Of a DNA stretch of 64,000 bases, positions 1 through 64,000 are shown piece by piece. Under the pieces are notes generated by a model. It saw only the letters and a list, made by a program, of their open reading frames with translations. It was not told the origin of the DNA and did no database searches. The stretch is from assembly GCA_017520845.1 (NCBI GenBank), contig JAFXEU010000082.1, positions 1,483 to 65,482 on the forward strand. Reading direction: 5' to 3'. How positions within the stretch are numbered: position 1 is the stretch's first letter; every line of letters begins with the position of its first letter. The DNA comes from Kiritimatiellia bacterium. GTDB lineage: Bacteria > Verrucomicrobiota > Kiritimatiellia > RFP12 > UBA1067. The position numbers and the translations under genes were made by a program.

Positions 1-1
1 G

Positions 2-193
2 ACTGCTGGCATTGCGGCATTTTCGCCACGTTTTGCGTTTCCGGCGTGGCTTGCGACGATGCCAGATGAGACGGTCAGGAAGTGTCTTGATTTTATGGTT
101 GACATGGCCGTCGCGGGATTCGTTTACTTTGCCGTCTGGAGTTTTGCCGACCGGTTAAGCTGCTTGGGAATGCGTTTTACTGTATATGATTGA
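2..193 (+). CDS. possible 3' end of an upstream ORF (hydrophobic C-terminal segment), open to the window edge
   Basis: Reading frame 2 is open from nt 2 to TGA 191-193 (..TMPDETVRKCLDFMVDMAVAGFVYFAVWSFADRLSCLGMRFTVYD). It has one TM-like stretch. No family signature recognised. It could equally be a 44-aa ORF from ATG 59, or noncoding. Confidence 0.25.
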   Translation, partial: TAGIAAFSPRFAFPAWLATMPDETVRKCLDFMVDMAVAGFVYFAVWSFADRLSCLGMRFTVYD

Positions 194-219
194 CTGTTGG
201 CTGTGGGATTTGGTAGACT
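190..219 (+). promoter_or_regulatory. sigma70-like promoter for the wHTH gene
   Basis: TTGACT (190-195), 18 nt spacer, TGgTAGACT (211-219). The ATG at 229 lies 9 nt after the -10, with no room for a Shine-Dalgarno. Confidence 0.45.
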
Positions 220-228
220 GTATGTATC

Positions 229-447
229 ATGAGGAAGAAAAGATTGCTGGCAATACTCGCGATAGGGGAGAGAAGCAGGGGCGAGCTCGCGTCAGAGCTG
301 GGTATTTCGAGTCAGCCCTGGCTGTTCTGAGTTTACTTAAGTCCGCTGATGGCGCAGGGCTACATCGCGCAGACATTGCCCAAGAAGCCCAAGTCGCCAC
401 GGCAGCGCTACAGGCTTCTGCGCAAGGGTAAGGATGTCCTGGCATGA
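229..447 (+). pseudogene. small ArsR/MarR-like winged-helix regulator interrupted by one in-frame TGA (328-330)
   Basis: A single frame reads MRKKRLLAILAIGERSRGELASELGISSQPWLF*VYLSPLMAQGYIAQTLPKKPKSPRQRYRLLRKGKDVLA*. Both halves together give the HTH plus wing pattern (GELAxxLGIS...L..L...GYI...RYRLxxKG). The stop sits where ArsR-type recognition helices have a conserved Ser (TCA to TGA is one change). TGA is a genuine stop for many other genes in this window. Confidence 0.55.
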
Positions 448-505
448 TTACAACATATACAGTAAATCATATACAGAAGGGTCCCTTTTTACCACAAGGG
501 ACAAA

Positions 506-569
506 AGAGACGGAAGCGGCTCAAGGGACTACCCCTTGGCGTCGCTTCCGTCTCTTTTCGTCGTTTTCG
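506..569 (+). terminator. rho-independent terminator (long compound hairpin + T-tract)
   Basis: AGAGACGGAAGCG (506-518) pairs with CGCTTCCGTCTCT (543-555). An inner stem CAAGGG/CCCTTG lies between them. The hairpin is followed by TTTCGTCGTTTTCG. Confidence 0.6.
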
Positions 570-614
570 TCTCTTCGCACATTTAACCACGTAACCACGA
601 AAGGAACCACAACC

Positions 615-3224
615 ATGAAGAAACTATTCGCATTACTCTTGAGCGCGGTCGCGGCAAGCGCGATCCTCCCGGCGGTTGCGGCCACAATCGATCTCTCGAC
701 TGTGACTGGAGACACGACACTTGCCAACGGCGACATAGCCACAGGTGCGCTCTCCGGACAATTCAAGATTTCCATTGCGGACGGCGCGACCGTGACGTTC
801 AGGGATGTGACTGTCAACGGCGTTGACAATGCCAGCTGCAAATGGGCTGGCGTCACATGCCTCGGCAATGCGACAATCGTTCTTGAAGGAGCGAATACTC
901 TCAGGGGATTCTACCACTATTATCCAGGCGTTTATGTTCCTTCCGGCAAGACGCTCGAGATAAGAGGCAGCGGCTCTCTGGCGGCGCGCAGCAATGCGCA
1001 ATTTCAACCAGAGCTGGGATCTTGGTCTAGTTCTGGCGCTGGCATAGGCGGCGGGTATACTCTGCCCTGCGGTAGCATCGTTATAAACGGCGGGACAATC
1101 GATGCCGTCGGAGGGGTGAATTCGGCTGGCATAGGCGGCGGGAGGGAGTCTACATGCGGCAATATCACCATCAACGGAGGAATGGTCGATGTGGAAGGCG
1201 GAAACAGATCCGCAGGCATTGGCTCCGGCTATTCTGGTTCATGCGGGAACATCGCCATCAATGGAGGAACAGTCAATGTACGTGGTGGTTACGGGGCCGC
1301 AGGCATTGGCTCCGGCGAGTCTGGTTCTTGCGGGAGCATTGCCGTCAACGGCGGTGTTGTGACGGCTGACCCCGGCCCTGTCGCCGCTACCGACCATGGA
1401 GGGACGGCCGGCATAGGCGCCGGCATCTTGGGTTCCTGCGTTTCCGTCACAATCGCCGCCGGTGTGCAATATGTCCGCGCATGGGGTAATGCAAGCAGTG
1501 GATACGAGGTAGTTCAAATAGGGGCGAACGTTCAAGCGACCTGCGGCGCTGTTTCGATCGATGCGAGTCTGCATGCTGCCATAGATGGACGGCGTAGTAT
1601 GGTCATAATGCCAAAGAACGATTTTCGCCTTGAAAACCTTGAGGGAGGCATAACGATAGGCGACGGGGTGACCTTGACGGGCTCGGTCGGCAAGGATTGC
1701 ACAATATGCATCGCCGACGGAGCGACGGTGACGCTTTCCAATGTATTCATATCCAGTATTTCAAATGCTTTTGGCGCGGGTATCACATGTCGTGGCGACG
1801 CGACAATAATACTCGACGGCTGCAGTTCAGTCTATGGACAGACCACCGGACACCCAGGCATCTACATTCCGGCAGGCAAGACGCTGAACATTGGCGGAAA
1901 CGGCTCGCTTGAAGCGATCGCCCGAGGTTCCGCAGCCGGCATAGGCGGCGGCCTTGGTGGAGTCTACGCTTATGATGATATTGTCGTAAATGTGAATTGC
2001 GGCAGTGTCGTCATCGGCCCGGACGTCGCGCTTGTCACGGCAATTTGCGGCGGGAAGTGCGAGAATCCCATAGGTCCGGGGCCTGGCGGCACGGGAGGGA
2101 CTGTCAGCGTGGCTGAAAACCTGAGCGATGTGACGAGCGGCACGACGCGCACGATTGCGGCGAAGATTCTGAACCTCGACACGCTGACGGGCGACGCGAC
2201 GGCGCGAGACGGGTTCCTCGTGACCGGCACACTCGGCGGCAACTACAAGATATCCATAGCGGACGGCGCGACGGTGATGCTAAGCGGCGTGACGATCAAC
2301 GGCACGGACAGCTCAAGCTGCAAGTGGGCGGGAATCACGTGCGAGGGCGACGCGACGATCATTCTGGAGGGCGCGAACACGGTCAAGGGGTTCCACAACG
2401 AATATCCGGGCATATTCATTCCAATGGACTACAGGCTTACCATCAGGGGTGAAGGGTCGCTCGACGCGAGCAGCAACGGCTGGGCGGCCGGCATCGGGGC
2501 GGGATTCAGGGAGAACTGCGGCGACATCTGCATCGAGGGCGGCAGCATAACGGCAAGAGGCGGATATTCCGCCGCCGGCATAGGCGGCGCATGGAACCAT
2601 TCCTGCGGCATAATCGAAATTCTCCCGGGAGTAACAAAGGTCGTCGCGACGAGCGGCGGCGGGTGCGAATACCCGATTGGAGCCGGGGATGGCAGCAGCG
2701 GGTGCGACGGGGTGTTTGTGGCATCGGGCCTGCGCGACACTACGGTGGAAAGGACGCGCACGATACGGTCGGTATTCGTCAACCTTGGCGACCTCACGGG
2801 CGACTTCACGGCGGAGAACGGCGATGTCATGACAGGCGAGACGAAGTACAGAGTTGCCGTTCCGGGCGGGGCTACGGTGACGATCAACGGAGTTGCGGTT
2901 ACGGGCGGTGGCGGTGGCGCGGCGGATGCGCCGACGTTCGCGCAGGACGGGGAGTCCGTCGTGACGAAGTTCACTCAGGGTTCTGGCGGGAAGTGGACTG
3001 TCACTGCGTTTGCGGAAATGGAAGGCGATTCCATCGGTACTCAGGTCGCGGACGGTCAGATAAAGGTCTATTCCGCCAGCACGGTCGAGGGGCTTAAGAC
3101 GGCCTCGCCGATGACGAGCGGCGTGGCAGTGAAGGAGAAGAAAAGCGCGGTAAAGGCGACAATCGAGGTGACGCCGCCCGGCAGCCCCGCCCGGCAGTTC
3201 TTCAAGGTCGAGTTCGGGGAGTAG
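615..3224 (+). CDS. secreted beta-helix repeat protein (adhesin-like), three tandem modules
   Basis: ATG 615 is preceded by AAAGGA. The Sec signal is MKKLFALLLSAVAASAILPAVAA. Three modules each open with xKISIADGATVT..V.(V/I)NG.D..SCKWAG(V/I)TC.G.ATI.LEGAN (the second copy is divergent). They continue with repeated GAGIGGG..CG.I.INGG.V turns typical of right-handed beta-helices. The 57 codons upstream in the 444 ORF overlap the terminator hairpin and are unlikely to be coding. Confidence 0.85.
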   Translation: MKKLFALLLSAVAASAILPAVAATIDLSTVTGDTTLANGDIATGALSGQFKISIADGATVTFRDVTVNGVDNASCKWAGVTCLGNATIVLEGANTLRGFYHYYPGVYVPSGKTLEIRGSGSLAARSNAQFQPELGSWSSSGAGIGGGYTLPCGSIVINGGTIDAVGGVNSAGIGGGRESTCGNITINGGMVDVEGGNRSAGIGSGYSGSCGNIAINGGTVNVRGGYGAAGIGSGESGSCGSIAVNGGVVTADPGPVAATDHGGTAGIGAGILGSCVSVTIAAGVQYVRAWGNASSGYEVVQIGANVQATCGAVSIDASLHAAIDGRRSMVIMPKNDFRLENLEGGITIGDGVTLTGSVGKDCTICIADGATVTLSNVFISSISNAFGAGITCRGDATIILDGCSSVYGQTTGHPGIYIPAGKTLNIGGNGSLEAIARGSAAGIGGGLGGVYAYDDIVVNVNCGSVVIGPDVALVTAICGGKCENPIGPGPGGTGGTVSVAENLSDVTSGTTRTIAAKILNLDTLTGDATARDGFLVTGTLGGNYKISIADGATVMLSGVTINGTDSSSCKWAGITCEGDATIILEGANTVKGFHNEYPGIFIPMDYRLTIRGEGSLDASSNGWAAGIGAGFRENCGDICIEGGSITARGGYSAAGIGGAWNHSCGIIEILPGVTKVVATSGGGCEYPIGAGDGSSGCDGVFVASGLRDTTVERTRTIRSVFVNLGDLTGDFTAENGDVMTGETKYRVAVPGGATVTINGVAVTGGGGGAADAPTFAQDGESVVTKFTQGSGGKWTVTAFAEMEGDSIGTQVADGQIKVYSASTVEGLKTASPMTSGVAVKEKKSAVKATIEVTPPGSPARQFFKVEFGE

Positions 3225-3696
3225 GAACGCATTGAAAACATGGCATCAAATCCCCGCCGGCGATGTGGGGCGGCAGCTGGGCGGAATAGCCTGAGGGACT
3301 GTCCCCATTGGAGAAAAGTGATAGAAAATAGCGGTAAATTCGTTGTTTTGATGTTATTTTGGGAATGATGAGTTTTTTGCCTTCAATAGTAGGCTTCACT
3401 TTACAAATCCGTTGATTTGGTCGCTGTAGATACGCACGAACTTGGGGTGATGTCCGAAGTTGGATTTGCTTTTTAGCTACTACGCAGGGGCGCATTTTTC
3501 TCGCGGATATGCGCGGATAAGAGCATCTTTCTTGCGCATGAGCGCGTGGATTTAGCGCAATGGCGCGAGATTTACGCGGTAAGACGCGGGAATCGTGCGC
3601 AAGTGCGTGTTATTTACCAGGAAATTCGCGAGGGGGCGCGAGGCGCGGCGAAAGGGGTTAGTAGGGAAATTAAAAGGCTCTGCAAGGGAAAAGTCG

Positions 3697-3805
3697 AGTC
3701 CTTACTAGGAAAAGTAAAAGTCCTTACTAGGGAAGGCTCGAGTCATAGGTATGACTAGGGGTGAGTCATAGGTGTGACTAAGGGGGAGTCATAACTATGT
3801 CTCAT
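3697..3805. repeat. iteron-like array: five AGTC-initiated units phased at 22-23 bp
   Basis: Units start at 3697, 3719, 3741, 3764 and 3787. Units 1-2 are AGTCCTTACTAGG. Units 3-4 are AGTCATAGGT(A/G)TGACTA(G/A)GG, containing the inverted repeat AGTCATA/TATGACT. Unit 5 is degenerate. The 22-23 nt period is not a multiple of 3, so it does not look like a coding repeat. Confidence 0.6.
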
Positions 3806-3932
3806 TTTGGGCGGTAAGTGTATCGTAGATTTAGGTATATCTATGGCTATTTAGTGGTTAATCCTTTGTGTAAGAGAGGGGGAATGAGGATGGTTGGATG
3901 CGAGCGCCGCGCTTTTATTTTACGGAGTAAAG

Positions 3933-3941
3933 TGATATAAT
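3933..3941 (+). promoter_or_regulatory. extended -10 box TGaTATAAT
   Basis: TGATATAAT lies 22 nt upstream of ATG 3964. Confidence 0.4.
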
Positions 3942-3963
3942 TTTCGTTACCTGCAATCTAATA

Positions 3964-5106
3964 ATGTTTTTACTCGATATGATTAACAGAAAAACTTTTA
4001 TATGCGGAATTTCGTCCTGCGCCTCGTTAGCCGGTATCGGTTCTTTAAATTCGATTTTGGGCGCCGAGAAAGCTGATGATGTCAATCTAAACAACCCGTC
4101 TGCCTCTTTTAAGTTCGGTGATGATGATGCCGTTACCTTTTTTATGATAGCCGACTGGCACCTTAGAATGAAGGATAAGCCGCCAAGCACTGTAATTGTT
4201 GACAAATTAGAAAAGAAAATAAAAGCGCTTAACGCGTCATTCGTCGTCCTCTCGGGCGATAATGTAAACACGCGTGAAAATACGGTTGAAAAATTCCCGA
4301 TACTTATGACGCCTTTAGTCGAGGCTCTTAAGCGCACAAATACGTCACTCGCCATTACTTTCGGTAATCACGATTCCGAACACGCGCCTGATGATCCGGC
4401 GTATTTCTCGCGTCAGGCTCAATACGATTGGTTTAAAAAGCAGTTAGGCGATTTGTTTATTGATTATGATATACCGGAACTTACAGGCGTCGGTACGGGC
4501 GTTATAAATATTTATGCTAAAGACATTAAAAAACCGTCCTTTAAGGTATATCTCGCTGATTCAGGATCATACGTTAGGTTTAGAGAAGATGGCTCGCCCA
4601 TTCCGAGCAGCGGTTGGGACAATCCTCACAGCGATCAGATCGCATGGTATATGAGTGATTCGGACGATAAGGTTCCTCATCTCTGGATTCAGCACATAAT
4701 TGTACCCGATATCATCACGAACGGAGTTTTCGAAAAAACGGAAGAGCAGGGCAAGGGAATAGTTAAAGGCAGAATAGATAAGAGTAACCCCGGAAAGCTT
4801 TTCAATGTAAAACCCGTAGCCTCTAAGCTTCTCGCGGGTCAGGTTCGCGAAAGTCCTTGTCCCCCGCAATGGTCGGTATACGAAAATAAAGAGCATACCG
4901 TTAATGGAGTTACTCTTTATGAAGCCTGGCGCAAGTCAGGCTCAATGAAAGGCGCGTTCTTCGGGCACGACCACTCCAATTCGTTCGACACAATCGACAA
5001 CAACGGTATGCGTCTGGGCGCCACCGCGATTTTCAACTGGGGTCAGGTAAGGGTCTTTAAAATTAAGGCCGACGGCGCTTACACAACTTATATGTCTAAG
5101 TTGTAA
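3964..5106 (+). CDS. calcineurin-like metallophosphoesterase, secreted
   Basis: Ordered motifs IADWH, LSGDNV, FGNHD and FFGHDH. The N-terminus (NRKTFICGISSCASLAGIG) is signal-like. ATG 3979 is an alternative start. Confidence 0.85.
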   Translation: MFLLDMINRKTFICGISSCASLAGIGSLNSILGAEKADDVNLNNPSASFKFGDDDAVTFFMIADWHLRMKDKPPSTVIVDKLEKKIKALNASFVVLSGDNVNTRENTVEKFPILMTPLVEALKRTNTSLAITFGNHDSEHAPDDPAYFSRQAQYDWFKKQLGDLFIDYDIPELTGVGTGVINIYAKDIKKPSFKVYLADSGSYVRFREDGSPIPSSGWDNPHSDQIAWYMSDSDDKVPHLWIQHIIVPDIITNGVFEKTEEQGKGIVKGRIDKSNPGKLFNVKPVASKLLAGQVRESPCPPQWSVYENKEHTVNGVTLYEAWRKSGSMKGAFFGHDHSNSFDTIDNNGMRLGATAIFNWGQVRVFKIKADGAYTTYMSKL

Positions 5107-5186
5107 AATGGTTTCACCCCACCGCTCTCACCTCACCAATGGGGTCCGACCCTCGAATTCCAACGGTTGGTAGCCGGTGGGAGTTA

Positions 5187-5195
5187 TGGTATAAT
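5187..5195 (+). promoter_or_regulatory. extended -10 box TGgTATAAT
   Basis: TGGTATAAT lies 19 nt upstream of ATG 5215, followed by the SD-like GAAAGGAA. Confidence 0.5.
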
Positions 5196-5214
5196 GTCGC
5201 ATACAGAAAGGAAT

Positions 5215-5496
5215 ATGACAATGATAAGACTTAACTGCTTTTTTCAGGCCAAGGAAGGCCGCTTTGAAGAGGCTCTCGCCGCCGCGAAGGACCTGACCGC
5301 CGCCTCGCTCGAACAGGACGGGTGCATCGCGTACGATGTGTTCGCGTCCGCGACGCGCCCCGGCATTCTTCTCTTTTGCGAAACCTGGCGCGACGAGGCC
5401 GCGCTCGCCGATCACTCGGCATCCGAGCCGTTCGTCAGGAACGTCGCCGTGATCAACGACTGCGGCGAAATGAAAATCGAGAAGTTTCAAATGTGA
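5215..5496 (+). CDS. antibiotic-biosynthesis-monooxygenase (ABM/YgiN-like) domain protein
   Basis: A 93-aa single-domain protein: MTMIRLNCFFQAKEG..GCIAYDVF....LLFCETWRDEAALADHSASEPF. This is the typical ABM alpha+beta barrel pattern. The start was chosen at the ATG with an SD rather than at 5167. Confidence 0.8.
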   Translation: MTMIRLNCFFQAKEGRFEEALAAAKDLTAASLEQDGCIAYDVFASATRPGILLFCETWRDEAALADHSASEPFVRNVAVINDCGEMKIEKFQM

Positions 5497-5963
5497 TGGG
5501 CTTCGCGCTTTACTATTGCTTGCTTGCTGCTTGCTATGTATAAATGCGGCCACGGATTTGGGCAACCGTGCTCCACTTTTGATATGGTCGATTTCTGCGT
5601 CCTCTGGACCCGCTCGCCAATCTTTAGATTTGGCTCGGGGTCGAGTCCTGCATAAATCGGCTCATCTAAAAAGTATGCGCTCAGCGCACCCGCTTGCGCG
5701 CACTGCTCTAGCGACCTGCTTCGCAGGCTCGACTTCGTCTCGGCAGATACCTACGGGTTCTCGCTTCGCTCGAAGGTTCCCTCCGAAAGCTTCGCTTTCT
5801 GCGGTGCATCTCAGCAACATCCGCCGCGATATGTAAAGTCACGGCAGGAAATGAAGAATAACAAGATTGTGGTTATTGCTGTTGTACAGTATGAATAAAA
5901 GCAAATGGGGACAGGTGGGGGATATTCCAGTCTGGTTTAACGTTTGAAGGCGGCGGAGTAAAA

Positions 5964-5972
5964 TGATATAAT
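5964..5972 (+). promoter_or_regulatory. extended -10 box TGaTATAAT
   Basis: TGATATAAT ends 6 nt before ATG 5979. The transcript probably starts at or near 5979. Confidence 0.5.
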
Positions 5973-6035
5973 TTAACGATGTTGTTATCTTGTGCGGTTT
6001 TCAGCCTCCGCCGTATTCTTTCAGAAAGGTTTAAT

Positions 6036-6842
6036 ATGAAAAAATTGACGCTCTTTAGCCTGGCCTGTATGGTTGCTTTTCTGTCTTCAGCGGCAGATTC
6101 GGCTCCGAAACGCGGCAGGCTGTGTTTGACGTTCGACGACTGCCACTGGAACGGCTGGGTTGCGGCGATGCCGATTTTTGAGAAATACAACGCCAAGGCG
6201 AGTTTCTTTCCGCACAGCGCTTTGAGCGCGGGCGCGCTGAAATGCATGAAGAAGCTTCATGACGCAGGGCATACCGTAGGGCCTCATACCGTTCATCACC
6301 GCATGGCTACCGATTACGTCAAAAAGAACGGATTCGAGGCTTTCTGGAACGATGAGGTCGCCCCTCAGATGAAAGCCTACGCGTCGGTCGGTATCGTTCC
6401 TGAAGCTTTGGCTTTTCCCAACAACGCGAGCAATCCGGAAATAAACGCGCAGCTCGTCTCCCGCGGCATTAAACGTCTGCGCGGCGGGCTGCCGAAGGCG
6501 CGGCCTCACGATCCGAAGGGGCTTAAGCGCAGCGGGCTTGTGCCGTTCGAAAAGCTCGATGCGATGTATATGAGCGAAGCGGCCGTCGCAACCAATTCGC
6601 TTATGCGCGGCGTCGGTATCGGTACTTATTACAACACCGACATCGACGATCTCGTCAAAGGAATCCGCAGAGCGGCCGCCAACAACGAGACGATGGTCCT
6701 CTATTCGCACGATATTTCGAAAAAGCCCAGCGGCATCGGTATGAAAACCGAATGGCTCGAGGCGATTCTAAAAGCCGCGAGCGAAGAGGGTATGGCGATC
6801 GTCGGTTTTGACGATCTGCCCGATTCCGCGGCAAAGAAATGA
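6036..6842 (+). CDS. polysaccharide deacetylase (CE4 / NodB homology), secreted
   Basis: Signal MKKLTLFSLACMVAFLSSA, then CLTFDDC and GHTVGPHTVHH (CE4 Asp-Asp and His-x-x-x-His motifs). Alternative leaderless start at 5979 (see promoter 5964-5972). Confidence 0.85.
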   Translation: MKKLTLFSLACMVAFLSSAADSAPKRGRLCLTFDDCHWNGWVAAMPIFEKYNAKASFFPHSALSAGALKCMKKLHDAGHTVGPHTVHHRMATDYVKKNGFEAFWNDEVAPQMKAYASVGIVPEALAFPNNASNPEINAQLVSRGIKRLRGGLPKARPHDPKGLKRSGLVPFEKLDAMYMSEAAVATNSLMRGVGIGTYYNTDIDDLVKGIRRAAANNETMVLYSHDISKKPSGIGMKTEWLEAILKAASEEGMAIVGFDDLPDSAAKK

Positions 6843-6890
6843 TTTTTACCGAGTTTAAGTCTCATTAACCCCTAAAAGGAGTTTTACGAT

Positions 6891-7811
6891 ATGAAAAAGA
6901 GTTCCGTTATGATGTGCGCTATCGCCGCCGCAACTGCCGTATTCGCGGCTAATATTCCCGATTACACGACGCTTATCGCGCATCGCGGCGAATCGATCGA
7001 TGCGCCCGAGAATACGCTCCCGGCGTTCAAGACGGCCGTGGAGAGAGGTTTCGGATTCGAATGCGACATTTATCTTTCCAAGGACGGAAGGGTTTTCACG
7101 TTTCACGACAGGGATTTAAAGCGTACTACGGGCGGGGTGAACACCAACCGCTGCTGTGATGTTACGTGGGACGAGGTTTCCCGTCTCGATGTCGGAAACT
7201 GGGGAAAGTGGAAGGGATCCGAGTTCGCCGGTACGCGGCCCGCTCTTTTGGAGGAGGTTTTGGATCTTGCCCGCGACGGTCGCAAAATCTACGTTGAAAT
7301 AAAGACCGGGCCTGAAATTGTTCCTTATGTCAAAAAGGTATTCGCCGCCCAGAAAAAAGCCACGCCGGAGAATACGCTTTTCATTTCATTCAACATGGAA
7401 TCTTGCAAGGCCGTCAAGGAGGCCATGCCGGAATATAAGGTTTACTGGCTCGTAAGCTCGAAGGTTCCGCCGATTGATAAAAACGGGAATGTCATCGCCA
7501 ACGGTAAATGGCGTCCGATAACGCCCGAAGAGGTTATCAAGGTTCTTAAGGATACGGGGGCCGATGGCGTCGACATCAACTTCAAGCGCGACATCATAAC
7601 GAAGGAGTTTATCGATAAGGTCAAGGGCGCCGGATTCGAGTTTCACGTATGGACGATTGACGATCTCGGAGCGGCGGTCGTCGCTTTTAACCGCGGAGCC
7701 GACACGGTGACTACCAACCGTGCGCTTGAAATGCGCAGCGATTTCAATGAGGTTTTGAAAAACGTAAAATCGAAGGATAAGTCCTGCGGAGGCTCGTGCA
7801 GGTGCAGGTAA
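6891..7811 (+). CDS. glycerophosphodiester phosphodiesterase (GDPD family), secreted
   Basis: SD AAGGAG upstream. Signal peptide present. LIAHRGESIDAPENTLPAFKTAVERGFGFECDIYLSKDGRVFTFHD is the canonical GDPD N-terminal signature. Confidence 0.9.
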   Translation: MKKSSVMMCAIAAATAVFAANIPDYTTLIAHRGESIDAPENTLPAFKTAVERGFGFECDIYLSKDGRVFTFHDRDLKRTTGGVNTNRCCDVTWDEVSRLDVGNWGKWKGSEFAGTRPALLEEVLDLARDGRKIYVEIKTGPEIVPYVKKVFAAQKKATPENTLFISFNMESCKAVKEAMPEYKVYWLVSSKVPPIDKNGNVIANGKWRPITPEEVIKVLKDTGADGVDINFKRDIITKEFIDKVKGAGFEFHVWTIDDLGAAVVAFNRGADTVTTNRALEMRSDFNEVLKNVKSKDKSCGGSCRCR

Positions 7812-7853
7812 ATTTCATGATTTAAGTTTCGCTGGCGTAAATACGGCAAAATA

Positions 7854-7862
7854 TGGTATAAT
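7854..7862 (+). promoter_or_regulatory. extended -10 box TGgTATAAT
   Basis: TGGTATAAT lies 40 nt upstream of ATG 7903. The leader contains GAGG. Confidence 0.5.
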
Positions 7863-7902
7863 TTTAAATAAGTTGATTAAAATAACACCGAGGTTAAAAA
7901 AT

Positions 7903-8601
7903 ATGAAAATCACTTTGATAGCCAATAATAACGGTTCTTTGCTCAAGTTGTGTTTTACCTCCGAAAAGGTAATCGGTATCGGTCGCGATATCGGTAATAC
8001 CATTGCGCCGTTGTCGGCGGAAGGTGTTTCGCGTAATCACGCGAAGATTTTTGAAAAGGACGGCAAGTGGTTTCTTGAAGATCTCGGCAGTATGAACGGT
8101 ACCTATCGTCTCGGTCAGAAGGTGGAGGGTACTGTCGAGCTCGCCGTTCGCGATATGCTTCAGTTCGGTAAATTTATCGTTTCTGTCGATGAAATCGAAG
8201 GTGATAAGGCTGTTGCTCCCGAAGCGGCTCCTGCTGCGGCTGTTCCTCCGGTTGCAGATGCCATTAAGCCAGCTGCCGCTCCTGCGGTTGAGTCCGCGCC
8301 CGCCGCTCCTGTCGCCGCTCCTTCTGCTGAGCCCGCTTCTGCTGTTGTTGCGGCCGCCGCCGCGACTCCCACGACGGCGCTTCGTCGTCCTCAGTTGCCT
8401 TCGATGAAGTCTGGTCTTAAGCTTCCTCCGAAGCCTGGTCTCGGTGCCGGTCTTAAGCTTCCCCCGAAGCCCGGGTTGGGCGCCGGTCTTAAGCTTCCCC
8501 CGAAGCCCGGGTTGGGCGCAGGTCTTAAGCTTCCGCCCAAGGCTCCCGCCGCTCCTGCCGCGCCTGCCGACGGTGTGGCCGAGCTTACTCCTGTTGAATA
8601 A
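7903..8601 (+). CDS. FHA-domain protein with Ala/Pro-rich linker and tandem GLKLPPKPGLGA tail
   Basis: IGRD.....L.....VSRNHAKIF.KDGKWFLEDLGSMNGTY..G matches the FHA core (G-R...S-x-x-H...N-G-T). The C-terminal half is low complexity. ATG 7903 is preferred over TTG 7873. Confidence 0.85.
   Translation: MKITLIANNNGSLLKLCFTSEKVIGIGRDIGNTIAPLSAEGVSRNHAKIFEKDGKWFLEDLGSMNGTYRLGQKVEGTVELAVRDMLQFGKFIVSVDEIEGDKAVAPEAAPAAAVPPVADAIKPAAAPAVESAPAAPVAAPSAEPASAVVAAAAATPTTALRRPQLPSMKSGLKLPPKPGLGAGLKLPPKPGLGAGLKLPPKPGLGAGLKLPPKAPAAPAAPADGVAELTPVE
8413..8541 (+). repeat. 36-bp coding tandem repeat, about 3.6 copies
   Basis: GGTCTTAAGCTTCCCCCGAAGCCCGGGTTGGGCGCC-type units start at 8413, 8449, 8485 and 8521. 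They encode GLKLPPKPGLGA. The period is a multiple of 3. Confidence 0.8.
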
Positions 8602-8632
8602 GTTTAATTAAGATTTTAGAAGGATATTAAAA

Positions 8633-9604
8633 ATGAATATCAAAACGATTCTCTTTTCATCCGCTATCGTCGCGTTGGCCGGATGCTGCAATTTACAGAA
8701 GTGCTGTTATGACTGCAAAGATCCCGTTGTCGGAAACTGGGGACTTAAGCTTCCTTATGACGGTATGAGCGCCGGCTCGATGATCGTTGAGCGCGATGCC
8801 GAGGGTAAGGCTTCCGCTCTCGTTCTCTGGCGTTGGGCATCGCCGACTCCCGTTAAGAATCTTGTCATCAATGGCGATGAATTCTCTTTCGATCATCCTT
8901 GGAAGTTTAAGGTTGAAGGTAAGGTCAACGGCAATAAGCTCGAAGCTAAAGTTACCAATAACGATGGTACAGATGCCGGTAAGCTTACCGGTTGGCGCAA
9001 TCCTCCGGTTTGCTCAAAGGTTTCAACAAAGGACGCTAAGTTCGGCGAGAAGATTGATCTTCTTAAAGACGGTCTCGACGGCTGGAAGTCTATGAATCCC
9101 GAGTCCAAGTTTGCCTGGAAGTTCAAAGACGGTGTTCTTTCCAACAACCTCGGCCGCAAACCTGACGGAAAGTGGAATCACGGCGGCGCCAATCTTATGA
9201 CCAAGCGCTGCGACTTCTACGACTTCAAGCTCGAGTATGATGTCCGCGTTCCTAAGGATTCAAACTCCGGCGTCTATCTCCGCGGCCGCTATGAGATCCA
9301 GACGATCGACAGTTACGGTAAGAAAGTCGATTGCCACAACATGGCCGCGTACTACGGTCGCGTAACTCCCTCGGTCGCGGCCGAAAAGCCCGCCGGCGAG
9401 TGGCAGCACGTTTCCGTCGTACTTTATAAACGCCACCTCACCGTCGTTCTCAACGGCAAGACGATTATCGACAACGCTCCTGTCGTCGGCGTCACGGGCG
9501 GTGCCATCGACGCGAACGAGTTCGTCCCCGGACCTCTTTATCTCCAGGGCGATCACTCCGATGCGGATTACAAGAACATGTATCTTTATCCCGTCATCAA
9601 CTGA
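8633..9604 (+). CDS. lipoprotein with C-terminal DUF1080 (3-keto-disaccharide hydrolase / LamG-like) domain
   Basis: Lipobox ALAGC. The C-terminal half has NSGVYLRGRYEIQTIDSYG ... GEWQHVSVVL....LTVVLNGKTII ... GPLYLQGDHSDADYKNMYLYPV, the characteristic DUF1080 layout. Confidence 0.85.
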   Translation: MNIKTILFSSAIVALAGCCNLQKCCYDCKDPVVGNWGLKLPYDGMSAGSMIVERDAEGKASALVLWRWASPTPVKNLVINGDEFSFDHPWKFKVEGKVNGNKLEAKVTNNDGTDAGKLTGWRNPPVCSKVSTKDAKFGEKIDLLKDGLDGWKSMNPESKFAWKFKDGVLSNNLGRKPDGKWNHGGANLMTKRCDFYDFKLEYDVRVPKDSNSGVYLRGRYEIQTIDSYGKKVDCHNMAAYYGRVTPSVAAEKPAGEWQHVSVVLYKRHLTVVLNGKTIIDNAPVVGVTGGAIDANEFVPGPLYLQGDHSDADYKNMYLYPVIN

Positions 9605-9617
9605 TCGGATCTGAACT

Positions 9618-10982
9618 ATGCGAAAAACGCTTCTTGTCGGAGTTCTCTCGCTTATGGTCTCGCCGCTTTTCGCAGCGAGACCTGTTGCGGCTTGGGATGT
9701 TGTGCCTCATCAGCGCGTTGACGGAACTTTTACCGCCGGCGTTGTTGCGTTTCACGATAAGGCCGTAAAGGTCGAGTTTACGATTAACGGCAGGAAGTTC
9801 GGCAAGCCGGTCGACGCGCCGACGCTCAACCCGAGAACGGGCGTTGAGGAGTTTGTTCTGTCGTTCCCCGCGGGTAAACTTTGCGAGAAACTCGGCGACA
9901 GGGAGTATACTCTCGGAGCTAAAGTCTTCGTCGAAGGCGATAAGTCTTACGAATTGCCCGCGCTGACGATCTATGCCAATGCAAAGGGTACCCTAGGGTC
10001 GAAGAGAATAATATGGGCCGATTCTGAAAACGGTAATGAATTCGCTGCCGGCGATCAGACTTCTCCCGTTAAAACGCTTGCCCGCGCAATCAAAATGGCG
10101 GGCGACGGCGGAACCGTTTACCTTAAGAGCGGCACATACAATCTCAGAAGTCTCGGTGGCGGGTTTGACAGAAAATACTGGACGCTTATCACGCCCGCGC
10201 CCGGTGTCGAGCGCAGCAGCATTAAACTTATGTCCGGTCGTCCCGGAACCGATAAGCTTCATTTAAAGAACCTTAATCTTTACTGTAATATAGATGCTGA
10301 AGAATACGGATCGATTTTCATGGGTGAAGGAGGAAAGACCTCTGCCTGGTTTGACAACTGCAATTTCACAAATCTTAAAGGCCGCCATACCGGAGAGGCG
10401 TATCCTGTCGGCAATAAGCTTGTCGCATACGTAACGGGAGGTGCGACCTACGAAATGACGACCGGTCCCGCCGCTGTGATTATGCGCGCTCATACCGTCA
10501 AGTCCGTCGCCAAGAATCCCGTTCCCGGTTCTTCGTCCCTTATCGTCAATTGCACGATCGATGATGTGAAGCCTCTCGACAGCGCTTCATCCGTCGAGGC
10601 TTTGACTTCGATCGCCCAGTATCCCGATTGGTCCGGCGATTTGATCGTTTACGGGCTTAAGTCGTCGGGAATAGCCTGTCGTGTGTTTTCTTTCCGCAGA
10701 TTGAAAGATTCCGCCTTCGTAAACGTTTCTTTCGACGTCGTTACGCCCGAAGGCGTATATTCCAGCATTGCGGACGAGACGGAGAATGTTCTTTTCGAGA
10801 ACTTTTCGCTTCCCGGACAGGAGATTAAATTGGCGCTTTCCGAAAACGGTCGCGGCGATTTCAAGCCTACCGACGTCGTTATGAAAAAATGCGAGCTTGG
10901 AGTGGTGAGCGGATGTAAAACATCAGACGGCTCCAAGGGATTTGATTTAAGAGATTCAAAAGTCAAGTTGATCAAGAAGTGA
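9618..10982 (+). CDS. secreted hypothetical protein, probable right-handed beta-helix
   Basis: Signal peptide present. SPVKTLARAIKMAGDGGTVYLKSGTY is the usual N-cap of DUF1565/pectin-lyase-fold proteins. It is followed by N-C-x-F type turns (WFDNCNFTN, LIVNCTID). Confidence 0.75.
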   Translation: MRKTLLVGVLSLMVSPLFAARPVAAWDVVPHQRVDGTFTAGVVAFHDKAVKVEFTINGRKFGKPVDAPTLNPRTGVEEFVLSFPAGKLCEKLGDREYTLGAKVFVEGDKSYELPALTIYANAKGTLGSKRIIWADSENGNEFAAGDQTSPVKTLARAIKMAGDGGTVYLKSGTYNLRSLGGGFDRKYWTLITPAPGVERSSIKLMSGRPGTDKLHLKNLNLYCNIDAEEYGSIFMGEGGKTSAWFDNCNFTNLKGRHTGEAYPVGNKLVAYVTGGATYEMTTGPAAVIMRAHTVKSVAKNPVPGSSSLIVNCTIDDVKPLDSASSVEALTSIAQYPDWSGDLIVYGLKSSGIACRVFSFRRLKDSAFVNVSFDVVTPEGVYSSIADETENVLFENFSLPGQEIKLALSENGRGDFKPTDVVMKKCELGVVSGCKTSDGSKGFDLRDSKVKLIKK

Positions 10983-11007
10983 CGCTTGACGATTTTCAAG
11001 GAGAAAA

Positions 11008-12753
11008 ATGAGCGAAATCAGCGAACAGCAAAGAAGGCATTCGGCGGCCCACATTATGGCGCGCGCCGTTTCTAACGTATTTGAAGATGTGCAGGTCGAC
11101 ATCGGACCTGCGACGGACGAAGGCTTTTATTACGACTTCGATCTTCCCCACCGTATTTCAACCGACGACTTCGCGAAGATAGAGGCAGAAATCGCGCGTC
11201 TTATCGCGCTTGACGAGCCTTTCGTCAAGAAGGTCGTCACCCGCGCGGAATGCGAGAAGCTTCTCGAAGGTCAGAAGTATAAACTCGAACGCCTCGCCGA
11301 TATTCCCGAAGGCGAAGATATTTCGACCTACACGGTCGGCGATTACGTCGAAATGTGCCGCGGACCTCACGTCGAAACGTCTTCTCAGATCGGCGTCGTC
11401 AAGCTCGTGCGCGTTGCCGGCTCCTACTATCGCGGCGACGAGAAGAACAAGATGCTTCAGCGCGTCTACGGCATCGTCGCCAAGGATCAGGCCGAACTCG
11501 ACGCGATTATCGCCCGCGAAGAAGAGGCCCGCAAGCGCGACCACCGAATTTTAGGCAGGCAGCTCGAGCTCTTCACGATTACGGAATCCGTAGGCCCCGG
11601 CCTCGTTCACTGGCTCCCGAAGGGCGCTCGTATCCGTGTCGCGATTGAGGAATATTGGCGCAGGAAACATTACGACGCCGGTTACGAGATCGTTTATACG
11701 CCTCATGTCGGCCGCAGCAATCTTTGGCAGACTTCCGGTCACCTCGGTTTCTATAAAGAGGGTATGTTCCCGTGTATGAAGGTTCAGGAAGGCGACGGAA
11801 ACGACTCTTACGTCGAAGAGTATTACGTAAAGCCGATGAACTGCCCGTTCCATATTCAGATATATCAGGCAAAGAAGCGCAGCTACCGCGATCTTCCTAT
11901 GCGCATGGCCGAACTTGGAACCGTCTATCGCTACGAGAAGGACGGCGTCCGCCACGGTCTTTTCCGCGTAAGGGGCTTTACCCAGGACGATGCCCACATT
12001 CTCTGCACGGCAGATCAGATCGTACAGGAGATTAAGGATACGGTCCGTTTCGCCAAGGATATGCTCGGTCGCTTCGGCTTCCATGATATTCAGGCGTACC
12101 TTTCGACCAAGCCCGAGAAGGCCGTCGGTGAGGAGAGTCGCTGGGAGCAGGCCACTCAGTCGCTGCGCGATGCGCTTGAACAGGAAGGTCTTTCATACGA
12201 GGTCGACGAAGGCGGCGGCGCTTTCTACGGTCCTAAGATCGATATGAAGATTAAAGACGCTCTCGGCCGTCCGTGGCAGCTCGGCACGGTTCAGTTCGAC
12301 TTCAATCTTCCTGAGCGATTCGATCTCACGTACGTCGGCGCCGACGGTAAGGATCATCGTCCCTACATGGTCCACCGCGCGCTTTTGGGCTCGATCGAGC
12401 GCTTCTTCGGAATTCTTATCGAACATTACGCCGGCGCGTTTCCGCTTTGGCTCGCTCCTGAGCAGGTTCGTGTTCTCCCCGTCAGCGACAAGGCTCTCGG
12501 GTATGCCGAGAAGGTTCGCGCCGCGCTCAAGGCCGAAGGTTTCCGCGTTGACGTCGATGTCGCTCCCGACAAGCTCGGCGCGAAGATCCGCGAGGCCACG
12601 CTCCAGAAGATTCCGTTCCAGGTCGTCGTCGGTCCCCGCGACGAGGCGGCGGGCACGGTTTCCGTTCGCTCCCGCGCAGACGGTGATCTCGGTGCGATGA
12701 CGATTGCAGACCTTGCTAAGCATCTTAAAGAGAAGGTTGAAGCCGCGTCATAA
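11008..12753 (+). CDS. thrS: threonine--tRNA ligase (no N-terminal TGS domain)
   Basis: RRHSAAHIMARAV (editing-domain HxxxH), DHRILGRQLELF, MNCPFHIQIY, RVRGFTQDDAHILC, and a class II core plus anticodon-binding C-terminus. Confidence 0.95.
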   Translation: MSEISEQQRRHSAAHIMARAVSNVFEDVQVDIGPATDEGFYYDFDLPHRISTDDFAKIEAEIARLIALDEPFVKKVVTRAECEKLLEGQKYKLERLADIPEGEDISTYTVGDYVEMCRGPHVETSSQIGVVKLVRVAGSYYRGDEKNKMLQRVYGIVAKDQAELDAIIAREEEARKRDHRILGRQLELFTITESVGPGLVHWLPKGARIRVAIEEYWRRKHYDAGYEIVYTPHVGRSNLWQTSGHLGFYKEGMFPCMKVQEGDGNDSYVEEYYVKPMNCPFHIQIYQAKKRSYRDLPMRMAELGTVYRYEKDGVRHGLFRVRGFTQDDAHILCTADQIVQEIKDTVRFAKDMLGRFGFHDIQAYLSTKPEKAVGEESRWEQATQSLRDALEQEGLSYEVDEGGGAFYGPKIDMKIKDALGRPWQLGTVQFDFNLPERFDLTYVGADGKDHRPYMVHRALLGSIERFFGILIEHYAGAFPLWLAPEQVRVLPVSDKALGYAEKVRAALKAEGFRVDVDVAPDKLGAKIREATLQKIPFQVVVGPRDEAAGTVSVRSRADGDLGAMTIADLAKHLKEKVEAAS

Positions 12754-12774
12754 TGCGGCTTTATTCAAGGCGCT

Positions 12775-13410
12775 ATGAAAAAGGGTCGTTTTATCACTTT
12801 TGAAGGCGGCGAAGGCTGCGGTAAATCGACCCAGATCAAGCGCCTTGAATCTTATCTTAAAGAGAAGGGTGTTGAGGTTCTCGTTACCCGTGAACCCGGC
12901 GGTACGCGTCTTGCGGAACTTATACGAGGGCTTCTGAAAGACGAGAAGGATGATCCTCCGTGCGATCGTGCCGAACTTCTTCTCTTTCTCGCTGCCCGCG
13001 CTCAGCTTGTGAAAAATGTGATTCTTCCGGCGCTTGAGTCTGGCGTGTGGGTATTGAGCGACAGATTCAGCGATTCCACTTTTGCATACCAGGGATATGG
13101 CCGCGGGCTGGATCTTGAGATTCTCAAGATTGCCAATGATTTCGCATGCGATTCTCTTAAGCCCGATTTGACGCTTCTTCTCGATGTTCCGCCAGAGGTC
13201 GCATCGGCGCGTATGCGTAAACGTGAGAAGGAGACAAACACTGAGGCCGACAGAATCGAGCTTGCGGGCGATGAGTTTCACCGTAAACTTCGCGAGGGTT
13301 TTCACGCTCTCGCCGCGGACGAGAGCGATCGTATTCACACTATTGACGCGTCCGGTACGCCGGATGAGGTTTGGGAGGCGGTATGCAGGTCTCTGAAGCG
13401 TTTAATCTGA
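12775..13410 (+). CDS. tmk: thymidylate kinase
   Basis: GRFITFEGGEGCGKSTQ P-loop, TREPGGT and DRF.DST motifs; 211 aa. Confidence 0.95.
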   Translation: MKKGRFITFEGGEGCGKSTQIKRLESYLKEKGVEVLVTREPGGTRLAELIRGLLKDEKDDPPCDRAELLLFLAARAQLVKNVILPALESGVWVLSDRFSDSTFAYQGYGRGLDLEILKIANDFACDSLKPDLTLLLDVPPEVASARMRKREKETNTEADRIELAGDEFHRKLREGFHALAADESDRIHTIDASGTPDEVWEAVCRSLKRLI

Positions 13411-14183
13411 TTTCCCGCGCCGTCGATTCTGGTAAGCCCGCCCACGGATATCTTCTCTGCGGTGATCTTCGCGGCCAATGCGATGTTTTAACCGATAGGA
13501 TTTTAAGAAAACTTTTTCCCGATGAAATCTCCCAGGTCGAGAAGCATTCCCATCCCGATGTCGCATGGCTCGAAGCCGAAGGGAAAAGCCGCACCATCCA
13601 TGTAAAATCGATGCGCGAGAAGATCGTCGCGCCGATGTCGGTTACCGCGTTTTCCGGCGGATGGAAAGTCGGTGTGATAATCGGCGCCGACAGGATGGAG
13701 ACCGAGGCCGCCAACGCTTTTTTGAAAACGCTCGAAGAGCCTCCGCCTAAAACCCTTTTTATTCTCCAGACCGATTCTCCCGACGCGATTCTTCCTACGA
13801 TAATCTCGCGTTCCCAGCGCGTAGATCTGCCGCTTTCGGAGGGTGTTTTGGAAGGTGATGCGTATGAGGACGTCCGCGAGGTGATGGAAGAGGTCGTTTT
13901 GTGCGAGACAGTGTTTGAACGGGCTCTTGCGGGCAGGCGTCTCGCCGAAATTCTCTCATCTCTTAAAGACGAAGCCGAGGATGAAGATGTTGCAATCGTC
14001 CGCAAAGCGTTTTACAAAACCGTCGCATCGTTCGTACGGCGCGGAATGTTGAACGGCTCGGTACCGCTTTTCAAGGCTTTTCGCAATCTCGAGGCGGTCG
14101 AGACGGCGTACCGCCAGAGCGAGAAGTCGATGAACGACGAAGCAGTTCTTTGCGCGATGATGGACAGGATGGCTTTTAAATGA
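13383..14183 (+). CDS. holB: DNA polymerase III delta-prime subunit
   Basis: HGYLLCGD, ANAFLKTLEEPPPKTLFILQT and ILPTIISRSQ motifs. GGAGG precedes ATG 13383. Overlaps the tmk 3' end by 28 nt. Confidence 0.8.
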   Translation: MQVSEAFNLISRAVDSGKPAHGYLLCGDLRGQCDVLTDRILRKLFPDEISQVEKHSHPDVAWLEAEGKSRTIHVKSMREKIVAPMSVTAFSGGWKVGVIIGADRMETEAANAFLKTLEEPPPKTLFILQTDSPDAILPTIISRSQRVDLPLSEGVLEGDAYEDVREVMEEVVLCETVFERALAGRRLAEILSSLKDEAEDEDVAIVRKAFYKTVASFVRRGMLNGSVPLFKAFRNLEAVETAYRQSEKSMNDEAVLCAMMDRMAFK

Positions 14184-15124
14184 AGTTCGCGCTTTCAACC
14201 AACTGGTGCAACCGTAAGTACGATTCCGGCGAAGAAATCGCCGATAAAGCTTTAGCTCTCGGATTTGAAGCGTTGGAACTTGGTTTCAATACAACTGACG
14301 CTCAACTTTCGGGATTTATTAAAAGGCTTGACCAGATTCCCGTCGAAAGCGTTCACGCGTTCTGTCCCGTGCCGCTCTCGGCGCCGGATGGAAGTCCCGA
14401 ACTTTATTCGCTCGCGAGCCCTGACGAGAACGAACGCGCAATGGCGAGGATTTATCTTTTAAAAACGATCGATACCGCCTCGGATCTCGGAGCAAAATCG
14501 ATTGTTCTTCATGCGGGACGGATTCCGCTGACGACTTTTTTTTCGAAAAAGCGCGATTCTCATCTGCTGCGAGAGACGCTCATAGCGGCAAAGGGCGATA
14601 CGCTCAATCCCAAATACCGCAAAGCCTTAAACTCTGCGCTCTCGGCACGTAACAAGAGGGCCGCGAAGATAACCGATCTCTTTTTAAGAGAGCTCGAATC
14701 GATAACGCCAGTACTTGAAAAAAGGTCGCTCCCGATAGCTTTGGAGAATCTTCCGTTTTTAGAAGGTTATCCGAACGAGGTTGAAACGCTCGATATCGTC
14801 ACGAGGCTATCAGGTTCGCGCGTCTTCGCATGGTACGACACGGGCCACCACCGCGTCAGAGAAATGCACGGATGGATCGATGATGCCGCAAAGGAAGCGC
14901 TTGAGAAACTTCAAGACGCTTCTCTTATCCGCGGTATGCACATAAACGATGTCAAAGACTATTACGACGATCATTTCGCTCCCGGCGGGGGCAGTGTCGA
15001 TTTCGCCGCGTTGTCGTCGATGGCCGCGAAGGCCGAGCATATCGTTTTCGAGCCGAAAAGCCACGTCTCCGAGGAGTCGCTTAAAAAAGCGCTCGCGGCC
15101 GATATTTTCGGCGGTCGAATTTGA
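14180..15124 (+). CDS. xylose-isomerase-like TIM-barrel protein (sugar phosphate isomerase/epimerase family)
   Basis: ATGA overlap with holB. LGFEALELGF, SIVLHAG, IALENLP and WYDTGH strand-end motifs are typical of the AP_endonuc_2 fold. Confidence 0.7.
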   Translation: MKFALSTNWCNRKYDSGEEIADKALALGFEALELGFNTTDAQLSGFIKRLDQIPVESVHAFCPVPLSAPDGSPELYSLASPDENERAMARIYLLKTIDTASDLGAKSIVLHAGRIPLTTFFSKKRDSHLLRETLIAAKGDTLNPKYRKALNSALSARNKRAAKITDLFLRELESITPVLEKRSLPIALENLPFLEGYPNEVETLDIVTRLSGSRVFAWYDTGHHRVREMHGWIDDAAKEALEKLQDASLIRGMHINDVKDYYDDHFAPGGGSVDFAALSSMAAKAEHIVFEPKSHVSEESLKKALAADIFGGRI

Positions 15125-15141
15125 CTGAAGCCCGGGGGCCG

Positions 15142-17871
15142 TCAGTGCGCCTCGAGCCAGTTCCGGCCGACGCCGATATCGACATCGAGGGGAACGCCGA
15201 AGTCGATGGCCGAGGTCATCTCGCGCTTAATAATAGCCTTAAGTTCGTCGACCTCTTCGATCGGCGCGTCGAATACGAGTTCGTCGTGAATCTGAAGAAC
15301 CATCTTCGATCTTAGTCCCGCGGCGGAAATCGCGCGCTCGACGTTGACCATCGCGACCTTTATGAGATCTGCGGCCGAGCCCTGGATCGGCGTATTTATC
15401 GCATCGCGCTCCGCCGTCTGCCGTGCCGTAGCGTTGCGCGAGTTAATGTCCCTCAAGGTGCGTCTGCGGCCGAGAATGGTCGTCGCGTATCCTTTTTCGC
15501 GGGCGGTCGCGATCGACTTATCCATGTATTCCTTGATTTTCGGATAGAGTTTGAAATACGTGTCGATCAGTTTCGCGGCCTCAGCGCGGGAAATTTTAAG
15601 GCGTTGCGAAAGGCCGAAAGCCGAAATGCCGTAGATGATGCCGAAGTTGACCATCTTGCAGAATGATCTCTGCTCGTCGGTAACGAACGCGGGCATCACG
15701 TCGTAGACTCTCGCCGCCGTGTCGCGGTGGATGTCCTCGCCGTTTCTGAACGCCTCGAGCATAGCCTTGTCGCCGGAGAACGCCGCCATGAGCCTGAGTT
15801 CGATCTGGGAATAGTCGGCTGAAACGAGAACGTGTTTTTCGTCGCGAGGGACAAAAGCCTTTCGGATAAGCTTTCCGCGAGAAGTTCTTATAGGGATGTT
15901 CTGGAGATTGGGATCGGAAGAGCTTAAGCGGCCCGTTTCGGTAAACGCCTGCGCGTATGTCGTGTGGACGCGGTTATTCTCGTCAATAAGCGTCGGGAGT
16001 TTGTCCACATAAGTCGATTTAAGCTTTGTGCAGGCGCGGTATTCGAGAATCTTCGGAATGATCGGATGGGCGGAAGCGAGTTTCGAGAGCGTTTTCTCGT
16101 CGGTCGAATAGTTGCCCATCGAAGTCTTTTTAATCCCGTCGGTCGGAAGTCCCAGCTTTTCAAACAGAAGAACGCCGAGCTGCTTGGGGCTGTCGGGGTT
16201 GAATCCCGCGTCGGCGTATGAAAGGATATCGGTCAGAAGGGCGAGGATTTCGCGGTCGAGTTCACGCGCATATTCCTTAAGCGCGGCGACGTCGATTTTT
16301 ACACCTTCACGCTCCATATCAATGAGAACCTTGACGAGAGGTTCTTCGGCCTTATCTAGAGATTTTAACGCCCCTGACTCCTCAGCCGCTTTTCTCAATA
16401 CGGCGTCGAGTCGCAACGTGACGTCGGCGTCCTCGGCCGCGTAATCGAGAATCTCTTCCGGCTTCAATGCCGCCATAGAAAGCTGCTCCTTGCCGCGTTC
16501 TTTAGCCCCGATAAGCGATTCGATCGGGATGGGCCTATAAGAAAGATATTGTTCGGCGAGCGCGTCCATTCCGTGACGGGCGGCCGCGTCGAGACAGTAG
16601 TGTTCTAAAAGCGTATCGCGCGGAGTCGACGCGAAACCGATGCCGTATCGTAAGAGTACGCTGCGGTCGAACTTCACGTTGTGGCCGATGAACGTTTTCG
16701 ACGGATCTGCAAAAAGGGGCCTGAAAACATCAATCCAGTCGGCTGTCACATACCACGCCTTTCCGGGTGCGGTCGCGAAGGAAAAGCCGACCATCTTGCA
16801 GAAATGAGCCTCGGTCGGACCGTGGCCGTCGAACGCGGCGGTCTCGGTGTCGAAGGCGATGACGTCGGCTTTCATCAGTTCATCGAAAAGCTCGCGCGCT
16901 TGGCTCTCCGTGTTTACGAGTCTGTAGTCGTGAGGTACGGAGGAGATATCCGTAAGATCGGCGGCATCCTTCGCGCGGGATTCTTCAATCGCCGCGGCGG
17001 CTCCGTCGCCGAGGAAATCTTTGGCGAGACGGTTGAGTTCGAATTTTGCGCAGACGGCGGCGAGTTTCTCCTTGTCTATGCCGTTAAGTCTGTATTCGTC
17101 CCAGTTCGGTTCGATCGGAACGTCGGTGCGGATGGTCGTGAGAAATTTGGAGATTTTCGCGTCTTCGCGACCGTTGAAAACTTTTTCGGCGAGCTTGCCT
17201 TTAAGTTTTCCGACATTCTCAATTATTCCCTCGACGCTGCCGAAGCGCTGCAGGAGATCGGTCGCCGTTTTTTCGCCGACGCCGCGTATGCCGGGGATGT
17301 TGTCGGACGCATCGCCCGCGAGGGCGAGATAGTCGATCATCTGGAGAGGAGAAGTGAAGCCCCACTTTTCCGTTACGCCTTTTTCGTCGTATATCTCGGC
17401 CGCGTCGCCGGAGCGGGCAGGGCGGTAAAGCTTTATCCCGGGGCGCACAATCTGGGCGGCGTCCTTGTCGGGAGTCGCCATATAAACGTCAAAACCGGCC
17501 TCGGCGCCTTTTACGGCGAGTGTACCCATGACGTCGTCGGCCTCGAATCCGTCGACGAGCACCACGGGGATTTTTAGAGCCTCTGCGAGTTCAAAGGCGT
17601 AAGGAATCGATGCGGCGAGATCTTCAGGCATCTTCTGGCGCTGGGCCTTGTAGGGCGCATACGCTTCGTGGCGGAACGTAGGCCCGCCAGGATCCATCGC
17701 CAGAACCGCGTGAGTCGGTTTCTCGCGCTTTAAAATCGTCGTAAGTCCGTTCACGAGACCGAGCAGCGCGGAGGTGTTTATCCCGCCTGCTGTCATTCTC
17801 GGGTTCCTTAAAAAAACGAAATGCCCCTTGTAAAGAAAGGGCATCAGGTCGATTATGAAGAGTTTGTTCAC
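15142..17871 (-). CDS. polA: DNA polymerase I
   Basis: 909 aa with a 5'-nuclease N-terminus (GFEADDVMGT), a 3'-5' exonuclease region (IAFDTET), and polymerase motifs DYSQIELR, RRTAKMVNFGIIYG-like (FCKMVNFGIIYG) and QIHDELVF. Confidence 0.97.
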   Translation of the reverse strand: MNKLFIIDLMPFLYKGHFVFLRNPRMTAGGINTSALLGLVNGLTTILKREKPTHAVLAMDPGGPTFRHEAYAPYKAQRQKMPEDLAASIPYAFELAEALKIPVVLVDGFEADDVMGTLAVKGAEAGFDVYMATPDKDAAQIVRPGIKLYRPARSGDAAEIYDEKGVTEKWGFTSPLQMIDYLALAGDASDNIPGIRGVGEKTATDLLQRFGSVEGIIENVGKLKGKLAEKVFNGREDAKISKFLTTIRTDVPIEPNWDEYRLNGIDKEKLAAVCAKFELNRLAKDFLGDGAAAAIEESRAKDAADLTDISSVPHDYRLVNTESQARELFDELMKADVIAFDTETAAFDGHGPTEAHFCKMVGFSFATAPGKAWYVTADWIDVFRPLFADPSKTFIGHNVKFDRSVLLRYGIGFASTPRDTLLEHYCLDAAARHGMDALAEQYLSYRPIPIESLIGAKERGKEQLSMAALKPEEILDYAAEDADVTLRLDAVLRKAAEESGALKSLDKAEEPLVKVLIDMEREGVKIDVAALKEYARELDREILALLTDILSYADAGFNPDSPKQLGVLLFEKLGLPTDGIKKTSMGNYSTDEKTLSKLASAHPIIPKILEYRACTKLKSTYVDKLPTLIDENNRVHTTYAQAFTETGRLSSSDPNLQNIPIRTSRGKLIRKAFVPRDEKHVLVSADYSQIELRLMAAFSGDKAMLEAFRNGEDIHRDTAARVYDVMPAFVTDEQRSFCKMVNFGIIYGISAFGLSQRLKISRAEAAKLIDTYFKLYPKIKEYMDKSIATAREKGYATTILGRRRTLRDINSRNATARQTAERDAINTPIQGSAADLIKVAMVNVERAISAAGLRSKMVLQIHDELVFDAPIEEVDELKAIIKREMTSAIDFGVPLDVDIGVGRNWLEAH

Positions 17872-17882
17872 GGGTCTGAATC

Positions 17883-18233
17883 CTATTTTACTTCTTTATC
17901 GCGTTCGTTTATGTAACCGGCGGGAGCGCTTTTCTTTTCGGGGTGTTTTACGGCTATGCCTTTTTCTTCAATCGCCATTCTGATGTTCGTTTGGGCGACT
18001 TTCATCGAATCGAAGCGGACTTTCAGAGTCTTTTTCTCCAGATTGAATTCAAGCGACTCCATATCGACTCCAGAGTATGTGGAGACGGCCTCTTTAATGG
18101 TGTTTGTGTTTTCCGGCGTCATTCCCGGAATTTCGAACACATGCTCGCGGAAGTCCTCGCGGCGGCAACCGTCGGTGAACGCGGCGATTGCGGTAAGAGC
18201 GATAAGAAGAAATATCTTTTTCATGATCGTCAT
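17883..18233 (-). CDS. HMA-fold lipoprotein lacking the CxxC metal site
   Basis: Lipobox FTDGC. FEIPGMTPENTNTIKEAVSTYSGVDMESLEFNLEKKTLKVRFD follows the GMTCxxC...GV...v.l pattern of heavy-metal-associated domains, but has PENT in place of CxxC. Alternative start at 18224. Confidence 0.65.
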   Translation of the reverse strand: MTIMKKIFLLIALTAIAAFTDGCRREDFREHVFEIPGMTPENTNTIKEAVSTYSGVDMESLEFNLEKKTLKVRFDSMKVAQTNIRMAIEEKGIAVKHPEKKSAPAGYINERDKEVK

Positions 18234-18235
18234 TA

Positions 18236-19420
18236 TTATTGGAAAGTTGTCGGATCCATGTCGGGGCCGAAAGGAGAAAGTTCTCTTAAATGTTTGATAA
18301 CCGGCGGCAGTTTTTCAAGAACGTAGTCGATGTCGCTTTCTGTATTGTAGCGCGAAAGCGAGAATCTTACCGAACCGTGGACTGCCGTGAAGGGTACTCC
18401 CATTGCGCGGATCACATGGCTCGGATCGAGCGAGCCGGACGCGCACGCAGAACCCGTCGATATGCAGATTCCGAGATCGGAAAGGCTGTATGCGATAGCT
18501 TCGCCTTCGATGTATTCGAAGCTCACGTTGAGCGTGTTCGAGAGTCTGTTTTCCTTATCGCCGTTTATGCGCACATTCGGGCATGCGGCGAGAATTCCCG
18601 CCTCGAGTCTGTCGCGCATTTTGGCGATTTTCCCGTTTTCCTCATCCATTCCGAGACGGGCGAGTTCGCAAGCCTTGGCGAGGCCGAGGATGTAAGGGAC
18701 ATTCTCCGTACCCGCGCGGCGGCCCGATTCCTGATGGCCGCCGAGCATAAACGGCTTGAGGAGAGTGCCTTTCTTTACATAGAGAAAACCGATGCCCTTG
18801 GGCGCATGGAACTTGTGGCCCGACATCGAGAGCATATCTACACCGGCCGCCTTGACGTCGACCTTCGCCTTGCCCGCTATCTGAACGGCGTCGGTATGGA
18901 GAGTCGCGCCGTACTCTTTGCAGATTTCGGCGATTTTTTCGATCGGGAAGACCGTGCCGGTTTCGTTGTTCGCCCACATTATCGAAACGAGGGCTTTTTT
19001 AGTCCCTTTAAGCTCTTCGCGCAACCGGTCGAGATTGAGTCGACCGAAGCCGTCGACGCCGAGTTCGATGACCTCGTGGCCGAGCGCCTTCAATCGTCGG
19101 CAGGGCTGGAGTACGGCGGGATGCTCGACGGCTGAGGTTATGATTTTAGTCTCGCGGCCGTGGAAATCGGCGTAGCCTCTGATCGCCGCGTTGTCGGACT
19201 CGGTCGCGCAGGATGTGAAGATTATCTCCTCGGGTGAAGCGTTGATGAATCTGGCCACCTCTTCGCGCGCGCGGTCGACGTATTTCGCGACCTGACCGCC
19301 GAAGGCGTGCATAGAGCTCGGATTCCCGTAAAGTTCGCCGAAAAAGGGGAGCATCACGTCTTTTACTTCCGGCGCGATGCGTGTCGTTGCGTTATTGTCT
19401 AAATAAACGGTTCTGTCCAT
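18236..19420 (-). CDS. nifS: cysteine desulfurase, NifS/IscS family (class V aminotransferase)
   Basis: MDRTVYLDNNATT, the SGHKFHAPKGIGFLY PLP-lysine motif, and the catalytic loop STGSACASG. Confidence 0.9.
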   Translation of the reverse strand: MDRTVYLDNNATTRIAPEVKDVMLPFFGELYGNPSSMHAFGGQVAKYVDRAREEVARFINASPEEIIFTSCATESDNAAIRGYADFHGRETKIITSAVEHPAVLQPCRRLKALGHEVIELGVDGFGRLNLDRLREELKGTKKALVSIMWANNETGTVFPIEKIAEICKEYGATLHTDAVQIAGKAKVDVKAAGVDMLSMSGHKFHAPKGIGFLYVKKGTLLKPFMLGGHQESGRRAGTENVPYILGLAKACELARLGMDEENGKIAKMRDRLEAGILAACPNVRINGDKENRLSNTLNVSFEYIEGEAIAYSLSDLGICISTGSACASGSLDPSHVIRAMGVPFTAVHGSVRFSLSRYNTESDIDYVLEKLPPVIKHLRELSPFGPDMDPTTFQ

Positions 19421-19428
19421 ATTCGGAT

Positions 19429-19437
19429 ATTATACCA
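19429..19437 (-). promoter_or_regulatory. extended -10 box TGgTATAAT (minus strand)
   Basis: The reverse complement reads TGGTATAAT, 8 nt upstream of the nifS ATG (19420). No SD fits in that space. Confidence 0.55.
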
Positions 19438-19495
19438 TAAAGGAGAGGGAAGATGCGCAAGTTTCCTTTTGTTTAGGCGTCGTCGGAAGCGTTTT

Positions 19496-20416
19496 TTATA
19501 AAATCGCCATGGCGAGCGCGATGACGGGAGGCATCGTCAAAATGCTTAAAAGCGTCGTGGCGCTTACGAGTCCTGCCGAAACTTCGGCATCGCGACCGTA
19601 TTTTGCGGCGAACATCGAGACCATTGCCGCCACAGGCGCGGAGGCCGCCGTGACGAGCGCGAGCATCATCATTCTGTCGAGATCGTGCCGGAACGGATAA
19701 AAGAACGCGATAAGAATGAGCGGGCATATTATAAGGCGCATGAATCCGGCGGTCCAGGCGCCCCGTTCTCGGAAGACGCGCGTAAATCTCGATCCTGCGA
19801 GATAATAGCCGATGACTATCATCGGTATGGGAGTATTCAGCATTGAAAGCATGTGGATAGGCTTTCCGACGACTTCAGGGAGTTTGACGGAGCAGAAGAA
19901 AAGGGGAAAACCCGCCACAAGACCGACGGTGCCCGGATTGACGAGTATCTTTCTCCATCCGCTTCCTCCGCCCATCGTTTTAAGGCCCCAGCTCCAGATC
20001 ATAAGATTGAATATGACGACATAGACGATTCCGAAGAAAACGCCCTCGTCTCCCAGAATCGCCTGCTCGAGAGGAATTCCCATAAAACCGGCGTTTGAAA
20101 ATACCGTCGCGCATTTGAATACGGTCCGCGTCCTGTCGTCGCCCCGGCGGAAAAATGCCGCGGCGAGAGAGATCATTATAAAGTGGGCGGCAAACGAAAC
20201 GGCGAATGCGATCGAAAGCGCCCGCATTTTTGCGGGGTCGAAGGGCCGCTGAAAGACATCGATGACGAGACACGGCGTAACGATAATCAGGAGAATGTTT
20301 ATAAGACCCGTTACGGACGAATCGTTAAGAAGTTTCGTCATGCGGCAGACGAAACCTACTCCGACGAGAGCGAAGAGAATAGCGACCTGTGTCGCGACTG
20401 TGACGAGGTTTTCCAT
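19496..20416 (-). CDS. AEC (auxin efflux carrier) family membrane transporter
   Basis: 306 aa and about 10 hydrophobic segments. The N-terminus VAILFALVGVGFVCRMTKLL....GLINILLIIVTPCLVIDVF is typical of the family. Confidence 0.85.
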   Translation of the reverse strand: MENLVTVATQVAILFALVGVGFVCRMTKLLNDSSVTGLINILLIIVTPCLVIDVFQRPFDPAKMRALSIAFAVSFAAHFIMISLAAAFFRRGDDRTRTVFKCATVFSNAGFMGIPLEQAILGDEGVFFGIVYVVIFNLMIWSWGLKTMGGGSGWRKILVNPGTVGLVAGFPLFFCSVKLPEVVGKPIHMLSMLNTPIPMIVIGYYLAGSRFTRVFRERGAWTAGFMRLIICPLILIAFFYPFRHDLDRMMMLALVTAASAPVAAMVSMFAAKYGRDAEVSAGLVSATTLLSILTMPPVIALAMAIL

Positions 20417-20427
20417 TTGAGGGGAAA

Positions 20428-20436
20428 TTATACTAT
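20428..20436 (-). promoter_or_regulatory. -10 box TAgTATAAT (minus strand)
   Basis: The reverse complement reads TAGTATAAT, 11 nt upstream of ATG 20416. Confidence 0.45.
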
Positions 20437-20504
20437 AATTCCTCGACGAAGAACAGCGTCACGTCCAAAAGTAAACTGACTTTTTGACAAAGAGTATGAT
20501 TTCT

Positions 20505-21125
20505 TTACGTATTTATCAGATTTTTGCGCATTGCGATAGCAACGGCTTCGGAGCGGTTTGCCGCGCCTATTTTCGCGAAGAGTGCGGCAATGTGTTCTTT
20601 GACGACATAGATGCTTATGCCGAATTGTTTGGCGATGTCCGGATTGGAGAGACCTCTCGCGATTGAGTGGAGCATCTCCTTTTGTCGGGGTGAAAGAGTT
20701 ATTGCCGGAGGGTCGTCCGAGAAAAGCTGCCGCACATCTGGCGCAATGTAGGTTTGGGCTGATGCGACGGTACGCAGCGCGATGACAAGGTCTTCAAAGT
20801 CGCAGTTCTTCATGATTGCGCCGCGCGCTCCCGCCTTAAGGGCGCGGTCTATTCCGTCGGATGTGTCGAAAGTAGTGATGATGAGTACATTTGCGTCCGG
20901 AACTTTTTCCAGCAGTCTGGCCGTCGCCTCGGCTCCGCTCATGCCGGGCATCATGAGATCTATCACCACAACGTCCGGCTTAAGTTCAACGCTCATACGT
21001 ATTCCATCAGGACCGTTAGCGGCGTCTCCGACGATCTCAAAGCCTTCCCGAGATGAAAGGAGGGACGCCAGCCCCATGCGGAAAATCGCATGGTCGTCAA
21101 TGATCAGAACTCGTATTGGAGTCAT
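20505..21125 (-). CDS. two-component response regulator, NarL/LuxR family
   Basis: The receiver domain has VLIIDDH and VVVIDLMMPGMSG. The C-terminal LuxR HTH reads LSPRQKEMLHSIARGLSNPDIAKQFGISIYVVKEHI. Confidence 0.92.
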   Translation of the reverse strand: MTPIRVLIIDDHAIFRMGLASLLSSREGFEIVGDAANGPDGIRMSVELKPDVVVIDLMMPGMSGAEATARLLEKVPDANVLIITTFDTSDGIDRALKAGARGAIMKNCDFEDLVIALRTVASAQTYIAPDVRQLFSDDPPAITLSPRQKEMLHSIARGLSNPDIAKQFGISIYVVKEHIAALFAKIGAANRSEAVAIAMRKNLINT

Positions 21126-22888
21126 ATCTTTATTTTCGCTTTCACGCCCTGGCCGGGCTTGCTTTCGATTGTGAATTCGCCTCCGAGAGCATTGACGCGT
21201 TCGCGTATGCCCTGAAGTCCGAAGTGACCTTGCAGGACGCCCGGTGCAGATATGGGATCAAAGCCGCAGCCGTTATCCGATACCGAACAGATCAGGTGTT
21301 CCCCCTCAAGCGCTCCCGCTACCTTTATATCTGTTGCCTTGCCGTGTCTCAGAGCGTTCACCACAAGTTCGCGAATCGACCTTAAGAGCGCATGAGCCGT
21401 CTTGTCCGACAGTTTACCGCGCGGCACATTGAACCGCACCGACACGCGTGTCTCGCCGATGTGCGGCCGGAGCGTTTTCAGGACCGCCTGCGTCATGTCT
21501 GGTTCCTCGAGCGCCTGGCTCCTTAGATCCCACAGACAGTCTCTCAGCTCGTCGCGACACGACTTGAGCGTTTTCTCCGCAATCTCAACGTGGCCCGCAG
21601 CAAGTTGCATTGAAACGCCGGTCAGATTTTGAGCAAGCGTGTCGTGAAGTTCAACCGCCAGTCGCGTGCGCTCTTCGGTACGGAGATCCGCTTTAACCCG
21701 CTCTATCTGCACACGGTAAAGTTCGCGTCCCTTGCGTGCGGCAGAGCGGCTGAGCGCGGCGTTCCAGAGGAGAATCGCTATAATTCCGCCGAGAAGGGCC
21801 CCAATTACCCAAAGTATACGTTCTGTCGTCCACCATGGCGGCCAAGCGACGATCTGGATGTCCGATGGGGTGCGCGTGACGAGTAAGAATCTGTGTATCT
21901 GCGGAAATACGGAGTTGGCCCGCCAGTCTTCTATATCCATAACGCATGTCCCGACAACCTCAATCGTGCAGCCGATTTCCATCTCTGCCGTCTTTTCCAA
22001 AGCGGCAGATGCATAGACCGGCACGAGCAGTCCTTCGTTTTCAATCATAAAAAGGCCATCTTCGTCGACTGTAGTGCGTACGATGCCGCGCAGTCTGACG
22101 GGCCGTCCGTGCATGTCGAAGCGAAATCTGGGTCTGCCTTCCGTATCGGTCGTAAGTGTTCTTGCGCTGGATTGCGCGGCTTCTTCCGGCGGCGCAGGTT
22201 TTTCTCGCGTTCTAGTCCACCATGCCCTTGATAAGGTATAGTGATGAAGGTCTGTTCCCGGAAATCCTGAAACATAGATGTGTTCGCCGTATTTCGGCAC
22301 ATTGTCGGTCGCGAGCCGTGCTATGACCAGTTCGTCTTTGCCGGCTGTCCCTTTACCGAGCAGAAGTACGTTGTTTTTTTTCCATACGGCGAGCACGATG
22401 CCGGAGAACCCGTGACGGTCACGGTGTTGAAGTTCTGAAGGGTCGGTTCCTTCAAGTCTTGTAACATCCGGTACGCTGAATATGTCGGTTGCGGGTTTTC
22501 TGTGAATGACGATCGCGTTGGAACTTTGGATCTGTAAATTGCGGCCTAACTTTTCGCGTTGGCCATATAAGCGGGGAATGGGCGTTCCGGTTGCAATGAT
22601 GCCTGCTCCGAGAAATGATGTGATCGTTTCGTCTGTAATATCATCAGCAGGGAAAGCTGCATAGATGATTTCTCCGTCCCATAGCAGTACGAGATAAATG
22701 TAATCCGGATTGATTTCGTCACGGAAAGCGTCCCTTACGATGCATTGCGCACGTATAGGCATCATGTCGTATTGTCCGGAGAGAAATTCATCCGCGGATA
22801 TGAGCGGCGGCAAGGTTTGTGCTGTGGCCGTCCCCGCGAGCAGTGCCGCGCATGCTGCGGCGATGAGATTTTTTAATATTGAATTCAT
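21122..22888 (-). CDS. sensor histidine kinase (HisKA_3 type) with ~330-aa periplasmic domain
   Basis: Signal/TM1, a large extracytoplasmic region, TM2 (ILWVIGALLGGIIAILLW), H-box LAVELHDTLAQNLTG, and ATPase motifs VSDNGCGFD and GLQGIRERV. 4-nt overlap with the regulator gene. Confidence 0.9.
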   Translation of the reverse strand: MNSILKNLIAAACAALLAGTATAQTLPPLISADEFLSGQYDMMPIRAQCIVRDAFRDEINPDYIYLVLLWDGEIIYAAFPADDITDETITSFLGAGIIATGTPIPRLYGQREKLGRNLQIQSSNAIVIHRKPATDIFSVPDVTRLEGTDPSELQHRDRHGFSGIVLAVWKKNNVLLLGKGTAGKDELVIARLATDNVPKYGEHIYVSGFPGTDLHHYTLSRAWWTRTREKPAPPEEAAQSSARTLTTDTEGRPRFRFDMHGRPVRLRGIVRTTVDEDGLFMIENEGLLVPVYASAALEKTAEMEIGCTIEVVGTCVMDIEDWRANSVFPQIHRFLLVTRTPSDIQIVAWPPWWTTERILWVIGALLGGIIAILLWNAALSRSAARKGRELYRVQIERVKADLRTEERTRLAVELHDTLAQNLTGVSMQLAAGHVEIAEKTLKSCRDELRDCLWDLRSQALEEPDMTQAVLKTLRPHIGETRVSVRFNVPRGKLSDKTAHALLRSIRELVVNALRHGKATDIKVAGALEGEHLICSVSDNGCGFDPISAPGVLQGHFGLQGIRERVNALGGEFTIESKPGQGVKAKIKI

Positions 22889-22896
22889 ACTGACAA

Positions 22897-22905
22897 ATTA
22901 TAACA
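22897..22905 (-). promoter_or_regulatory. extended -10 box TGtTATAAT (minus strand)
   Basis: The reverse complement reads TGTTATAAT, 8 nt upstream of the kinase ATG (22888). Confidence 0.5.
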
Positions 22906-22971
22906 TTTTTGCCGTAAACAGGTGTACTCCTGTGCGGTAACATTTAGGTGTTAGCGAGTGAGCAAAATGAG

Positions 22972-23017
22972 CCCCCCCTGCCGAGGGGGTTGATTATGGA
23001 TTGAGACGTGGTAAAAT
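22972..23017 (+). promoter_or_regulatory. GC palindrome + -35 + extended -10 (promoter of GH2-like gene A)
   Basis: CCCCCT-GCCG-AGGGGG (22974-22989), then TTGATT (22990-95), 16 nt, then TGgTAAAAT (23009-17). The ATG at 23024 is 6 nt after the -10. Confidence 0.55.
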
Positions 23018-23023
23018 TTTTGT

Positions 23024-26000
23024 ATGAAAAACTGTTTTGTACTTGTCATCGCATTGTGTATGCTTGGTGTTGCTTCCGCAGAACCTGTTCGCGAAATGAT
23101 CGCGAAGCATTGGGAGGCGATTCCGGCGGCTGAAGCCTCTGAGACGATTCCGTCCGTTCCTGCGGAGAAATGGGGGAAGTGGAATTTCTGGAACGGTCAA
23201 TGGTGGGCGAGGACTATGTTTCAAAAGGAGGCTCAGGGGCCGTCATGGACTCCGCCGTCTGCCGGGTGCGACAAATCCTGGAGCGATTGGAAGTGCGTGT
23301 GGCTTAAGGCTCGCCGCAAGGTTTCCGGTGAATGGTCGGGGCGGAAGGTTGTAATTGAGCAGAGCGCCATTCGCGGTTGTACGGTCGGCGTGTTTGTCAA
23401 CGGCAACTTCATCGGGGAGATAAAAGCGCCTGCCGGTTCGCTCGACGTTTCAAAAGCTCTGAAGTTCGGACGCGAGAATGAATTTTGTCTGCGCCTTTCG
23501 GGAAAGAACCGGGATTTCAAATTGGAAAAAGACCCTCCGATGTTCGTCGTCAGGGATTCTGTTTCGGTCGATGATGTCTTCGCCTGCACATCGTGGCGCG
23601 AAAAGAAGTTGACGGTTGAATTTACCGTCACATCCGACAGGAAAGGTACGGCTGAAGTCGGCGCGGAGGTGTTGGACGCGGACGGCAAGGTCGTTAAGCG
23701 GCTTTCCGGCAAGTATGATGTCGTGCCCGGCGAAAACGTCTTTAAACCGTCTGTGGATTGGCCTGATCCGGTTACTTGGGAGCTGGGACGAGGTTACATG
23801 TACACGCTTAAGACATCCGTTAAAATCAACGGCAAAATCTGTCCTTATAAGGACGTTAAGTTCGGCTTTCGCGAGATATGGCGCGAAGGGAAGAAGATTT
23901 TCATGAACGGTCACGAGCAGAAGTTTCGCGTCACGTATAACTTCGCCTGCAACAGGTTCGGCGCCAAGTTCCTGCAAGGTATCGGTTATAACTGCATCCA
24001 GTTCGCCCACAGGACCGAACTTGATCCGCAAATGGACGAAAAAATGCTCGAATATCTTTCCGCAAACGGCATTTCCGCGATTATTCCCACCACGGCGTTC
24101 GACTGGAATACGAAAAATCCTCTCTTGAAGCCGGGCGAAAAAAGAGAAGAGTTTAAACGCCTTCAGGCGAAGAATCTCCGTCGCTACCGCAATTGGCCGT
24201 GTGTCGCTATGGTTTATATGGGCGTAAACTGTTATCTTCCGCAGTGGTCGTATGAAGCGAAGTATCTCGGTTGCGGCGACAGGAGCGACTTCGGGAAGAT
24301 GATGGCAGACCTCGTCGCGTCGGCGAAGAAGACGAATCCGAACGTCCTCTACTTCTCGCATTCCGACGGTTCCACCGGTGAAATCGCGTCTGCCAATCTT
24401 TACTTCAACTGGGTGCCTCTTCAAGAGCGTATTGAATGGCCGAGCGCTTGGGCGGGCGAGACGGGTAAGTTCCCGTTTCAGGCCTGCGAGTTCGGCCATC
24501 CCTATCAGATGAGCTGGTATCAGGACGGGCGCGATCTTGTAACCGAGTATCTCGCCGCGTATTACGGCGAAGAGGCGTATCTTAAGGAGCCGAAAACGAT
24601 ATCCGACCGTCACGTCGAGTCGCTCTATATTCGTCGCCTCCACCATCCGCTTTTGTGGCGCTTTACCGATGACTTCGTTACGCGCCTGACGCAAGCCTGG
24701 CGGACATACGGAATTAACGCGGGAATCGTCTGGTTTAATCTCGACTACGGCTTCGGTATGCCCCGCTGGACGCTTGAGGGAATCCACAATAAGTATAATC
24801 CGGCTTATAATTTCTTCAAGAGCGAGGCGGACGTGCCTAAAGGTCGCCCGGAATGGGCGCTTCCCTCATGGGATATCTACCGCAAAACCAACCTTGACTT
24901 TCTCGGTTGGATCGGTGGAGGCGGGTCTTTCACCGACCGCTGTCATGCGTACCGATCGGAGGCGATGATCGAAAAGCAGTGTATCTTCATTTGGGACGGC
25001 TTTGACTCGCGCGCTTTTTCCGCGAAATGGAAGGCGTTGATTAACGGTAATGAGATCGCTGCCGGCAACATCAGGCGCGAGCTCAAGTCGAATATCCCGG
25101 CGTTTGCACCGATTTCATTCAAGGCGCCTAAAGTCGTGAAAAAGGCGAAAGGGCGAATCCTCGCCACATTCTTCGATCAAAAGGGCGAAAAACTTTCCGA
25201 GGACGCGTTCGATTTTGAGGTTTACCCGGAAGCTTGCGTATCATGGAAAAAAGCTCCGCACTTCGCTCTTTACGATCCGACGGGGAAGATGGCCGAAAAA
25301 CTTAAATCCCGTGGAATTGATAAATTTAAAATAGTTCAGTCTCCAATGGAGGCTGTAAGCGGGTTTCTCGTTATTGCTGAAGATTCGCTCGGTAAGGACG
25401 GATTTAAGGCTTTGCCGATGGATGCGGTTGAAAAGGGGCTTCGTATACTCGTTCTTCGCCAGTCGTCCGAGGCTTGGAAGGCGTTCGGCTTTGAGGTGCA
25501 GGATCGTGCGAGTCGCACACTCTTTCTGCGGGATACCCAGTCTGCCGCGCTTAACAGAATCGACGACGATTGTCTCCGCGACTGGTCCGGAGCCTCGCCT
25601 GAACTTAGGGTTAAGCATCCTCGTCACGAGCCGCGATGGAAGGGGAATATGGCTCTTGCCGCACTGCAGCTTAAAACTCCTTCGATGGTCGGCTACCGTC
25701 CGCAGATTGAAGGGGAGTTTGATATGAATTATTCCGCGCTTCTCGATTATTCATGCGGTAAGGGCAGTGTTAAGTTCTGTACTCTCGACTTTTTTAATCG
25801 CGGCGCATCCGATGCGGCGGTGGAGCGCACGTTCAACGCGGTATTCTCCGATTTCCTCGCGCAGGGTGGCGCGAGGAGTACATCAGGACCTGCGGCGCAG
25901 AGACATATCGTCGCGTCGGGCGAAGAGGCTAAGCGGATTGCGGCGGAGATGGGCGCGGCCGTTAAACCCGGCGACAAGAGCGGTAAGGGCGATCTTCTGC

Positions 26001-26569
26001 TTGTCGGATCGGATTCTCCGCTTTCCGCCGGTGAGATTCTTGCGGCGGCGAAGCGCGGCGCGAACGTGCTCATTGTCGCGAACGATTCGGCCGCGAAGGG
26101 CCTTGGCCTCGCCGTGACGCCGCGCGATGGCGAGGGAACGTACCGCGTGGAGTTTGATCGCTCAAATCCGCTTTTAAGGGGAGTAGGTCAGAATGTCCTC
26201 CGCTGGCGCGACCGTCTTAAAGCACCGGTTCTCTCCGGGGGAGGGTGGACTGTCGATGCCGACGGGCTTATCGCCTCGAAGACGCTTGCGAACGGTGCGG
26301 TTATAGCGGTGACGACGTTTAGCCCTTACGCCATCGAGCGCGGCATCACCTCGGATCGGGTATTCGTCGTGGATGGTAAGCCGCGGGCGAACGCCGTTGG
26401 CGAGAAGAATCTCGCCGACTGCCGTCGACGCGCCGACATTTCCTTCGAGCGGAGCCGTCAGCTCGTCGCGCGGATCTTGACAAATCTCGGCGCCGCGCCA
26501 GGAAAACCGAAGAACTTGTATTCCGGTCTCGTAAGGCCGCTCGACCCGTATTTCTACACATACTGGTGA
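23024..26569 (+). CDS. secreted GH2-like glycoside hydrolase (paralog A), long C-terminal extension
   Basis: Signal MKNCFVLVIALCMLGVASA. The N-terminal sugar-binding/Ig-like region is followed by VKFGFREIWREGKKIFMNGHEQKFR, which matches the GH2 FGFR..(E/I)...G.F.LNG....RG junction. The rest is divergent. Ends DPYFYTYW. Clear paralog of 35711-39673. Confidence 0.8.
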   Translation: MKNCFVLVIALCMLGVASAEPVREMIAKHWEAIPAAEASETIPSVPAEKWGKWNFWNGQWWARTMFQKEAQGPSWTPPSAGCDKSWSDWKCVWLKARRKVSGEWSGRKVVIEQSAIRGCTVGVFVNGNFIGEIKAPAGSLDVSKALKFGRENEFCLRLSGKNRDFKLEKDPPMFVVRDSVSVDDVFACTSWREKKLTVEFTVTSDRKGTAEVGAEVLDADGKVVKRLSGKYDVVPGENVFKPSVDWPDPVTWELGRGYMYTLKTSVKINGKICPYKDVKFGFREIWREGKKIFMNGHEQKFRVTYNFACNRFGAKFLQGIGYNCIQFAHRTELDPQMDEKMLEYLSANGISAIIPTTAFDWNTKNPLLKPGEKREEFKRLQAKNLRRYRNWPCVAMVYMGVNCYLPQWSYEAKYLGCGDRSDFGKMMADLVASAKKTNPNVLYFSHSDGSTGEIASANLYFNWVPLQERIEWPSAWAGETGKFPFQACEFGHPYQMSWYQDGRDLVTEYLAAYYGEEAYLKEPKTISDRHVESLYIRRLHHPLLWRFTDDFVTRLTQAWRTYGINAGIVWFNLDYGFGMPRWTLEGIHNKYNPAYNFFKSEADVPKGRPEWALPSWDIYRKTNLDFLGWIGGGGSFTDRCHAYRSEAMIEKQCIFIWDGFDSRAFSAKWKALINGNEIAAGNIRRELKSNIPAFAPISFKAPKVVKKAKGRILATFFDQKGEKLSEDAFDFEVYPEACVSWKKAPHFALYDPTGKMAEKLKSRGIDKFKIVQSPMEAVSGFLVIAEDSLGKDGFKALPMDAVEKGLRILVLRQSSEAWKAFGFEVQDRASRTLFLRDTQSAALNRIDDDCLRDWSGASPELRVKHPRHEPRWKGNMALAALQLKTPSMVGYRPQIEGEFDMNYSALLDYSCGKGSVKFCTLDFFNRGASDAAVERTFNAVFSDFLAQGGARSTSGPAAQRHIVASGEEAKRIAAEMGAAVKPGDKSGKGDLLLVGSDSPLSAGEILAAAKRGANVLIVANDSAAKGLGLAVTPRDGEGTYRVEFDRSNPLLRGVGQNVLRWRDRLKAPVLSGGGWTVDADGLIASKTLANGAVIAVTTFSPYAIERGITSDRVFVVDGKPRANAVGEKNLADCRRRADISFERSRQLVARILTNLGAAPGKPKNLYSGLVRPLDPYFYTYW

Positions 26570-26616
26570 CCCCCTCCGCAGAGGGGGTTGGGATATTCTC
26601 GATGTTTGATTATAAT
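26570..26616 (+). promoter_or_regulatory. GC palindrome + -35 + -10 (promoter of the Gly-rich operon; may double as terminator of the upstream gene)
   Basis: CCCCCTC-CGCA-GAGGGGG (26570-26587), then TTGGGA (26588-93), 17 nt, then TATAAT (26611-16). AAGGAGG lies 8 nt before ATG 26658. Confidence 0.5.
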
Positions 26617-26657
26617 ATAATTATCCTTGTAATCAATAGAAAAAAGGAGGTCATAAG

Positions 26658-27695
26658 ATGAAGTCAATAAGAGCCGCACTGCTGGTAACTGCTCTTGCGC
26701 CGCTACTTTCCGAAGGGGCGTTTCTCGACGATCTTGCTGCAAAGAGCAACAGGACGCAGGAATCGCCGTTTGCGACGGGCGGCGACATAATACTTAAGAT
26801 ATCCTCGCGGGAGTATGTGCATATATTTACGAATGTGAATACAGTGTCGACATTTCAGCTGACAGAAAGGTCGATAGCTCGCATTCTTTGTGTGGGAGGC
26901 GGCGGTCCTGGCGGGAACTACCATGGTGGGTACACCCTTCATGGCGGTGGTGGCGGTGCAGGCGGATTTGTGGAGAAGAATGATGTTATGCTCACTGCAG
27001 GTATGTATGCGATCGAGGTTGGTAAAGGTGGTGTGCCATCTGCACCTAATGTTGTCAACAATTCTGGCGGTGAATCTGCAGTAAAGCGCGGAGAGACTGA
27101 CATCGTGCGTGCGCATGGCGGCGGTGGCGGTGGCTCGCCTTCTGGGTATGGCGCCTTGGCGAATGCCGACGATCCTCGATGCGGGCGTAACGGCGCGTCC
27201 GGCGGCGGCTCGTGCGCATGGAACTATGGTGACAAGACGGGCATAGGCGGAAACGCCAAGTACGAGGGTACGGAAGGCAATCGCGGAGGGCTTGCGAAAG
27301 GGAAAAGCGAAGGAGGAACGGACATCCGCGGGGGCGGCGGAGGTGGCGCTGGTGCGACGGGGAACGACAACAACGCCGCCACGAATCCCGGCAAGGGTGG
27401 TGACGGCCGGTCCTGCGACATTACTGGCGATGAGCTCTGGTATGCTGGAGGTGGTGCCGGAGGATTCGCTGGTTCGCAAAACATGTCGATTGCAGGAGGT
27501 CGCGGCGGCGGCGGTTCGGTTGAAATCAGAAGTCAAAAAATTATAGAGACTGCTGCCGTGCGGGGTACAGGCGGCGGCGGATATGGCGGAACAATGGTAA
27601 GTATGGGTGAAAAAAAGGCCGGCAACGGTGCCGACGGGATCGTCATCGTGCGCGTCGTAAGGGCAGCTGAAGGCTTTAAGGTTATTGTCCGATAA
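26658..27695 (+). CDS. secreted glycine-rich-domain protein (Gly_rich / ALK-GRD-like module, copy 1)
   Basis: Signal MKSIRAALLVTALAPLLSEGA. RILCVGGGGPGGNYHGG..HGGGGGAGGFVEKNDVMLTAGMYAIEVGKGG ... AHGGGGGGSP ... GNGADGIVIVRVV. Ends GFKVIVR. Confidence 0.85.
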   Translation: MKSIRAALLVTALAPLLSEGAFLDDLAAKSNRTQESPFATGGDIILKISSREYVHIFTNVNTVSTFQLTERSIARILCVGGGGPGGNYHGGYTLHGGGGGAGGFVEKNDVMLTAGMYAIEVGKGGVPSAPNVVNNSGGESAVKRGETDIVRAHGGGGGGSPSGYGALANADDPRCGRNGASGGGSCAWNYGDKTGIGGNAKYEGTEGNRGGLAKGKSEGGTDIRGGGGGGAGATGNDNNAATNPGKGGDGRSCDITGDELWYAGGGAGGFAGSQNMSIAGGRGGGGSVEIRSQKIIETAAVRGTGGGGYGGTMVSMGEKKAGNGADGIVIVRVVRAAEGFKVIVR

Positions 27696-27712
27696 TTATA
27701 TAGAGGTAATTT

Positions 27713-30700
27713 ATGAGAATCGGGAAATTAGCGTTTTTGTTGGCGATTTCTGCCAATGTATTCATCCCTGCTGCGCGTGCGGCCGTATACCGCGTTTCGC
27801 CTGATGCGGCTGATTCGTCGTCCGGCGCGAGCTGGAGTGAGGCGACTACATTGTCGGATGCGCTTTCAAGAGCGAAAAGCGGCGACGAAGTCTGGCTCAA
27901 AAGCGGTCAGTATACGTTCTCGACAACTTTAGGCGTCGGAGCCGTTGTCTCGACGGACGCTAAAATCCGCGGCGGATTCGCCGGAACAGAGTCGTCCGCT
28001 TCCGAACGCACGTTTTCCGATTCTACCGTCCTAAAAGGCGCCGTTACCAACCTTTTGGTAAATGCGCCTTCGGGTCTTGTCGAAATCGACCACATCACCG
28101 TCAAAGGCGCGAAAGGGCATGGAATATTCAAGAAAGGAGCCGCTTCGCTCGCGCTTTCTTATGTAAATTCCGAGGAGAACGGAATTGTCGAGACGTCGGT
28201 GAACGTCGACTATTCCACCGACGGCCGCGGCGGATTCTTCACGGGCGACGCAACGTCTAGCGAACTCACCCTCGACCACTGCGTATTCCGCGGCAACCGC
28301 GAATGGCGTCCGGGAGGCTTCGCCACCTTCAATATCGATGGCAAGGCCAAGACGACCGGCATCGGCCTTATCGCCAAAAACTTCAAGCGCGTATATATGA
28401 CCGATTGTCTTATGGTCGGTAACGGCCTCAGGCAGCAGGACAAAATAGGCGGCGGTATTGCTGCCATGGTAAGCCCGCCTGGGGAAAATCGGCCTACGCA
28501 AAGTGTATTCTACTTCGAGAATGCCCCGCTTACGGCGACGAGGGTTAGATTTATAGGTAATCGTACGGGAGCTTCGGGCACTCGCGGCGGGCGTCTTACT
28601 TATATTAAGGGCGGAAATGGTTCTTCCTTCGTCGATTGCGTATGGGCCGCGAACGATTTCGTGTGCGCCAAGCCCAAAACCTACACGAGTCCGTCCGGGT
28701 ACAACCAGTGCGGTTCTCTCGTCTTGGACCTCGGCTCGCAGACGGCTACGGCGACCATTTCCGGATGTACTTTCGCGTATAACGTCTCCGGCCTTGGCTG
28801 GACGGCGGGACTGAACGTTGAACAGGGTAAGGTGACCGTCGACAAAAGCGTCTTTTTTGGGAATGTCATAAGCTCCTATTTCGGCAGATTCGCCGATTTG
28901 CACGTATGTTACCGAGGCAGCTGCACTGTTAGCGATTCCGTTTTCAGAGGGCGCGGCGGAATGTATTTTGATGACTCGAATACACGTTTGACGATAGACG
29001 AGAGTTGTCGCTACGGCGATCCTGATTTCAAGACTACGCCTCAGGAATTTATTTCTAAATATGTCACTTTGGGCGTAGGTGTAGATGGCAATGACAATGC
29101 GACAACGATGTCGCTTACTGATGAATCGTTTCCGTTTGTCGAGAAGAAAGCCTCATTCCCTACGGGGGGGTATTGGAACGGATTTACCTTTTGGGTAACA
29201 AACGATTCCAATGTCGAGGCGATCGACTTGACGCGCGGCGAGTTTAAGCCGATTGCCCAGAGTGAACCGGAGGCTCCTGACACAAGTTGCGATTGGGCGC
29301 GCAAGACGCTTGGCGTTGAACCCGTCCAGACGTACTACATGCCCAACACCTTCATGCCATACGAAACGATCGGCTGCCAGAGCATCAGCGGGCACAAAGT
29401 CTTCTGGTTCAACCACACGTACGACCCGGACTGGGGCGGGGTCTATCCCGAACAGGAAGACCGTTTCGCTCTTGCAAAGCCCTCCGACGGCGACAATCCC
29501 GGCCGTCCGCTTCTCGTGGTGCTGCATTCGCGCGGCGGCGGTAAGTCCGGCGCGGAAGGAACGATCGGCTCGCTTGGCAATTCGGACAGCGTCGCATATT
29601 GTCCGCCGGAGTTCTACGGGCTTGTTCTCGATTGTATGGGCGATGTCGGAAAGAAAGACAGAGACTATACCGTGCTCAACGATTTCTGGTGGGGGGCAAT
29701 GCCGCCGGGAACAACGGCCAATGGAAACGCCGGTCATGCTATGGGTGGGTCATATTGGACATTTATTTACGGAACGCTTATGGGAGAGCTTTTTGACGGT
29801 CCGACCAAGGATCCGTGGAAGAACGCGATCCATCCCGTTGAAACTTGTTTACAGTGGCTTTCTCGCGGCGAGCCGCCCGCGTCGAAGCGCGTGATGGATA
29901 CGATTGAATGGGTCGTCAGAAAATATAAGATCGACCGTAACCGTATTTATCTTTGCGGCAATTCAATGGGCGGTCAGGGTTCTCTCGGTATCGGGCTTCC
30001 GCACGGTGAGGTTTTTGCCGCCATAAACGGAAATGTTCCCGCCACCATCTGGTATGCGGCCAAGCGCATGGGGTTCGTCGATAACAACGGCAACGATGTG
30101 TCCTTCGAGGATTATCAGGTGCCCGCCTACGACCCTCCGTTCCTTCTCGACTGGTCAGGCTCAGATGATGCCTGGAGTCGTGATCACGATGTCCTGTATC
30201 GTAACATGTCGCGCTTCAAATTCGGCATGATCGGCTGGTGGGGCGACTACGGACATTGCGGCGGCAAGAAGAGCGCACGAGAGAAGAATGATCTCGTCGA
30301 GCAATTCCCGTGGCTTGAAATCCGCAAGAACGAGGCTTATCCCGTTTTCACGGCGGCCTCTACCGACGATCAACTTCCTTGGCCGCAGGTCAGCTGGTAC
30401 GATACCGGAAATGTCATTATTGAAAACGGCATCGAAAAGGTCGATGCCGGGCTTGTGCCGCGTCTCGGGTGTGATACGAACGGACAGGTAAACGCCTGGT
30501 TCCGCTGGGATGTCAAGGCCGACACGCCGGAAACATTTGAAATCGACCTTAAAATCGCAAATTCCGATGAGGTCGCGTCGACTCAGTTTACCCGTCCGAC
30601 CGTATCGGTGGTGGATGTTACGCCTCGCCGCTTGCAGGCTTTCAAGCCGACGACCGGTAAGGTGCGCTGGACCTACGGAACTCAGACCGGCGTCGTCGCC

Positions 30701-33700
30701 AAGGACGCCAAGCTCGGCGTATATACAATTCCGCAGATCCCGGTTTCGCAGACGCCTACGACTCTTAAGCTGGTCGCTGTTCCTGCCGACACGCCCGTAG
30801 GTCGGGAAGAAGCGGACAATGTGGCGATTCCTCCTTCTGCGCCTGCAGCGGTGATTTACGATGGAACGCTCAAGACAGCGGAACTTTCGGGGGGTGTAAA
30901 CTGCATCGTTTCCGGAAACACCGGTTGGACGGATGCCGGCGAGTATACGATTACATGCTCACCGAATGAAGGTTTTGTATGGGTCGACGGCACCTCTGAA
31001 CCGAAAAGTTACAAATTTGTAATTTCAAAGGCCGCGAATTCTTGGTTGCGCGAGCCTTCCATTTCAGCTACCGGTTGGGAGGCGGGAAAATGCAGTACCG
31101 TTGTTGATGAGGGCGAGGCGTCTTTCGGTACGGTAGCGGCAAGTTATAGTACTGAGCAATTGGCGACTCTGGAGGCTGGGAATTACGAGATTACATTCTC
31201 TGTAGCCGAGACTAAAAATTACACTGGACTTGAAAAGCGCATACCTTTTAGCGTATCCGTATCCCAGCCACCCACCGATGACGGAGAGGATCCGGAGGAG
31301 CCGGAGGATCCAAGCCCCGCGATGATGGTCTCGCTGACCTTCGATGACGGTTATGGCAGCCATTATTCCGTTGTTGCGCCTGCGCTCGAGAAGTACGGCT
31401 ATCGCGGTACGTTTAACATTATTGTCAATCAGACGGGCCGTTCGCGCAGCGGGGCGACGATGGATTGGGCGAAAGTCGCCGAACTGGCTGCACGCGGGCA
31501 CGAGATAGCACTCCATTCGAAGTCGCATCCCGAGTCTCTTTTAGAGGGTTGGAATCCCAAGCCGGAATCGGTCCTGCGCTATGAGATGGATCTGGGACAG
31601 CAGCAGATCTCGCAGAAGATCGGAGTGCCTTGCCGCATTTTCTGCTTTCCGGGCAATCATGTCGGGAAGAACGGAGAACTTGAATCGCGCGCCAATCTGG
31701 CCGGTATGCTAGACGAGACGCCGAACCGCGCCTGGCCAGGGACGGGGGATTTCAAGGCTTGGTTCCAGAGCCTGTCGAAGAGCGGGACTAAGTCGATCAC
31801 GCTGATGTTTCACGGATGCAATAGCGACTCAGGCTACCAGGATCTTACCAAGGAACAGTTTGAGGAATTTGCAAAAACGCTGAAGGAGTGTGAGGACGAG
31901 GGGCTTATTAAGGTCGTCAGCTATTGGGAGGCTGGCGCTCTGAAAGGTGACTTGTCGGCCGTAGCCGTACCGTTCGTGCCGCATGTCTTTTATGATGGGA
32001 CTGTCCGTTCCCCCGTCGTGCGTCTTGACGGTTGCGTGATGGAGCCTTTCGCCGGTGCGACAGACGCGGGCGAATACGAGCTTTCCTTCTCGTTGGCGGA
32101 TCCCGACAAGCATTGGGTCGGCGGCGGAAGCGGCGTGAAAAAGGCTACCTTCATCATCGAGAAGAGCGACGTCTGGCTGGACGCTCCTAAGTTGAGCCGC
32201 TCGCGTTTCGCAGCGAACGGCGAGCTCCCCACGCTCAACGCATTCGTTCCCTCCGAGGGAGTGACGGCAACGCTTGACGGCCAGCCGTTCGATTGGAAGA
32301 GCGGTGTGCTTGCGAACACTGTCGGTGAGCATACGCTTGTATTCACTGCCCCGGAGAGCAAGAACTTCACCGCGTTGACCCACGAACTTACGTATGTTGT
32401 TACGGCGACGGACGAGTCGCTTGACTGGGTTGAGACGGATGGCGCGTCGTATTTCGATCCGCAGGTGTGGCCAGGCTCAAATACGACGGTTACCGTCGAG
32501 TACGCCACCGATACGCTTCCGACTGAAAAGTATCCTGCGACGGTTTTTGGCTCTCACGGATGGGACGAGACGTATTTTCGTTTCGTGCAGAAGGCTGACG
32601 GAGCGACAGAGGCGGACTGGGGCGGCACGAGCGAGCGTGTCCTTCAGATTCCCCTTGATCGCCAATGGCATACGCTGACGATGGGCGCGAACGGCCTTTC
32701 GCGCGACGGAGCGACGTTCGCTTCGTTCACGTCGGACTGGTTCGGCGATTCGACGAATCTCCTCTTCGGCGCGGACAATCTCGGCTGGGACAACGACATT
32801 GCCAACGGGAGCGTGCGCTCGCTTTCATTCGGGCGCATTCGCTACCGTTCGATTGAAGTACGCGAACGCGGTGTTCTCGTGCGCTCGCTCCGTCCTCTTC
32901 GGATTGGCGGCGAAGCTGGACTTTGGGACGACGTCGAGGCCCGGTTCTACGGTAACGCCTTTTCGTCAGGAACGATTCTCGGCAGCGACGAGTATCAGCC
33001 CGTCTATGCGCCTTACGACGGCGAGGTTTCGGTCGTTTCAGGCAATAAGTCCACTGTCGAGGGGCAGACTCTCCTGACGTTCGTCGATCCTTCGGCGATG
33101 GGGCATTTCACGCTTACAAAGCCGGCGATAGCCTGGATTCTTGCGGTTGGCGGCGGCGGTAGCGGCGCGGTCGAGGCTGGGCATGGTCGGTCCGGCGGAG
33201 GAGATGGCGGCGCCTTCGTCGAGCGTAAGGCGGTCTCCCTTGAGGCGGGAACCTACGATGTTGTCGTCGGTGCCGGCGGTGCGGCAGTGCAGGCCGTCTG
33301 GGCAACTGATGTCCCCAGTAATAACGGCGAGCCGTCTTCCGTGTCCATGGCGGGTGAGACGTCCGCGCCGATTATCACCGCCCCGGGCGGCGTCGGCGGC
33401 AGGCAGGGAAGCTCGATCTTGAACTCCGGCAATGGCGGCAATGGCGCGGGACAGGCGGGCTTGGCGGGATCCTATGAAGTCGGCGGTAACGGCGGCTACG
33501 GCGAGGAGTCTGCAATTACCGGCACGGTTGTCACGTACGCCGCAGGCGGCGGCGGTTCGGGGATGACCACGGCCGGGCGCGGCGGCGTCGGCGGCGGCGG
33601 AAATGCCGCCACTCCAAACGGCGGCGACGGCGCAGCAGGTGAGGACGGTAAGGGCTCCGGCGGAGGAGCGGCCTCAAAGTCCAATCAATATTCCGGCAAG

Positions 33701-35605
33701 GGTGGCAACGGTGTCGTTTATGTGCGCATTCTCGGTCTGGATGCGGACACGCCTCAGTCGCCAGATCCGTCGACTCCGGAAATAACGCAGATAGCATTAC
33801 CCTCTGCCGTTTCTGGCCTTGTGTACACAGGTCAGGAGCAGGTTGGCGTTCTCCCCGGTGACGGCTACGAAGTTACAGGAAATACGGCAGTTGATGCCGG
33901 CACTTATGAGGCAACGGTGGTATTGTCAAATCCTGAAGGAACACAGTGGGCAGATGCCGGTGCCAATGAGCGTAAGATTTCGTGGTTCATCGCTCAGGCT
34001 CTTAACGAATGGACTCGACCGGCCGCTATTACCGAGACGGAATGGACTTTAGGCAGTTCAGCCGGGGTTGTTACATCACCGCTTGCGCGTTTCGGCGAGG
34101 TGACGGCTACTTTGAACGGCGAACCCTGGGATGGTGAAATGCCGGTAGCAAAAGGCTCTTATACATTGCAATGGACTGTGGCCGCTTCTAAAAACTGGAC
34201 GGAACTTTCGAAATCGCTCACGTTTGCGATTGTAGATAAGCCGGCAGTGGTTGAAGGGGATGCCGAAGTTTCAGCAATTGAAAACACCTTCGCCAAATAC
34301 AGGGATGGAGGTGATCTCGTGCTCGTATTCTCGAATACGACGGCTGTATCGTCGTTTACTCTTGCCTCTTCCGCGTCAGCGCGTATTCTTGTTGTCGGTG
34401 GCGGCGGAGCAGGCGGCTGTCAGGGCGGCAACGGCCGTGCGGCCGGCGGCGGTGCCGGCGGCTTTCTTGAAATGGCCGATGTCGTTTTCACGCCTGGAAC
34501 TTATGACGTTACGGTGGGTGCGGGCGGCTCGAGTGTAAATAATACCGGATCGATCGTGGGCGGTAGCGGCGGCGATTCGTCGATAACGAAAGGCGGCGAC
34601 TGCATAGCGCTTGCCTACGGCGGCGGAGGAGGAGGCGCGGAAGGGAAGCCTGGCGCGGCCGGCGGCAGCGGCGGAGGCGGCGGCGGGTGCGGCGGCTGGA
34701 CTTCTTATTCTTCTCCCGGAGCCGCGACGCAGGCTGGTTCCCCGTTCGAGGGGTATGGCAATGCAGGCGGTGCAACCAGCATAGCGAATGCAGGATCTGG
34801 CGGCGGCGGCGCAGGCAAGCCCGGAGCGAGCGTGGGCTATCAAGCCACGCAGGGCGGAGACGGCGGCGAGGGCAGGTTGAGCGACATAACAGGAGAGAGC
34901 GTTTGCTATGCAGGCGGCGGTGGAGGAGCTGGTTCGACGGCAGGCGGTGTCGGCGGACTTGGCGGCGGCGGCTCCGGTTCCGCGGGGGCTTACGCCGCCG
35001 GTCGGGCGGGTGCTGACGGTCTCGGCGGCGGCGGCGGCGGGTGCGGCGGCGGAAACCACGGCTACTTGTCTGGGAAAGGCGGGAGCGGCGTCGTGATAGT
35101 TCGCCTCACGTTTGTGGGCGGCGGCGAGCCGGAGACGCTTCCAAAACCGCAGGTAGACGGCGTCGATGTCGAGCCTGGCAAGCTCGCTGAAGAAGCCAAG
35201 AGCGGAATGGAAATCGTAATCCCGCAAGGATCCAAAGTCTCTATTGATCCTGAAACCGGAAGTGTGACGCTTGACGGATCGGTTGTTTGCACCTTCCCCG
35301 GCTATTATACGGTGAAAGTGTCCGATTCCTCCACAGGCGGAGCGCAAGTGGTCGCGCTTGAACTTAATGAAAGTGCCCGGCCTTCCATATTGGATGTAAT
35401 GCTCGACAACGGAGAATTTTGTATAACGGTTCCTGATACTATTTCAGGGTTGTTTTACTCGCTTGAATACAAGCGTTTGCTCAATGCTCCCTCATGGGAT
35501 AAGATTGATGTGCCTATTCAGTCGACGGGTGAAGCCAAAATGGTATTGCGGGCGAAGGCTCAGGATGATTCTGGGTTCTACCGCGTTAGCGTGAGCGACA
35601 GGTAA
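27713..35605 (+). CDS. giant (2630 aa) secreted multidomain protein: beta-helix + alpha/beta-hydrolase esterase + Ig/MBG-like repeats + CE4 deacetylase + jelly-roll + 2 Gly-rich modules
   Basis: Starts 17 nt after the previous stop. Signal ..IPAARA|AVYRV. The beta-helix N-cap is SWSEATTLSDALSRAKSGDEVWLKSGQYTF. Esterase motifs are LLVVLHSRGGG (29522-42) and GNSMGG (29957-74). CE4 motifs are SLTFDDG (TFDDG 31337-51) and HEIALHSKSH. Gly-rich modules start WILAVGGGGSG (about 33133) and RILVVGGGGAGG (about 34381), and each ends GKGG.GVV.VR. Confidence 0.9.
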   Translation: MRIGKLAFLLAISANVFIPAARAAVYRVSPDAADSSSGASWSEATTLSDALSRAKSGDEVWLKSGQYTFSTTLGVGAVVSTDAKIRGGFAGTESSASERTFSDSTVLKGAVTNLLVNAPSGLVEIDHITVKGAKGHGIFKKGAASLALSYVNSEENGIVETSVNVDYSTDGRGGFFTGDATSSELTLDHCVFRGNREWRPGGFATFNIDGKAKTTGIGLIAKNFKRVYMTDCLMVGNGLRQQDKIGGGIAAMVSPPGENRPTQSVFYFENAPLTATRVRFIGNRTGASGTRGGRLTYIKGGNGSSFVDCVWAANDFVCAKPKTYTSPSGYNQCGSLVLDLGSQTATATISGCTFAYNVSGLGWTAGLNVEQGKVTVDKSVFFGNVISSYFGRFADLHVCYRGSCTVSDSVFRGRGGMYFDDSNTRLTIDESCRYGDPDFKTTPQEFISKYVTLGVGVDGNDNATTMSLTDESFPFVEKKASFPTGGYWNGFTFWVTNDSNVEAIDLTRGEFKPIAQSEPEAPDTSCDWARKTLGVEPVQTYYMPNTFMPYETIGCQSISGHKVFWFNHTYDPDWGGVYPEQEDRFALAKPSDGDNPGRPLLVVLHSRGGGKSGAEGTIGSLGNSDSVAYCPPEFYGLVLDCMGDVGKKDRDYTVLNDFWWGAMPPGTTANGNAGHAMGGSYWTFIYGTLMGELFDGPTKDPWKNAIHPVETCLQWLSRGEPPASKRVMDTIEWVVRKYKIDRNRIYLCGNSMGGQGSLGIGLPHGEVFAAINGNVPATIWYAAKRMGFVDNNGNDVSFEDYQVPAYDPPFLLDWSGSDDAWSRDHDVLYRNMSRFKFGMIGWWGDYGHCGGKKSAREKNDLVEQFPWLEIRKNEAYPVFTAASTDDQLPWPQVSWYDTGNVIIENGIEKVDAGLVPRLGCDTNGQVNAWFRWDVKADTPETFEIDLKIANSDEVASTQFTRPTVSVVDVTPRRLQAFKPTTGKVRWTYGTQTGVVAKDAKLGVYTIPQIPVSQTPTTLKLVAVPADTPVGREEADNVAIPPSAPAAVIYDGTLKTAELSGGVNCIVSGNTGWTDAGEYTITCSPNEGFVWVDGTSEPKSYKFVISKAANSWLREPSISATGWEAGKCSTVVDEGEASFGTVAASYSTEQLATLEAGNYEITFSVAETKNYTGLEKRIPFSVSVSQPPTDDGEDPEEPEDPSPAMMVSLTFDDGYGSHYSVVAPALEKYGYRGTFNIIVNQTGRSRSGATMDWAKVAELAARGHEIALHSKSHPESLLEGWNPKPESVLRYEMDLGQQQISQKIGVPCRIFCFPGNHVGKNGELESRANLAGMLDETPNRAWPGTGDFKAWFQSLSKSGTKSITLMFHGCNSDSGYQDLTKEQFEEFAKTLKECEDEGLIKVVSYWEAGALKGDLSAVAVPFVPHVFYDGTVRSPVVRLDGCVMEPFAGATDAGEYELSFSLADPDKHWVGGGSGVKKATFIIEKSDVWLDAPKLSRSRFAANGELPTLNAFVPSEGVTATLDGQPFDWKSGVLANTVGEHTLVFTAPESKNFTALTHELTYVVTATDESLDWVETDGASYFDPQVWPGSNTTVTVEYATDTLPTEKYPATVFGSHGWDETYFRFVQKADGATEADWGGTSERVLQIPLDRQWHTLTMGANGLSRDGATFASFTSDWFGDSTNLLFGADNLGWDNDIANGSVRSLSFGRIRYRSIEVRERGVLVRSLRPLRIGGEAGLWDDVEARFYGNAFSSGTILGSDEYQPVYAPYDGEVSVVSGNKSTVEGQTLLTFVDPSAMGHFTLTKPAIAWILAVGGGGSGAVEAGHGRSGGGDGGAFVERKAVSLEAGTYDVVVGAGGAAVQAVWATDVPSNNGEPSSVSMAGETSAPIITAPGGVGGRQGSSILNSGNGGNGAGQAGLAGSYEVGGNGGYGEESAITGTVVTYAAGGGGSGMTTAGRGGVGGGGNAATPNGGDGAAGEDGKGSGGGAASKSNQYSGKGGNGVVYVRILGLDADTPQSPDPSTPEITQIALPSAVSGLVYTGQEQVGVLPGDGYEVTGNTAVDAGTYEATVVLSNPEGTQWADAGANERKISWFIAQALNEWTRPAAITETEWTLGSSAGVVTSPLARFGEVTATLNGEPWDGEMPVAKGSYTLQWTVAASKNWTELSKSLTFAIVDKPAVVEGDAEVSAIENTFAKYRDGGDLVLVFSNTTAVSSFTLASSASARILVVGGGGAGGCQGGNGRAAGGGAGGFLEMADVVFTPGTYDVTVGAGGSSVNNTGSIVGGSGGDSSITKGGDCIALAYGGGGGGAEGKPGAAGGSGGGGGGCGGWTSYSSPGAATQAGSPFEGYGNAGGATSIANAGSGGGGAGKPGASVGYQATQGGDGGEGRLSDITGESVCYAGGGGGAGSTAGGVGGLGGGGSGSAGAYAAGRAGADGLGGGGGGCGGGNHGYLSGKGGSGVVIVRLTFVGGGEPETLPKPQVDGVDVEPGKLAEEAKSGMEIVIPQGSKVSIDPETGSVTLDGSVVCTFPGYYTVKVSDSSTGGAQVVALELNESARPSILDVMLDNGEFCITVPDTISGLFYSLEYKRLLNAPSWDKIDVPIQSTGEAKMVLRAKAQDDSGFYRVSVSDR

Positions 35606-35607
35606 AA

Positions 35608-35645
35608 GGGCAGGGCGGCTTCGAGACGAAGCCGCCCTTTATGTT
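35608..35645 (+). terminator. rho-independent terminator
   Basis: GGGCGGCTTCG (35613-23) pairs with CGAAGCCGCCC (35627-37) around a 3-nt loop. It is followed by TTTATGTT, directly after stop 35603-05. Confidence 0.7.
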
Positions 35646-35659
35646 GGAATAAAACAATA

Positions 35660-35704
35660 CCCCTCAAAGGAGGGGGTTGTGCGGCAGGTTTGATTTGATA
35701 TAAT
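35660..35704 (+). promoter_or_regulatory. GC palindrome + -35 + extended -10 (promoter of GH2-like gene B)
   Basis: CCCCTC-AAAG-GAGGGG (35660-75), then TTGTGC (35677-82), 16 nt, then TGaTATAAT (35696-704). The ATG at 35711 is 6 nt after the -10. Confidence 0.55.
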
Positions 35705-35710
35705 TCAAAT

Positions 35711-38700
35711 ATGAAAATACGTTTGTTTTTTGCTGCAACGATTGCTGCTTTCTCTGCGTTGGCTGCATTTAAAGAAGGAAAAACTCTTATCCCCGCTGAA
35801 TGGAAGGGTAAGAGCGTTCGCTATGAGCAGAAGCTCGCCTTTTGCGAGGTGGATGTTATGGTGAACGGAAAGAAGGCCGGTACCGCGTATGCGCCGGACG
35901 GTACGGTCGAACTTGCGCCGTTACTTAAATATGGCGTCGAGAACGAAATCACGACCATTGAACGCAAGGCGGACGCGTACTACGGACGCGGCGACGAGCC
36001 TTCAGGCGCGAGGCGCGACGGAAGGCACCGTCTTTCCGCCGCCGCGCTTGTGCCGCGCAGCGTCGCGTGGATTGATGATTTTTTTGCGCGTCCTTCGTGG
36101 CGCGAGAAGAAACTTTTCGTCGAGGTTGAGATTGAGTCCCTTGATCGCGTGCGCGCCGTCGTTGAAGTCGAGCTTTCTGACTTGCAAGGCTCTCCGGTTC
36201 TTAAGCGGGCTAAAAAAATCTCCGAACTTGAAAAGGGCTCCAATGTCGTGACGGTTGAATTGCCGTGGACGGACGATATCGTCGCATGGGAGCCTGTCGC
36301 CAATGCCAAAACTTACGATTGCAGAGTAAAAATGGCGGTTGGCGGCAAGGAATGCGATTCACGCCGTCCGCGTTCGATGATCGGCTTTCGCGAGATCTGG
36401 CGCGAGGGCAAGGAGATCATGCTCAACGGTCATGTGCAGCGGTTTCGCGGCTTTTGGAATCAGGGGCTTCCGGCAAACGCGTCGGATGTTCATCTTTACG
36501 GCTACAACCTTTCGTACGAGACGCATAAGCATTGGGCGTATTGGTGGGAGAATGAGGGAGATCTTGCCCGTAAGTCTTCCGTGGGAATTGCGGTATTTAC
36601 GGGTATGCCGTCGATTTATTACGTTCATGAAGCGATCCGCCGCGACCCCAAGTGCACAGAGCAGTTTAAGCGTTCGCTTAAGTCTTGGATGCGTTCCTGG
36701 CGCAACTATCCGTGCATTGTGGCCGCCTCTACCGGCGTCAACCAGATATGCCCCGAGCGCAATATGCGCCCCGAGATCCTCGGGCAGGTGCGCGAAGAGG
36801 GCGGAGTCGTGGACAATATCGAGTTCGCCGCCGCGATTGCCCGCGAGATGAACCCCAACTGCCTGTACTTCTCGCATGCCGACGGTACCGAGGCCGATAT
36901 CTCCTCTTCGAATCTTTATTTCAACTTTACACCCCTCCAAGAGCGCGAAGAATGGCTTTCGCAGTGGGCGACGAACGGGATTCTCCCCTGGTACGCCGCA
37001 GAGTTCGGCGCTCCGTACTACGCCTGTTGGTTTCACAGCCGTGTTCCCGAGATGACGGAGTGGCTTGCCGTTTACTATGGCGAGCGGGCATACGAATTGG
37101 AGAGCGATAAAATGCTCGTTCACACCCGGGATTTCGCGAAAAGTTGCCTTAGGTTCACTCACGGCGGCTGGGTTGAGCCCGGACGGCGCGATCTCTATCA
37201 CTTTCATCCGCTCGCGGAGGAGTTCTCTCGCCTGCTCGTTGGACGGGTCAACCGCGCGTGGCGCACATACGGTCAGAACGGCGGGCTTATGTATCTTCAG
37301 TCCTGGGCGTGGGATAAGCCGAACGTTATCCGGGAGCGCCAGTGTGTGGCGAACGGCGATTTCGTAGCGTACATCGGCGGATATCCCGAGCCTACGGATA
37401 AGACGCATGCTTACCGGCCGGGAGATGAGGTTAGAAAAAATCTCGTTTTTGTTTGGGACGGCCTCGGAGAAAATGAAGTCACCGCCAAATGGCGCATAGA
37501 GGAAATAGGCGGCGGCGTCGTCGCCTCCGGCGTTAAGAAGGTCAAACTGAATCAAGGTGATATCAGGCTTCAGCCGGTTGCGTTTAAAACCACTGACGTA
37601 AATGCCGAAAAACGCTATCGCCTTTCTGCGGAGTTTTCGACAGCGAAGGATGGAGACAATCCGGCCAATGCCACCGTAAAATCCGATTCGGTAGAATTTG
37701 AAATTTATGCCAAGCGTCTCCCCCGCGCGTGGAAAGGCGCACCGGTGGCGCTCTTTGATCCTGCGGGAAAAACATCCCCGATCCTTGATGGTTTCGGCAT
37801 AAAGTACGTTAAAGTCAATTCGCTCGGCGATCTCCCGAAGAATACGGAGCGCCTTATTGTCGGTTGGCGGGCTCTTTCGTCGGCGCAGGGGCTGGAGAAG
37901 CTTACGCCGCGTGTGGAAGAAGGGCTTAAAATTCTCGTCATGCAGCAAACGGCTGATGTTTGGCAGTCGCTCGGTTTCACGGTTGAGGATTCCATGGCGC
38001 GACAGATGTACAACGTGTCGCTCGAACGTGTCGCCGACCGGGATCTCGGGTACTGGGCTGGTGCGCCGGTCGAGGACGCGGTATTCGGAAATGTGATGAA
38101 GCACGAGACGCGGCGTGGGCCGCGCTGGACGCATACGCATGCCGTTTCGGCGACGCCGATTTTAATTCCGCAGAAAGCGGGGTTCCGTCCGCTTGTCCGA
38201 GGCGAATTTGACATGTCATACACGGCGCTTATGGAGGAGGTGACGGGTGAGGGTTCCGTCACATTCTGCGCGTTTGACTTTGAAGGGCGGACGGAAAAGT
38301 GTCCTGCCGCCTGGCGCGTCGCATCGGCGACGATAGAGCGCTTTCTCCATGGTGAGACTTCCGCGCCGACGAGAGTCTACACTTTAGGAAAGGCGGCTGA
38401 GAGGTTGGCGAAGACGATGTCCATTGAAAGCTCGCCGTACAAAGGCGGTGTGCTTGATAATGCGGAGCTTCTCATCGTTGGGCCGGACTCGGAAGTCGAC
38501 TTCGCAAAAATTGAGAAGTCCGTCGGGTCGGGCCGTGCGTACATCTTCGGAAATCAACAGCTCGCAATCGAGGCCGGGATCGCCGATTCTACTGGCGTAG
38601 TATACAGGGTGCGAAATTTTAAATCTCTTCCCGCTTCCGTTTTTAGAGGCGTAGGCCCTTCGCTTCTCAGGTGGCGCGACGGAGTTAAAGTGTCGCGCTT

Positions 38701-39673
38701 TAAGTCCGCAAAGGGATTTTCGGTGTGCGGTGACGGGCTTTTCGCGGTGAAGGGTCCTATCGTGTTTGACGCGATCGATCCGTTCCAGGCGTGCGACCGC
38801 TATCGGTCGGCCGGAGGAAAGGCGGCCGTGCTTAACCGCGGCGGATGGGGGTCTGTCCCCAAGGGCGAAAAGGACCTGTACCTGCGCAGCTCGTCGCAGA
38901 GCGAGGACAACGACATGCGTCGCTTAGCGATCGTCTTCGGCAATTTTGGCGTTGGCGCCGAGAGTAAGGTTTTTGCCCGCTCACTTTACACAAAGCCTGC
39001 TGAAAAGTATGAACCGATAGCCCAGTACAATGTGCTCGGGCCGTGGCCGAGCGAAAAGGACGACGATCACTACATGGTCGACACGATCTTCCCGGTCGAC
39101 GAATCGAAGGGTGGCGATTCCGGCGCATTCGCCGAGGAGATGGCGATAAAGGGCGATGTCCAGCCGAATCCGCGTTTCCATCCGCTCGGGCTCAAGTATC
39201 TCGACGAGACGCCCGAGGATCTTCGATTCCTCGACTGGCGTCCCGTCGTGAAGTCGCGCGCGGACGGATACGTCGACTATGCGACGGCTCATCCCCTCAT
39301 CGCCGCGCAGAGTTTCTGCACCTGTTATTGCGTGGGGTTCTTCAAGCGTAGAACGGCGGGCGAGATAACGGTGCGCTTCGGCGTCGACTGGCGCGGCAAG
39401 ATATGGGTCAACGGCAAGGCGTTCGATCCCGTCTACGGCGGGCACAAGGACGAAGGCTCTGTCATCTACGAGCGCGTTCCGGTGAAAGCGGGCGACAACT
39501 ACATTACGGTGAAAGCGGGGTGCGGTCAGTCGGTAAAGGCGTTCTGGCTCAATATCAGCCATGAGCCTCAGCCCGGCGAGGTTGTGCGCACGCAAGTTCC
39601 CGAACTTGATGATATCGAACTTTACGAGTCGGCCAATCCGCGTTTCGATCCTTATGAATATGTCTATTGGTGA
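35711..39673 (+). CDS. secreted GH2-like glycoside hydrolase (paralog B) with extra C-terminal beta-sandwich
   Basis: Signal MKIRLFFAATIAAFSALAA. MIGFREIWREGKEIMLNGHVQRFRGFW and NPNCLYFSHADGTEADISSSNLYFNFTPLQEREEW align with paralog A (NPNVLYFSHSDGSTGEIASANLYFNWVPLQERIEW). Ends DPYEYVYW. Confidence 0.8.
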   Translation: MKIRLFFAATIAAFSALAAFKEGKTLIPAEWKGKSVRYEQKLAFCEVDVMVNGKKAGTAYAPDGTVELAPLLKYGVENEITTIERKADAYYGRGDEPSGARRDGRHRLSAAALVPRSVAWIDDFFARPSWREKKLFVEVEIESLDRVRAVVEVELSDLQGSPVLKRAKKISELEKGSNVVTVELPWTDDIVAWEPVANAKTYDCRVKMAVGGKECDSRRPRSMIGFREIWREGKEIMLNGHVQRFRGFWNQGLPANASDVHLYGYNLSYETHKHWAYWWENEGDLARKSSVGIAVFTGMPSIYYVHEAIRRDPKCTEQFKRSLKSWMRSWRNYPCIVAASTGVNQICPERNMRPEILGQVREEGGVVDNIEFAAAIAREMNPNCLYFSHADGTEADISSSNLYFNFTPLQEREEWLSQWATNGILPWYAAEFGAPYYACWFHSRVPEMTEWLAVYYGERAYELESDKMLVHTRDFAKSCLRFTHGGWVEPGRRDLYHFHPLAEEFSRLLVGRVNRAWRTYGQNGGLMYLQSWAWDKPNVIRERQCVANGDFVAYIGGYPEPTDKTHAYRPGDEVRKNLVFVWDGLGENEVTAKWRIEEIGGGVVASGVKKVKLNQGDIRLQPVAFKTTDVNAEKRYRLSAEFSTAKDGDNPANATVKSDSVEFEIYAKRLPRAWKGAPVALFDPAGKTSPILDGFGIKYVKVNSLGDLPKNTERLIVGWRALSSAQGLEKLTPRVEEGLKILVMQQTADVWQSLGFTVEDSMARQMYNVSLERVADRDLGYWAGAPVEDAVFGNVMKHETRRGPRWTHTHAVSATPILIPQKAGFRPLVRGEFDMSYTALMEEVTGEGSVTFCAFDFEGRTEKCPAAWRVASATIERFLHGETSAPTRVYTLGKAAERLAKTMSIESSPYKGGVLDNAELLIVGPDSEVDFAKIEKSVGSGRAYIFGNQQLAIEAGIADSTGVVYRVRNFKSLPASVFRGVGPSLLRWRDGVKVSRFKSAKGFSVCGDGLFAVKGPIVFDAIDPFQACDRYRSAGGKAAVLNRGGWGSVPKGEKDLYLRSSSQSEDNDMRRLAIVFGNFGVGAESKVFARSLYTKPAEKYEPIAQYNVLGPWPSEKDDDHYMVDTIFPVDESKGGDSGAFAEEMAIKGDVQPNPRFHPLGLKYLDETPEDLRFLDWRPVVKSRADGYVDYATAHPLIAAQSFCTCYCVGFFKRRTAGEITVRFGVDWRGKIWVNGKAFDPVYGGHKDEGSVIYERVPVKAGDNYITVKAGCGQSVKAFWLNISHEPQPGEVVRTQVPELDDIELYESANPRFDPYEYVYW

Positions 39674-39730
39674 TTCATATTGCGCATCGCCGGATATGGC
39701 AAGAAAAAACGGCATTCAAGGTGCAAAGAT

Positions 39731-41119
39731 ATGAAAATAAGTATAGTGGCGGCATTTGTTCTGTCCGCAGCGTGCGTAGCAAACGCAGACGAGAAGACTA
39801 AAGCGGTTTCTCCAATGCCTATACAACGTACGATGAACGCGCTTGAAAAATCGACAGCCTCTCATCCATCCCGCGTAAGAATGCTCTTTTACGGGCAATC
39901 CATAGTTGGGCAGGGCTGGCACACGAACATCGTCCGTCAACTCAAGGAACGATATCCGACGGCCGTTCTCGAAGTCGAAAACCGTGCGATAGGCGGTTTC
40001 ACTTCGCCGGATCTCATCAGGACCGCAGAAAGCGATCTCTACTCGTTCTATCCCGATATACTTTTCTTCCACGTCTACGGCCCTACTGATAAGTACGAGG
40101 AGATAATCCGTAAAGTCAGGGCGACGACGACGGCGGAAATCGTTCTTTGGACGAGCCATCTCGAAAAGAAAGAGTGCGAGACGCGCGAATCGATTGAGGC
40201 TATTCTTGCAAATCCGGACGAGCGATCAAAGGCGATTGAGGATATAGCGGCGCGTCACGGATGCCTGTTTATAGACCTGCGAAAGAAATGGTGCAGAATG
40301 ATGCTTGATACCGGCGTCGGATATGATAAACTTTTGAAAGACGGCATACATCTTAATGCTGAAGGACCTGCGTTCTGCTATTATTCGAATTTCATCGCCG
40401 AGGAGCTTGTTCGGGTTCCCGCCGCGAACGGACTAGCGGAGTTCAGCGGCACGATTACTGAAATTCCAGTTACCGACGGCCGCGTCAGATCGGGTCCGGG
40501 CGGTTCGCTCGTTCTTGAGTTTGACGGCAATCGCGTAGTTGCCGTTTCCGACGGGACGGGCTGCGGGGTGTCAGACGTGCTCTTGGATTCCAAACCTCCG
40601 CAGGAATATCCCGAAATGTATTTCACGACAAGACCGTCGAAGATTGTTTCGTGGATGCCGATGATCAAGCATGTGGAGACAGTCCCCGGCGTATGTCCCG
40701 TCGCGGAGGATTGGACGTTGACGTACATCGAAGGTACGAAGCCACTCGGAGACCCTGTTCGGTACAAGGTTGAGGGAAGCGTCACCGGTTTTGACGGGGA
40801 GGGCTGGAACACGAATGATTTCAAGTCGGTATCCGGTCGTGTTGTGATAAACAAGTCTGATTTCCATACGTGGCAATACAGATATTTCATCAAGGAGTGC
40901 AACGGAGATAAGTCGCTTGATTCCGCGCCCGGACAGACGATAACATGGTCGACGAGGCCTTTGTTCGCAAATCCTTTCGCGGGCGGCAAAAAGGATGAGC
41001 GCACGACGATAGTTCAGAATTGCTCAAACGGGAGGCATATTCTTTCGATAACTCCCGCCGACGGGGGCAGGATCGGCATAAAGTCGTTTATCGTTTATAC
41101 TCCGGCAAGGAGGCAATAA
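39731..41119 (+). CDS. SGNH/GDSL-type hydrolase (esterase) with C-terminal beta-rich domain
   Basis: Signal MKISIVAAFVLSAACVANA. Block I is LFYGQSIVGQG, block II is NRAIGGF, and block V is DGIHLN. ATG 39731 is preferred over the 39680 start of the track ORF. Confidence 0.85.
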   Translation: MKISIVAAFVLSAACVANADEKTKAVSPMPIQRTMNALEKSTASHPSRVRMLFYGQSIVGQGWHTNIVRQLKERYPTAVLEVENRAIGGFTSPDLIRTAESDLYSFYPDILFFHVYGPTDKYEEIIRKVRATTTAEIVLWTSHLEKKECETRESIEAILANPDERSKAIEDIAARHGCLFIDLRKKWCRMMLDTGVGYDKLLKDGIHLNAEGPAFCYYSNFIAEELVRVPAANGLAEFSGTITEIPVTDGRVRSGPGGSLVLEFDGNRVVAVSDGTGCGVSDVLLDSKPPQEYPEMYFTTRPSKIVSWMPMIKHVETVPGVCPVAEDWTLTYIEGTKPLGDPVRYKVEGSVTGFDGEGWNTNDFKSVSGRVVINKSDFHTWQYRYFIKECNGDKSLDSAPGQTITWSTRPLFANPFAGGKKDERTTIVQNCSNGRHILSITPADGGRIGIKSFIVYTPARRQ

Positions 41120-41203
41120 TGTTTATTGAGATGATTTTTGTTTAAAAAAAGCTTGAACGTCATTGAATAACTATATTTTTCATTGCATTTCTGCGACGCT
41201 TTT

Positions 41204-41212
41204 TAGTAAAAT
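41204..41212 (+). promoter_or_regulatory. -10 box TAgTAAAAT
   Basis: TAAAAT (41207-12) ends 7 nt before ATG 41220. Confidence 0.45.
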
Positions 41213-41219
41213 GCCATTT

Positions 41220-43064
41220 ATGAAAAATAGAATAGCATCATCTGTGTCGGTCTTAGTGCCGATAGTGGCGGCGACGATCGCGGCTTTTCCGCTGAATTCG
41301 TCGGCCGGTGTCGAGGATACCGTATGGAATGCTCAGCGCGAACGCGCGAAAGAGCTTAAAAAGGTCAATGCCAAGCGTCTTAGGGACGCGGGTGAGAAGG
41401 GCGATGTCGCGTATTTCGCGGTTCCCGCGATGAGCGAGGTGATGCGCCTCGACGATACATGGCCTGAAGACGGCGAGCTTAACGGAACCGTGAGATGCGT
41501 GCTCGCCAAGGGCGAGTTCGAGTCATGCTCGTTCCAGCTTTTTTCGTTCAGAGATTTTGATGATGTGGAGCTTAAGGTCGATCTGCCCGGGCTTAAAAAC
41601 GATATCCGCGTCGTAAAGCTCTGGTTCCAGAACGGCAACGGCTGGGTGAGCTACTTCGACGATACGGGCCTTAAGCTTACGCCCGAACTTCTGCTCCATG
41701 ACGAAAACCTCATCAAGGTGGTCAAGGACAAGGAGCCCGCAAACTACGCCCGCGTGCGCAAAGACGGCAAAGATAAGTACCATTGGATTTCGGCTCCTAA
41801 AAAGGCCGATTCGTACAACAGCGGTTTCAATCAGTACGATCAGGGCTTTTACGATGCCGACAAGCTTCTTCCCGTGTCGCTCGAGAAGGACTCCTTCAAG
41901 CAGTTCTTCATCACCGTAAACGCCGACAAGAATCAGAAGAGCGGTATTTACAAGGGTAAGGTTACCGTCACGCGCAAGGGCAAAACGCTCGCTACCGTTC
42001 CGCTGTCGGTCAGAGTTCTTCCCTTCGAGCTCCCGATGCCTAAAGGCTATCTCGAACCCGAGAAGCCCTATCTTCACTCGTGCATGGGCGCGATGCCCAA
42101 CCTCGGCCGCCTTACCGCCGCCTTGGGCGACGCGGAAAAGGCGAAGACTTATTATTTAGGCCGTCTTAAATCGCTTTACGAGCACTCCGTCTTCCACGCG
42201 CCTTACATCTACGAGGGTGATTTCGAGCGTCAGAAATGGATCGTGGATTCGTTGCGCAAAATCGGTTTTCCCCTTGATGTCGTGATCTGCAATCCGAGGG
42301 TTCCGTGGTTCGCTCTCAATTTCGGCGGACGCATGAGCTGGCGGAATTACTACGATTCCGTCGTTTCGGCGCGCGAGTGCAGGGAGTATTACGATAAGCT
42401 TCTTCCCGGTTCGACAATTCTCTGCGCCCACGGCGACGAGCAGGGTACCGCTTTCGTGACGGCTCACCGCGAGTTGTTCCGCGAATACGAAAAGCAAGGC
42501 ATTCACATGGGTTGCGCCGGCCACGACGCGCTTTTGTACAAGGGCGGTTACGCTTATTCGTTCATGCCTCTCGGAACATCTCCTGACGCCATGATCAGTA
42601 AAACGCGTCCATGGCGCGAAATCGGCAACACCTGGCTCGGCTTTTACGCCGCTCAGCATACGGCCAGCGAGAATCCCCAGTTCGTCCGCCGCCAGCACGG
42701 TCTTTTGGGCTGGCTCAACGGTGCGACGATGTCGTATAACTACGAGTTCGCCATCGGCAGCTTCAACGACCGCGCCAACGTCCTTTACCGTCCGATGGTC
42801 GTTTCGTACGCCGACAGCAAGGGGCTGATGGAGACTATTCAGTACGCCGGCTTCCGTGAGGCCTGCGACGATATCCGCTATGCGACGTATCTGAGGCAGC
42901 TCGCCGACGAGTCGATCGCCAAGGGCGATGTCGATGCGCGGCTTTTGGCGAAGAAGGCCCGCATGTATCTGGCGATGCTTAATCGCGACTCGGTCGATCT
43001 GAATCTCGCCCGCCTTGAAATGATCGAATATATCCTTAAGATGCGCGAGGCGCTCGGCAAGTAA
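41220..43064 (+). CDS. secreted hypothetical protein, DUF4091/GH-like (tentative)
   Basis: Signal MKNRIASSVSVLVPIVAATIAAFP. Patterns LAKGEFESCSFQLFS...VELKV and VRVLPFELP resemble DUF4091-type putative glycanases. Assignment is from memory only. Confidence 0.7.
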   Translation: MKNRIASSVSVLVPIVAATIAAFPLNSSAGVEDTVWNAQRERAKELKKVNAKRLRDAGEKGDVAYFAVPAMSEVMRLDDTWPEDGELNGTVRCVLAKGEFESCSFQLFSFRDFDDVELKVDLPGLKNDIRVVKLWFQNGNGWVSYFDDTGLKLTPELLLHDENLIKVVKDKEPANYARVRKDGKDKYHWISAPKKADSYNSGFNQYDQGFYDADKLLPVSLEKDSFKQFFITVNADKNQKSGIYKGKVTVTRKGKTLATVPLSVRVLPFELPMPKGYLEPEKPYLHSCMGAMPNLGRLTAALGDAEKAKTYYLGRLKSLYEHSVFHAPYIYEGDFERQKWIVDSLRKIGFPLDVVICNPRVPWFALNFGGRMSWRNYYDSVVSARECREYYDKLLPGSTILCAHGDEQGTAFVTAHRELFREYEKQGIHMGCAGHDALLYKGGYAYSFMPLGTSPDAMISKTRPWREIGNTWLGFYAAQHTASENPQFVRRQHGLLGWLNGATMSYNYEFAIGSFNDRANVLYRPMVVSYADSKGLMETIQYAGFREACDDIRYATYLRQLADESIAKGDVDARLLAKKARMYLAMLNRDSVDLNLARLEMIEYILKMREALGK

Positions 43065-43082
43065 CCAGTAAGGAGTTTTAAA

Positions 43083-45176
43083 ATGAAAAAGTTGTTGTTT
43101 GTATTTTCGTTGTTGACGGCCGCTTCGGTCGTCGCCGCTCCCGCGGCCAAAAAGCCTGTTAAGCCCGAGAAGGTCAGTCAGGAAGCCTGGAAAGCTCTTA
43201 AAAAGGAAACCGACGCTCTAATCAAAAAGAACTTCAAGGGCGGTTTCGCCAATTACTGGCATAACGACATCGACGCGGCCCGGGCGATGCTCGTCGAGGC
43301 TCTCGGCAAGGATGTCTACCTCAATAAGGAGAAAATCGAGATCTGCCGCCAGATCGCCAGATGCGATCTTGAGGCGACCCGCGATGTCGCGAGGGCCCTG
43401 GAAGCCGTAGAATATCCGTTTAAGGAGCTTAAGCTTTCCGAAGCCGACAAGGCTCTCGCCGAGCGTTGCCGCGATGACGTCAAGCGTCTTGTGGATTTCA
43501 ATCCCAAGAAGTCTCAGACCGCAGCCTCCAAGCCTAAAAAAGAGCGTGACGAGGCGGCGTATCAGGTCGAGTTCGCCAAGGCTAAAAAGCCGCACGGTTA
43601 TCACGGCGGTCTGATGCGCGATTATGTCGCGTACTGCAACAAGGCCTACGGCGCCAAGATGTTCGAGAAGCTCGGCGTCATGGTCGAGAAAAACTATGAG
43701 CTCAATACGAATTCCTACGCCCTGATTGAGGTTTTCAATAATATTTCAGGTACTTGGAAACCTACGGGGTATATGGCGACGGCCGATTGCGCCGAGCGAC
43801 TTATCGACTTTGTGGAGAAATACTCCTCAAAGATGAAGGCTCCCGACGCAAAGGCGAAATTTAAATATCTCTCCAAATATCCGCGGTTGAGCGACAAGGC
43901 TTATGCTTACGCGAAAGAATTTCTCAAGGAGAAAGTTCCCGAGAAAATGCACGAAGGCGCGAGGAAAAATCTTCTGAAGGATCGCGCCGAGGCGGCCCGT
44001 TACGTGGCTATCGCCGATGCTCTCGCCGACCCCGGTGATGCCGACGATATCTGCGAGGATTATCTTGAACTCATCGGCAGGAAGGGTGATAAGGTTGAGC
44101 TCGCCAAAGTGTACGAGACCGTCGCCAAGAGACTGGTGGCGCGCGGCGACGAAAAGGGCGCGAAGAAGATTCTCGCTTTTCACGCGAAGATCGTCCCTCC
44201 GCGCGAGCAGGTCAAGTGCGAATGCTTCTGGTGGAAGGACGCTCCCCGTTCTTTGACGGGCGTTCTCGAATCCGATGTCTTCAAGAAAGGCAAGAAGAGC
44301 TATCTCAACATCAAGTACGGCGAGAATCTCAAGTTTCTCATCGAGACCGACGCCGCGATCACCGGTCGCGAAATGACTCTTGACGACGGAAAGAAGTTCC
44401 GCTTCACGGAGTTCTTCTCGTATGCCGACGGCACCGGCGTGAGAATCATCATCAGAATGTATCTTGAGAATATGGATGATGTCAAGATGGGCATCGCCAA
44501 TCCTCCCGGGTTCGAGTCGTATGTCGCCACGGGAGTTGAAAATCCGTATCACTGCCTGATGTTCAATCCCGCCGAGGGCGGCGATGTCGACTCCAACTTC
44601 ATAACCCAATACGACAACATCACCGGTCACCGCACGGCGAAGGATGACTTCCGCATCGATTCGGTCTATCTTGACGATGGCGTCGCCTCGCTCATCACAT
44701 TCCCGTGGGAGACCGTCTTCGCGTCGATTCCGTCCGAAAAGACGCCCGCGTGGTATGTCGAGTTTATTCACTGGATCAAAGGCGGTTACAGCCTCGGCGG
44801 TTCTCCGTCGGTCCACAACCGTTCGTCCTTCGCCGAACTGAAGTTCACCGGTTTTGACAAGGAGGCCGACGCTATGATCAAGCGCAGACTTCTTTTCGCC
44901 GGGAAGAAGCGTTTCAACGCCTCGTGCGCCGCGCGCAGCAACGGCTACATCGAGAAGTGGCAGGATCCGGAACTGGGCGATCAGGAGTTTTATCTCGCCA
45001 AGGTAAAGCCTTTTGTCGCTTCGATCAACGCCTATACCGCCCGCATCAAGAAAGCGATGACGGACGATGAGGTTCTCGAGATTTACGCCGCGGTCGGCGA
45101 GAAGCTTTTCAACGCCAACTTCCTCGTCGAGGAAATGCGCCGCGAATGGCTCGAAAAGAAATACACAGGCGAATAA
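43083..45176 (+). CDS. secreted hypothetical protein (helical N-half, beta-sandwich C-half)
   Basis: SD AAGGAG upstream. Signal MKKLLFVFSLLTAASVVAAPA. No catalytic motif recognised. Confidence 0.75.
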   Translation: MKKLLFVFSLLTAASVVAAPAAKKPVKPEKVSQEAWKALKKETDALIKKNFKGGFANYWHNDIDAARAMLVEALGKDVYLNKEKIEICRQIARCDLEATRDVARALEAVEYPFKELKLSEADKALAERCRDDVKRLVDFNPKKSQTAASKPKKERDEAAYQVEFAKAKKPHGYHGGLMRDYVAYCNKAYGAKMFEKLGVMVEKNYELNTNSYALIEVFNNISGTWKPTGYMATADCAERLIDFVEKYSSKMKAPDAKAKFKYLSKYPRLSDKAYAYAKEFLKEKVPEKMHEGARKNLLKDRAEAARYVAIADALADPGDADDICEDYLELIGRKGDKVELAKVYETVAKRLVARGDEKGAKKILAFHAKIVPPREQVKCECFWWKDAPRSLTGVLESDVFKKGKKSYLNIKYGENLKFLIETDAAITGREMTLDDGKKFRFTEFFSYADGTGVRIIIRMYLENMDDVKMGIANPPGFESYVATGVENPYHCLMFNPAEGGDVDSNFITQYDNITGHRTAKDDFRIDSVYLDDGVASLITFPWETVFASIPSEKTPAWYVEFIHWIKGGYSLGGSPSVHNRSSFAELKFTGFDKEADAMIKRRLLFAGKKRFNASCAARSNGYIEKWQDPELGDQEFYLAKVKPFVASINAYTARIKKAMTDDEVLEIYAAVGEKLFNANFLVEEMRREWLEKKYTGE

Positions 45177-45189
45177 TCGGGTTGAAATC

Positions 45190-47025
45190 ATGAATCATGC
45201 TGCGATATTTATGTCTTTAATAGCAATTGCGGTATCGATATCATGCGACAAGGCGTGCGCTAAGGCCAATGCGGCCGATGCGCACGCTTTTGGTTCGCAG
45301 GTCGAGTTCGTTGACTGCCCCAAGTGCGATAAGCGTATGCGTATTTCCGAGGACGGTAAAAAGGCGTTCATAAATCGCAGTAAAGTGAGCGAGGATAAGC
45401 GAGCTGAAATGGTAGAGCGCGCGAAGCGCTTTCTTAAGCTCGCTGAGCCTATTAAGCCGGCCAATCCTAAAACTCCTCTTATGGGGTGGTCGAGCTGGAA
45501 TACTTTCGGAGCAGAGATTTCGGAGGGAGTAATCGTAGAGACGGCTCGCGCTATGGTTACTAACGGCTTAAGAGACGCGGGCTATGTTTACGTTAATTTG
45601 GACGACGGATTTTTTGACGGCCGCTATCCCGACGGTAAGCTTAAAATCCATGCGCGGCGCTTTCCCGAAGGGCTTAAGGGTACGGTCGATGCGATTCACG
45701 CTCTTGGTATGAAAGCGGGTATCTATTCTGACGCGGGAACTAATACGTGCGCGAGTTTTGGTGGCGAATTAGGCGGTAAGGGCGCGGGACTTTGGGGGCA
45801 CGATGCAGAGGATTGTAAGCTCTTTTTCAATGAGCTCGGTTTCGACTTCTTTAAGGTCGACTACTGCGGCGGATATCAGCAGAAATTACCCGAGCGCGAC
45901 CGCTATGCTGAGATTTCAAAAGCGATTCGCGCAACCGGCAGGGATGTTCATTTCAATATCTGCCGTTGGGCGTTCCCGGGCGCGTGGGCGGCGGACGTGT
46001 CGGACTCATGGCGTACTTCGGGCGATATCCGCGCCGATTGGGAAGTTATAAAATTTATTACGACCAATTCCTTCAATCTCGCTTCGTACGCACGCCCCGG
46101 CAAGTTCAACGATATGGATATGCTCGAGGTCGGTATGCTTAAGGGTAAGGTAAAGTCCGCGTTCGGCAAGACAGATCCCGGGATTACACGCGATGAAGAG
46201 ATAACTCATTTCGGCATGTGGTGCATTATGACATCGCCTCTGGTGCTCGGGTGCGATGTTAGGAATATGGATGGCGAATCTCTTAAACTCGTTAAGAATC
46301 CTTACCTTATCAGAATGAATCAGGATCCTCTCGGCTTGCAGGCGTATGTCGCGGCGCGAGAGGGCGAAGTTTATATGCTTACTAAGGACGCGTTTGTATT
46401 GCGCGGCACTTCGCGCTATGTGGCCGTATGCAATACTGGAGATACAGAGAAAGAGTTTACGATTAAAGCGCGCGATTTGGATTTAGCGGGTTCTATCGCG
46501 GCGTTTGATCTCGTTGAGCGCGGCGATTTAGGCGAGTTTACCGATGAGGTGACGATTCGCCTTAGACCTCACGCATCTAAGTTCTATCTTTTTGACGCGG
46601 AGCGTAGGTTAGATCGCGTCGTTTATGAGGCGGAGGGCGCTTTCCTCGCGGAGTACGATAATCTCGGTAAGCGCAGCCAGGGCTCGCGCATCGTTCCGAC
46701 CTGGTACGATGTCGAAGGCGCGTCGTGCGGCATGGTCGTCGCGAATCTCGGCGGCAATAAAGATAATACGCTTACATGGAGAGATGTTTATGTTTCTAAA
46801 TCGGGCGAATATACGCTTACGCTCCGTATTCGAACTGATAAGGATTGTGCGTTTTATATGACCGTCAATGACGGAGAGAAAATATTTGTTCAGGCGAAGG
46901 GTGGAGATAAGGCGAAGTTCATCGATTTAGCTTACACGGTAAAACTCAATTCCGGCTCGAATAAGATCAAGCTTTTTAACCTGACTGACAAGCTCCCTGA
47001 AATCGATTGCTTAACCGTAAGATGA
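45190..47025 (+). CDS. alpha-galactosidase, GH27, with C-terminal carbohydrate-binding-like domain
   Basis: PLMGWSSWNTFG, YVYVNLDDGF, FFKVDYCGG and DMDMLEVG are GH27 hallmarks. The C-terminus (VYEAEGAFLAEY...) is CBM-like. ATG 45190 gives the signal MNHAAIFMSLIAIAVSIS. Confidence 0.9.
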   Translation: MNHAAIFMSLIAIAVSISCDKACAKANAADAHAFGSQVEFVDCPKCDKRMRISEDGKKAFINRSKVSEDKRAEMVERAKRFLKLAEPIKPANPKTPLMGWSSWNTFGAEISEGVIVETARAMVTNGLRDAGYVYVNLDDGFFDGRYPDGKLKIHARRFPEGLKGTVDAIHALGMKAGIYSDAGTNTCASFGGELGGKGAGLWGHDAEDCKLFFNELGFDFFKVDYCGGYQQKLPERDRYAEISKAIRATGRDVHFNICRWAFPGAWAADVSDSWRTSGDIRADWEVIKFITTNSFNLASYARPGKFNDMDMLEVGMLKGKVKSAFGKTDPGITRDEEITHFGMWCIMTSPLVLGCDVRNMDGESLKLVKNPYLIRMNQDPLGLQAYVAAREGEVYMLTKDAFVLRGTSRYVAVCNTGDTEKEFTIKARDLDLAGSIAAFDLVERGDLGEFTDEVTIRLRPHASKFYLFDAERRLDRVVYEAEGAFLAEYDNLGKRSQGSRIVPTWYDVEGASCGMVVANLGGNKDNTLTWRDVYVSKSGEYTLTLRIRTDKDCAFYMTVNDGEKIFVQAKGGDKAKFIDLAYTVKLNSGSNKIKLFNLTDKLPEIDCLTVR

Positions 47026-47161
47026 AGTGAGGCCTTGGTTTTCTAACAAGGAGTGATTTTATGATTTCTGTTTTACCTATTTGAGGAGTCCCGCTTTTCA
47101 ATATTTTTGCGTCCGCAGGAAATATCGCTCGTGTCGCTCGTTGTGTTCGGCGTTGTGTTTT

Positions 47162-47170
47162 TGGTATAAT
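47162..47170 (+). promoter_or_regulatory. extended -10 box TGgTATAAT
   Basis: TGGTATAAT lies 36 nt upstream of ATG 47207. Confidence 0.5.
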
Positions 47171-47206
47171 GCAAAAGTTTAGAATTTGAAAATGAAAGAG
47201 TAAATT

Positions 47207-50029
47207 ATGAAAAAGTTATTTGTTTTATCTTTGTGTTTAACATCCGCATCTCTTTTTGCCCAGCCCGTTGTTCCCGGCGAATATACAGATCCTTCTAATC
47301 TCAAAAAGGTGTTCGAGCCTCCGCGCTATTTCAAAGCTCCCGTAGAACGCCAATTTCCCTACATGTCGATTTATTACGTCAAGCCGATCGTGACGACTGA
47401 CGAGAAGGTTGAGTTTAGTTATTACGTCACCGATTACAATCATTCCCAGGAGCGCTTTTGCGATAATTCCCATCGCTTTGATGTCTACTTAAAGGTTGTT
47501 ACTTCGACTGGGCGTGAGCTTAAGAGAACTAAGAGCGACGTTGGCGCGGGTGATGGTAAGTTCTCCTTCAAGCCTTTCCCGAAGGGCGAGTATGAGCTTT
47601 GTATCTGGGCGGTCGACCGCTCCAATAAACTCGAATCGCATCGCATCTGGCATACGTTCCGCGTCGTAACTCCCGAGGATCTTAAAATTCCCGCCGATAA
47701 AGTCTATACGGTAACGGCCGACGATCTTAAGGCGTATGAGATTTGCAATAAGGGTGATTTGGGGCGCAAGGTTCTCGTTGAAGTTCCTCAGCCTCCTAAA
47801 AAGATGTCTTTTAACGATCAGTTCAAGATGTACAAAGAGGTAATCGCGAAGTATATCGAAGAGAATCCTCCTAAAGCCGATGACGGTAAGGTCGGCTATA
47901 CGGTTTATGCTCCAGCGCGCGGCGGAAATATTATTTTCAACTCCTGGCGCGCTCTTAAGGTCGTAAACGATTCTGGTTACGATACGAATAAGGTTGAGCA
48001 AGCTGCTATTAAAACGGCGCAGGGATTGCAGAAACTTCTTAACGATAAGGCCGCCGCCGGCTTTAAAAAGGTTGTTATGCTCCCCGGCACTTACCGTATA
48101 AGCGGCTTCAGCTCCATTAGACTCCCTTCGAATATGACGCTTGACTTAAACAACGCTGTCATTAAATGCAACGCGTTTGCGGGCGTTCACGGGTGTATGG
48201 TCAGAATCGCGGATGTCAAGGACGCCCACCTGGTGAACGGCGTCTTGGAAGGTGATTATTTTGAGCATTATTACGACGCATTGCCCGGCAATCCCGAATG
48301 GCCGCTCGGATTTTCGATTTCCTCCGAGGCGGTTGACTGTTCCGTCGAAAATGTGGTTGTCAAGGATATCACAGGCTACGGCGGCAGTAACGGTATGGGT
48401 AGGCGCAACGGTTCGCTTCATCGTTTTTATCGCGGTTTGGGCAAGTTCGTTCCCGGTGCGCTCGATCCTAAGACCGGCGAGCTTATCGCGGATCGTAAAC
48501 TTCAGTTTACGAGCGGCTTCGTTAAGGTCGAGCCCGAAAAGGTTAAGCGTGTTCAAGTCTCGAAGTATCTCGGTTATCAGGGTATCGCTTCTCAGCAGTG
48601 GCAGCTCGTCGGATGCTGGTATGACAAGGATAAGAAGTTTATTTCGTCCGAGACCATCTATCAGTACCGTGAAATTCCAATTCCTGCTAATGCCGCTTTT
48701 CTGCGCGTAACTCAGCTCAACTGGTCTTTGGAAGAGGCCAATAAGTCCGGTCTTACGATTTGCGCGTTTTTCATCCCGAGAAACTGCATTATTAAGAATT
48801 GTACTTTCGATCGCGCACGCTGTGTAGGTTATGCCGCGAGCGCGATGAGAAACTTTCTTTTCGAGGGCAACTTCATCACCCGCAGCGGAGAATCCGCCGC
48901 CAAGTGCGCTTTCGACGCGGAAGACGGCTGGGATATGATGCAGGATACGACCTTCATCGGGAACAAGTGCAGCGGCAATATGCTTAACAACTCGCTTCTT
49001 ACATGCTGCGGACACAATTTCATTTTTGAAAAGAACGATTGCGCGCTTCACTTCTGGGGCCGTACGCATTCTCCGTGCGTGCGCGACAACAAGATCACCT
49101 CCGGTACGTATTACTGCGACAGCCAAAACCGCTCGGGGTACGGACGTTTCGCCCGCAATGCATATTCGAGAATGCTTTCGGTTCCCCAATCGAACGGTGA
49201 CGCCCGTTTAGGGTGGGATTTTGCGTTTGTGAACATGGATCTGATGAATCCCGATACGAACAGCTGCGCCAATGTGTCTCTGAGCGATACGGCGCGTCTG
49301 GTGAATTGCAAAGCCTCCAACCGCAATGTTTCGCCCGCCAATGCCGTCGGATGCTGTTTTGAAAACTGTCAGATCGGTTTTCTGAAAAGCGGTATATGGA
49401 ACGGAGTCGTGATGAAAGGCGGCAAGTTCAACGCGTTCAGAGGGAAGAACATTTTTGACAGATGCGATTTCACCAAAACTTCGTTCCACAACTTCGCCGA
49501 CGGCAAGCAGATATTCAGGAATTGCAAATTTGACGGTTGCAGCTTCGTCGGAATTTCAAACGGTTCGATAGAGTTTGAAAACTGCATATTCACCAAAACC
49601 TCAATGTGGAACGGATACTGGTGCAAAGCCAGCGACATAAAGTACAGGAACTGCACTTTCGACGTTCCCGGCAAATGCTTCCTAAGGCTTGGATCGTACG
49701 GTATCGGCCAGATCGAGTTCGATTCGTGCAAAGCGACCACGGACTTGAAGTCCGGAGTAATCTTCTGCGACATCTCGGACTGGCGCGCCAGCAAGCCCGG
49801 TGATACCGTCGCAGGCAGAATTTCGCTTGTCAACTGCTCGTTCGGTCCAGGTTTCGACAGCGCGGTCGGCTGCTCCTCGTTCAGGTGGGCGCCTAAAAAG
49901 CCCACCAAGTCGGTGACATACGTCACCAGGAACGTGAGAATGGCGAAGGGCGCTCCCGTTCTCGGCTCTCTTCCTCCGACGATTCCGCCGCCCCCGCAAC
50001 CTCAAAAGACTGAACCTGCCAAGAAATAA
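47207..50029 (+). CDS. secreted right-handed beta-helix protein (pectin-lyase fold; possible glycanase)
   Basis: Signal MKKLFVLSLCLTSASLFAQP. Serial N-C-x-F turns (NCIIKNCTF, FRNCKFDGCSF, FENCIFT, YRNCTF, LVNCSF). Pro-rich tail PPTIPPPPQPQ. Confidence 0.85.
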   Translation: MKKLFVLSLCLTSASLFAQPVVPGEYTDPSNLKKVFEPPRYFKAPVERQFPYMSIYYVKPIVTTDEKVEFSYYVTDYNHSQERFCDNSHRFDVYLKVVTSTGRELKRTKSDVGAGDGKFSFKPFPKGEYELCIWAVDRSNKLESHRIWHTFRVVTPEDLKIPADKVYTVTADDLKAYEICNKGDLGRKVLVEVPQPPKKMSFNDQFKMYKEVIAKYIEENPPKADDGKVGYTVYAPARGGNIIFNSWRALKVVNDSGYDTNKVEQAAIKTAQGLQKLLNDKAAAGFKKVVMLPGTYRISGFSSIRLPSNMTLDLNNAVIKCNAFAGVHGCMVRIADVKDAHLVNGVLEGDYFEHYYDALPGNPEWPLGFSISSEAVDCSVENVVVKDITGYGGSNGMGRRNGSLHRFYRGLGKFVPGALDPKTGELIADRKLQFTSGFVKVEPEKVKRVQVSKYLGYQGIASQQWQLVGCWYDKDKKFISSETIYQYREIPIPANAAFLRVTQLNWSLEEANKSGLTICAFFIPRNCIIKNCTFDRARCVGYAASAMRNFLFEGNFITRSGESAAKCAFDAEDGWDMMQDTTFIGNKCSGNMLNNSLLTCCGHNFIFEKNDCALHFWGRTHSPCVRDNKITSGTYYCDSQNRSGYGRFARNAYSRMLSVPQSNGDARLGWDFAFVNMDLMNPDTNSCANVSLSDTARLVNCKASNRNVSPANAVGCCFENCQIGFLKSGIWNGVVMKGGKFNAFRGKNIFDRCDFTKTSFHNFADGKQIFRNCKFDGCSFVGISNGSIEFENCIFTKTSMWNGYWCKASDIKYRNCTFDVPGKCFLRLGSYGIGQIEFDSCKATTDLKSGVIFCDISDWRASKPGDTVAGRISLVNCSFGPGFDSAVGCSSFRWAPKKPTKSVTYVTRNVRMAKGAPVLGSLPPTIPPPPQPQKTEPAKK

Positions 50030-50050
50030 AGGAAACGTCTATTTCGGTTG

Positions 50051-52063
50051 ATGTTCAAAATGAACATTCATTTCATCGGAGCGGGGGGCGTCGGCATGGC
50101 GGCTCTCGCTTTTCTGGCGAAGGCTCGCGGCGACTCCGTTTCGGGGTGCGACGCGTATTCTTCGCCGCGCACGCGTTGGCTGGAATCAGAAGGGATTCCC
50201 GTTGCAAAAGGCCATGAGCCATCTCATATCAACGATGCCGACGAGATAATCGTAACTCCCGCGGTTTCGCCGTCCAATCCCGAGTATTTGGCGGCAAAGG
50301 CTCGCGAGGCGTTGGGTTTGGCGCGGGTCAGGTATCGCGGCGAAATGCTCGCCGAAATCGTGTCGGCTCGCGAGTCGATCGCGGTCTGCGGTTCGCACGG
50401 TAAAACCACTACATCGACGTTTATCGCGCGACTCCTCGCGCGTCTGGGTGAAAAGGTCGTCTGGGCGATCGGCGGCGAAACGGGGGAATTTCCCGTTGCC
50501 GGTTCGGCAAACTGTGAACCTGATGAAGGCGTTCTTGTGGTAGAGGCCGACGAATCGGACGGTACTCTCGCGCTTTACAGCGCTTCGACGCTCGTTGTCA
50601 CAAATTGTGAGTACGATCATCCCGATCATTTCAAGACATTTGAAGATTATCTCGCCTGCTACGACAAGGCGAGAAGCCAGGCGGGCGAAGTGATTGAGTC
50701 AGAGTCTCTCGATCTCGATGAATTCACGTCGCGCGAAGAGTTCGCCTTTCTGTTGACGTTGCCTCTTCATAACCGGAAGAACGCCCGCGCGGCGATTGAA
50801 ATCGCGCTGAAACGCGGTTACAGCGCCGATGCGATAGCGGAAAAGCTCTCTGAAATAGTATGTGATCTACCCGATCGGAGATTTCAGAAGATATGGCCGG
50901 TTAAAGAGTCCGACAACGTTTCCAACGGCACCGTAATCGTTGATTACGCGCATCATCCGACGGAAATGAAGTGCGCCGTCGAAATGGCGCGCCGGATAAC
51001 GAAAGGGCGCCTTAGGGTTCTCTTTCAGCCGCACCGTTATTCGCGGACAAAAGCGTTGCTGAATGATTTCGCTCCGGCGATGGCTTTGGCCGACGAAATT
51101 GTTCTATGCCCCACGTATGCGGCGTTCGAAGAGCCGCGCGAAGGCGGCGATATTGCAGACTTATACCTGGCCTGCCGTAAAACGCTATCGGGGCGTGTCT
51201 ATCTTGCGAGAAGCTGCGCCGAAGCGTGGCGCCACGCGTATTTGGAAAGTGCCGAGGGTGATGTTACGCTTCTTCTTGGAGCGGGCGACATCATAAAGCT
51301 TGTTCCCCGGATAATTGAAGACTGCGAAAAAGAAAAACGCGCTCCGAAAAAGACGGATGTTTCCAAATTCTCGTTTTTTAAAACCGGCGGCGTCAGCGTA
51401 GGCGGAGGAGACGAGGTTGTGGTCGGTTGCGGCTCGAACCTGTGGATAAGCGATTTGACGTGCGATACCGTCTATAAGCGGATTGACGCTTCTGAAAATA
51501 CAGCGATAAGTTCTATCGGAAAATGTGTCGTGAGCGCTGGAACATTGGGGAAGACGCTTTCTATACCATGGATGACCGGGATTCCGGGCACTGTCGGAGG
51601 TTGGGTTAAGATGAATGCCGGAGCGTTCGGACATTCCATATCGGAGAAAATAACCCGCGTCAAAGCGGATGGGCGGTGGATATCTAAAGACGAGTGCGCC
51701 TTCGGCTATCGGCACAGCGGAATCAGCGGCGTGATTGAAGAAGTGGAGTTTGAAAATCTCGGCGTTGATAACGAAAGCGCAGAAGATTATCTCAATCGCC
51801 GAAAGAGGTTTCCGCCGCGTACATGCGGAAGTGTTTTTAAAAATCCGCCTGGAGATTTCGCGGGACGGCTGCTTGAGGAGGCGGGAGCCAAGTCGCTTCG
51901 TGTCGGCGGCGCGTATGTCTGGGAAGAGCACGCCAACGTCATTGTTGCGGGCGAAAACGCGACTTCAAGCGACATATTGGCTTTGGCGGGATTGATGCGC
52001 GAGAAGGTGCGTTACAGGTTTGGTGTAGAGCTCGAGCCTGAGATAGCCGGTCTTTCGTTTTGA
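50051..52063 (+). CDS. murC: fused UDP-N-acetylmuramate--L-alanine ligase / UDP-N-acetylenolpyruvoylglucosamine reductase
   Basis: The N-terminal ~430 aa carries MurC motifs (IHFIGAGGVGMAALA, CGSHGKTTTS, DYAHHP). The C-terminal ~230 aa carries MurB motifs (FKTGG, GCGSNLW, IPGTVGGWVKMNAGAFG, FGYRHS, CGSVFKNP). The two are joined in one frame. Confidence 0.9.
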   Translation: MFKMNIHFIGAGGVGMAALAFLAKARGDSVSGCDAYSSPRTRWLESEGIPVAKGHEPSHINDADEIIVTPAVSPSNPEYLAAKAREALGLARVRYRGEMLAEIVSARESIAVCGSHGKTTTSTFIARLLARLGEKVVWAIGGETGEFPVAGSANCEPDEGVLVVEADESDGTLALYSASTLVVTNCEYDHPDHFKTFEDYLACYDKARSQAGEVIESESLDLDEFTSREEFAFLLTLPLHNRKNARAAIEIALKRGYSADAIAEKLSEIVCDLPDRRFQKIWPVKESDNVSNGTVIVDYAHHPTEMKCAVEMARRITKGRLRVLFQPHRYSRTKALLNDFAPAMALADEIVLCPTYAAFEEPREGGDIADLYLACRKTLSGRVYLARSCAEAWRHAYLESAEGDVTLLLGAGDIIKLVPRIIEDCEKEKRAPKKTDVSKFSFFKTGGVSVGGGDEVVVGCGSNLWISDLTCDTVYKRIDASENTAISSIGKCVVSAGTLGKTLSIPWMTGIPGTVGGWVKMNAGAFGHSISEKITRVKADGRWISKDECAFGYRHSGISGVIEEVEFENLGVDNESAEDYLNRRKRFPPRTCGSVFKNPPGDFAGRLLEEAGAKSLRVGGAYVWEEHANVIVAGENATSSDILALAGLMREKVRYRFGVELEPEIAGLSF

Positions 52064-52067
52064 TATT

Positions 52068-52775
52068 ATGATTGATTGGCATATATTTCATAAAGGGGAG
52101 ACCGTCTCCACCAATACCGACGCCAGAGCGGGTCGCCACGGTGATGTGTTTACGGCGGATTTTCAAACGGCGGGCCGCGGACGGCTCGATCACAAATGGC
52201 TTTCCGAGAGAGGTGAAAATCTCATGATGTCGGTCGTTCTCGATGTCGCCGCTCTTGATGTCGCTCATGCGGCGACTTTGCCGCTTGCGGCGGGACTCGC
52301 AGCCGTTAAAACCATTTCCGCGTTTCTCGGTGCCGAGGCAGATGTTAAATTAAAGTGGCCGAACGACGTTTATGTATCCGGATTGAAGATTGCAGGTATT
52401 CTCTGCGAACGCGTCGGAGACAACGTCATCGTCGGCATCGGGATCAATGTCCGCCAGAAAAGATTCCTTGAAGAAATTTCAACGCGGGCGACTTCATTGG
52501 AACTTAACGGTTCGGGCGCCTCGGTCGATGAGGTCAGAGATGCGCTCTTGAAAAATCTTTCCGCCGTTTACGAGGTTTGGAGTGAAAAAGGTTTTGAAGT
52601 CATCTATCCGGAAATTGCAAGAATAGATTGGCTTAAGAATCGTGAAATCTCTATTATACAGACGGATGACGATGCTCTTCCTCTGCGCGGCGTGTGCGGT
52701 GGTATCGCCTCAAACGGTTCGCTTATTCTGAACAACGAATGCGTCTGGGCCGGTGAAGCGCACATATTATGTTGA
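52068..52775 (+). CDS. birA: biotin--[acetyl-CoA-carboxylase] ligase (no N-terminal HTH)
   Basis: QTAGRGRLDHKWLSERGENL (the GRGRxGRxW motif), KWPNDV, and KIAGILCE. Confidence 0.85.
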   Translation: MIDWHIFHKGETVSTNTDARAGRHGDVFTADFQTAGRGRLDHKWLSERGENLMMSVVLDVAALDVAHAATLPLAAGLAAVKTISAFLGAEADVKLKWPNDVYVSGLKIAGILCERVGDNVIVGIGINVRQKRFLEEISTRATSLELNGSGASVDEVRDALLKNLSAVYEVWSEKGFEVIYPEIARIDWLKNREISIIQTDDDALPLRGVCGGIASNGSLILNNECVWAGEAHILC

Positions 52776-52830
52776 TCACATTTTTCTTGATTAGTCATTA
52801 CAAAGGTTACGTGATAATATGATTGCAAAT

Positions 52831-52838
52831 TGTATAAT
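52831..52838 (+). promoter_or_regulatory. -10 box TG-TATAAT
   Basis: TATAAT (52833-38) lies 16 nt upstream of ATG 52855. This supports 52855 rather than 52819 as the GH95 start. Confidence 0.45.
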
Positions 52839-52854
52839 TGATTGTAACGAGAAC

Positions 52855-55176
52855 ATGAATCGCGGCGGACTGAAATTTTGCGGATGTATCGTTGTTCTGC
52901 TGTCAGTGTTGTTCAATTGTTCCGGTGCGCTCGCTTCTTCGCATATTTTAAGGTATAACAAGCCGGCAGATTTGTCCGTCAAGGGCTGGGAGAGGGAATC
53001 CATTCCGCTCGGCTGTGCGCATTTCGGCGTTTCCGTTTTCGGCGATCCCGCAAAAGAAAGACTCCAGGTTACGCATAACGCTTTTCTTACCGGCGGCAAA
53101 AAAAAGCGGAACACCGCGAATCTGACGAATGCGCTGGAAATATATCTCGATTTCCCCGTAGAGGAGTATGCGGATTATGAGAGAGGGCTTGATATAGATC
53201 GCGGTGTCGCCTGGACGGAATATGAATCTAAAGGAACGCGTTTCAGAAGAGAGTATTTCACTTCGTATCCCTCTCGTGTTCTCGCAGTCCGCCTGACGGC
53301 TTCACGAAAGGGGTCGGTTTCGTTTACGCTGCGTCCTGAAACGCCGTTTTTGTCTCCGTGGGAGAAAGACGGCGGCAACCAGAACTTCGGTAGGTGCGGT
53401 TCTGTAAGTTCGTCAGGTGCGACGATTGACGTGAATCAGGAGCTTGAGCGTTTCAAGGTTAAGTTCGCCGGTCGCTTTAAGGTTGTTCATGAAGGCGGCA
53501 ATTTATCCGATGACGGTAAGACGCTGAGCGTAAAGGGCGCTGATTCGGCGGTTGTTTATTTTTCATGCGATACAAATTACCGCCTCCGCCCGGAGGTTTT
53601 CTCGGCATCAGATGATAAAAAGCTTGATTCGGGCGATGATCCTTCTTCGCGTGTGAAGTCTTTCGTTTCGGCGGCGGTCGATAAAGGCTGGGATGCTCTT
53701 CTCTCAGAACATGAGGCCGATTTAAAGCGCCTTTTAGGAAGAGCGTCGATTGATCTTGACGTGAACGCTGAAGATGCGGAAAAGACGACGGATGCTTTGC
53801 TTAAAGAATATAAGAGCGGAAAGCGCAGCCGCTATCTCGAAGAAACTTATTGGCTGTTCGGACGCTACCTGCTCGTTTCGTCTTCGCGCCCCGGTTCGCT
53901 CCCCGCCAATCTTCAAGGCGTGTGGACCGTGCATAAAGTATCTCCGTGGGGGGCGGGATATTGGCATAACATCAATGTTCAGATGAATTACTGGCCCGCG
54001 TTCAACACGAATCTTGCAGAATGTTTTTTGCCGTATGCAGAATTCAATGCCGCGTTTCGTCCGTCTACACGCATCTTTGCGATCGAATATTTAAAGCGCC
54101 ATAATCTCGGCCCGATACCTGAAGAAGGCGAGGCTGAAAACATCTGGTGTGTAGGAACAGGCGTTTATCCCTATATGGTTTGCGGGGGCCCTGGCGGTCA
54201 TTCCGGTCCCGGTACGGGCGCGCTTACAACGAAACTTTTTGCAGACTGGTATGATTTCACTCTCGATCGCGGCGCGTTGGAAAAGCATGTTTGGCCGGTA
54301 GTGCAGGGAATGAGCGACTTCTTTACCCGATGCGTCGTCGAAACGAATGGAGTCTATCTTTCGAAGTTTTCGGCTTCGCCTGAACAGATGGAGGGGCAAT
54401 TGGAGGATAAATTCCGTTGGGGAATTGATAAAGCGCGTTACTACACGACGGTAGGTTGCGCGTTTGATCAGCAGATGATCTGCGAAAACGGCCGCGATCT
54501 TCTTCGCTTTGCCGATATTCTCGGACGCGGCAACGATCCTGTGGTTAAGAAAGTCCGCACTCAGATTGACAAGTATGATCCTGTTCAAATCGGAGCGGAC
54601 GGCCAGGTGAAAGAGTTTCGCGAAGAGAATAAGTATGCCGAAATCGGTCAGCGCCATCACCGTCATATTTCCCAGCTTGTGGGGCTTATGCCGGGCACGA
54701 TTATTACGCCTGCTACGCCCGAATGGCTGGCTGCCGCCCGCCGGACTCTTGATTTGAGGGGCGATCAATCGACGGGCTGGGCGCTCGCCCATAGAATCTG
54801 CGCACGAGCGCGGGCAGGTGACGGCAACAGGGCGCATAAACTGATCGGCAATCTCATTTCCACGCGCACCTATGACAATCTTTGGGATTCACATCCTCCG
54901 TTCCAGATAGACGGCAATTTCGGTGCGACCGCCGGCATAACGGAGATGCTGCTCCAGAGCCATAGCGGATATATTGATCTTTTGCCCGCTTTGCCTGACG
55001 CGTGGAGAAAGAAAGGCTCGTTCCATGGTCTTTGTGCGCGCGGCGCTTTCGAAGTTGATTGTTCATGGGAAGACGGCGTTCCGAAGCGCGTCGTGGTAAG
55101 AAGTCTTAAAGGCCGTACGCCGGATGTTCGTTTCCGCGGCAAGTCTGTCTCTTTCAGCCTCGAAACGTCCCGCTGA
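52855..55176 (+). CDS. alpha-L-fucosidase, GH95
   Basis: LQGVWT, YWHNINVQMNYWPA, DQSTGWALAHR and PFQIDGNFGATAGITEMLLQSH are GH95 signatures. Signal peptide present. Confidence 0.9.
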   Translation: MNRGGLKFCGCIVVLLSVLFNCSGALASSHILRYNKPADLSVKGWERESIPLGCAHFGVSVFGDPAKERLQVTHNAFLTGGKKKRNTANLTNALEIYLDFPVEEYADYERGLDIDRGVAWTEYESKGTRFRREYFTSYPSRVLAVRLTASRKGSVSFTLRPETPFLSPWEKDGGNQNFGRCGSVSSSGATIDVNQELERFKVKFAGRFKVVHEGGNLSDDGKTLSVKGADSAVVYFSCDTNYRLRPEVFSASDDKKLDSGDDPSSRVKSFVSAAVDKGWDALLSEHEADLKRLLGRASIDLDVNAEDAEKTTDALLKEYKSGKRSRYLEETYWLFGRYLLVSSSRPGSLPANLQGVWTVHKVSPWGAGYWHNINVQMNYWPAFNTNLAECFLPYAEFNAAFRPSTRIFAIEYLKRHNLGPIPEEGEAENIWCVGTGVYPYMVCGGPGGHSGPGTGALTTKLFADWYDFTLDRGALEKHVWPVVQGMSDFFTRCVVETNGVYLSKFSASPEQMEGQLEDKFRWGIDKARYYTTVGCAFDQQMICENGRDLLRFADILGRGNDPVVKKVRTQIDKYDPVQIGADGQVKEFREENKYAEIGQRHHRHISQLVGLMPGTIITPATPEWLAAARRTLDLRGDQSTGWALAHRICARARAGDGNRAHKLIGNLISTRTYDNLWDSHPPFQIDGNFGATAGITEMLLQSHSGYIDLLPALPDAWRKKGSFHGLCARGAFEVDCSWEDGVPKRVVVRSLKGRTPDVRFRGKSVSFSLETSR

Positions 55177-55200
55177 TTTGTCAGTCAGACTCTTAACCGT

Positions 55201-55271
55201 TAATATTGCAATAATTGCAATAATTGTTGCAATATTTATAAATGAATTGTATTCGATTTTTTTGTAAAATC
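55201..55271 (+). promoter_or_regulatory. promoter/operator module with three TTGCA boxes (copy A)
   Basis: TTGCAA at 55206, 55215 and 55227 (spacing 9 and 12), then TTTTGTAAAAT (-10, 55265-70). About 73% identical, without gaps, to 59300-59370. Confidence 0.5.
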
Positions 55272-55287
55272 TTATGGTAATCCAATA

Positions 55288-56223
55288 ATGGGTATTTGTA
55301 TGAAAATCTTGAATATAAAAAATTGTCTTCTCGTCGTTGCCTGTATTACGGCTCCCATTGCGCCGGTAATGGCGCAGGAAATAGTTGTCGCCGCCTCTGA
55401 TATTTCGATTTACGAAGAAGGGGATGCGTCAGTTAATTTGGGGAATCGTGTTTGGAGTTGGAGCGCCGCGGACGATAGCTCCATTCCGAAACAGTTTAAG
55501 ACCCATTTTAAGACTTATTGCGAGGTTAAGCCTGTTGACGGCGGTAAGGAGTTTCTTGTTGCCGCGAGCGAGGGCGGTTTTGCTATCGTCGATAGGGAAA
55601 CGAAGAAAGCGCGTAAATGGGGCATTTGCGGTCAAGAGTTGTTCACTATTGAAAAGATTTCAGATGATGTAATCGCTTTTTCAGGAAGGGATCATAAAAG
55701 CCGATCCGGTTGCGTATTTATTGTGGATTTGAAAAATCGCGAAAAAACCGCCGGGCGTTTTGTTTTTGATAAGCCGCGAGGCCTTTATTGGGATGAAGAA
55801 AAGTCTTATTTGTGGGTTCTCGATGCGGGAGCCTTGAATGGTTGTAAGTTCAAGAGGGAGAGCGACGGGACTTTTTCTTTAAACCGCGCCAAAATCATTT
55901 CTCTCGTTGATAGAGATACCGGCCTTGGATGTGATTTAAGGCCGCTTCCGAAATATACTAACGGCGTTCTTACCGCGAGTATGAAGGGGGCTGTCCGTTT
56001 ATTCGATTTAAAGAAAATGTATTGGTGCAAGAACAGCACAACTATCCCTGTAGATCACGTTAATTCATACGATACGAATGTTGACGGTAAGGCGTTCTTC
56101 GTAAGATTCCCCAAAGATGCCTCAGGCAGCGATGTTTTAGAGAAGCGTCAGTGGGGCCGGAGGTTTATTCCCTTTAAAAAGATTAAAGGCGCCGCCGTCC
56201 GCCGCGCCCGTTGGGTTCAGTGA
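55288..56223 (+). CDS. secreted hypothetical protein (beta-propeller-like), paralog 1
   Basis: Signal ..LLVVACITAPIAPVMA. Shares VWSWSA..D..IP......F....ECKP..GGK..LVAAS.G..A(I/V)(V/I)D and PRGLYWD....LWVLD with the next gene. Alternative start at 55300. Confidence 0.8.
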   Translation: MGICMKILNIKNCLLVVACITAPIAPVMAQEIVVAASDISIYEEGDASVNLGNRVWSWSAADDSSIPKQFKTHFKTYCEVKPVDGGKEFLVAASEGGFAIVDRETKKARKWGICGQELFTIEKISDDVIAFSGRDHKSRSGCVFIVDLKNREKTAGRFVFDKPRGLYWDEEKSYLWVLDAGALNGCKFKRESDGTFSLNRAKIISLVDRDTGLGCDLRPLPKYTNGVLTASMKGAVRLFDLKKMYWCKNSTTIPVDHVNSYDTNVDGKAFFVRFPKDASGSDVLEKRQWGRRFIPFKKIKGAAVRRARWVQ

Positions 56224-56246
56224 TGATGGATATGAAGGAGTTGATC

Positions 56247-57167
56247 ATGAAGAGCGGTTTGTTTTTCGCAATCTCGGTTTTTGGTATCGGCGTCGTTTCT
56301 GCGGCGGATATTATCGTATGCGATCAGGCGGGTGACCAGTCGATCAGGGTCTACGACGCGTCGCTTCCCGGTGACAGTCTCGGAGAGCCTAAGTGGACAT
56401 GGTCGGGTCCGCGCGATCCGGTTATTCCCGCCTCGATGCGCAGGAAGTTTCTCGGCAACCTTGCCGAATGCAAGCCTACCGCCGACGGGAAGTCTGTTCT
56501 GGTTGCTGCGTGCAGCGGGTGTTGGGCCGTTATTGATTACGATACGTGCAAGGCTAAAGCGTGGGGCGAGAACAAGATGATGTCCCATTCGATAGAGCTT
56601 GTGGGCGATGATATCGTGGCGGTGGTGGCGACCGGCGGGAAATATTACGCGGGGCTTCTTTATCTCTTCGATATAAAAGGCGATAAGGCGCTTTCGCCTA
56701 AAAAGCAGAACGGTACAGCGTTCTGGTTCGACAATCCTCACGGGCTTTACTGGGATCCCAAGACGAATATTCTCTGGGTTTTAGATACGCCTTCGCTTAC
56801 GCCTTGCGCCGTATCTCGATCGGCCGACGGGAAATTGACCCTGGTGCGTCTTGATGCGTATTCGCTCGTTGAAAAGGGCGTCACCTACGGGCATGATCTA
56901 AGACTCGTTCCCGGAACGCGGCTTCTCGCCCTGACGACGCATGAGAAGGTTATGTTCTTCGATATGGATAAGCGCGTTTTTCTCGACGGGCGCTCGATTT
57001 CAAAACGCGATGTTAAAGCGTACGATCCGGGGAAAGACGGTAAGGATCTTGTTACGACGGCACGCACCAAATGGTGGACCGACACGATTGAAATTTGCGA
57101 AGACGGCAAGATACGCGACTACAAAAAACTCCCCGGCGCGAAAATCTATAAAGCGAGGTGGAAGTAG
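56247..57167 (+). CDS. secreted hypothetical protein (beta-propeller-like), paralog 2
   Basis: AAGGAG lies 6 nt before ATG 56247. Signal MKSGLFFAISVFGIGVVSA. KWTWSGPRDPVIP..., AECKPTADGKSVLVAACSGCWAVIDYD, and PHGLYWDPKTNILWVLD. Confidence 0.8.
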   Translation: MKSGLFFAISVFGIGVVSAADIIVCDQAGDQSIRVYDASLPGDSLGEPKWTWSGPRDPVIPASMRRKFLGNLAECKPTADGKSVLVAACSGCWAVIDYDTCKAKAWGENKMMSHSIELVGDDIVAVVATGGKYYAGLLYLFDIKGDKALSPKKQNGTAFWFDNPHGLYWDPKTNILWVLDTPSLTPCAVSRSADGKLTLVRLDAYSLVEKGVTYGHDLRLVPGTRLLALTTHEKVMFFDMDKRVFLDGRSISKRDVKAYDPGKDGKDLVTTARTKWWTDTIEICEDGKIRDYKKLPGAKIYKARWK

Positions 57168-57213
57168 TTGGGGGTCAGGAGTCAGGGGTTAGTGATCAGT
57201 GGTTAGTTGTCAG
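57165..57213 (+). repeat. degenerate heptanucleotide array (GTYAGNN-type), 6-7 units
   Basis: TAGTTGG GGGTCAG GAGTCAG GGGTTAG TGATCAG TGGTTAG TTGTCAG with an exact 7-nt period. It starts at the stop codon of the upstream gene and runs up to the SD (AGGAGG) of the next gene. Confidence 0.7.
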
Positions 57214-57223
57214 CAGGAGGATT

Positions 57224-58357
57224 ATGAAAGGTAAATTATTTTTGATGATCGGTATTTTGTCTGCGCTTCAGTTTTGCGGCGCGGCAGATAGCGCCGTAAA
57301 GCAGGAGCCCGGAGAATGGGGCGCTGAAAACAGAGAAGAATGGGAGAAGGTAAAGCGCCCGGAGACGTTGAAATGGTTTCTGGAAAACGAATACGGCGTA
57401 AGACCTAAGGCGGTTGATGACGCGAAGGCTACGTATGAGTGCATTGAAAGGCTTGAACTCGACGGCGGCGAAGTTATCAAGCGCAAGATTAGGGTGAAGT
57501 ACGAAGGTAAGTACGGCAAGAACCGTTTCGATGTTACGGTTTTTCAGCCGCGCGGCAAAGAGAATCTGCCGATGATGCTTCTTCTCTGCAATCGTCCCCA
57601 GGTGATGAAATTTCCCGAGGATAAGGTTCCTGAAGTCGATTTCTGGCCCGTTAGGGAGATTCTTGCGCGAGGTTGCGCGACGGCGGCTTTTATGCTCAGC
57701 GAGATAAGTCCTGAGACGTACAATCCTAAAACCGCTCATGCGAGCGGCGTTATCCCATGCTTTGAAAGGCCTGAAGACCGCACCGATACGAGCTGGGGAA
57801 CTCTTTCCGCGTGGGCGTGGGGCGCGAGCCGTTTTATCGATTGGGTGGAAGGCGAGAAGGAATTTGATTCGTCGCGCATCGGAATTATCGGACACTCCAG
57901 AGGCGGAAAGGCCGCTTTGGTTGCAGGTGTGCTGGACGAGCGTTTTTCGCTTGTCTGTTCGAACAACTCCGGATGCGGAGGCGCGAAACTTAACCGCATG
58001 AAGCTCCCGGAAAGCGAATATTACAAATCGTTTTTGCATTTTAAGGTTACATACTGGTTTTGCGGGAGGATGGCGAAAGTCTTTCCGGGGCGCGAGGACA
58101 TAATCGAGCACGATCAGGACGAGTGGCTCGCTCTTGTCGCGCCGAGAAAGCTCTGCGTAGCGTCCGCGACCGAAGATTTATGGGCGGGCCCCGCGGGCGA
58201 GAAGGCGGCTGCAGAGAGCGCTAAGCGCATTTGGAAGCTTTACGGGCGAGAATCCATGGTAAAGTATCATGTGAGAAAAGGAAAGCACGATTTAACCCCG
58301 TTCGATTGGAAGCATTATCTTGATGCGATGCTTGATGCTGACGCGAACGACATGTAA
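57224..58357 (+). CDS. CE15-like glucuronoyl esterase (alpha/beta hydrolase), secreted
   Basis: AGGAGG SD upstream. Signal MKGKLFLMIGILSALQFCGA. IGIIGHSRGGKAALVAG resembles the CE15 G-C-S-R-x-G nucleophile motif. Confidence 0.75.
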   Translation: MKGKLFLMIGILSALQFCGAADSAVKQEPGEWGAENREEWEKVKRPETLKWFLENEYGVRPKAVDDAKATYECIERLELDGGEVIKRKIRVKYEGKYGKNRFDVTVFQPRGKENLPMMLLLCNRPQVMKFPEDKVPEVDFWPVREILARGCATAAFMLSEISPETYNPKTAHASGVIPCFERPEDRTDTSWGTLSAWAWGASRFIDWVEGEKEFDSSRIGIIGHSRGGKAALVAGVLDERFSLVCSNNSGCGGAKLNRMKLPESEYYKSFLHFKVTYWFCGRMAKVFPGREDIIEHDQDEWLALVAPRKLCVASATEDLWAGPAGEKAAAESAKRIWKLYGRESMVKYHVRKGKHDLTPFDWKHYLDAMLDADANDM

Positions 58358-58457
58358 GTTTCTCTTAGAGCGCCTTGACGCGTATTTATTCGCTGGAATG
58401 GGACTTGTAGGTCGTCGCCCATTTTTCGCCCATTTTTTCCAATTGGAGCAGATTTTT

Positions 58458-58466
58458 TGCTATAAT
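58458..58466 (+). promoter_or_regulatory. extended -10 box TGcTATAAT
   Basis: TGCTATAAT lies 25 nt upstream of ATG 58492. The leader contains GAAAGGAA. Confidence 0.5.
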
Positions 58467-58491
58467 GTTTATCAGAAAGGAACATATATAT

Positions 58492-58698
58492 ATGCCTGCT
58501 GTAATGGAACAGATAAACAATATGAGCATGGAGGAGAAATTCGCCACGCTTGAGTACGTCTGGTCTTCAATTACTGGATGTGCGACGCCATCATGGCATG
58601 AACAGGAGCTTTGCGAAACCGAGAAGCGTGTTGCCGATGGATTAGAGCGCCCTATTCCTTGGGATAAAGCTAAAACAATCCTTGCGGGAATGCGTTAA
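58492..58698 (+). CDS. type II antitoxin, putative addiction-module component
   Basis: 68 aa. MSMEEKFATLEYVWSSI...WHEQEL..TEKRV..G....IPWD.AK resembles the 'putative addiction module component' family. Its stop overlaps the toxin ATG (TAATG). Confidence 0.75.
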   Translation: MPAVMEQINNMSMEEKFATLEYVWSSITGCATPSWHEQELCETEKRVADGLERPIPWDKAKTILAGMR

Positions 58699-58997
58699 TG
58701 TTTCAACTTCAAATATTACCGTCTGCGATGTTAGATATTGCGCAGACGAGATTTTTTTACGAAGAAATCGAACCAGGACTAGGGGATAGATTTCGAGATG
58801 ATATCTTTAACGCCATTGATAATCTTTCTCAATATGCGGGCATCCATGAAATCCATCTAGGATACTATCGCGCTATAGCTAATAGGTTTCATCAAAATAT
58901 TTATTACAAGATTAATGGAGATGTTGTAACAGTTTGGCGTGTACTTGATCAGCGCTTTAATCCAAAGAGAATTCGTGAAGCTCTTTTCAATAACTAA
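58698..58997 (+). CDS. type II toxin, RelE/ParE family
   Basis: 99 aa. A..DI.....FY......GLGDRF..DI...I..L......H......Y......RF...IYYKI.GD.V.VWRVLDQR is the ParE/RelE layout. Confidence 0.85.
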   Translation: MFQLQILPSAMLDIAQTRFFYEEIEPGLGDRFRDDIFNAIDNLSQYAGIHEIHLGYYRAIANRFHQNIYYKINGDVVTVWRVLDQRFNPKRIREALFNN

Positions 58998-59005
58998 ACA
59001 ACCCC

Positions 59006-59040
59006 CTAACTCCTAGCCCCTAATCACTAACTGCTAACTC
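59006..59040 (-). repeat. degenerate heptanucleotide array, units in opposite orientation (CTAAC-type on + strand), 5 units
   Basis: CTAACTC CTAGCCC CTAATCA CTAACTG CTAACTC with an exact 7-nt period, preceded by CAACCCC. The units are reverse complements of the GTTAG-type units at 57172-57213. They place TAA/TAG in all three + frames, 9 nt after the toxin stop. Confidence 0.7.
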
Positions 59041-59053
59041 GCGCGATAAAGGA

Positions 59054-59143
59054 CAAAAAAAGAAAATGACGAGAATTACTTCTCGTCACTCACACGGGAA
59101 CATTTCCCCGCATCAAGGTGATCCCTTCCTTGGGGACGAGACC
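59054..59143 (-). ncRNA. candidate ~90-nt small RNA (speculative)
   Basis: On the minus strand, TGcTAAAAT (plus coordinates 59150-59158) is followed about 60 nt later by the hairpin GACGAGAA-GTAA-TTCTCGTC (59068-87) and ATTTTCTTTTTTT. An internal CCCCAAGG...CCTT..GGGG pairing is possible. No convincing ORF. Confidence 0.25.
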
Positions 59144-59225
59144 ACTCATATTTTAGCATACGAAGGATGGGCGAGAGATTGCGGCTTAGGGGGATTACGA
59201 CCGCGCTTCAGCTTCGCGATTTACC

Positions 59226-59262
59226 CGACTCCATGATTCGCTAAATCTGGAGTCGTATTTTT
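59226..59262 (+). terminator. rho-independent terminator-like hairpin
   Basis: CGACTCCA (59226-33) pairs with TGGAGTCG (59248-55) around a 14-nt loop, then TATTTTT. It could end the toxin-antitoxin transcript. Confidence 0.45.
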
Positions 59263-59299
59263 CGGTCTTACGAAGGAGGATCGTTTTATGCACGCAGAA

Positions 59300-59370
59300 T
59301 AGTACTGCAAAAATTGCAATATAAGTTGCAGTCTTTACAAATGATTTTTATCTCTTTATTTTGTACAATT
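59300..59370 (+). promoter_or_regulatory. promoter/operator module with three TTGCA boxes (copy B)
   Basis: CTGCAA at 59305, TTGCAA at 59314 and TTGCAG at 59326 (the same 9/12 spacing as copy A), then TTTTGTACAAT. GAAGGAG SD lies before ATG 59401. Confidence 0.5.
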
Positions 59371-59400
59371 GTTATAAGTAAAATCAATTGAAGGAGTCTT

Positions 59401-62400
59401 ATGACTAAACTTGCAAAAATTCTGTCCTTAATTGCGACATGCTTTATTCAAAGCGCGTATGCTGCCGTTTATTACGTAACACCTGAGGCGGATGGTACGG
59501 GCGGCGGTACATCGTGGTCGGATGCTACGACACTATCTGGCGCGAACGGCAAGGTCGCGGCCGGCGATACGATCCGCATGAAGGCGGGAACGTATACGAT
59601 GACGGCAGGTGTAACGATATCAAAGGCGATTACCGTGGAAGGCGGTTACAAGGGTGAGATTAATGATGATTCAACCGATGACTTAGTTTTGGCGGATAAT
59701 CCTGAGACAGTTCTTGATGGTGCGTACAATAGCGGGGTATACGAAGCTGTAACCGTTACAAGCAGTTCAGGAACGAATTATTTTTATCGTATGGCGTTTG
59801 CTCGGTTTTATCGGCGTGGCTTTTTTAAAAAGAGTAAATCTTCCTTGGAAATGTATGATTGCCGATTCTTGAATAATTCTCCTACAATAGACTTAACCCA
59901 TCAACAAGCTAACACGTATAGTGGAACCGGAGGTGGTCGAGGCGGGTGCTTTACAGGGCATACAGGCGATTATGCGTCTACCGCGACGTTAGTTCTTTCA
60001 AATTGCGTCTTTCAGGGGAATGTTTTAACAAGGGTTTTCCGGAAGCAAACAACTACGACATCAACAAGATATGGTGTAGGTTATGGCTTTGGTGCGAATT
60101 TTAGTAATTGGCAAAAAGTAAGTTTGTTAGATTGTCGTTTTATTGACAATGGCTTTGATGGTTCTGTTACAAATGTTTCGTCCTCGTCTAGTTCTGACCT
60201 TTATGCTCCGGTAAGATATGGCAAGGGCGCAGCGTTTTATGCATACAAAGCTCCAATAAAAGCTGAAAATTGCAAATTCATTGGAAACAATTATCTGATA
60301 GCGTCCGATATAGCATTGCAAGGTATTGTTGATTTGAATTCTGGGTGTGGAGGAAGTACATTTAATAATTGCGCTTGGGTGGGGAATAGGGTTGCAAGAG
60401 GCTCATATTCATTAAGTAATCAACGTTATGCATCCGCTGTGACTGTGGATGTCAGTGCAGGTAATACGGTAGATTTTAATAATTGTACAATAGCTTATAA
60501 CATTGCGGGATCACGAGTTTCCGCAGCAGGCCTTATAGTGAATACGGGTGATGTAAGTCTTCGTAATTCAATTGTTTTTGGCAATTCCGTGAGGTCTTCA
60601 ACTGCAGCGCCGGCGTATAAAGATATTCAAGGGATAAGTGCTAATGGAAGTTTGAATGTATCGACATCTCTTCTTACAAAGGAATATGCCAATGCATATA
60701 TTACGGAGAGTGATTGTAAATACGGGAATCCAGAATTCGTTACTTCCGATAGTGATTTTCAATCTTGTATAAAAATTGGCGCTGTCAGTGGTAATATATA
60801 CAATTACTTTTTTGATCCAGATAAAAAAGATGAAGTGTTGAATTTTGATGTGCATCTTCTTTCTGCAGATGGGTATTTTGATAATAGCGGTAAGCATTAT
60901 GCAAAGGGAAGTACGGATGTAACCTCGATTGCTATTGATGCTGGTTCAGTAGATAGTGATTATTCAAATGAGCCTATGCCGAACGGCGGAGTTGTTAATC
61001 TCGGATTTTACGGTAATACCCCTGAAGCGTCAAATTCGCCTTCGGGCGGGCAGCCGACGTTGGCGGCAGATGATGTTGTTGTAACATTTACGGAATATGG
61101 TCAGCCTACTATAACGGTAACGCCTAAGGCGGCAGATTCTTCTAAATATAAAGCTATCGTTTCGATAAATGTAACTGGAAAAGTAAAGGGCAGTGGAGTT
61201 ATCGCAGAAGAAACGAAGACCTTTGATTTCTCCAAGGCAGGTATAGAGCCGGGAAATTCGGCTGAGATGGCCATAGGAGAAATTTTTGAGCCATCATCGC
61301 AGTTGACGATTTCGATTAGAGTAACGGCTGATGGGGCACAAGACGTTGTTTTAGAAAAGACAGTGTCTGTTTCTGGCTCGCTCCCTGAGTGCTATGGACA
61401 CGGCAATAATAATGTAGTTCATTATTGGGCAGATGCTCCAGGTAGAAACGACGGGTCGAGCTGGGTTCACGCCTATCGTGATTTGTCTTCTGCTTTGGGG
61501 GCTCTTTCTGCGGAGAAGAGTGAACTTTGGGTAGCGGGATCTAATGTGCTGCACGCTTCAACAGCTACATTAGCAAGCACATTTAACTCAACTATACGCG
61601 GAGGATTTACTGAGTGTTGTGATTCTCTTGAGGATCGTGAGGATGGCGCTATATCTGTCATTGACGGTAACAATAAGTATGCGCTATTTACTGTGTCTGT
61701 TACTGGTGGCTTAACTTGTTTTATTGAGCGAATGAAGTTCTGCAGAAGTGGTTCACGAAATATTAAAAAGTTTGGGCAAGGAAATCTCTCGTTGTATGGG
61801 TGTGTTATTAGCGATTGTGCAAAATCGGTGACTGGTTCAGGTATCTGTATTTCAGGTGAACAAGATGAAACTGTAGATAAATCAGAGATAGTAGCGGGTG
61901 AGAATTTATTTAATTCTTGTTGCTTTGAAAATCTTACACATATCACGGCGTCTAAATACGATTGTTCTGGCGCAGCTGTTTTTGCGAGAAATGCTATTAA
62001 TGTTGTTTTTAATGATTGTGGTTTTGAGCGAAATGGTAATCTAGATGAGCTTTTCTCTCGTGATGGACGGGGTGGTGTTGCGATATACGCGCTTGATGCT
62101 CCTGTCATAGCTAATGGGTGTTATTTCATAGGTAATGTTGAAAGAACTTTAGTTGGTTCCTCCAATCCTCCTACTACAGAAAGAGAGTATCAGGTTAATT
62201 TCCGCTCTTCGGGATGCGTTACATTACATGGTAGTTGTGGGAATAGCGCATTCACTAATTGCCTTTGGTTAGGAAACTGTGGCACTTATTGTAATGATAA
62301 CAATTCAAGAAAGGTCGGCACGTCTACTAACTCTGCGGCAGTTGTTGTCAGTCTTAGAAATGCAAGCGATACCGTAGACTTTGCAAATTGCACATTCGCA

Positions 62401-62976
62401 TACAATATGTCGGATAGTGCGCTTTCGCCGACTGGTATTCTTCTCTTGAAGGGTAAGGGTAGCGCTGTTAACTCGATCTTCACGGGTGCTGTTACCGGCA
62501 CTTGCTCGCGCGTCGCAAATCAGGTGTATGTCAATAATGGGGCCTCAATGACGCTCGACTACTGCATGTTTGACGCTGAGGGCGATTACGGCGCGGCGGA
62601 AGGCGGAGCGGTTACGGCGAGCAACATCATGTACGCAGATCCGCGTCTTGTCTATTCGCGCGATGATTTCGCATCGGGAGGGAATGTCGACTTGGTGAAC
62701 GGTATTTACAAATCGAACGGCTCCGGTATTAATTCTGTTCTCGCGAACGCGAACGCACACTTGCTCGGTGGCACGGGCTACACCGATGAGAAATCGGGGC
62801 AGGTTGTAAAAACCTCAAGGCGCTATCCTTCACCGGCTATCGACGCCGGTAAGCCAGGCTACGATTACTCATTGGAGCCTCAGCCTAACGGTCGTAGAGT
62901 CAACCTCGGCTTCTACGGCAATACGCCGTGGGCGACGATGTCGGATCGCCGCGGCATGAAGATTATTATTCGTTAG
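59401..62976 (+). CDS. secreted beta-helix adhesin-like protein, two tandem beta-helix modules; low-GC mosaic gene
   Basis: Signal ..IQSAYA|AVYYV. Module 1 (SWSDATTLSGANGKVAAGDTIRMKAGTYTM ... IDAGSVDSDYSNEPMPNGGVVNLGFYGNTPEA) is repeated as module 2 (SSWVHAYRDLSSALGAL..ELWVAG ... IDAGKPGYDYSLEPQPNGRRVNLGFYGNTPWA). Ends GMKIIIR. Confidence 0.9.
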   Translation: MTKLAKILSLIATCFIQSAYAAVYYVTPEADGTGGGTSWSDATTLSGANGKVAAGDTIRMKAGTYTMTAGVTISKAITVEGGYKGEINDDSTDDLVLADNPETVLDGAYNSGVYEAVTVTSSSGTNYFYRMAFARFYRRGFFKKSKSSLEMYDCRFLNNSPTIDLTHQQANTYSGTGGGRGGCFTGHTGDYASTATLVLSNCVFQGNVLTRVFRKQTTTTSTRYGVGYGFGANFSNWQKVSLLDCRFIDNGFDGSVTNVSSSSSSDLYAPVRYGKGAAFYAYKAPIKAENCKFIGNNYLIASDIALQGIVDLNSGCGGSTFNNCAWVGNRVARGSYSLSNQRYASAVTVDVSAGNTVDFNNCTIAYNIAGSRVSAAGLIVNTGDVSLRNSIVFGNSVRSSTAAPAYKDIQGISANGSLNVSTSLLTKEYANAYITESDCKYGNPEFVTSDSDFQSCIKIGAVSGNIYNYFFDPDKKDEVLNFDVHLLSADGYFDNSGKHYAKGSTDVTSIAIDAGSVDSDYSNEPMPNGGVVNLGFYGNTPEASNSPSGGQPTLAADDVVVTFTEYGQPTITVTPKAADSSKYKAIVSINVTGKVKGSGVIAEETKTFDFSKAGIEPGNSAEMAIGEIFEPSSQLTISIRVTADGAQDVVLEKTVSVSGSLPECYGHGNNNVVHYWADAPGRNDGSSWVHAYRDLSSALGALSAEKSELWVAGSNVLHASTATLASTFNSTIRGGFTECCDSLEDREDGAISVIDGNNKYALFTVSVTGGLTCFIERMKFCRSGSRNIKKFGQGNLSLYGCVISDCAKSVTGSGICISGEQDETVDKSEIVAGENLFNSCCFENLTHITASKYDCSGAAVFARNAINVVFNDCGFERNGNLDELFSRDGRGGVAIYALDAPVIANGCYFIGNVERTLVGSSNPPTTEREYQVNFRSSGCVTLHGSCGNSAFTNCLWLGNCGTYCNDNNSRKVGTSTNSAAVVVSLRNASDTVDFANCTFAYNMSDSALSPTGILLLKGKGSAVNSIFTGAVTGTCSRVANQVYVNNGASMTLDYCMFDAEGDYGAAEGGAVTASNIMYADPRLVYSRDDFASGGNVDLVNGIYKSNGSGINSVLANANAHLLGGTGYTDEKSGQVVKTSRRYPSPAIDAGKPGYDYSLEPQPNGRRVNLGFYGNTPWATMSDRRGMKIIIR

Positions 62977-63004
62977 TATTTAGTCATCAGTCGTTAGGCA
63001 TCAT
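62973..63004 (+). repeat. degenerate heptanucleotide array (NTYAGNN), 4-5 units
   Basis: TTAGTAT TTAGTCA TCAGTCG TTAGGCA TCAT with a 7-nt period. It begins inside the stop codon (TAG 62974-76) of the upstream gene. Confidence 0.6.
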
Positions 63005-63059
63005 ATTAATAAAACTCGATAAAGGGTACAATTTAGAAACAAAAAAAAAGAGATTATAT

Positions 63060-64000
63060 ATGAATCTTAGCAGAAGAAATTTTTTGTTCGGCTCTGCCGC
63101 CGCGTCTATGTTGACCGGGTGCGCTTCGAGTAAGGTTCCCGCGCGCGTACGTGCAAAAGGGGAGAAATTGAATGTTGCGCTAATTGGCTATGGCATGCAG
63201 ATGTGGTCGGCTCTTTTGCCGCAATTTGTAGGCTCTAAGGAGGGTTGGGGCGCTGAAAAGCCGTGTTTTAAGCTTCCTGATTTTTGCCGTGTTACTGTAG
63301 TGTGTGATTGCGACAAGGTTAGGGCGAAGTCGGGTGCCGCGCATGTTGATAGAGAGTATGCCAAAAATTCCATCTCCCAGGGGCCGTGCCGTTTTTGCAC
63401 GGATTTCCGCGAGGTTCTGGCGGATCCGTCGATCGACCTGGTCTGTATCGCTACCCCCGATCATTGGCACGCCTATATCGCGGTTGAGGCGATGAAGGCC
63501 GGTAAAGACGTGTATTGTGAAAAGCCTCTTACATATAATGTTGATGAGTCGCGTAAAATTATCGAGGCGCAGAAAAAGTATGGTCGCATTTTCCAATGCG
63601 GTTCTATGCAGCGCAGCTGGGATGTGTTCAGAACGACGGTGATGGTTGTAAGAAACGGCTTTATCGGAGATGTTCTTTATGTTGACGCTAATTACGGCGT
63701 AGCGGGCAAGAAACTCGGCGGACCTTCGCATCCGGTCAGATTTTTTGAAGATCCAGAAAAGGCTTCGTCGGAAAGTGCGGCTAATCCCAATGTCGATTGG
63801 GATATGTGGCTTGGACCTGCTAAGTATAGACCTTACTCTAACCGGTTGGCGCCGGCTGATTACAAGAACAAGCGAGTCCCCGGGGTGCATAGTTGGTATC
63901 CGATGTTCTGGCGGTTTGATGATGAGACGGGTCTCGGCTATAACGGCGATTGGGGCGCACATCATCTTGATATTGCGCAATGGGGGTTGGATATGGATAA
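63060..64000 (+). CDS. Gfo/Idh/MocA-family NAD-dependent oxidoreductase / GH109-like, Tat signal; 3' end outside window
   Basis: Not in the supplied ORF track because it has no stop in the window. My translation from ATG 63060 is MNLSRRNFLFGSAAASMLTGC (twin-arginine signal plus lipobox-like), LNVALIGYGMQ (Rossmann), IATPDHWHAYIAVEAMKAGKDVYCEKPL (family signature). The frame is open to nt 64000. Confidence 0.85.
   Translation, partial: MNLSRRNFLFGSAAASMLTGCASSKVPARVRAKGEKLNVALIGYGMQMWSALLPQFVGSKEGWGAEKPCFKLPDFCRVTVVCDCDKVRAKSGAAHVDREYAKNSISQGPCRFCTDFREVLADPSIDLVCIATPDHWHAYIAVEAMKAGKDVYCEKPLTYNVDESRKIIEAQKKYGRIFQCGSMQRSWDVFRTTVMVVRNGFIGDVLYVDANYGVAGKKLGGPSHPVRFFEDPEKASSESAANPNVDWDMWLGPAKYRPYSNRLAPADYKNKRVPGVHSWYPMFWRFDDETGLGYNGDWGAHHLDIAQWGLDMD

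Follow-up and report, generated by a model that had tools for sequence, protein, structure and literature searches.

GC-rich palindromes at three promoters of a Kiritimatiellia glycan-enzyme locus as the probable operator of an adjacent NarL/FixJ-type two-component system

A GC-rich palindrome occurring three times in a 64,000-nt window of a Kiritimatiellia genome is, with a probability that we put at about 0.78, the operator of the adjacent NarL/FixJ regulator, most likely recruiting RNA polymerase to three promoters. An operator of the neighbouring NarL/LuxR regulator, defining a small regulon, had been proposed in the initial annotation of this DNA, and the proposal is supported by a second locus in the same genome (contig C48), by the geometry of congener loci and by covariation with the recognition helix. 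The type of switch is familiar; here it is one of many sister systems in a large family specific to the genus, every system having a palindrome of its own.

Three palindromes abut the -35 elements of three promoters

The window comprises positions 1,483-65,482 (forward strand) of contig JAFXEU010000082.1 in assembly GCA_017520845.1. Its host is described as an uncultured gut Kiritimatiellae bacterium. The palindrome CCCC(C)T(C)-N4-(G)AGGGG(G) is present three times, each copy directly abutting (G)TTG, with a -10 box 22-23 nt downstream.

22974-22989, no strand: putative operator site 1, CCCCCT-GCCG-AGGGGG, preceded by two extra C
22990-23017, plus strand: predicted promoter of GH2-like gene A, TTGATT (22990-95), 16-nt spacer, TGG-TAAAAT (hexamer 23012-17)
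26570-26587, no strand: putative operator site 2, CCCCCTC-CGCA-GAGGGGG, a perfect 7-4-7 palindrome
26588-26616, plus strand: predicted promoter of the Gly-rich operon, TTGGGA (26588-93), 17-nt spacer, TATAAT (26611-16)
35660-35676, no strand: putative operator site 3, CCCCTC-AAAG-GAGGGG(G), 16-bp core (35660-75) plus G
35677-35704, plus strand: predicted promoter of GH2-like gene B, TTGTGC (35677-82), 16-nt spacer, TGA-TATAAT (hexamer 35699-704)

The positions assigned to the palindromes in the initial annotation (22974, 26570 and 35660) proved exact, as did its observation that the 3' arm touches the -35 element through (G)TTG, which holds at all three sites; pattern scans of the 64-kb window likewise agreed with it that there is no palindrome copy beyond these three. 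The pattern CCCCY-N4-8-RGGGGTTG has three distinct matches in the window, where shuffled sequence would give 0.01, and the 10-mer GAGGGGGTTG, common to the three sites, has three of its five occurrences in the 2.74-Mb genome within the window. Each site consists of two inverted arms of ~7 bp around a short variable centre; the arms are conserved across sites 1-3, the central four nucleotides (GCCG, CGCA and AAAG) are not, and the sites differ somewhat in the length of the arms and in the spacing at the centre (16-19 bp).

The geometry of the sites is established. In an 18-bp frame, site 1 extends over 22972-22989, with seven C on its distal side and its dyad between 22981 and 22982. From dyad to -10 start the distance is 30.5 nt at site 1, 32.5 nt at site 2 and 31.5 nt at site 3. 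These values would place the dyads at -42.5 and -43.5 for sites 1 and 3, if the A of ATG 23024 and of ATG 35711 is +1, and at about -44.5 for site 2, the starts being predicted through the leaderless spacing peak described below. Every site stops exactly where the -35 hexamer starts, and the -35 boxes are poor past TTG.

The ATG codons of GH2-like genes A and B (23024 and 35711) both lie 6 nt past their -10 boxes, and the two mRNAs are probably leaderless; the Gly-rich operon, whose ATG (26658) is preceded by an AAGGAGG ribosome-binding site, has an mRNA with a leader. Across the genome, TGnTAnAAT boxes are found most often 6-9 nt before the start codon (ATG) of long ORFs, in a sharp peak (32, 37, 32 and 23 cases) over a background of 0-6 cases at 0-5 nt and 2-15 cases at 10-20 nt. 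Because of this sharp peak, leaderless mRNAs appear to be common in the genome, a pattern that sites 1 and 3 match, and the -10 calls of the window promoters are credible.

The sites lie beside a sensor kinase, its regulator and glycan-active genes

Pfam domains bear out the gene calls of the initial annotation (GH2-like, Gly-rich, kinase and NarL-type regulator) for the genes around the three sites.

20505-21125, minus strand: NarL/FixJ-family response regulator, receiver plus GerE helix-turn-helix (Pfam Response_reg and GerE)
21122-22888, minus strand: HisKA_3 sensor kinase (Pfam HisKA_3 and HATPase_c)
22897-22905, minus strand: extended -10 of the kinase operon, TGTTATAAT, with the ATG 8 nt further
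23024-26569, plus strand: GH2-like protein A, 1181 aa, candidate target gene
26658-35605, plus strand: candidate target operon, Gly_rich_2 protein followed by Gly_rich_2 plus polysaccharide deacetylase protein
26658-27695, plus strand: Gly_rich_2 protein, 345 aa
27713-35605, plus strand: Gly_rich_2 plus polysaccharide deacetylase protein, 2630 aa
35711-41119, plus strand: candidate target unit, GH2-like protein B and GDSL-type esterase
35711-39673, plus strand: GH2-like protein B, 1320 aa
beginning 7 nt after GH2-like gene B, plus strand: GDSL-type esterase, 479 aa

The kinase and regulator genes overlap by 4 nt. The closest solved structures to the regulator, whose recognition-helix segment is GISIYVVKEHIAAL, are VraR (1e-34), NarL (2e-29) and DesR, and the kinase has an extracytoplasmic part of ~350 residues, predicted to form tandem OB-fold-like barrels. 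The -10 of the kinase sits 79.5 nt from the site 1 dyad; unlike in most sister loci, the kinase promoter is therefore separated from the palindrome, and the window shows no sign of the autoregulation usual in those loci. The link to CAZyme genes considered earlier is also seen, the genes downstream of the operators being mostly CAZymes (GH2, GH31, GH88, GH78, GH28 and PL6-like).

The palindromes differ from terminators in position

The palindromes might be U-poor intrinsic terminators or insulators that keep read-through from passing between genes with promoters of their own, and lie near the -35 element only through compaction. As RNA hairpins they are stable (about -12.6 to -18 kcal/mol), site 2 begins immediately 3' of the gene A stop codon (TGA), several C48 sites start at or directly after a stop codon, and a loose consensus scan for terminators flags site 1 on both strands and site 3 on the minus strand; on the plus strand it flags no site but site 1. 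The tails behind the GC hairpins are, however, TTGATTATGG, TTGGGATATT and GTTGTGCGGC, whereas the ordinary terminators of the genome show clear T tracts. Nor do site 1, at least 11 sister palindromes and site 3 have the 3'-end location expected of a Rho-independent terminator: site 1 and those sister loci are divergent, so that no transcript ends there, and site 3 begins 21 nt past the stem of a real one.

35612-35646, plus strand: canonical intrinsic terminator of the Gly-rich operon, 12-bp stem (35612-38) plus TTTATGTT, hairpin -23.7 kcal/mol

It was on these features of sites 1 and 3 that the element had been described as not simply a terminator, and both stand. Furthermore, the spacing to the -10 box varies by no more than 2-3 nt, a constancy that termination does not need, AT-rich palindromes (GTATACCTTGGTATAC and ACTACCATGTCTGGTAGT) hold the same position in sister loci, and the palindrome sequence covaries with the DNA-binding helix. 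Termination as the explanation of these elements is very unlikely, although the window palindromes, given their stable hairpins and the location of site 2 at a stop codon, may have an added terminator or insulator role. The RNA/DNA structural switch once offered as an alternative to the operator is unsupported, as sister operators like GTATACCTTGGTATAC keep the position and lose the GC hairpin.

The arrangement recurs in the same genome and in congeners

The sole close paralog of the window regulator in the genome (52% identity) is encoded on C48 together with a paralogous kinase, and the pair is flanked by six sister palindromes CCCCCTAATTTGAGGGGG (10820, 15338, 19560, 25106, 26874 and 28768), all of them 21-23 nt from a -10 box. 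The 10820 site separates a leaderless kinase promoter from a divergent promoter, and two of the six clearly originated by gene duplication, promoter included. Nine of the ten motif sites of the genome are found in the two loci with the only two regulators of the family; the tenth is an orphan on contig C94, with different spacing and without a nearby regulator gene. Searched genome-wide, as had been suggested earlier, the motif therefore matches only beside two paralogous NarL-type systems, barring this one orphan. The 18-bp palindrome of a different regulator, AACCTGTATTTACAGGTT, found twice on contig C45, shares the operator-promoter geometry.

Forty congener loci, collected by regulator similarity alone, contain 16-18-bp palindromes with the dyad 32.5-34.5 nt from an extended -10 box. 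An unbiased scan that took in every perfect palindrome in an 18-bp frame at these loci gave dyad-to--10 distances clustered at 32.5-33 (12 cases), 33.5-34 (4) and 34.5-35 (3), with orthologous loci counted and shared ancestry uncorrected; no distance between 2 and 28 was found, and the same scan run on the whole genome was flat, with no peak. At 11 loci a -10 box lies at operator distance on both sides of a single palindrome, and sister kinase genes begin 6-11 nt after one of these -10 boxes. In genomes G071 and G006, every C-run/G-run-plus-promoter match lies ~2 kb from a regulator gene of the family. The restriction of the sites to loci of this regulator family and their recurrence in sister loci are thus observed directly, and the conservation in relatives raised in the initial annotation takes the form of a fixed palindrome-to--10 distance beside orthologous as well as paralogous systems, in many cases where the region is divergent.

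Such recurrence of the architecture with unrelated sequences in many species also bears on whether the three sites are functionless leftovers of a promoter cassette that was duplicated, their similarity being one of descent. The sharing of GAGGGGGTTG and the two C48 sites duplicated with their promoters would fit such an origin, but the window sites are unalignable outside the palindrome and promoter hexamers, with no extended flank homology seen, and their centres (GCCG, CGCA and AAAG) diverge while the arms are kept. We find this explanation hardly credible.

Palindrome sequence follows the recognition helix

The palindrome sequence differs between paralogs and follows the recognition helix of the regulator.

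arm CCCCCTAA: helix GIRxDGVNxHV (5 loci)
arm CCCCCAC: helix GISxDMVKEH
arm CCCCTACC: helix GISLPMVKEHL
arm ACCCGTG: helix GLSxRSVEEHV
arm TCCCTCA: helix DISLESVKSHI
arm CCCCCTC (window): helix GISIYVVKEHI

This operator-helix covariation is established by a Mantel comparison of helices with operator arms (r=0.43, p=5e-5; 25 locus pairs, not phylogeny-corrected), and persisted after receiver-domain identity had been regressed out (r=0.34, p=4e-4, likewise not phylogeny-corrected). The varying helix residue aligns with NarL Lys188 (PMC10853779). As judged from this covariation, the operator is specific to its cognate regulator.

Such specificity has to be weighed against binding by another protein, either a global regulator or a nucleoid protein reading G-runs, with the two-component neighbour present by coincidence. 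The C-run/G-run arms common to several operator classes could mean a common reader, and the C94 orphan has no regulator gene nearby. Against this, nine of ten genomic sites lie in the two loci of the only two family regulators, all G071 and G006 pattern matches are beside such regulators, and the inner bases of the arms, like the non-GC variants, change with the recognition helix of the adjacent regulator, which makes an unrelated reader most improbable.

Proposed mechanism and direction of control

In the model that we infer for regulator binding, direction of control, transcription starts and nature of the signal, the kinase (21122-22888) would sense an extracellular signal, probably a glycan fragment, and the phosphorylated regulator (20505-21125) would dimerise on the 7-4-7 inverted repeat, each helix-turn-helix reading one C-run/G-run arm. 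Positioned at about -42.5 to -44.5, the dimer would most likely recruit RNA polymerase to promoters with an extended -10 and a weak -35, thereby switching on GH2-like gene A, the Gly-rich/deacetylase operon, and GH2-like gene B with the esterase. Activation is the likely direction of control.

The adjacent regulator could instead bind and repress, blocking the upstream edge of constitutive extended -10 promoters until a signal releases it. Extended -10 promoters are able to work without an activator, TGn boxes often needing neither a -35 box nor an activator, so a repressor role is conceivable; in addition, the C45 palindrome AACCTGTATTTACAGGTT (two copies), with the same geometry, has been interpreted as an AraR-like site of the repressor type. 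Where the operator of a two-component system lies at the system's own promoter, however, autoactivation is usual, and past TTG the -35 hexamers are poor. None of the sites reaches into the spacer or the -10; they end at the -35, on both sides in divergent promoters, and their position is that from which NarL and TraR activate (PMC10853779, PMC3907764). We accord repression a minority chance, and activation remains the preferred direction.

A more doubtful extension is that the GC-clamped operator also stops read-through at tandem genes, with homopolymer slippage shifting the operator-promoter spacing. Several sites have 7-14 C distally, in sister species the side facing the promoter has 5-8 G, and the operator-to--10 spacing has an overall range of 21-25 nt. 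If true, run slippage would tune or phase-vary individual glycan-enzyme units.

Comparison with known systems

With the hybrid two-component/SusR-type PUL regulators of Bacteroidetes the analogy is functional only: both are lineage-expanded envelope glycan sensors beside the CAZyme genes that they control or would control. The sensor fold is different, no SusC/SusD partners of the window system were seen, and membership in the hybrid family is ruled out by the Pfam architecture, in which kinase and GerE-type regulator are separate proteins, unlike the single kinase-receiver-AraC polypeptide of the hybrids. More speculatively, the entire family would be to Kiritimatiellae what the PUL sensors are to Bacteroides, and its helix-to-half-site code would be readable.

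TraR of Agrobacterium Ti plasmids binds an 18-bp tra box at about -45, a single box driving divergent traCDG and traAFB (PMC3907764). The window sites resemble it as inverted repeats of this size touching the -35, with central nucleotides unread and a helix-turn-helix of the same type in the regulator, and one box for two divergent promoters is also found at C48 10820 and 11 sister loci, whereas site 1 serves a single promoter at operator distance. Membership in the LuxR/TraR quorum-sensing family was rejected: the system is TraR-like at the promoter, but in place of the N-terminal domain with which TraR binds acyl-homoserine lactone, the window regulator has a phospho-receiver and no autoinducer-binding domain.

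SsrB, also of the NarL/FixJ family, recognizes at Salmonella SPI-2 promoters an 18-bp degenerate 7-4-7 palindrome with the 4-bp spacer least conserved (PMC2837388). As in the present system, several promoters within a single gene block have such sites, and so does the operon that encodes the regulator (here in sister loci). The SsrB sites are AT-rich and flexible in position, whereas position in the window and sister loci is rigid, and SsrB serves host-cell adaptation rather than glycan use.

The NarL dimer binds at -43.5 (yeaR) and -44.5 (ogt), immediately 5' of a weak -35 (PMC10853779). As at yeaR and ogt, the window pairs a HisKA_3 kinase with a receiver plus LuxR/GerE helix-turn-helix regulator (NarL match E=2e-29), and has inverted heptamers that directly precede a weak -35, with the dyad at -42.5 to -44.5, where one dimer is enough for NarL (PMC10853779). 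The arms are C-run/G-run with a 4-nt centre (7-4-7) instead of TACYYMT with a 2-nt gap, the predicted sensor is a tandem OB-like domain unlike the nitrate sensor of NarX, and the candidate targets are secreted glycan-active enzymes, many with leaderless mRNAs. Taken as they stand, the features of the putative window operator match those of a NarL/FixJ-type response-regulator operator in a class-II-like position.

Palindromes at three promoters of the window

The three GC palindromes that the initial annotation had described next to promoters of the GH2-like/Gly-rich block were all confirmed as placed by re-reading of the sequence.

20505-21125, minus strand: response regulator gene (receiver plus GerE)
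21122-22888, minus strand: HisKA_3 kinase gene
22974-89: site 1 palindrome, CCCCCT-GCCG-AGGGGG
26570-87: site 2 palindrome, CCCCCTC-CGCA-GAGGGGG
35660-75: site 3 palindrome, CCCCTC-AAAG-GAGGGG

At each site, a C-run and a G-run form an inverted repeat around 4 central nt, directly followed on its 3' side by (G)TTG, and the -10 hexamer starts 22-23 nt past the last paired G, with TGn-extended -10 boxes at sites 1 and 3. The sequence GAGGGGGTTG, common to the three sites, has five occurrences in the whole 2.74-Mb genome, and CCCCY-N4-8-RGGGGTTG was found at three places in the window versus 0.01 expected. Pfam analysis of the window identified two GH2-like proteins, one Gly_rich_2 protein and a 2630-aa protein combining Gly_rich_2 and polysaccharide-deacetylase domains, while on the opposite strand the kinase gene overlaps the response regulator gene.

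The predicted promoters were judged indirectly, by the genome-wide distance from TGnTAnAAT to ATG, counted with the strict motif alone and ORFs of at least 120 aa. It peaked at 6-9 nt (32, 37, 32 and 23 cases; about 125 in total), whereas a scrambled control motif gave 0-2 cases at these distances. This peak indicates many leaderless mRNAs in the organism and makes the extended -10 box a reliable landmark; leaderless or near-leaderless mRNAs thus appear common across the genome. The distance from -10 box to ATG is exactly 6 nt at sites 1 and 3 and 8 nt at the kinase gene. Taking the A of each ATG as the predicted +1, the dyads lie at -42.5 (site 1) and -43.5 (site 3), and that of site 2 at about -44.5 from its predicted start. 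A G-run upstream of the -35 element as a general promoter feature was rejected, as 837 intergenic TGnTAnnnT boxes were on average not enriched in G at positions -41 to -36.

The best reading of this arrangement is a NarL-type operator in a class-II-like position, on which the window regulator would dock just upstream of the -35 element. Control would then be exerted by activation, to which we assign a probability of about 70%. Repression by the same regulator is possible, considering that extended -10 promoters can be self-sufficient.

A second locus in the same genome

A whole-genome scan for perfect CCCC...GGGG hairpins found the promoter-abutting kind only on the contig of the window, on contig C48 and once on contig C94; the small remainder consists of ordinary T-tract terminators. 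C48 encodes the only close paralog of the window regulator in the genome (52% identity), adjoined by a paralogous kinase. Six sister-palindrome sites of the type CCCCCTAATTTGAGGGGG surround this regulator (10820, 15338, 19560, 25106, 26874 and 28768), each at 21-23 nt from a -10 box, and nine of the ten sites in the genome adjoin two members of one regulator family. The 10820 site lies between a leaderless kinase promoter (TAAAAT, 6 nt, ATG 10782) and a divergent promoter, and is shared by both. This second regulon of a paralogous two-component system (C48:10820-28790; L001, L002) comprises genes for a 200-aa secreted protein, a 563-aa protein, a PKD protein, two TAT-signal paralogs, one of them an FAD oxidoreductase, and a GH28 enzyme, each preceded by a site; GH97, GH39 and a beta-lactamase-fold protein are also encoded downstream of or near the sites.

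Several details of these loci were recorded separately. At C48:10829-13219 (L001 4829-7219), ATG 10887, with a ribosome-binding site and signal peptide, opens the 200-aa ORF only, and a 796-aa ORF overlaps it in a different frame, which may mean that the first target gene has a frameshift or was misassembled. The -10 region downstream of the 19560 operator is tandemly duplicated (GGGTAGTGGTAGAATAC, twice; C48:19590-19625), so that a pair of extended -10 boxes is present at a spacing of 17 nt. C tracts of 7-14 lengthen the distal operator arm at C48:19546-19565, 26861-26879 and 25098-25111 and at 22972-22978 of the window. Between the congeners G071 and G006, the promoter-side G-run counts 8 versus 6 G and the operator-to-(-10) spacing shifts from 23 to 25 nt. 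Such differences in run length could be slippage or metagenome-assembly error.

The orphan palindrome on C94 (11347-11364, L003; CCCCCTT-TGGC-AAGGGGG) stands 35 nt, not 22-23 nt, before a TGGTATAAT box, and both lie upstream of a gene for a SASA-type carbohydrate esterase; this 18.9-kb contig encodes no family regulator. On contig C45, AACCTGTATTTACAGGTT, a palindrome of a different regulator with equally rigid geometry, occurs twice (45285 and 46848), each time with an extended -10 box at 31.5-32.5 nt from the dyad. Elsewhere in the genome, the intergenic element CACCCCATTGGTGGGGTGA(A/G)A(G/C)TGGTGGGGTGAA recurs in multiple copies, often with a TATACT/TATAAT-like box behind it, and resembles a "CACCCCAT box" of another genome (C112:24668, C31:1609, C38:10279, C43:488, C61:353, C45:10441 and 10643, C67:26843 and 43069).

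Conservation in related genomes

For GH2-like gene A, downstream of site 1, no close ortholog was found in 40 relatives (best match 30% identity, from another family), and the comparison was therefore moved to regulator-centred loci. The regulator family is expanded within the genus to roughly 250 members, single genomes having 0 to 19 copies (E<1e-30). A pattern search of 60 congeners revealed numerous palindromes of the C-run/G-run type that differ in inner arms and centre and directly abut TTGnnn-17-TAnAAT; in G071 and G006, all hits lie about 2 kb, or one kinase gene, from a family regulator.

Forty congener loci were then picked solely by regulator similarity, and every perfect palindrome in an 18-bp frame, whatever its sequence, was compared with all extended -10 boxes. 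Dyad-to-hexamer distances clustered at 32.5-33 (12 cases), 33.5-34 (4) and 34.5-35 (3), with none between 2 and 28 and scattered singles beyond, whereas the identical scan of the entire Kiritimatiellia bacterium genome was flat. Conservation in relatives, which the initial annotation had proposed to check, was borne out: with one arm mismatch allowed, palindromes of equal geometry stand beside family regulators in 25/42 loci, several of the others being truncated contigs. In 11 loci a single palindrome has a -10 box at the fixed distance on both sides. The -10 box on one side is followed after 6-11 nt by the start of the kinase gene. The first gene on the other side often encodes a CAZyme (GH31, four times; GH88; GH2; GH78 rhamnosidase; PL6-like beta-helix, twice; also a LamG-domain protein). 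In the window, 79.5 nt separate the kinase -10 box from the site 1 dyad, so the autoregulatory layout of C48 and most sister loci is absent here.

In one congener (L046, G073:C72:1-13000), two family kinase-regulator pairs stand in tandem, followed 1.7 kb on by a single CCCCTACCATGGTAGGGG palindrome, for which the helix match indicates the second regulator.

Operator-regulator specificity

Palindromes vary between paralogs, even inside one genome, and are constant across the sites of one locus. Their class goes with the recognition-helix segment of the neighbouring regulator.

Table. Operator arms and recognition-helix segments of neighbouring regulators.
Arm; helix segment
CCCCCTAA; GIRxDGVNxHV (five loci, C48 among them)
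CCCCCAC; GISxDMVKEH
CCCCTACC; GISLPMVKEHL
CCC(C)TACG/A; VRDYL or TVREHV
ACCCGTG; GLSxRSVEEHV
TCCCTCA; DISLESVKSHI
TCTCCCG; SISVDRVEQIV
GTATACC; GISLVMVKKHV
CCCCCTC; GISIYVVKEHI (window)

Mantel tests on 25 pairs gave r=0.43 (p=5e-5) for helix against operator arms, r=0.27 (p=0.01) for receiver domain against operator arms, and r=0.34 (p=4e-4) for the helix after the receiver was regressed out, all p values being descriptive as they ignore the shared ancestry of orthologs. Operator cross-matching at <=2 arm mismatches gave matches within classes and does not separate close classes. In an ungapped alignment to 1a04, the K/N/R/E position of V-K-E-H aligns with NarL Lys188, a numbering that assumes a 215-residue 1a04 chain without Met1. 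NarL contacts bases through Lys188, Val189 and Lys192 (PMC10853779). It is exactly at the Lys188-aligned position that the window regulator and its C48 paralog diverge (SIYVVKEHIA and RTDGVNEHVL, respectively).

These data also bear on whether the palindromes are terminators. Their hairpins would be stable as RNA (calculated -12.6 to -17 kcal/mol, compared with -23.7 kcal/mol for the true terminator at 35612), and site 2 begins directly after a stop codon. However, sites are present in divergent regions, their distance to the -10 box is fixed, sister loci harbor AT-rich operators, and the palindrome covaries with the regulator helix; a pure terminator function therefore fails, in agreement with the initial view that the element is not simply a terminator. 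The hairpins may have a secondary insulating role at tandem genes. A G-quadruplex or i-motif was discarded, since at any one site a strand carries no more than a single G-run or C-run.

Sensor domain of the kinase

The first ~390 residues of the kinase (21720-22888, minus strand) gave no significant Pfam match and no PDB sequence match. An AlphaFold model, based on a shallow 7-sequence alignment (mean pLDDT 81), displays two membrane helices flanking three beta-barrel modules. The best Foldseek matches in the PDB were the tandem OB-fold proteins HIN-200, RPA and TEBP (best E 3e-8), with low TM-scores of 0.2-0.4. The extracytoplasmic sensor is thus predicted to consist of three OB-fold-like barrels; its ligand might, as a guess from the regulated genes, be an oligosaccharide. 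A sample of 150 genomes covering 89 genera of the class yielded the domain in this genus only, save one weak hit (E 3.7e-12). A search with the kinase alignment returned mostly generic HisKA_3 kinases and about five full-length relatives, all from Kiritimatiellae or Verrucomicrobia metagenome-assembled genomes.

Significance and comparison with known systems

We found no literature on the control of large glycan-degrading enzyme sets in Kiritimatiellae; a 2026 preprint reports two-component genes in or beside Kiritimatiellia CAZyme clusters and describes no operator. The window sites and sister loci give a concrete promoter/operator model, a way of predicting small regulons of uncultured gut and rumen species straight from sequence, and a natural series of regulator/operator pairs for how NarL-type helices pick half-sites. 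Specific here are the genus-restricted radiation of sensor-regulator pairs, the paralog-specific operators and the rigid promoter layout, often bidirectional and leaderless.

The switch type and its mechanism are themselves already known and conventional. NarL binds as a dimer to a 7-2-7 site whose centre is at -43.5 (yeaR) or -44.5 (ogt), immediately upstream of a weak -35 element, and RNA polymerase is recruited via the alpha C-terminal domain (PMC10853779). The window dyads, at -42.5 to -44.5, have a similar place beside the -35 box, but with a 4-nt centre. SsrB recognizes an 18-bp 7-4-7 palindrome whose least conserved part is the 4-bp spacer (PMC2837388); site 2 has this 7-4-7 layout, and the centres differ among sites 1-3. 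Lastly, TraR binds 18-bp tra boxes located around -45, in contact with the -35 box, and a single tra box, its central bases uncontacted, drives the divergent traCDG and traAFB (PMC3907764), like the single palindrome with a -10 box on both sides in 11 sister loci.

Follow-up and report, generated by a model that had tools for sequence, protein, structure and literature searches.

Two co-oriented ORFs lying 17 nt apart in the window (the whole 64,000-nucleotide stretch of DNA analyzed here) hold exactly three ordered glycine-rich modules, and these are, with a probability of about 0.95 for identity and fold class, true copies of the PF21722 (Gly_rich_2) domain belonging to the TNF-like/glycine-lattice fold class. 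Both ORFs and all of their features are on the + strand, each ORF is preceded by a Shine-Dalgarno-like site, and both products are probably secreted, judging from the typical signal peptides that can be read at their N termini. ORF1 (26658-27695; 345 aa; ORF list) consists of a signal peptide, one Gly_rich_2 module (PF21722, E 2.7e-14) and a short C-terminal tail. Its signal-peptide-like N terminus (MKSIRAALLVTALAPLLSEG; 26658-26717) was read from the sequence and has a pLDDT <50 at residues 1-19; the AlphaFold model of ORF1 has a pLDDT of 85.4 and a pTM of 0.86. Module 1 (ORF1 aa 40-338; 26775-27671) is predicted to be a TNF-like beta-sandwich with a glycine-rich lattice. The module HMM matches it at 5e-99 over positions 1-288, the Pfam-matched core (26853-27656) spans profile positions 8-225 of 226, and 31% of the module is glycine.

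The last seven residues of ORF1, GFKVIVR-COOH (27672-27692), form a candidate sorting or anchoring signal that is kept in all 16 orthologs (identity 69-97%) and in distant relatives. The tail consists of G, five mostly hydrophobic residues and one R/K, a length that cannot accommodate a transmembrane helix. It differs from the tripartite signals PEP-CTERM, GlyGly-CTERM and MYXO-CTERM in that their signature motif, transmembrane helix of ~20 residues and basic cluster are absent, and no NCBIfam model matches ORF1. The same type of tail occurs in 94 of 314 relatives, as compared with 0.3% at random internal positions. Many of the lineage's secreted proteins end in a short tail of this form (G-hydrophobic5-R/K).

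ORF2 (27713-35605) encodes a giant, putatively secreted multidomain protein of 2630 aa, delineated from the ORF list, Pfam and its orthologs, which include P0062 (96% identity) and the L001 giant (92%). It begins with a right-handed beta-helix-like region (aa 24-540; 27782-29332) that is weakly matched by PF13229 (Beta_helix, E 7e-5, under the gathering cut-off) and is common to giants without Gly_rich_2 at 27-33% identity. The next region (29333-30742) resembles an alpha/beta-hydrolase esterase, with a GNSMG nucleophile elbow (29957-29971) and weak matches to Peptidase_S9, Abhydrolase_3, PETase, Esterase and PHB-depolymerase-family esterases. Beyond a stretch of MBG/Ig-like repeats (aa 1011-1195; 30743-31297; weak MBG_2, MBG_3 and Bact_surface_Ig-like matches) lies a CE4 polysaccharide deacetylase domain (31313-31660), which matches PF01522 (Polysacc_deac_1) at E 1.3e-16 and 61 bits against a cut-off of 23.1 bits and carries the CE4 motifs TFDD (31337-31348) and HSKSH (31514-31528). 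The first-pass annotation had proposed a physical fusion of the modules to carbohydrate esterases; the CE4 part of this proposal is confirmed, and the alpha/beta-hydrolase part is plausible from the GNSMG motif and the weak family matches.

The C-terminal third of ORF2 contains the remaining two modules. A region of unknown fold (aa 1401-1774; 31913-33034), which has no Pfam match at E<=1 and is 90-96% conserved in orthologs, precedes module 2 (aa 1775-2011; 33035-33745), a shortened Gly_rich_2 copy (PF21722 E 6e-16; Pfam core 33101-33730) modeled with a pLDDT of 89.9 and a pTM of 0.89. MBG/PKD-like repeats (33746-34279; weak MBG_3 and PKD matches) separate it from module 3 (aa 2190-2469; 34280-35119), a full-length copy with 38% glycine (PF21722 E 1e-16; Pfam core 34355-35107; module HMM 1e-51; phrog_2295 E 1.7e-33). 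A self-BLAST of ORF2 for Ig/MBG-like repeats returned none at 1e-3. The C-terminal 160 aa (35120-35602), which end in ...GFYRVSVSDR and belong to no Pfam family, are the most divergent part of the protein, with 61-62% identity in L001, P0063 and P0066 as compared with 92-97% for the other domains.

Three copies of one ordered module in adjacent secreted ORFs had been described at the outset, and the motifs quoted in that description are present at their places. Module 1 has ILCVGGGG at nt 26883 and GIVIVRV ending at 27656, module 2 has ILAVGGGG at 33137 and GVVYVRI ending at 33730, and module 3 has ILVVGGGG at 34385 and GVVIVRL ending at 35107. Since the similarity between modules nearly vanishes in BLASTP with composition-based statistics, shuffle controls were used. 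The module pairs score 164, 94 and 164 bits without composition correction, against means of 44-60 bits (sd ~5, maximum 71) for 100 residue shuffles, which places the real pairs at z ~9-21. The likeness of the modules far exceeds what glycine composition explains. A six-frame search with the module HMM found the three modules and no further copies. The domain start was moved upstream of the first “VGGGG” strand, by ~30 residues, so as to take in two extra beta-hairpins that are part of the beta-sandwich. Module 2 is without ~50 profile positions (the module HMM covers 3-121 and 175-285), and in module 3 the HMM covers 8-285. In an alignment of 35 sequences, neither the glycine columns nor the beta-strands vary.

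All three copies score well above the gathering cut-off of PF21722 (55.2, 59.6 and 62.0 bits vs. 24.3 bits), with per-copy E from 1.3e-14 to 1.1e-16 and coverage of profile positions 8-225, 4-225 and 8-225 of 226. PF21722 overlaps the PHROG family phrog_2295, which is matched at E 1e-34. The modules had been assigned in the first-pass annotation to another family, PF12810 (ALK_LTK_GRD; cut-off 24.5 bits), but no match to it was found at E<=10 for any of the three modules, and the strong match to PF21722 takes the place of that assignment. The human ALK GRD (100% identical to 7MZW_A), used as positive control, matches PF12810 with 54.3 bits and has no PF21722 match. No ALK or LTK chain was found when PDB sequences were searched with the family profile (hmmsearch), and hhalign of this profile against the ALK GRD, with a single sequence on the ALK side, gave a probability of 0.6%. 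A phmmer search of PDB sequences with module 3 returned just a spurious weak match to 2XIV (E 0.03), and a tblastn search of 50,697 phage genomes with module 1 gave zero matches, an uninformative outcome since the low-complexity filter masks the query. The PF21722 family comprises 40,795 cluster representatives, and its giant proteins commonly carry the domain in arrays, with up to 18 copies; the multiplication of the module emphasized earlier is thus real but not special. The statement that bacterial members have no assigned function holds: no cellular relative has a name or an assigned function, and a literature search on PF21722 found no papers.

The models suggest that the module is a compact extracellular TNF-like beta-sandwich bearing glycine-rich hairpins, which would pack side by side as a polyglycine-II/PPII-type lattice, i.e., a “brush” or TG-type fold. 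The structural likeness to ALK/LTK that had been suspected is borne out to the extent that AlphaFold gives a structured repeated domain and Foldseek retrieves ALK/LTK ectodomains from the whole PDB (E 7e-5 to 5e-2, probability 0.7-1.0), at TM-scores of only 0.20-0.35 and rmsd of 13-18 A. For both models, the only significant matches over the PDB are Bxb1 9D93, Pam3 7YPX/7YFW and the ALK/LTK TG/GRD entries, past which the E-value jumps from ~0.01-0.05 to at least 0.28. The top match of both is the Bxb1 tail tip 9D93 (E 5e-5 and 2e-6, TM <=0.56), and the Pam3 fiber 7YPX/7YFW is matched with a probability of 1.0 and, for these predicted models, a TM of 0.36-0.56. Foldseek over viral models gives 214 matches (best E 1e-17, TM ~0.65). 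The family profile also matches the Pam3 gp24 sequence (E 8e-5), and gp24 in turn matches PF21722 only (23.8 bits, positions 10-225). Going by the predicted models, phage tail-fiber and tail-tip proteins are closer solved relatives of the modules than ALK/LTK.

The genes around ORF1 and ORF2 include a divergent two-component system (LuxR-type response regulator and HisKA_3 kinase by Pfam; 20505-22888, - strand), found in the same arrangement in L002 and L003, and a GH2-like protein of 1181 aa directly upstream of ORF1 (23024-26569, + strand; PF00703 E 6.5e-9), which is syntenic in L001, L002 and L003. Downstream, Pfam identifies a GH2-like paralog (1320 aa) and a GDSL/SGNH esterase (479 aa) at 35711-41119 on the + strand. 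On this Kiritimatiellia chromosome, the two-component system, the GH2-like gene, ORF1 and the giant ORF2 constitute a conserved block that is syntenic in related genomes, and the adjacency of ORF1 and ORF2 is kept even where the gene order is swapped. The esterase and deacetylase domains are located in a CAZyme-rich, syntenically conserved locus, in agreement with its initial description as a glycan-utilization-type locus. Among the ~200 PF21722 architectures listed, CAZyme catalytic partners are found only in the close orthologs of ORF2. In a survey of CAZyme neighbors, three of six sampled loci have a GH gene within 10 kb, one is viral and two have none, counts that stand without a background rate for a CAZyme-rich phylum. 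Relatives carrying a fusion to ECF-sigma domains are located in a GH28/GH43-like cluster, a setting that would fit a role in sensing or binding.

It is extremely unlikely that the segments lack a domain identity, whether as unstructured low-complexity linkers rich in glycine or as shadow ORFs. Such a reading could draw on the glycine content of 30-38%, on the near absence of BLAST signal under composition correction or masking, and on the long ORFs that the opposite strand also has, but it is refuted by the confident AlphaFold models, the end-to-end profile matches and the shuffle controls, which rule out composition as the cause; the columns invariant in 35 sequences and the 40,795 family representatives likewise argue against it. 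True membership of the modules in the ALK/LTK glycine-rich domain family PF12810, or direct homology to it, is improbable, despite a similar motif order (strand-GGGGxGG, strand, VGxGG, GGGGG runs, terminal GxxG-strand) and the LTK/ALK TG/GRD entries found by Foldseek from two independent models. Pam3 gp24, the nearest solved relative, does superpose on C. elegans ALK (2.6 A over 125 C-alpha), a likeness that has already been published (PMC9608196). The profile searches and the ALK control described above, the low TM-scores, and the absence of an EGF-like domain, a kinase and a metazoan context all stand against PF12810 membership. The viral nature of the nearest structures and of many sequence relatives, together with one sampled relative (L008) that sits in a phage-type fiber cluster with a Peptidase_S74 domain, could also be explained if the genes were remnants of a prophage or of a domesticated phage tail-fiber cluster and the modules were tail-fiber tips. 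This is very unlikely given that the 64-kb window contains neither phage genes for structural proteins, chaperones, lysis or integrase nor a compositional island, that the neighbors are PolA, ThrRS, a Mur ligase, the two-component system and CAZymes, that each protein begins with a putative Sec-type signal peptide and ORF2 has CE4 and esterase domains, and that the synteny holds from genome to genome at 73-95% identity.

ORF1 shows 73% identity, the kinase 75% and GH2a 78%, whereas ORF2 is unusually conserved (95%) and the conservation of module 2 equals that of the ORF2 catalytic domains. Among ORF1 orthologs, 94% of Gly residues are conserved as compared with 79% of other residues, and the variable stretches lie between the Gly runs. 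Such variability of non-Gly loops is expected in any Gly-scaffolded fold and therefore does not separate the hypotheses. Because ORF1 evolves no faster than its neighbors and module 2 is conserved, there is no signature of diversifying selection as on phage receptor-binding tips; diversifying selection on ORF1 was considered and dropped, its identity being in line with that of the kinase and GH2a.

By analogy with LPS-binding phage fibers, we moderately favor a role of the PF21722 copies as non-catalytic binding modules; that their ligand is a glycan is a more tentative proposition. Pam3 gp24 functions in receptor recognition (PMC9608196), and its homolog TFP_Y of Klebsiella phage SCNJ1-Y recognizes LPS, with host-range mutations that fall within the glycine-rich domain (PMC12671077). 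These LPS-binding phage homologs strengthen the glycan- or cell-surface-binding role suggested for the modules, which remains plausible (PMC12671077). A binding role is also supported by the covalent joining of the modules to CE4 and esterase domains in ORF2, by the small ORF1-ORF2 gap, and by the conserved synteny with the two-component system and the GH2-like gene; the rarity of CAZyme fusion in the PF21722 family, the GH neighbors at only three of six sampled loci, the lack of any CBM family match and the missing signature of diversifying selection count against it. In the mechanism that we propose, the invariant Gly runs and beta-strands would form a rigid scaffold, and the ligand-binding face would be made by the variable loops of non-glycine residues that separate these runs, as in the homologous phage tail-fiber tips. 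The two ORF2 modules might then act as targeting modules for the CE4 deacetylase and the alpha/beta-hydrolase esterase, holding these enzymes on a polysaccharide that is acetylated or esterified, or else on a glycan of the cell surface. A stand-alone binding role would fall to the co-transcribed ORF1, which its short C-terminal tail probably keeps at the cell surface.

Alternatively, the modules and the C-terminal tail could tether or oligomerize the proteins at the cell envelope instead of recognizing a substrate, whether through TNF-like trimerization or by binding the cell's own surface polymers, with ORF1 as the surface-anchored partner of ORF2. We regard this as rather unlikely. TNF-like domains often trimerize and Pam3 gp24 is a trimer (PMC9608196), but Pam3 trimerization is mainly via an N-terminal helical bundle that is absent here, and ALK/LTK TG domains are not trimers. 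The ORF2 modules lie in the C-terminal third of the protein, far from the catalytic domains, a position that would also suit anchoring. Consistently with an envelope role, cellular relatives have a signal peptide and a C-terminal tail, whereas one viral relative has neither; the ORF1-ORF2 adjacency that survives swapped gene order fits a partnership of the two proteins, and phage brush domains are thought to touch cell-envelope structures (PMC13243795). The number of modules per locus varies, however, and the syntenic giant P0063 carries three, so a fixed “1+2 = 3 modules” hetero-trimer is weakened.

If the binding role is extended beyond this locus, PF21722 modules might represent an unrecognized glycan- or envelope-binding class of PVC-group bacteria with ancestry shared with phage tail-fiber tips, a proposal that we consider speculative. 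Such modules would be carried on carbohydrate esterases (ORF2), as stand-alone surface binders (ORF1) and as extracytoplasmic sensors of membrane-tethered ECF sigma factors, and would be displayed via a previously undescribed ultra-short sorting tail, (P/K)xG-hydrophobic5-[RK]-COOH. For a family of ~40,800 representatives without an assigned function in cellular organisms, the locus offers a concrete testable setting, in which the domain is tied to CE4 and an esterase, a secreted protein with one module accompanies it, and the block stands under a conserved two-component regulator, in a lineage of glycan-degrading Kiritimatiellia. Should the modules turn out to bind glycans, the repertoire of carbohydrate-binding modules would gain a polyglycine-lattice scaffold without structural precedent, one that links the receptor-binding tips of phages with surface proteins of bacteria and, in terms of fold, with the ligand-binding domain of ALK/LTK. 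Otherwise, the locus is an ordinary further occurrence of an annotated domain.

The modules share with other PF21722 members the invariant Gly columns and terminal strands, as well as the multi-copy occurrence in giant secreted proteins; what differs is that they are joined here to CE4 and an alpha/beta-hydrolase esterase, and that a separate gene encoding a single module is their partner. With Pam3 gp24 (7YFW/7YPX) they have in common the predicted TNF-like beta-sandwich and glycine lattice, the GGGGxGG motifs and the terminal GxxGIIIVxY strand, at an identity of 16-24%, but the modules are longer and have more Gly hairpins (~240-300 aa vs. ~190). The proteins in the window have signal peptides and are without the N-terminal baseplate-docking helical bundle of gp24: the ORF1 model contains one short helix only (residues 21-27), and the ORF2 modules are internal. 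Genes for a baseplate wedge, fiber and assembly protein adjoin in Pam3, whereas there is no tail-fiber assembly chaperone or phage context here. The Bxb1 brush domains (gp33 wing brush, gp29 subdomains) are likewise glycine-rich, and the Foldseek match is to 9D93 chains Qa/Qb. The brush is a PPII-helix bundle domain rich in glycine (PMC13243192) that belongs to the virion, where it is attached to the wing proteins (PMC12646305), and brush domains of phages are seen as anti-receptors (PMC13243795); the proteins in the window are instead chromosomal, probably secreted and enzyme-linked.

The ALK/LTK TG ectodomain (7NX1, 7LRZ, 7N00, 7LIR) would, going by the predicted models, share the fold class, i.e., a beta-sandwich with a polyglycine-II helix lattice, at the low TM-scores given above, but it is a separate Pfam family with no cross-matches either way. 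It is an extracellular ligand-binding domain of a metazoan receptor tyrosine kinase, next to an EGF-like domain, and binds ALKAL cytokines, whereas the proteins in the window are encoded on a bacterial chromosome and have no EGF or kinase domains. As for carbohydrate-binding modules (CBMs), no CBM Pfam family is matched by the modules at E<=10, and to our knowledge the glycine-lattice fold is unlike any known CBM. The organization nevertheless follows the same logic as that of CBMs and surface glycan-binding proteins in polysaccharide utilization loci, in which non-catalytic, beta-sandwich-based modules are found on carbohydrate esterases: a single ORF2 polypeptide unites CE4, an alpha/beta-hydrolase and two non-catalytic modules, and, as in those systems, a stand-alone secreted protein of putative binding type accompanies it in a regulated CAZyme locus.

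The three glycine-rich modules are encoded by two adjoining, co-oriented genes for secreted proteins, ORF1 (26658-27695, 345 aa, module 1) and ORF2 (27713-35605, 2630 aa, modules 2 and 3), which are separated by 17 nt and are each preceded by a Shine-Dalgarno-like site. Typical Sec-type signal peptides can be read straight from the sequence at both N-termini. The motifs quoted in the first-pass annotation were found where it had placed them, and its observation of three copies is confirmed: all three segments match one Pfam profile nearly end to end, each separately, and a six-frame scan with the module HMM returned exactly the same three copies. Uncorrected BLASTP comparisons between modules gave 164, 94, and 164 bits, whereas residue-shuffle controls had means of 44-60 bits (sd ~5, maximum 71). 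The likeness among the modules far exceeds what glycine-rich composition allows. The first VGGGG strand lies ~30 residues into the domain, and module 2 is shortened internally, with ~50 profile positions missing.

By profile search, the three modules are members of PF21722 (Gly_rich_2), with scores of 55-62 bits (cut-off 24.3) and coverage of profile positions 4/8-225 of 226. Among phage families, they match phrog_2295, which is of unknown function, with E as low as 4e-34; a PHROG annotated as “minor tail protein” is matched weakly. The annotation had assigned them to PF12810, now named ALK_LTK_GRD. No module matched PF12810 even at E<=10, whereas the human ALK glycine-rich region used as positive control (100% identical to PDB 7MZW_A residues 2-318) matched PF12810 at 54 bits and did not match PF21722. 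Furthermore, searching all PDB sequences with the window-family profile returned neither ALK nor LTK chains, and an hhalign comparison of this profile with ALK gave a probability of 0.6%. PF12810 membership is thus rejected, and homology to ALK at the sequence level is undetectable with the tools used.

AlphaFold2 models were built for ORF1 (35-sequence alignment; pLDDT 85.4, pTM 0.86) and module 2 (27 sequences; pLDDT 89.9, pTM 0.89), and both predict ~10 beta-strands alternating with long, high-confidence glycine-rich stretches that are neither helix nor strand. When searched with Foldseek against 350,542 PDB chains, both models returned a closed set of significant matches: the mycobacteriophage Bxb1 tail tip (9D93 chains Qa/Qb, TM up to 0.56), the cyanophage Pam3 fibre (7YPX/7YFW, TM 0.36-0.56), and the TNF-like plus glycine-rich (TG) or glycine-rich (GRD) parts of LTK/ALK ectodomains (including 7NX1, 7NX0, 7NX4, 7N00, 7LS0, 7LRZ, and 7LIR; E 7e-5 to 5e-2, TM 0.20-0.35). 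Beyond this set, E jumps to at least 0.28. Other glycine-bundle proteins, e.g., S16 gp38 (6F45), are absent from the 50 PDB matches listed, which argues that the combination of beta-sandwich and glycine lattice in the models, rather than composition alone, drives the structural matches. Among predicted viral structures there were 214 matches at E<=1e-3, the best reaching 1e-17 with TM ~0.65 and 25-33% identity; their sources are caudoviruses, cyanophages, prasinoviruses, a haloarchaeal phage, and a Pelagibacter phage. The sequence of the Pam3 tail fibre, gp24, is matched by the family profile (E 8e-5), including the first GGGGxGG and the terminal GxxGIIIVQY strands, and its sole Pfam match is PF21722, at 23.8 bits (just below the cut-off) over positions 10-225. 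The gp24 tip consists of a TNF-like beta-sandwich and a glycine-rich lattice with a conserved GGGGxGG and a hypervariable distal tip, and its structure resembles that of the ALK ectodomain from C. elegans, with 125 C-alpha atoms superposing at 2.6 A (PMC9608196). The PPII/polyglycine-II bundles of Pam3, Bxb1 gp33/gp29, S16 gp38, and ALK/LTK have been reviewed (PMC13243192). The predicted fold of the modules is confidently of this TNF-like plus glycine-lattice class. Taken together, the structural matches, the profile match, and the gp24 literature indicate that the proposed resemblance to ALK/LTK is real at the level of fold class but distant; the phage proteins are clearly closer relatives, and the likeness has already been published for them.

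ORF2 begins with the signal peptide and a weak right-handed beta-helix region, followed by an alpha/beta-hydrolase with a GNSMG nucleophile elbow (weak esterase and PHB-depolymerase-family matches), MBG/Ig-like repeats, a strongly matched polysaccharide deacetylase of the CE4 type (E 1e-16; motifs TFDD and HSKSH), 370 aa without any match, module 2, more MBG-like repeats, module 3, and the C-terminal 160 aa. The suggested fusion of the modules to carbohydrate esterases is confirmed for CE4 and, given the weaker matches, plausible for the hydrolase. Compared with its relatives in L001 (a Kiritimatiellia MAG contig), P0063, and P0066, ORF2 is unusually conserved, with 92-97% identity per domain, whereas flanking genes are 75-86% identical; lower values within ORF2 are confined to module 3, at 82-83%, and the C-terminal 160 aa, at 61-62%. 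Whole blocks are gained or lost among relatives: P0063 has an extra 1.1-kaa insert carrying a third module, P0066 is without CE4 and module 2, and P0067 joins an ORF2-like N-terminus to GH2 domains. This pattern suggests recent exchange and cassette shuffling. Elsewhere in the window, a 1191-aa secreted protein without Pfam match (59401-62976, + strand) has a mature N-terminus, AAVYYVTPEADGTGGGTSWS, that looks like the one in ORF2, AAVYRVSPDAADSSSGASWS; this protein is probably a paralogue, of beta-helix type, of the ORF2 N-terminal region.

The setting is CAZyme-rich, in line with the glycan-utilisation-type locus suggested in the annotation, with two GH2-like paralogues, GDSL, GH27/36-like, GH95, glucuronyl esterase, and a second CE4 gene. 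Within GTDB, the genome closest to the window is a Kiritimatiellia MAG. The GH2-like paralogues (23024-26569 and 35711-39673, + strand; 1181 and 1320 aa) lie on either side of ORF1 and ORF2; Pfam detects only the GH2 beta-sandwich domain in them, and both end in an unusual aromatic C-terminus, DPY[FE]Y[TV]YW. Tandem DUF6528 paralogues with signal peptides (55288-57167, + strand; 311 and 318 aa) lie between the GH95 and glucuronyl esterase genes, and a 671-aa ORF (50048-52063, + strand) with Mur ligase N, M, and C domains (MurC-like) and a C-terminal MurB_C is an apparent MurC-MurB fusion. A block comprising a divergent LuxR/HisKA_3 two-component system, a GH2-like gene, an ORF1 orthologue, and a giant protein with PF21722 and CE4 recurs on two independent contigs (L002, L003). 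In L001 the ORF1-like gene is placed after the giant, not before; there the orthologue (9857-10998) is split near residue 165 into two overlapping frames, through a frameshift, an error of assembly, or decay to a pseudogene.

When 1.84 billion cluster representatives were scanned exhaustively with HMMER, 40,795 proteins matched the family at E<=1e-3, of which 5,399 reached E<=1e-30. The best-scoring proteins are giants, in which as many as 18 stretches match; the multiplication of the module to three copies is thus real but ordinary. Among ~200 relatives with precomputed architectures, domain partners are fn3, Laminin_G_3, Flg_new_2, Beta_helix, PA14, and Big_2, and CAZyme catalytic partners occur in ORF2's own orthologues only. 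None of the cellular relatives examined carries a functional name. Of six neighbourhoods sampled, in a CAZyme-rich phylum and with no background rate, three (L004, L006, L009) have a GH gene within 10 kb, two (L005, L007) have none, and L008 is a phage-type fibre cluster. Some relatives (P0278, P0259, P0303; also P0078, P0281) start with an ECF sigma-70 r2/r4-like domain, a hydrophobic segment, and a linker; a second signal-peptide-like MNI[SK] segment, two Gly_rich_2 modules, and a C-terminal tail follow. One such gene (L009, 3883-6399) lies among Beta_helix, GH43/32-like, and GH28 genes. These fusions could be sigma factors tethered to the membrane, with Gly_rich_2 as the sensor domain; alternatively, separate gene calls may have been merged.

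The tail consists of G, five mostly hydrophobic residues, and R/K at the exact C-terminus, often after (W)ATMS or P/K-x. It ends ORF1 (27672-27692, GFKVIVR) and the unrelated 1191-aa protein (62953-62973, GMKIIIR), and other carriers include P0069-P0080, P0249, P0237, P0247, P0023, and P0304 (further examples are GFFIIVR, GTLIFVR, and GTVFILR). Many secreted giants of the lineage have it, with or without Gly_rich_2 modules: it was found in 94 of 314 fetched relatives, compared with 0.3% at random internal positions. A viral relative has neither tail nor signal peptide. A tripartite PEP-CTERM-type signal was rejected because the tail is too short for a transmembrane helix. No NCBIfam model matched it, and a literature search found no description; possibly, it is a signal for sorting or anchoring that has not been described before. 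In L005 (10001-12138), a gene for a 453-aa PF21722 protein, whose C-terminus has no hydrophobic tail, is followed with stop/start overlap by a gene for a CPBP/Rce1-like intramembrane protease (PF02517), a family that includes C-terminal sorting proteases, e.g., myxosortase.

We consider it probable (roughly 0.6) that the modules are non-catalytic binding modules, a reading that leans on the phage relatives: the gp24 tip is a proposed receptor-recognition site (PMC9608196), its homologue TFP_Y recognises LPS and has host-range mutations within the glycine-rich domain (PMC12671077), and “brush” domains are regarded as anti-receptors (PMC13243795). The glycine runs and strands, whose glycines are 94% conserved across ORF1 orthologues, would serve as a rigid scaffold, with a binding surface made up of the variable loops that lie between the runs. 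Modules 2 and 3 would direct the ORF2 esterases to a glycan substrate or surface, and ORF1 would be a stand-alone binding protein, probably retained at the surface. That the ligand is a glycan is a tentative proposal.

Several observations count against a binding role. ORF1 shows no signature of diversifying selection (73% identity vs. 75-78% for neighbours), module 2 is conserved to the same degree as the catalytic domains, CAZyme fusions are rare in the family, and the modules lie distal to the catalytic domains in ORF2. The main rival, in which the modules serve anchoring or oligomerisation, is unlikely. Disordered low complexity is effectively excluded by the two confident structural models. 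So is a prophage remnant: the window is chromosomal (PolA, ThrRS, thymidylate kinase, and the Mur ligase fusion are present), and no phage genes were found in its 64 kb.

Compared with known systems, the modules add members to a family that is already annotated, and earlier publications cover both the fold link to ALK and receptor binding in phages. Specific to this locus are the fusion with CE4 and an esterase and the conserved pairing with a secreted protein that has a single module; in combination, they offer a functional setting in which the cellular branch of this very large orphan family can be tested.

Follow-up and report, generated by a model that had tools for sequence, protein, structure and literature searches.

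A 2630-residue Sec-exported, multi-modular protein of a herbivore-gut Kiritimatiellia bacterium, predicted to strip acyl and acetyl groups from polysaccharides

The question raised by this locus is whether one open frame of 7.9 kb, found in a window of 64,000 nucleotides (the whole stretch of DNA analysed), encodes a single genuine protein and what such a protein would do. The frame (27713..35605, on the plus strand like all the features given below) comprises 2630 codons, opens with ATG and carries AGAGG 5' of it. The favoured answer, considered probable although well short of certain, is that this is a real and intact gene for a Sec-exported multi-modular carbohydrate-active enzyme of a herbivore-gut Kiritimatiellia bacterium, predicted to remove acyl and acetyl groups from polysaccharides. 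The protein is unusually large and otherwise a recognisable multi-domain carbohydrate-active enzyme. Its exact domain architecture, which a previous sequence-only reading had not recognised as described, has no prior description in the literature and databases searched.

The uninterrupted frame proposed in that reading is borne out by the single ORF and by independent assemblies. Logan contigs from four different gut-metagenome studies are collinear with it and contain no indels; contig X4 spans 27000-34626 and contig X2 spans 30572-36300, so that jointly they cover every domain junction. Three other Kiritimatiellia MAGs are also collinear, an intact orthologue of 2634 amino acids was identified in another MAG (L002), and the 2634-aa cluster, 96 % identical, has 57 member sequences. 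The fusion of several genes by mis-assembly was rejected on the grounds of these collinear contigs and MAGs and of the intact orthologue. The dN/dS values against L002 are 0.26-0.58 in all domains except one. A self-BLAST of the protein for internal repeats gave no match, and the repeats were detected through homologue block maps and tblastn.

The domain order read from the sequence agrees with the mapped layout, as do the positions of GNSMGG (aa 749-754, 29957-29974) and SLTFDDG (31331-31351); HEIALHSKSH and the terminal GFYRVSVSDR were both found, and LLVVLHSRGGG is present although it starts at 29510 and not at 29522. The N-terminal signal peptide (aa 1-24, 27713..27784), read from the sequence with a predicted cleavage after ARA (MRIGKLAFLLAISANVFIPAARA/AV), was confirmed as the only strongly hydrophobic stretch, being the sole 19-mer of the protein with a Kyte-Doolittle mean above 1.4. 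It contains no Cys and hence no lipobox. At the other end is a C-terminal domain of about 160 residues (aa 2469-2630, 35117..35605) with no family assigned, which ends in FYRVSVSDR followed by the stop codon and gave no match in a family profile scan. This is the part most divergent from L002 (61 % amino-acid identity, dS 0.87). The FYRVxV ending was considered as a general sorting tag and rejected, as just two large ORFs in this genome have it, the giant one and one other. No lipobox, transmembrane segment, anchor or recognised sorting domain was found in the protein, nor was an outer-membrane secretion signal identified; the claim of a cell-surface scaffold is therefore not upheld, and the protein is presumably extracellular.

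The head of the protein (aa 25-1033) is a beta-helix joined to an esterase and is conserved across the family. The first domain (aa 25-519, 27785..29269) is a right-handed parallel beta-helix with an N-terminal helix cap at aa 47-53, in agreement with the pectin-lyase-fold N-cap claimed before. DSSP assignment of the AF2 model shows triplets of short strands and the helix cap, PF13229 (Beta_helix) matches with E = 6.7e-5 and 23.0 bits, under its gathering score of 25.9 bits, and a profile of nine sequences matches the PL9 lyases Pel9A and BT4170, a PL6 alginate lyase and VexL (E = 1e-4 to 7e-3). In the Foldseek search of the 1009-aa N-terminal model against the PDB, alpha/beta hydrolases topped the list and masked the beta-helix, which the viral library (BFVD) showed through pectin-lyase-fold, tailspike and DUF1565 proteins (E = 1e-6 to 1e-3). 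Five paralogous copies are present within the same genome. The cap motif and the coils are shared with Pel9A (1ru4), BT4170 (5olq), the PL6 enzyme (7dmk), VexL (6fi2) and phage tailspikes; the giant protein stays below the Pfam gathering score, and its alignments with PL9 and PL6 lyases, which have a Ca2+-binding Asp cluster and a catalytic Lys or Arg in the groove, reach only the cap and generic coils and no lyase active site. From its sequence, the beta-helix is possibly a glycan-binding groove, or a lyase, or merely a binding or spacer domain.

The second part of the head (aa 520-1033, 29270..30811) is an alpha/beta-hydrolase esterase module with a C-terminal beta-sandwich. Its triad is formed by Ser751 (29963-29965), Asp819 (30167-30169) and His848 (30254-30256), all three invariant in an alignment of 128 sequences (A1). 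In the AF2 model (pLDDT >90) Ser751, in GNSMGG, lies between strand 721-726 and helix 728-737, Asp819 and His848 each come after a strand, and the Ser-Asp-His order is canonical. Foldseek against the PDB gave esterase D/S-formylglutathione hydrolases and CE1 feruloyl esterases (E = 5e-7 to 5e-5, TM 0.5-0.58), and a sequence match to LC-Est1C (3wyd) was obtained at 3.7e-8. The alpha/beta-hydrolase with its nucleophile elbow, as first read, thus stands, and the module is predicted from the model to be a serine esterase of esterase D/CE1-like fold.

This module belongs, as judged from sequence comparison, to a family of its own with more than 500 sequences and no characterised member. No curated family of Pfam or NCBIfam includes it: Peptidase_S9 scored 16.5-19.1 bits against a cut-off of 22.6, the PHB-depolymerase model TIGR01840 21.9 against 107.9, and the remaining families were below their cut-offs too. 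The esterase D/S-formylglutathione hydrolases and CE1 feruloyl/acetyl-xylan esterases (7yvt, 3fcx, 7xrt BT_4077, 5cxx, 5vol and 1jjf) share the fold, the GxSxG elbow and the order of the triad, whereas the module is only 12-17 % identical to them (TM ~0.5) and has large insertions and the extra beta-sandwich. Standalone homologues, 38-51 % identical and about 460 residues long, number more than 525. Standalone members sit in housekeeping-like gene contexts, not in CAZyme clusters; their neighbours give no substrate clue, and such contexts make a non-carbohydrate substrate possible.

The second hydrolase is a CE4/NodB polysaccharide deacetylase domain (aa 1194-1448, 31292..32056), as claimed from its NodB core. 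PF01522 (Polysacc_deac_1) matches aa 1201-1316 with 56.7 bits against a cut-off of 23.1 bits (E = 2.9e-15). The PDB matches include 7ax7, 5jmu, 6dq3, PgaB/BpsB and peptidoglycan deacetylases, the best being 7ax7, a xylanase-linked CE4; the best NCBIfam matches are HfsH and PgaB, and the motif is of the TFDDGY type. In CE4 enzymes motif 1 (TFDD) provides the catalytic base Asp and a metal-binding Asp, motif 2 (H(S/T)xxH) two metal-binding His, motif 3 (RxPY) an Arg that positions the base and motif 5 (LxH) the catalytic acid His. The corresponding residues here are Asp1211-Asp1212 in TFDDG (aa 1209-1213), His1268 and His1272 in HSKSH (aa 1268-1272), these two motifs aligning with 7ax7, 5jmu and 6dq3, and His1367 in LMFHG. 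The exception is motif 3, where Cys occupies the aligned Arg position (CRIFCFP versus FFRPP of 7ax7) and an Arg is located three residues upstream. A relative 31 % identical (P0224) keeps the Asp-Asp, HSxxH and LxH motifs and also the CRxFCxP pattern. Against the proposal that the catalytic motifs belong to non-enzymatic look-alikes, the CE4 domain has a family score above the cut-off and its metal-binding and acid/base residues; for the esterase, the invariant triad argues in the same direction while the curated cut-offs were missed.

Modules of resembling sequence separate the catalytic and binding parts. Pair A, a linker of two tandem Ig/MBG-like units (aa 1034-1193, 30812..31291), precedes the CE4 domain; pair B (aa 1449-1565, 32057..32407), which has no Pfam match and resembles the other two, follows it; and pair C (aa 2018-2190, 33764..34282) is located further downstream. 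The three are mutually similar and many related copies are found elsewhere in the genome. Pair A matches MBG_2 with E = 9e-4 and 20.2 bits against 25, MBG_3 gave 13.5-14.7 bits, and pair C gave E = 0.033 for MBG_3 and 0.019 for PKD, all of them sub-threshold. The location and order of the Ig/MBG-like repeats were thus correctly read, whereas membership of the MBG profiles was not obtained, and the Ig/MBG identity of the pairs is a weakly supported resemblance.

The segment after pair B (aa 1566-1775, 32408..33037) had been called a jelly-roll (about 32410-32990), which was not confirmed: the AF2 model of aa 1566-1765 is all-beta with a pLDDT of 30-77, a low confidence probably due to the poor placing of distant pieces by MAFFT, neither the query nor ten relatives gave a domain match in Pfam and PHROG scans, and a profile of 21 sequences against the PDB gave only a compositional match to FlgE and none credible. 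The segment belongs to a beta-rich family that has no Pfam model, for which 570 representative clusters were obtained at E <= 1e-3, its members often arranged as 2-6 tandem copies per protein, and with the consensus LEYIESTGTQYIDTG...YSCQIYDNGTLVRD..PC...GEVGLYD.V..KFYGNAGTG.F. Typical members were identified in 24 IMG/VR viral contigs, beside tail genes, using a single family member as the query. By sequence similarity, aa 1566-1775 is a divergent member of this phage-tail-associated family.

Two Gly-rich modules divided by Ig-like repeats had been claimed and were recovered as two stretches of PF21722 (Gly_rich_2), with 90.1 bits against a cut-off of 24.3 and a whole-protein E of 2.7e-25. 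Module 1 comprises aa 1776-2013 (33038..33751) and module 2 aa 2191-2468 (34283..35116); the latter is 35 % Gly, contains the best stretch (aa 2215-2465) and can be aligned to both module 1 and the protein encoded upstream. That gene (26658..27695) encodes a secreted protein of 345 residues (P0271) with a single Gly_rich_2 module (PF21722, 2.7e-14; phrog_2295, 5e-33), and lies upstream of the giant gene here and downstream of it in L002. The AF2 model of module 1 (pLDDT >90) matched by Foldseek against the PDB the cyanophage Pam3 fibre 7ypx (1.5e-5, 24 % identity), the Bxb1 tail tip 9d93 (2.7e-5) and the TG domains of LTK/ALK (6e-4 to 7e-3). As modelled, module 1 adopts the polyglycine/PPII-bundle fold known from phage fibre proteins and ALK/LTK.

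Such Gly-rich domains have been described as glycine-rich PPII helical bundles (PMC13243192) and presumed to be anti-receptor 'brush' domains (PMC13243795); no mention of PF21722 or Gly_rich_2 was found in the literature searched. The fold is that of the Pam3 fibre (7ypx), the Bxb1 'brush' (9d93) and the TNF-like/glycine-rich ligand-binding domain of ALK/LTK (7nx1, 7lrz); unlike in these, Gly_rich_2 here is built twice into an enzyme that a bacterium secretes, and a free-standing paralogue lies next door. Other Gly_rich_2 proteins bear SASA, tyrosine-phosphatase-like, GH31 or GH2 domains. By analogy, the two Gly_rich_2 modules and the beta-rich domain are probably three binding modules of phage-fibre or phage-tail type. 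The phage-fibre character of the Gly-rich modules and of the segment formerly called jelly-roll is a feature absent from the earlier reading.

Under the favoured account, the binding modules and the beta-helix would grip the enzyme onto a decorated polysaccharide, the hydrolase modules would cleave off O-acyl and N- or O-acetyl substituents, and their removal would leave the backbone open to glycosidases; the catalytic activity and the binding role of the Gly-rich and beta-rich modules are predicted. Two de-esterifying activities on one cell-surface scaffold had been proposed, of which the two hydrolase modules with intact catalytic residues stand and the cell-surface placement does not. The closest parallels are the Clostridium thermocellum GH11-dockerin-CE4 protein (2c71, a PDB match) and the xylanase-linked CE4 7ax7, likewise secreted, with CE4 beside other modules and with the same Asp-Asp and His-His motifs. 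The giant protein differs in being about 3-5 times larger, in lacking a glycoside hydrolase module in this variant, in its beta-helix and uncharacterised esterase head, and in appending Gly_rich_2 and a phage-type beta-rich domain where those enzymes have classical CBMs or dockerins.

The gene neighbourhood includes a GDSL esterase, a GH27-like enzyme, a GH95 and a CE15. Flanking GH2-like enzymes had been proposed to process the product, which is not supported: the matches of these proteins are confined to the Ig-like sandwich domain of GH2, a catalytic TIM-barrel could not be detected in them, and the related MAG L002 has other neighbours downstream. As these neighbours are not conserved, the link to glycosidases is weak and a hand-over of the product is speculation. 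The giant gene is far more alike between species than its flanks (95-97 % versus 79-82 % nucleotide identity), which suggests recent gene flow.

A credible, although unlikely, alternative is a tailspike-like weapon or scavenger that would target acetylated capsule, exopolysaccharide or wall polymers of neighbouring bacteria, recognising and stripping these and not plant or host glycans. All the non-catalytic module types have phage receptor-binding relatives, the TFDDGY-type CE4 resembles HfsH and PgaB, whose substrates are bacterial exopolysaccharides, and also has PgaB/BpsB and peptidoglycan deacetylase structures among its matches, the N-terminal profile matches the Vi-antigen lyase VexL, and the GDPD of the relative P0010 would suit glycerophosphate-decorated wall polymers. 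However, these matches are weak or generic and the top CE4 structure is xylanase-linked; the GH95, GH27-like and CE15 neighbours are typical of plant-glycan use; and the protein has no lytic domain and no immunity or secretion-system gene nearby. An extension of this idea, offered as a doubtful conjecture, is that Kiritimatiellia may make a family of giant secreted 'free tailspikes' built from phage receptor-binding parts (beta-helix, Gly_rich_2 brush and tail-tip beta-rich domain). If so, these would carry interchangeable strippers (CE4, SGNH-like, GDPD and CE1-like esterase) and would recognise and dismantle surface polysaccharides of other gut microbes, and bacterial enzymes would have in Gly_rich_2 a new class of module for binding glycans or envelopes.

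It is improbable that the protein is mainly structural or adhesive, a surface protein whose enzyme-like domains serve for binding. Its very large size, its many Ig/MBG-like spacers, its three probable binding modules, the scores of the esterase under the family cut-offs and the non-canonical CE4 motif 3 would be in keeping with such a role, but degenerate binding-only domains usually shed their catalytic residues, whereas the Ser, Asp and His of the esterase are invariant in 128 homologues and CE4 keeps its residues for metal binding and acid/base catalysis at 31 % identity. That the ORF is an assembly chimera joined via Gly-codon repeats, or a fragment of a tail-fibre gene from a prophage, can hardly be maintained, since the foreign contig ends attracted by those repeats (loose ends at 33447, 34459 and 35022-35052), the variable module content of relatives and the single contig on which P0009 rests are outweighed by the contigs of four independent studies collinear over all junctions, the full-length orthologue and its 57-sequence cluster, and the signal peptide. 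A prophage origin of the locus was rejected, the flanks containing no phage genes.

The relatives of the giant protein are mosaics in which the beta-helix and esterase head is kept and the downstream modules are swapped (CE4, GDPD, SGNH-like and GH2); a close relative (P0010) has a GDPD phosphodiesterase and another (P0009, from one contig) a GH2, modules that likewise remove substituents or act on glycans. These sequence comparisons place the giant protein as one variant in a mosaic family whose members exchange modules at Ig-like linkers. This swapping of catalytic modules is a further observation absent from the earlier reading.

An esterase and a CE4 on one chain are in themselves nothing unusual, multi-modular carbohydrate esterases being common. 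The esterase head, returning to the favoured account of a polysaccharide-stripping enzyme, comes from a family that numbers more than 500 sequences, none of them characterised, in which the triad is perfectly conserved. Gly_rich_2 is joined to many different catalytic modules across hundreds of large Kiritimatiellia proteins, and its PPII fold on so many enzymes points to an unrecognised class of binding module. Kiritimatiellia, which degrade glycans in the gut, are abundant and uncultured, and an enzyme whose modules are defined and can be tested offers a useful entry point to them.

The giant gene lies at 27713-35605 on the plus strand and comprises one ORF of 2630 aa, with a plausible ribosome-binding site ahead of its start and an N-terminal Sec-type signal peptide, the sole hydrophobic segment of the protein. 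The head (aa 25-1033) was modelled with AF2 from an alignment of 128 sequences (mean pLDDT 79.5). Its first part, aa 25-519, is modelled as a helix cap, after which short strands recur in runs of triplets. Scanned alone, this region matched PF13229 with E = 6.7e-5, just under the cut-off; a profile including five paralogues of the same genome had no PDB matches other than beta-helix lyases (Pel9A, BT4170, BcAlyPL6 and VexL), and the model matched pectin-lyase-fold, DUF1565 and tailspike proteins in a viral structure library. The predicted beta-helix fold is confirmed by the strand triplets and by these matches, as the sequence-only reading had proposed with its pectin-lyase-fold N-cap. Two tandem domains of this type (about 59467-60765 and 61432-62493, plus strand) were also identified in an ORF of 1191 aa without a Pfam match at 59401-62976 (+), and contigs C34 and C40 from the same genome carry more copies.

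The second part of the head, aa 520-1033, is the esterase module. Its standalone homologues number more than 525 and are about 460 aa long; those with a functional label are named 'prolyl oligopeptidase family serine peptidase' by PGAP. Ser751, Asp819 and His848 are invariant in the 128-sequence alignment and canonically placed in the model (Ser at the elbow, Asp and His each after a strand; pLDDT >90). Foldseek matches of the model were esterase D / S-formylglutathione hydrolases and CE1 feruloyl esterases, and sequence matches around the elbow were LC-Est1C and PHB-depolymerase-type esterases. The putative serine esterase first read from the sequence is supported by the triad and the structural matches, with no family reaching its curated cut-off for this module in the profile scans. 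Genome neighbourhoods of the standalone homologues gave no hint of substrate. The CE4 domain (aa 1194-1448) scores far over the Pfam cut-off, in agreement with the NodB core reported earlier, and contains TFDDG, HSKSH and LMFHG; the motif-3 Arg is displaced (CRIFCFP), a pattern kept in a relative at 31 % identity. All motifs listed earlier are in place and their coordinates exact, except that LLVVLHSRGGG occupies 29510-29542 and not 29522-42, a start 12 nt off.

The protein also contains three Ig/MBG-like pairs, similar to each other and to many copies elsewhere in the genome; the resemblance to MBG described previously is weak, MBG profiles giving only scores below threshold. The segment at aa 1566-1775 is part of a family that numbers at least 570 sequence clusters, with a strong consensus and frequent tandem repeats; its canonical members are on phage contigs adjoining tail genes. 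No counterpart of this family was found by Pfam scan or PDB profile search, and the jelly-roll fold once assigned here is unproven because the AF2 model is unreliable. The two Gly-rich modules proved to be Gly_rich_2 modules (PF21722). Module 1 (AF2 pLDDT >90) resembles the cyanophage Pam3 fibre, Bxb1 tail-tip chains and the LTK/ALK TG domain, which share the fold type of glycine-rich PPII-bundle domains (PMC13243192); such domains have been termed presumed anti-receptor 'brush' domains (PMC13243795). The C-terminal ~160 aa had no family match in the profile scan, and this domain was rejected as a genome-wide sorting tag.

The giant protein is probably a Sec-exported multi-modular enzyme that strips a polysaccharide of acyl or acetyl decorations, phage-type binding modules doing the targeting. 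Action on microbial surface polymers would fit the exopolysaccharide-type CE4 relatives, the VexL match of the N-terminal domain and the phage type of the modules, but it is doubtful; plant-glycan genes nearby favour plant wall polymers as the substrate. Upstream, the minus strand encodes a NarL-type two-component system; the plus strand carries, in order, a GH2-like gene, a 345-aa Gly_rich_2 protein, the giant gene, a second GH2-like gene, a GDSL esterase, two unassigned genes and a GH27-like enzyme, with GH95, two DUF6528 proteins and CE15 farther along. Both GH2-like neighbours, earlier taken as flanking enzymes, match the GH2 sandwich domain, but beyond it there are only weak PDB matches. 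A 671-aa fusion protein that joins MurC to the C-terminal portion of MurB (Mur_ligase domains plus MurB_C) was observed at 50048-52063 (+). A purely adhesive role is unlikely for the giant protein. The sequence-only reading was right in observing a multi-domain giant, and its interpretation is only partly supported.

An artefactual ORF is also unlikely, and mis-assembly was rejected because collinear contigs from several studies, an intact orthologue and a large sequence cluster reproduce the single 7.9-kb frame with signal peptide described earlier. Between 91 and 99 % of the ORF k-mers are present in public gut-metagenome runs from at least four studies, and contigs from these runs are collinear with it, the main path having no indels or joints: X4 covers 27000-34626, X2 covers 27000-30508 and 30572-36300, and X11 covers 32814-36053. 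Loose contig ends at the Gly-codon stretches come from other Gly-rich genes. The orthologue, in the MAG of locus L002, has 2634 aa and 92 % amino-acid identity, and the cluster 96 % identical to the giant protein has 57 members. The host is a gut Kiritimatiellia bacterium (assembly of 2.74 Mb in 116 contigs), and related loci were found in other MAGs of Kiritimatiellia, including one from sheep colon.

Nucleotide identity of the giant gene to its orthologues in two of these MAGs, L002 and L001, is 95-96.6 % (95 % for L002), window positions 27728-35484 aligning with L002 10016-17784 and L001 1232-8197. The flanking two-component-system and GH2-like genes (20517-26590) have 79-82 % identity, and the genes downstream in L002 differ from those of the window. 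The last ~440 codons are far more diverged, with dS of 0.19-0.87 versus about 0.04 elsewhere in the gene (against L002, Gly-rich module 2 has 0.19 and the C-terminal domain 0.87). For all domains except one, dN/dS against L002 is 0.26-0.58. A conserved gene between diverged flanks and with a diverged 3' end suggests that the gene was recently exchanged horizontally and has a recombination breakpoint within it. In the window, the giant gene is preceded by the small Gly_rich_2 gene with its upstream region (26560-27695); in L002 these two follow it (17937-19062), and in L001 both are absent between the GH2-like and giant genes; judged from this gene order, the two Gly_rich_2 genes evidently move relative to each other.

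Close relatives of the giant protein are mosaics that all retain the beta-helix and esterase head, and their module breakpoints coincide with Ig-like pairs. In P0007 the region running from CE4 to Gly-rich module 1 is missing; P0004 and P0005 end after that module; P0003, P0006 and P0008 have added Cys-rich linkers, plus a third Gly_rich_2 module and another module, SGNH-like by eye; and P0010 has a GDPD domain. In P0009 the head runs straight into a complete GH2 (all five Pfam domains of GH2 are present), to be read with caution as it stands on a single 9.5-kb contig: this may be a genuine fusion variant or else a chimeric assembly. The Cys-rich linkers between domains of P0003, P0006, P0008 and P0010 (e.g. 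CEHDWSLSKSVAATCEAGGYDEYKCSKCQ... and similar CxxC-rich stretches) look like zinc ribbons; the giant protein of the window has none.

Gly_rich_2 is usually present in 2-3 copies per protein and is paired with many catalytic domains (SASA, Y_phosphatase3, GH2, GH31, Peptidase_S74). The 2.74-Mb genome of the window has 10 Gly_rich_2 ORFs, half of them giants that measure 1507-3016 aa and contain 2-4 modules each; such ORFs were located on contigs C94, C46, C12, C68, C85, C76, C45 and C39. The giant protein is a variant of an already known kind, the multi-catalytic modular carbohydrate esterases, and it is of interest mainly for its esterase family, which is uncharacterised, and for its Gly_rich_2 modules, rather than for the pairing of an esterase with CE4.
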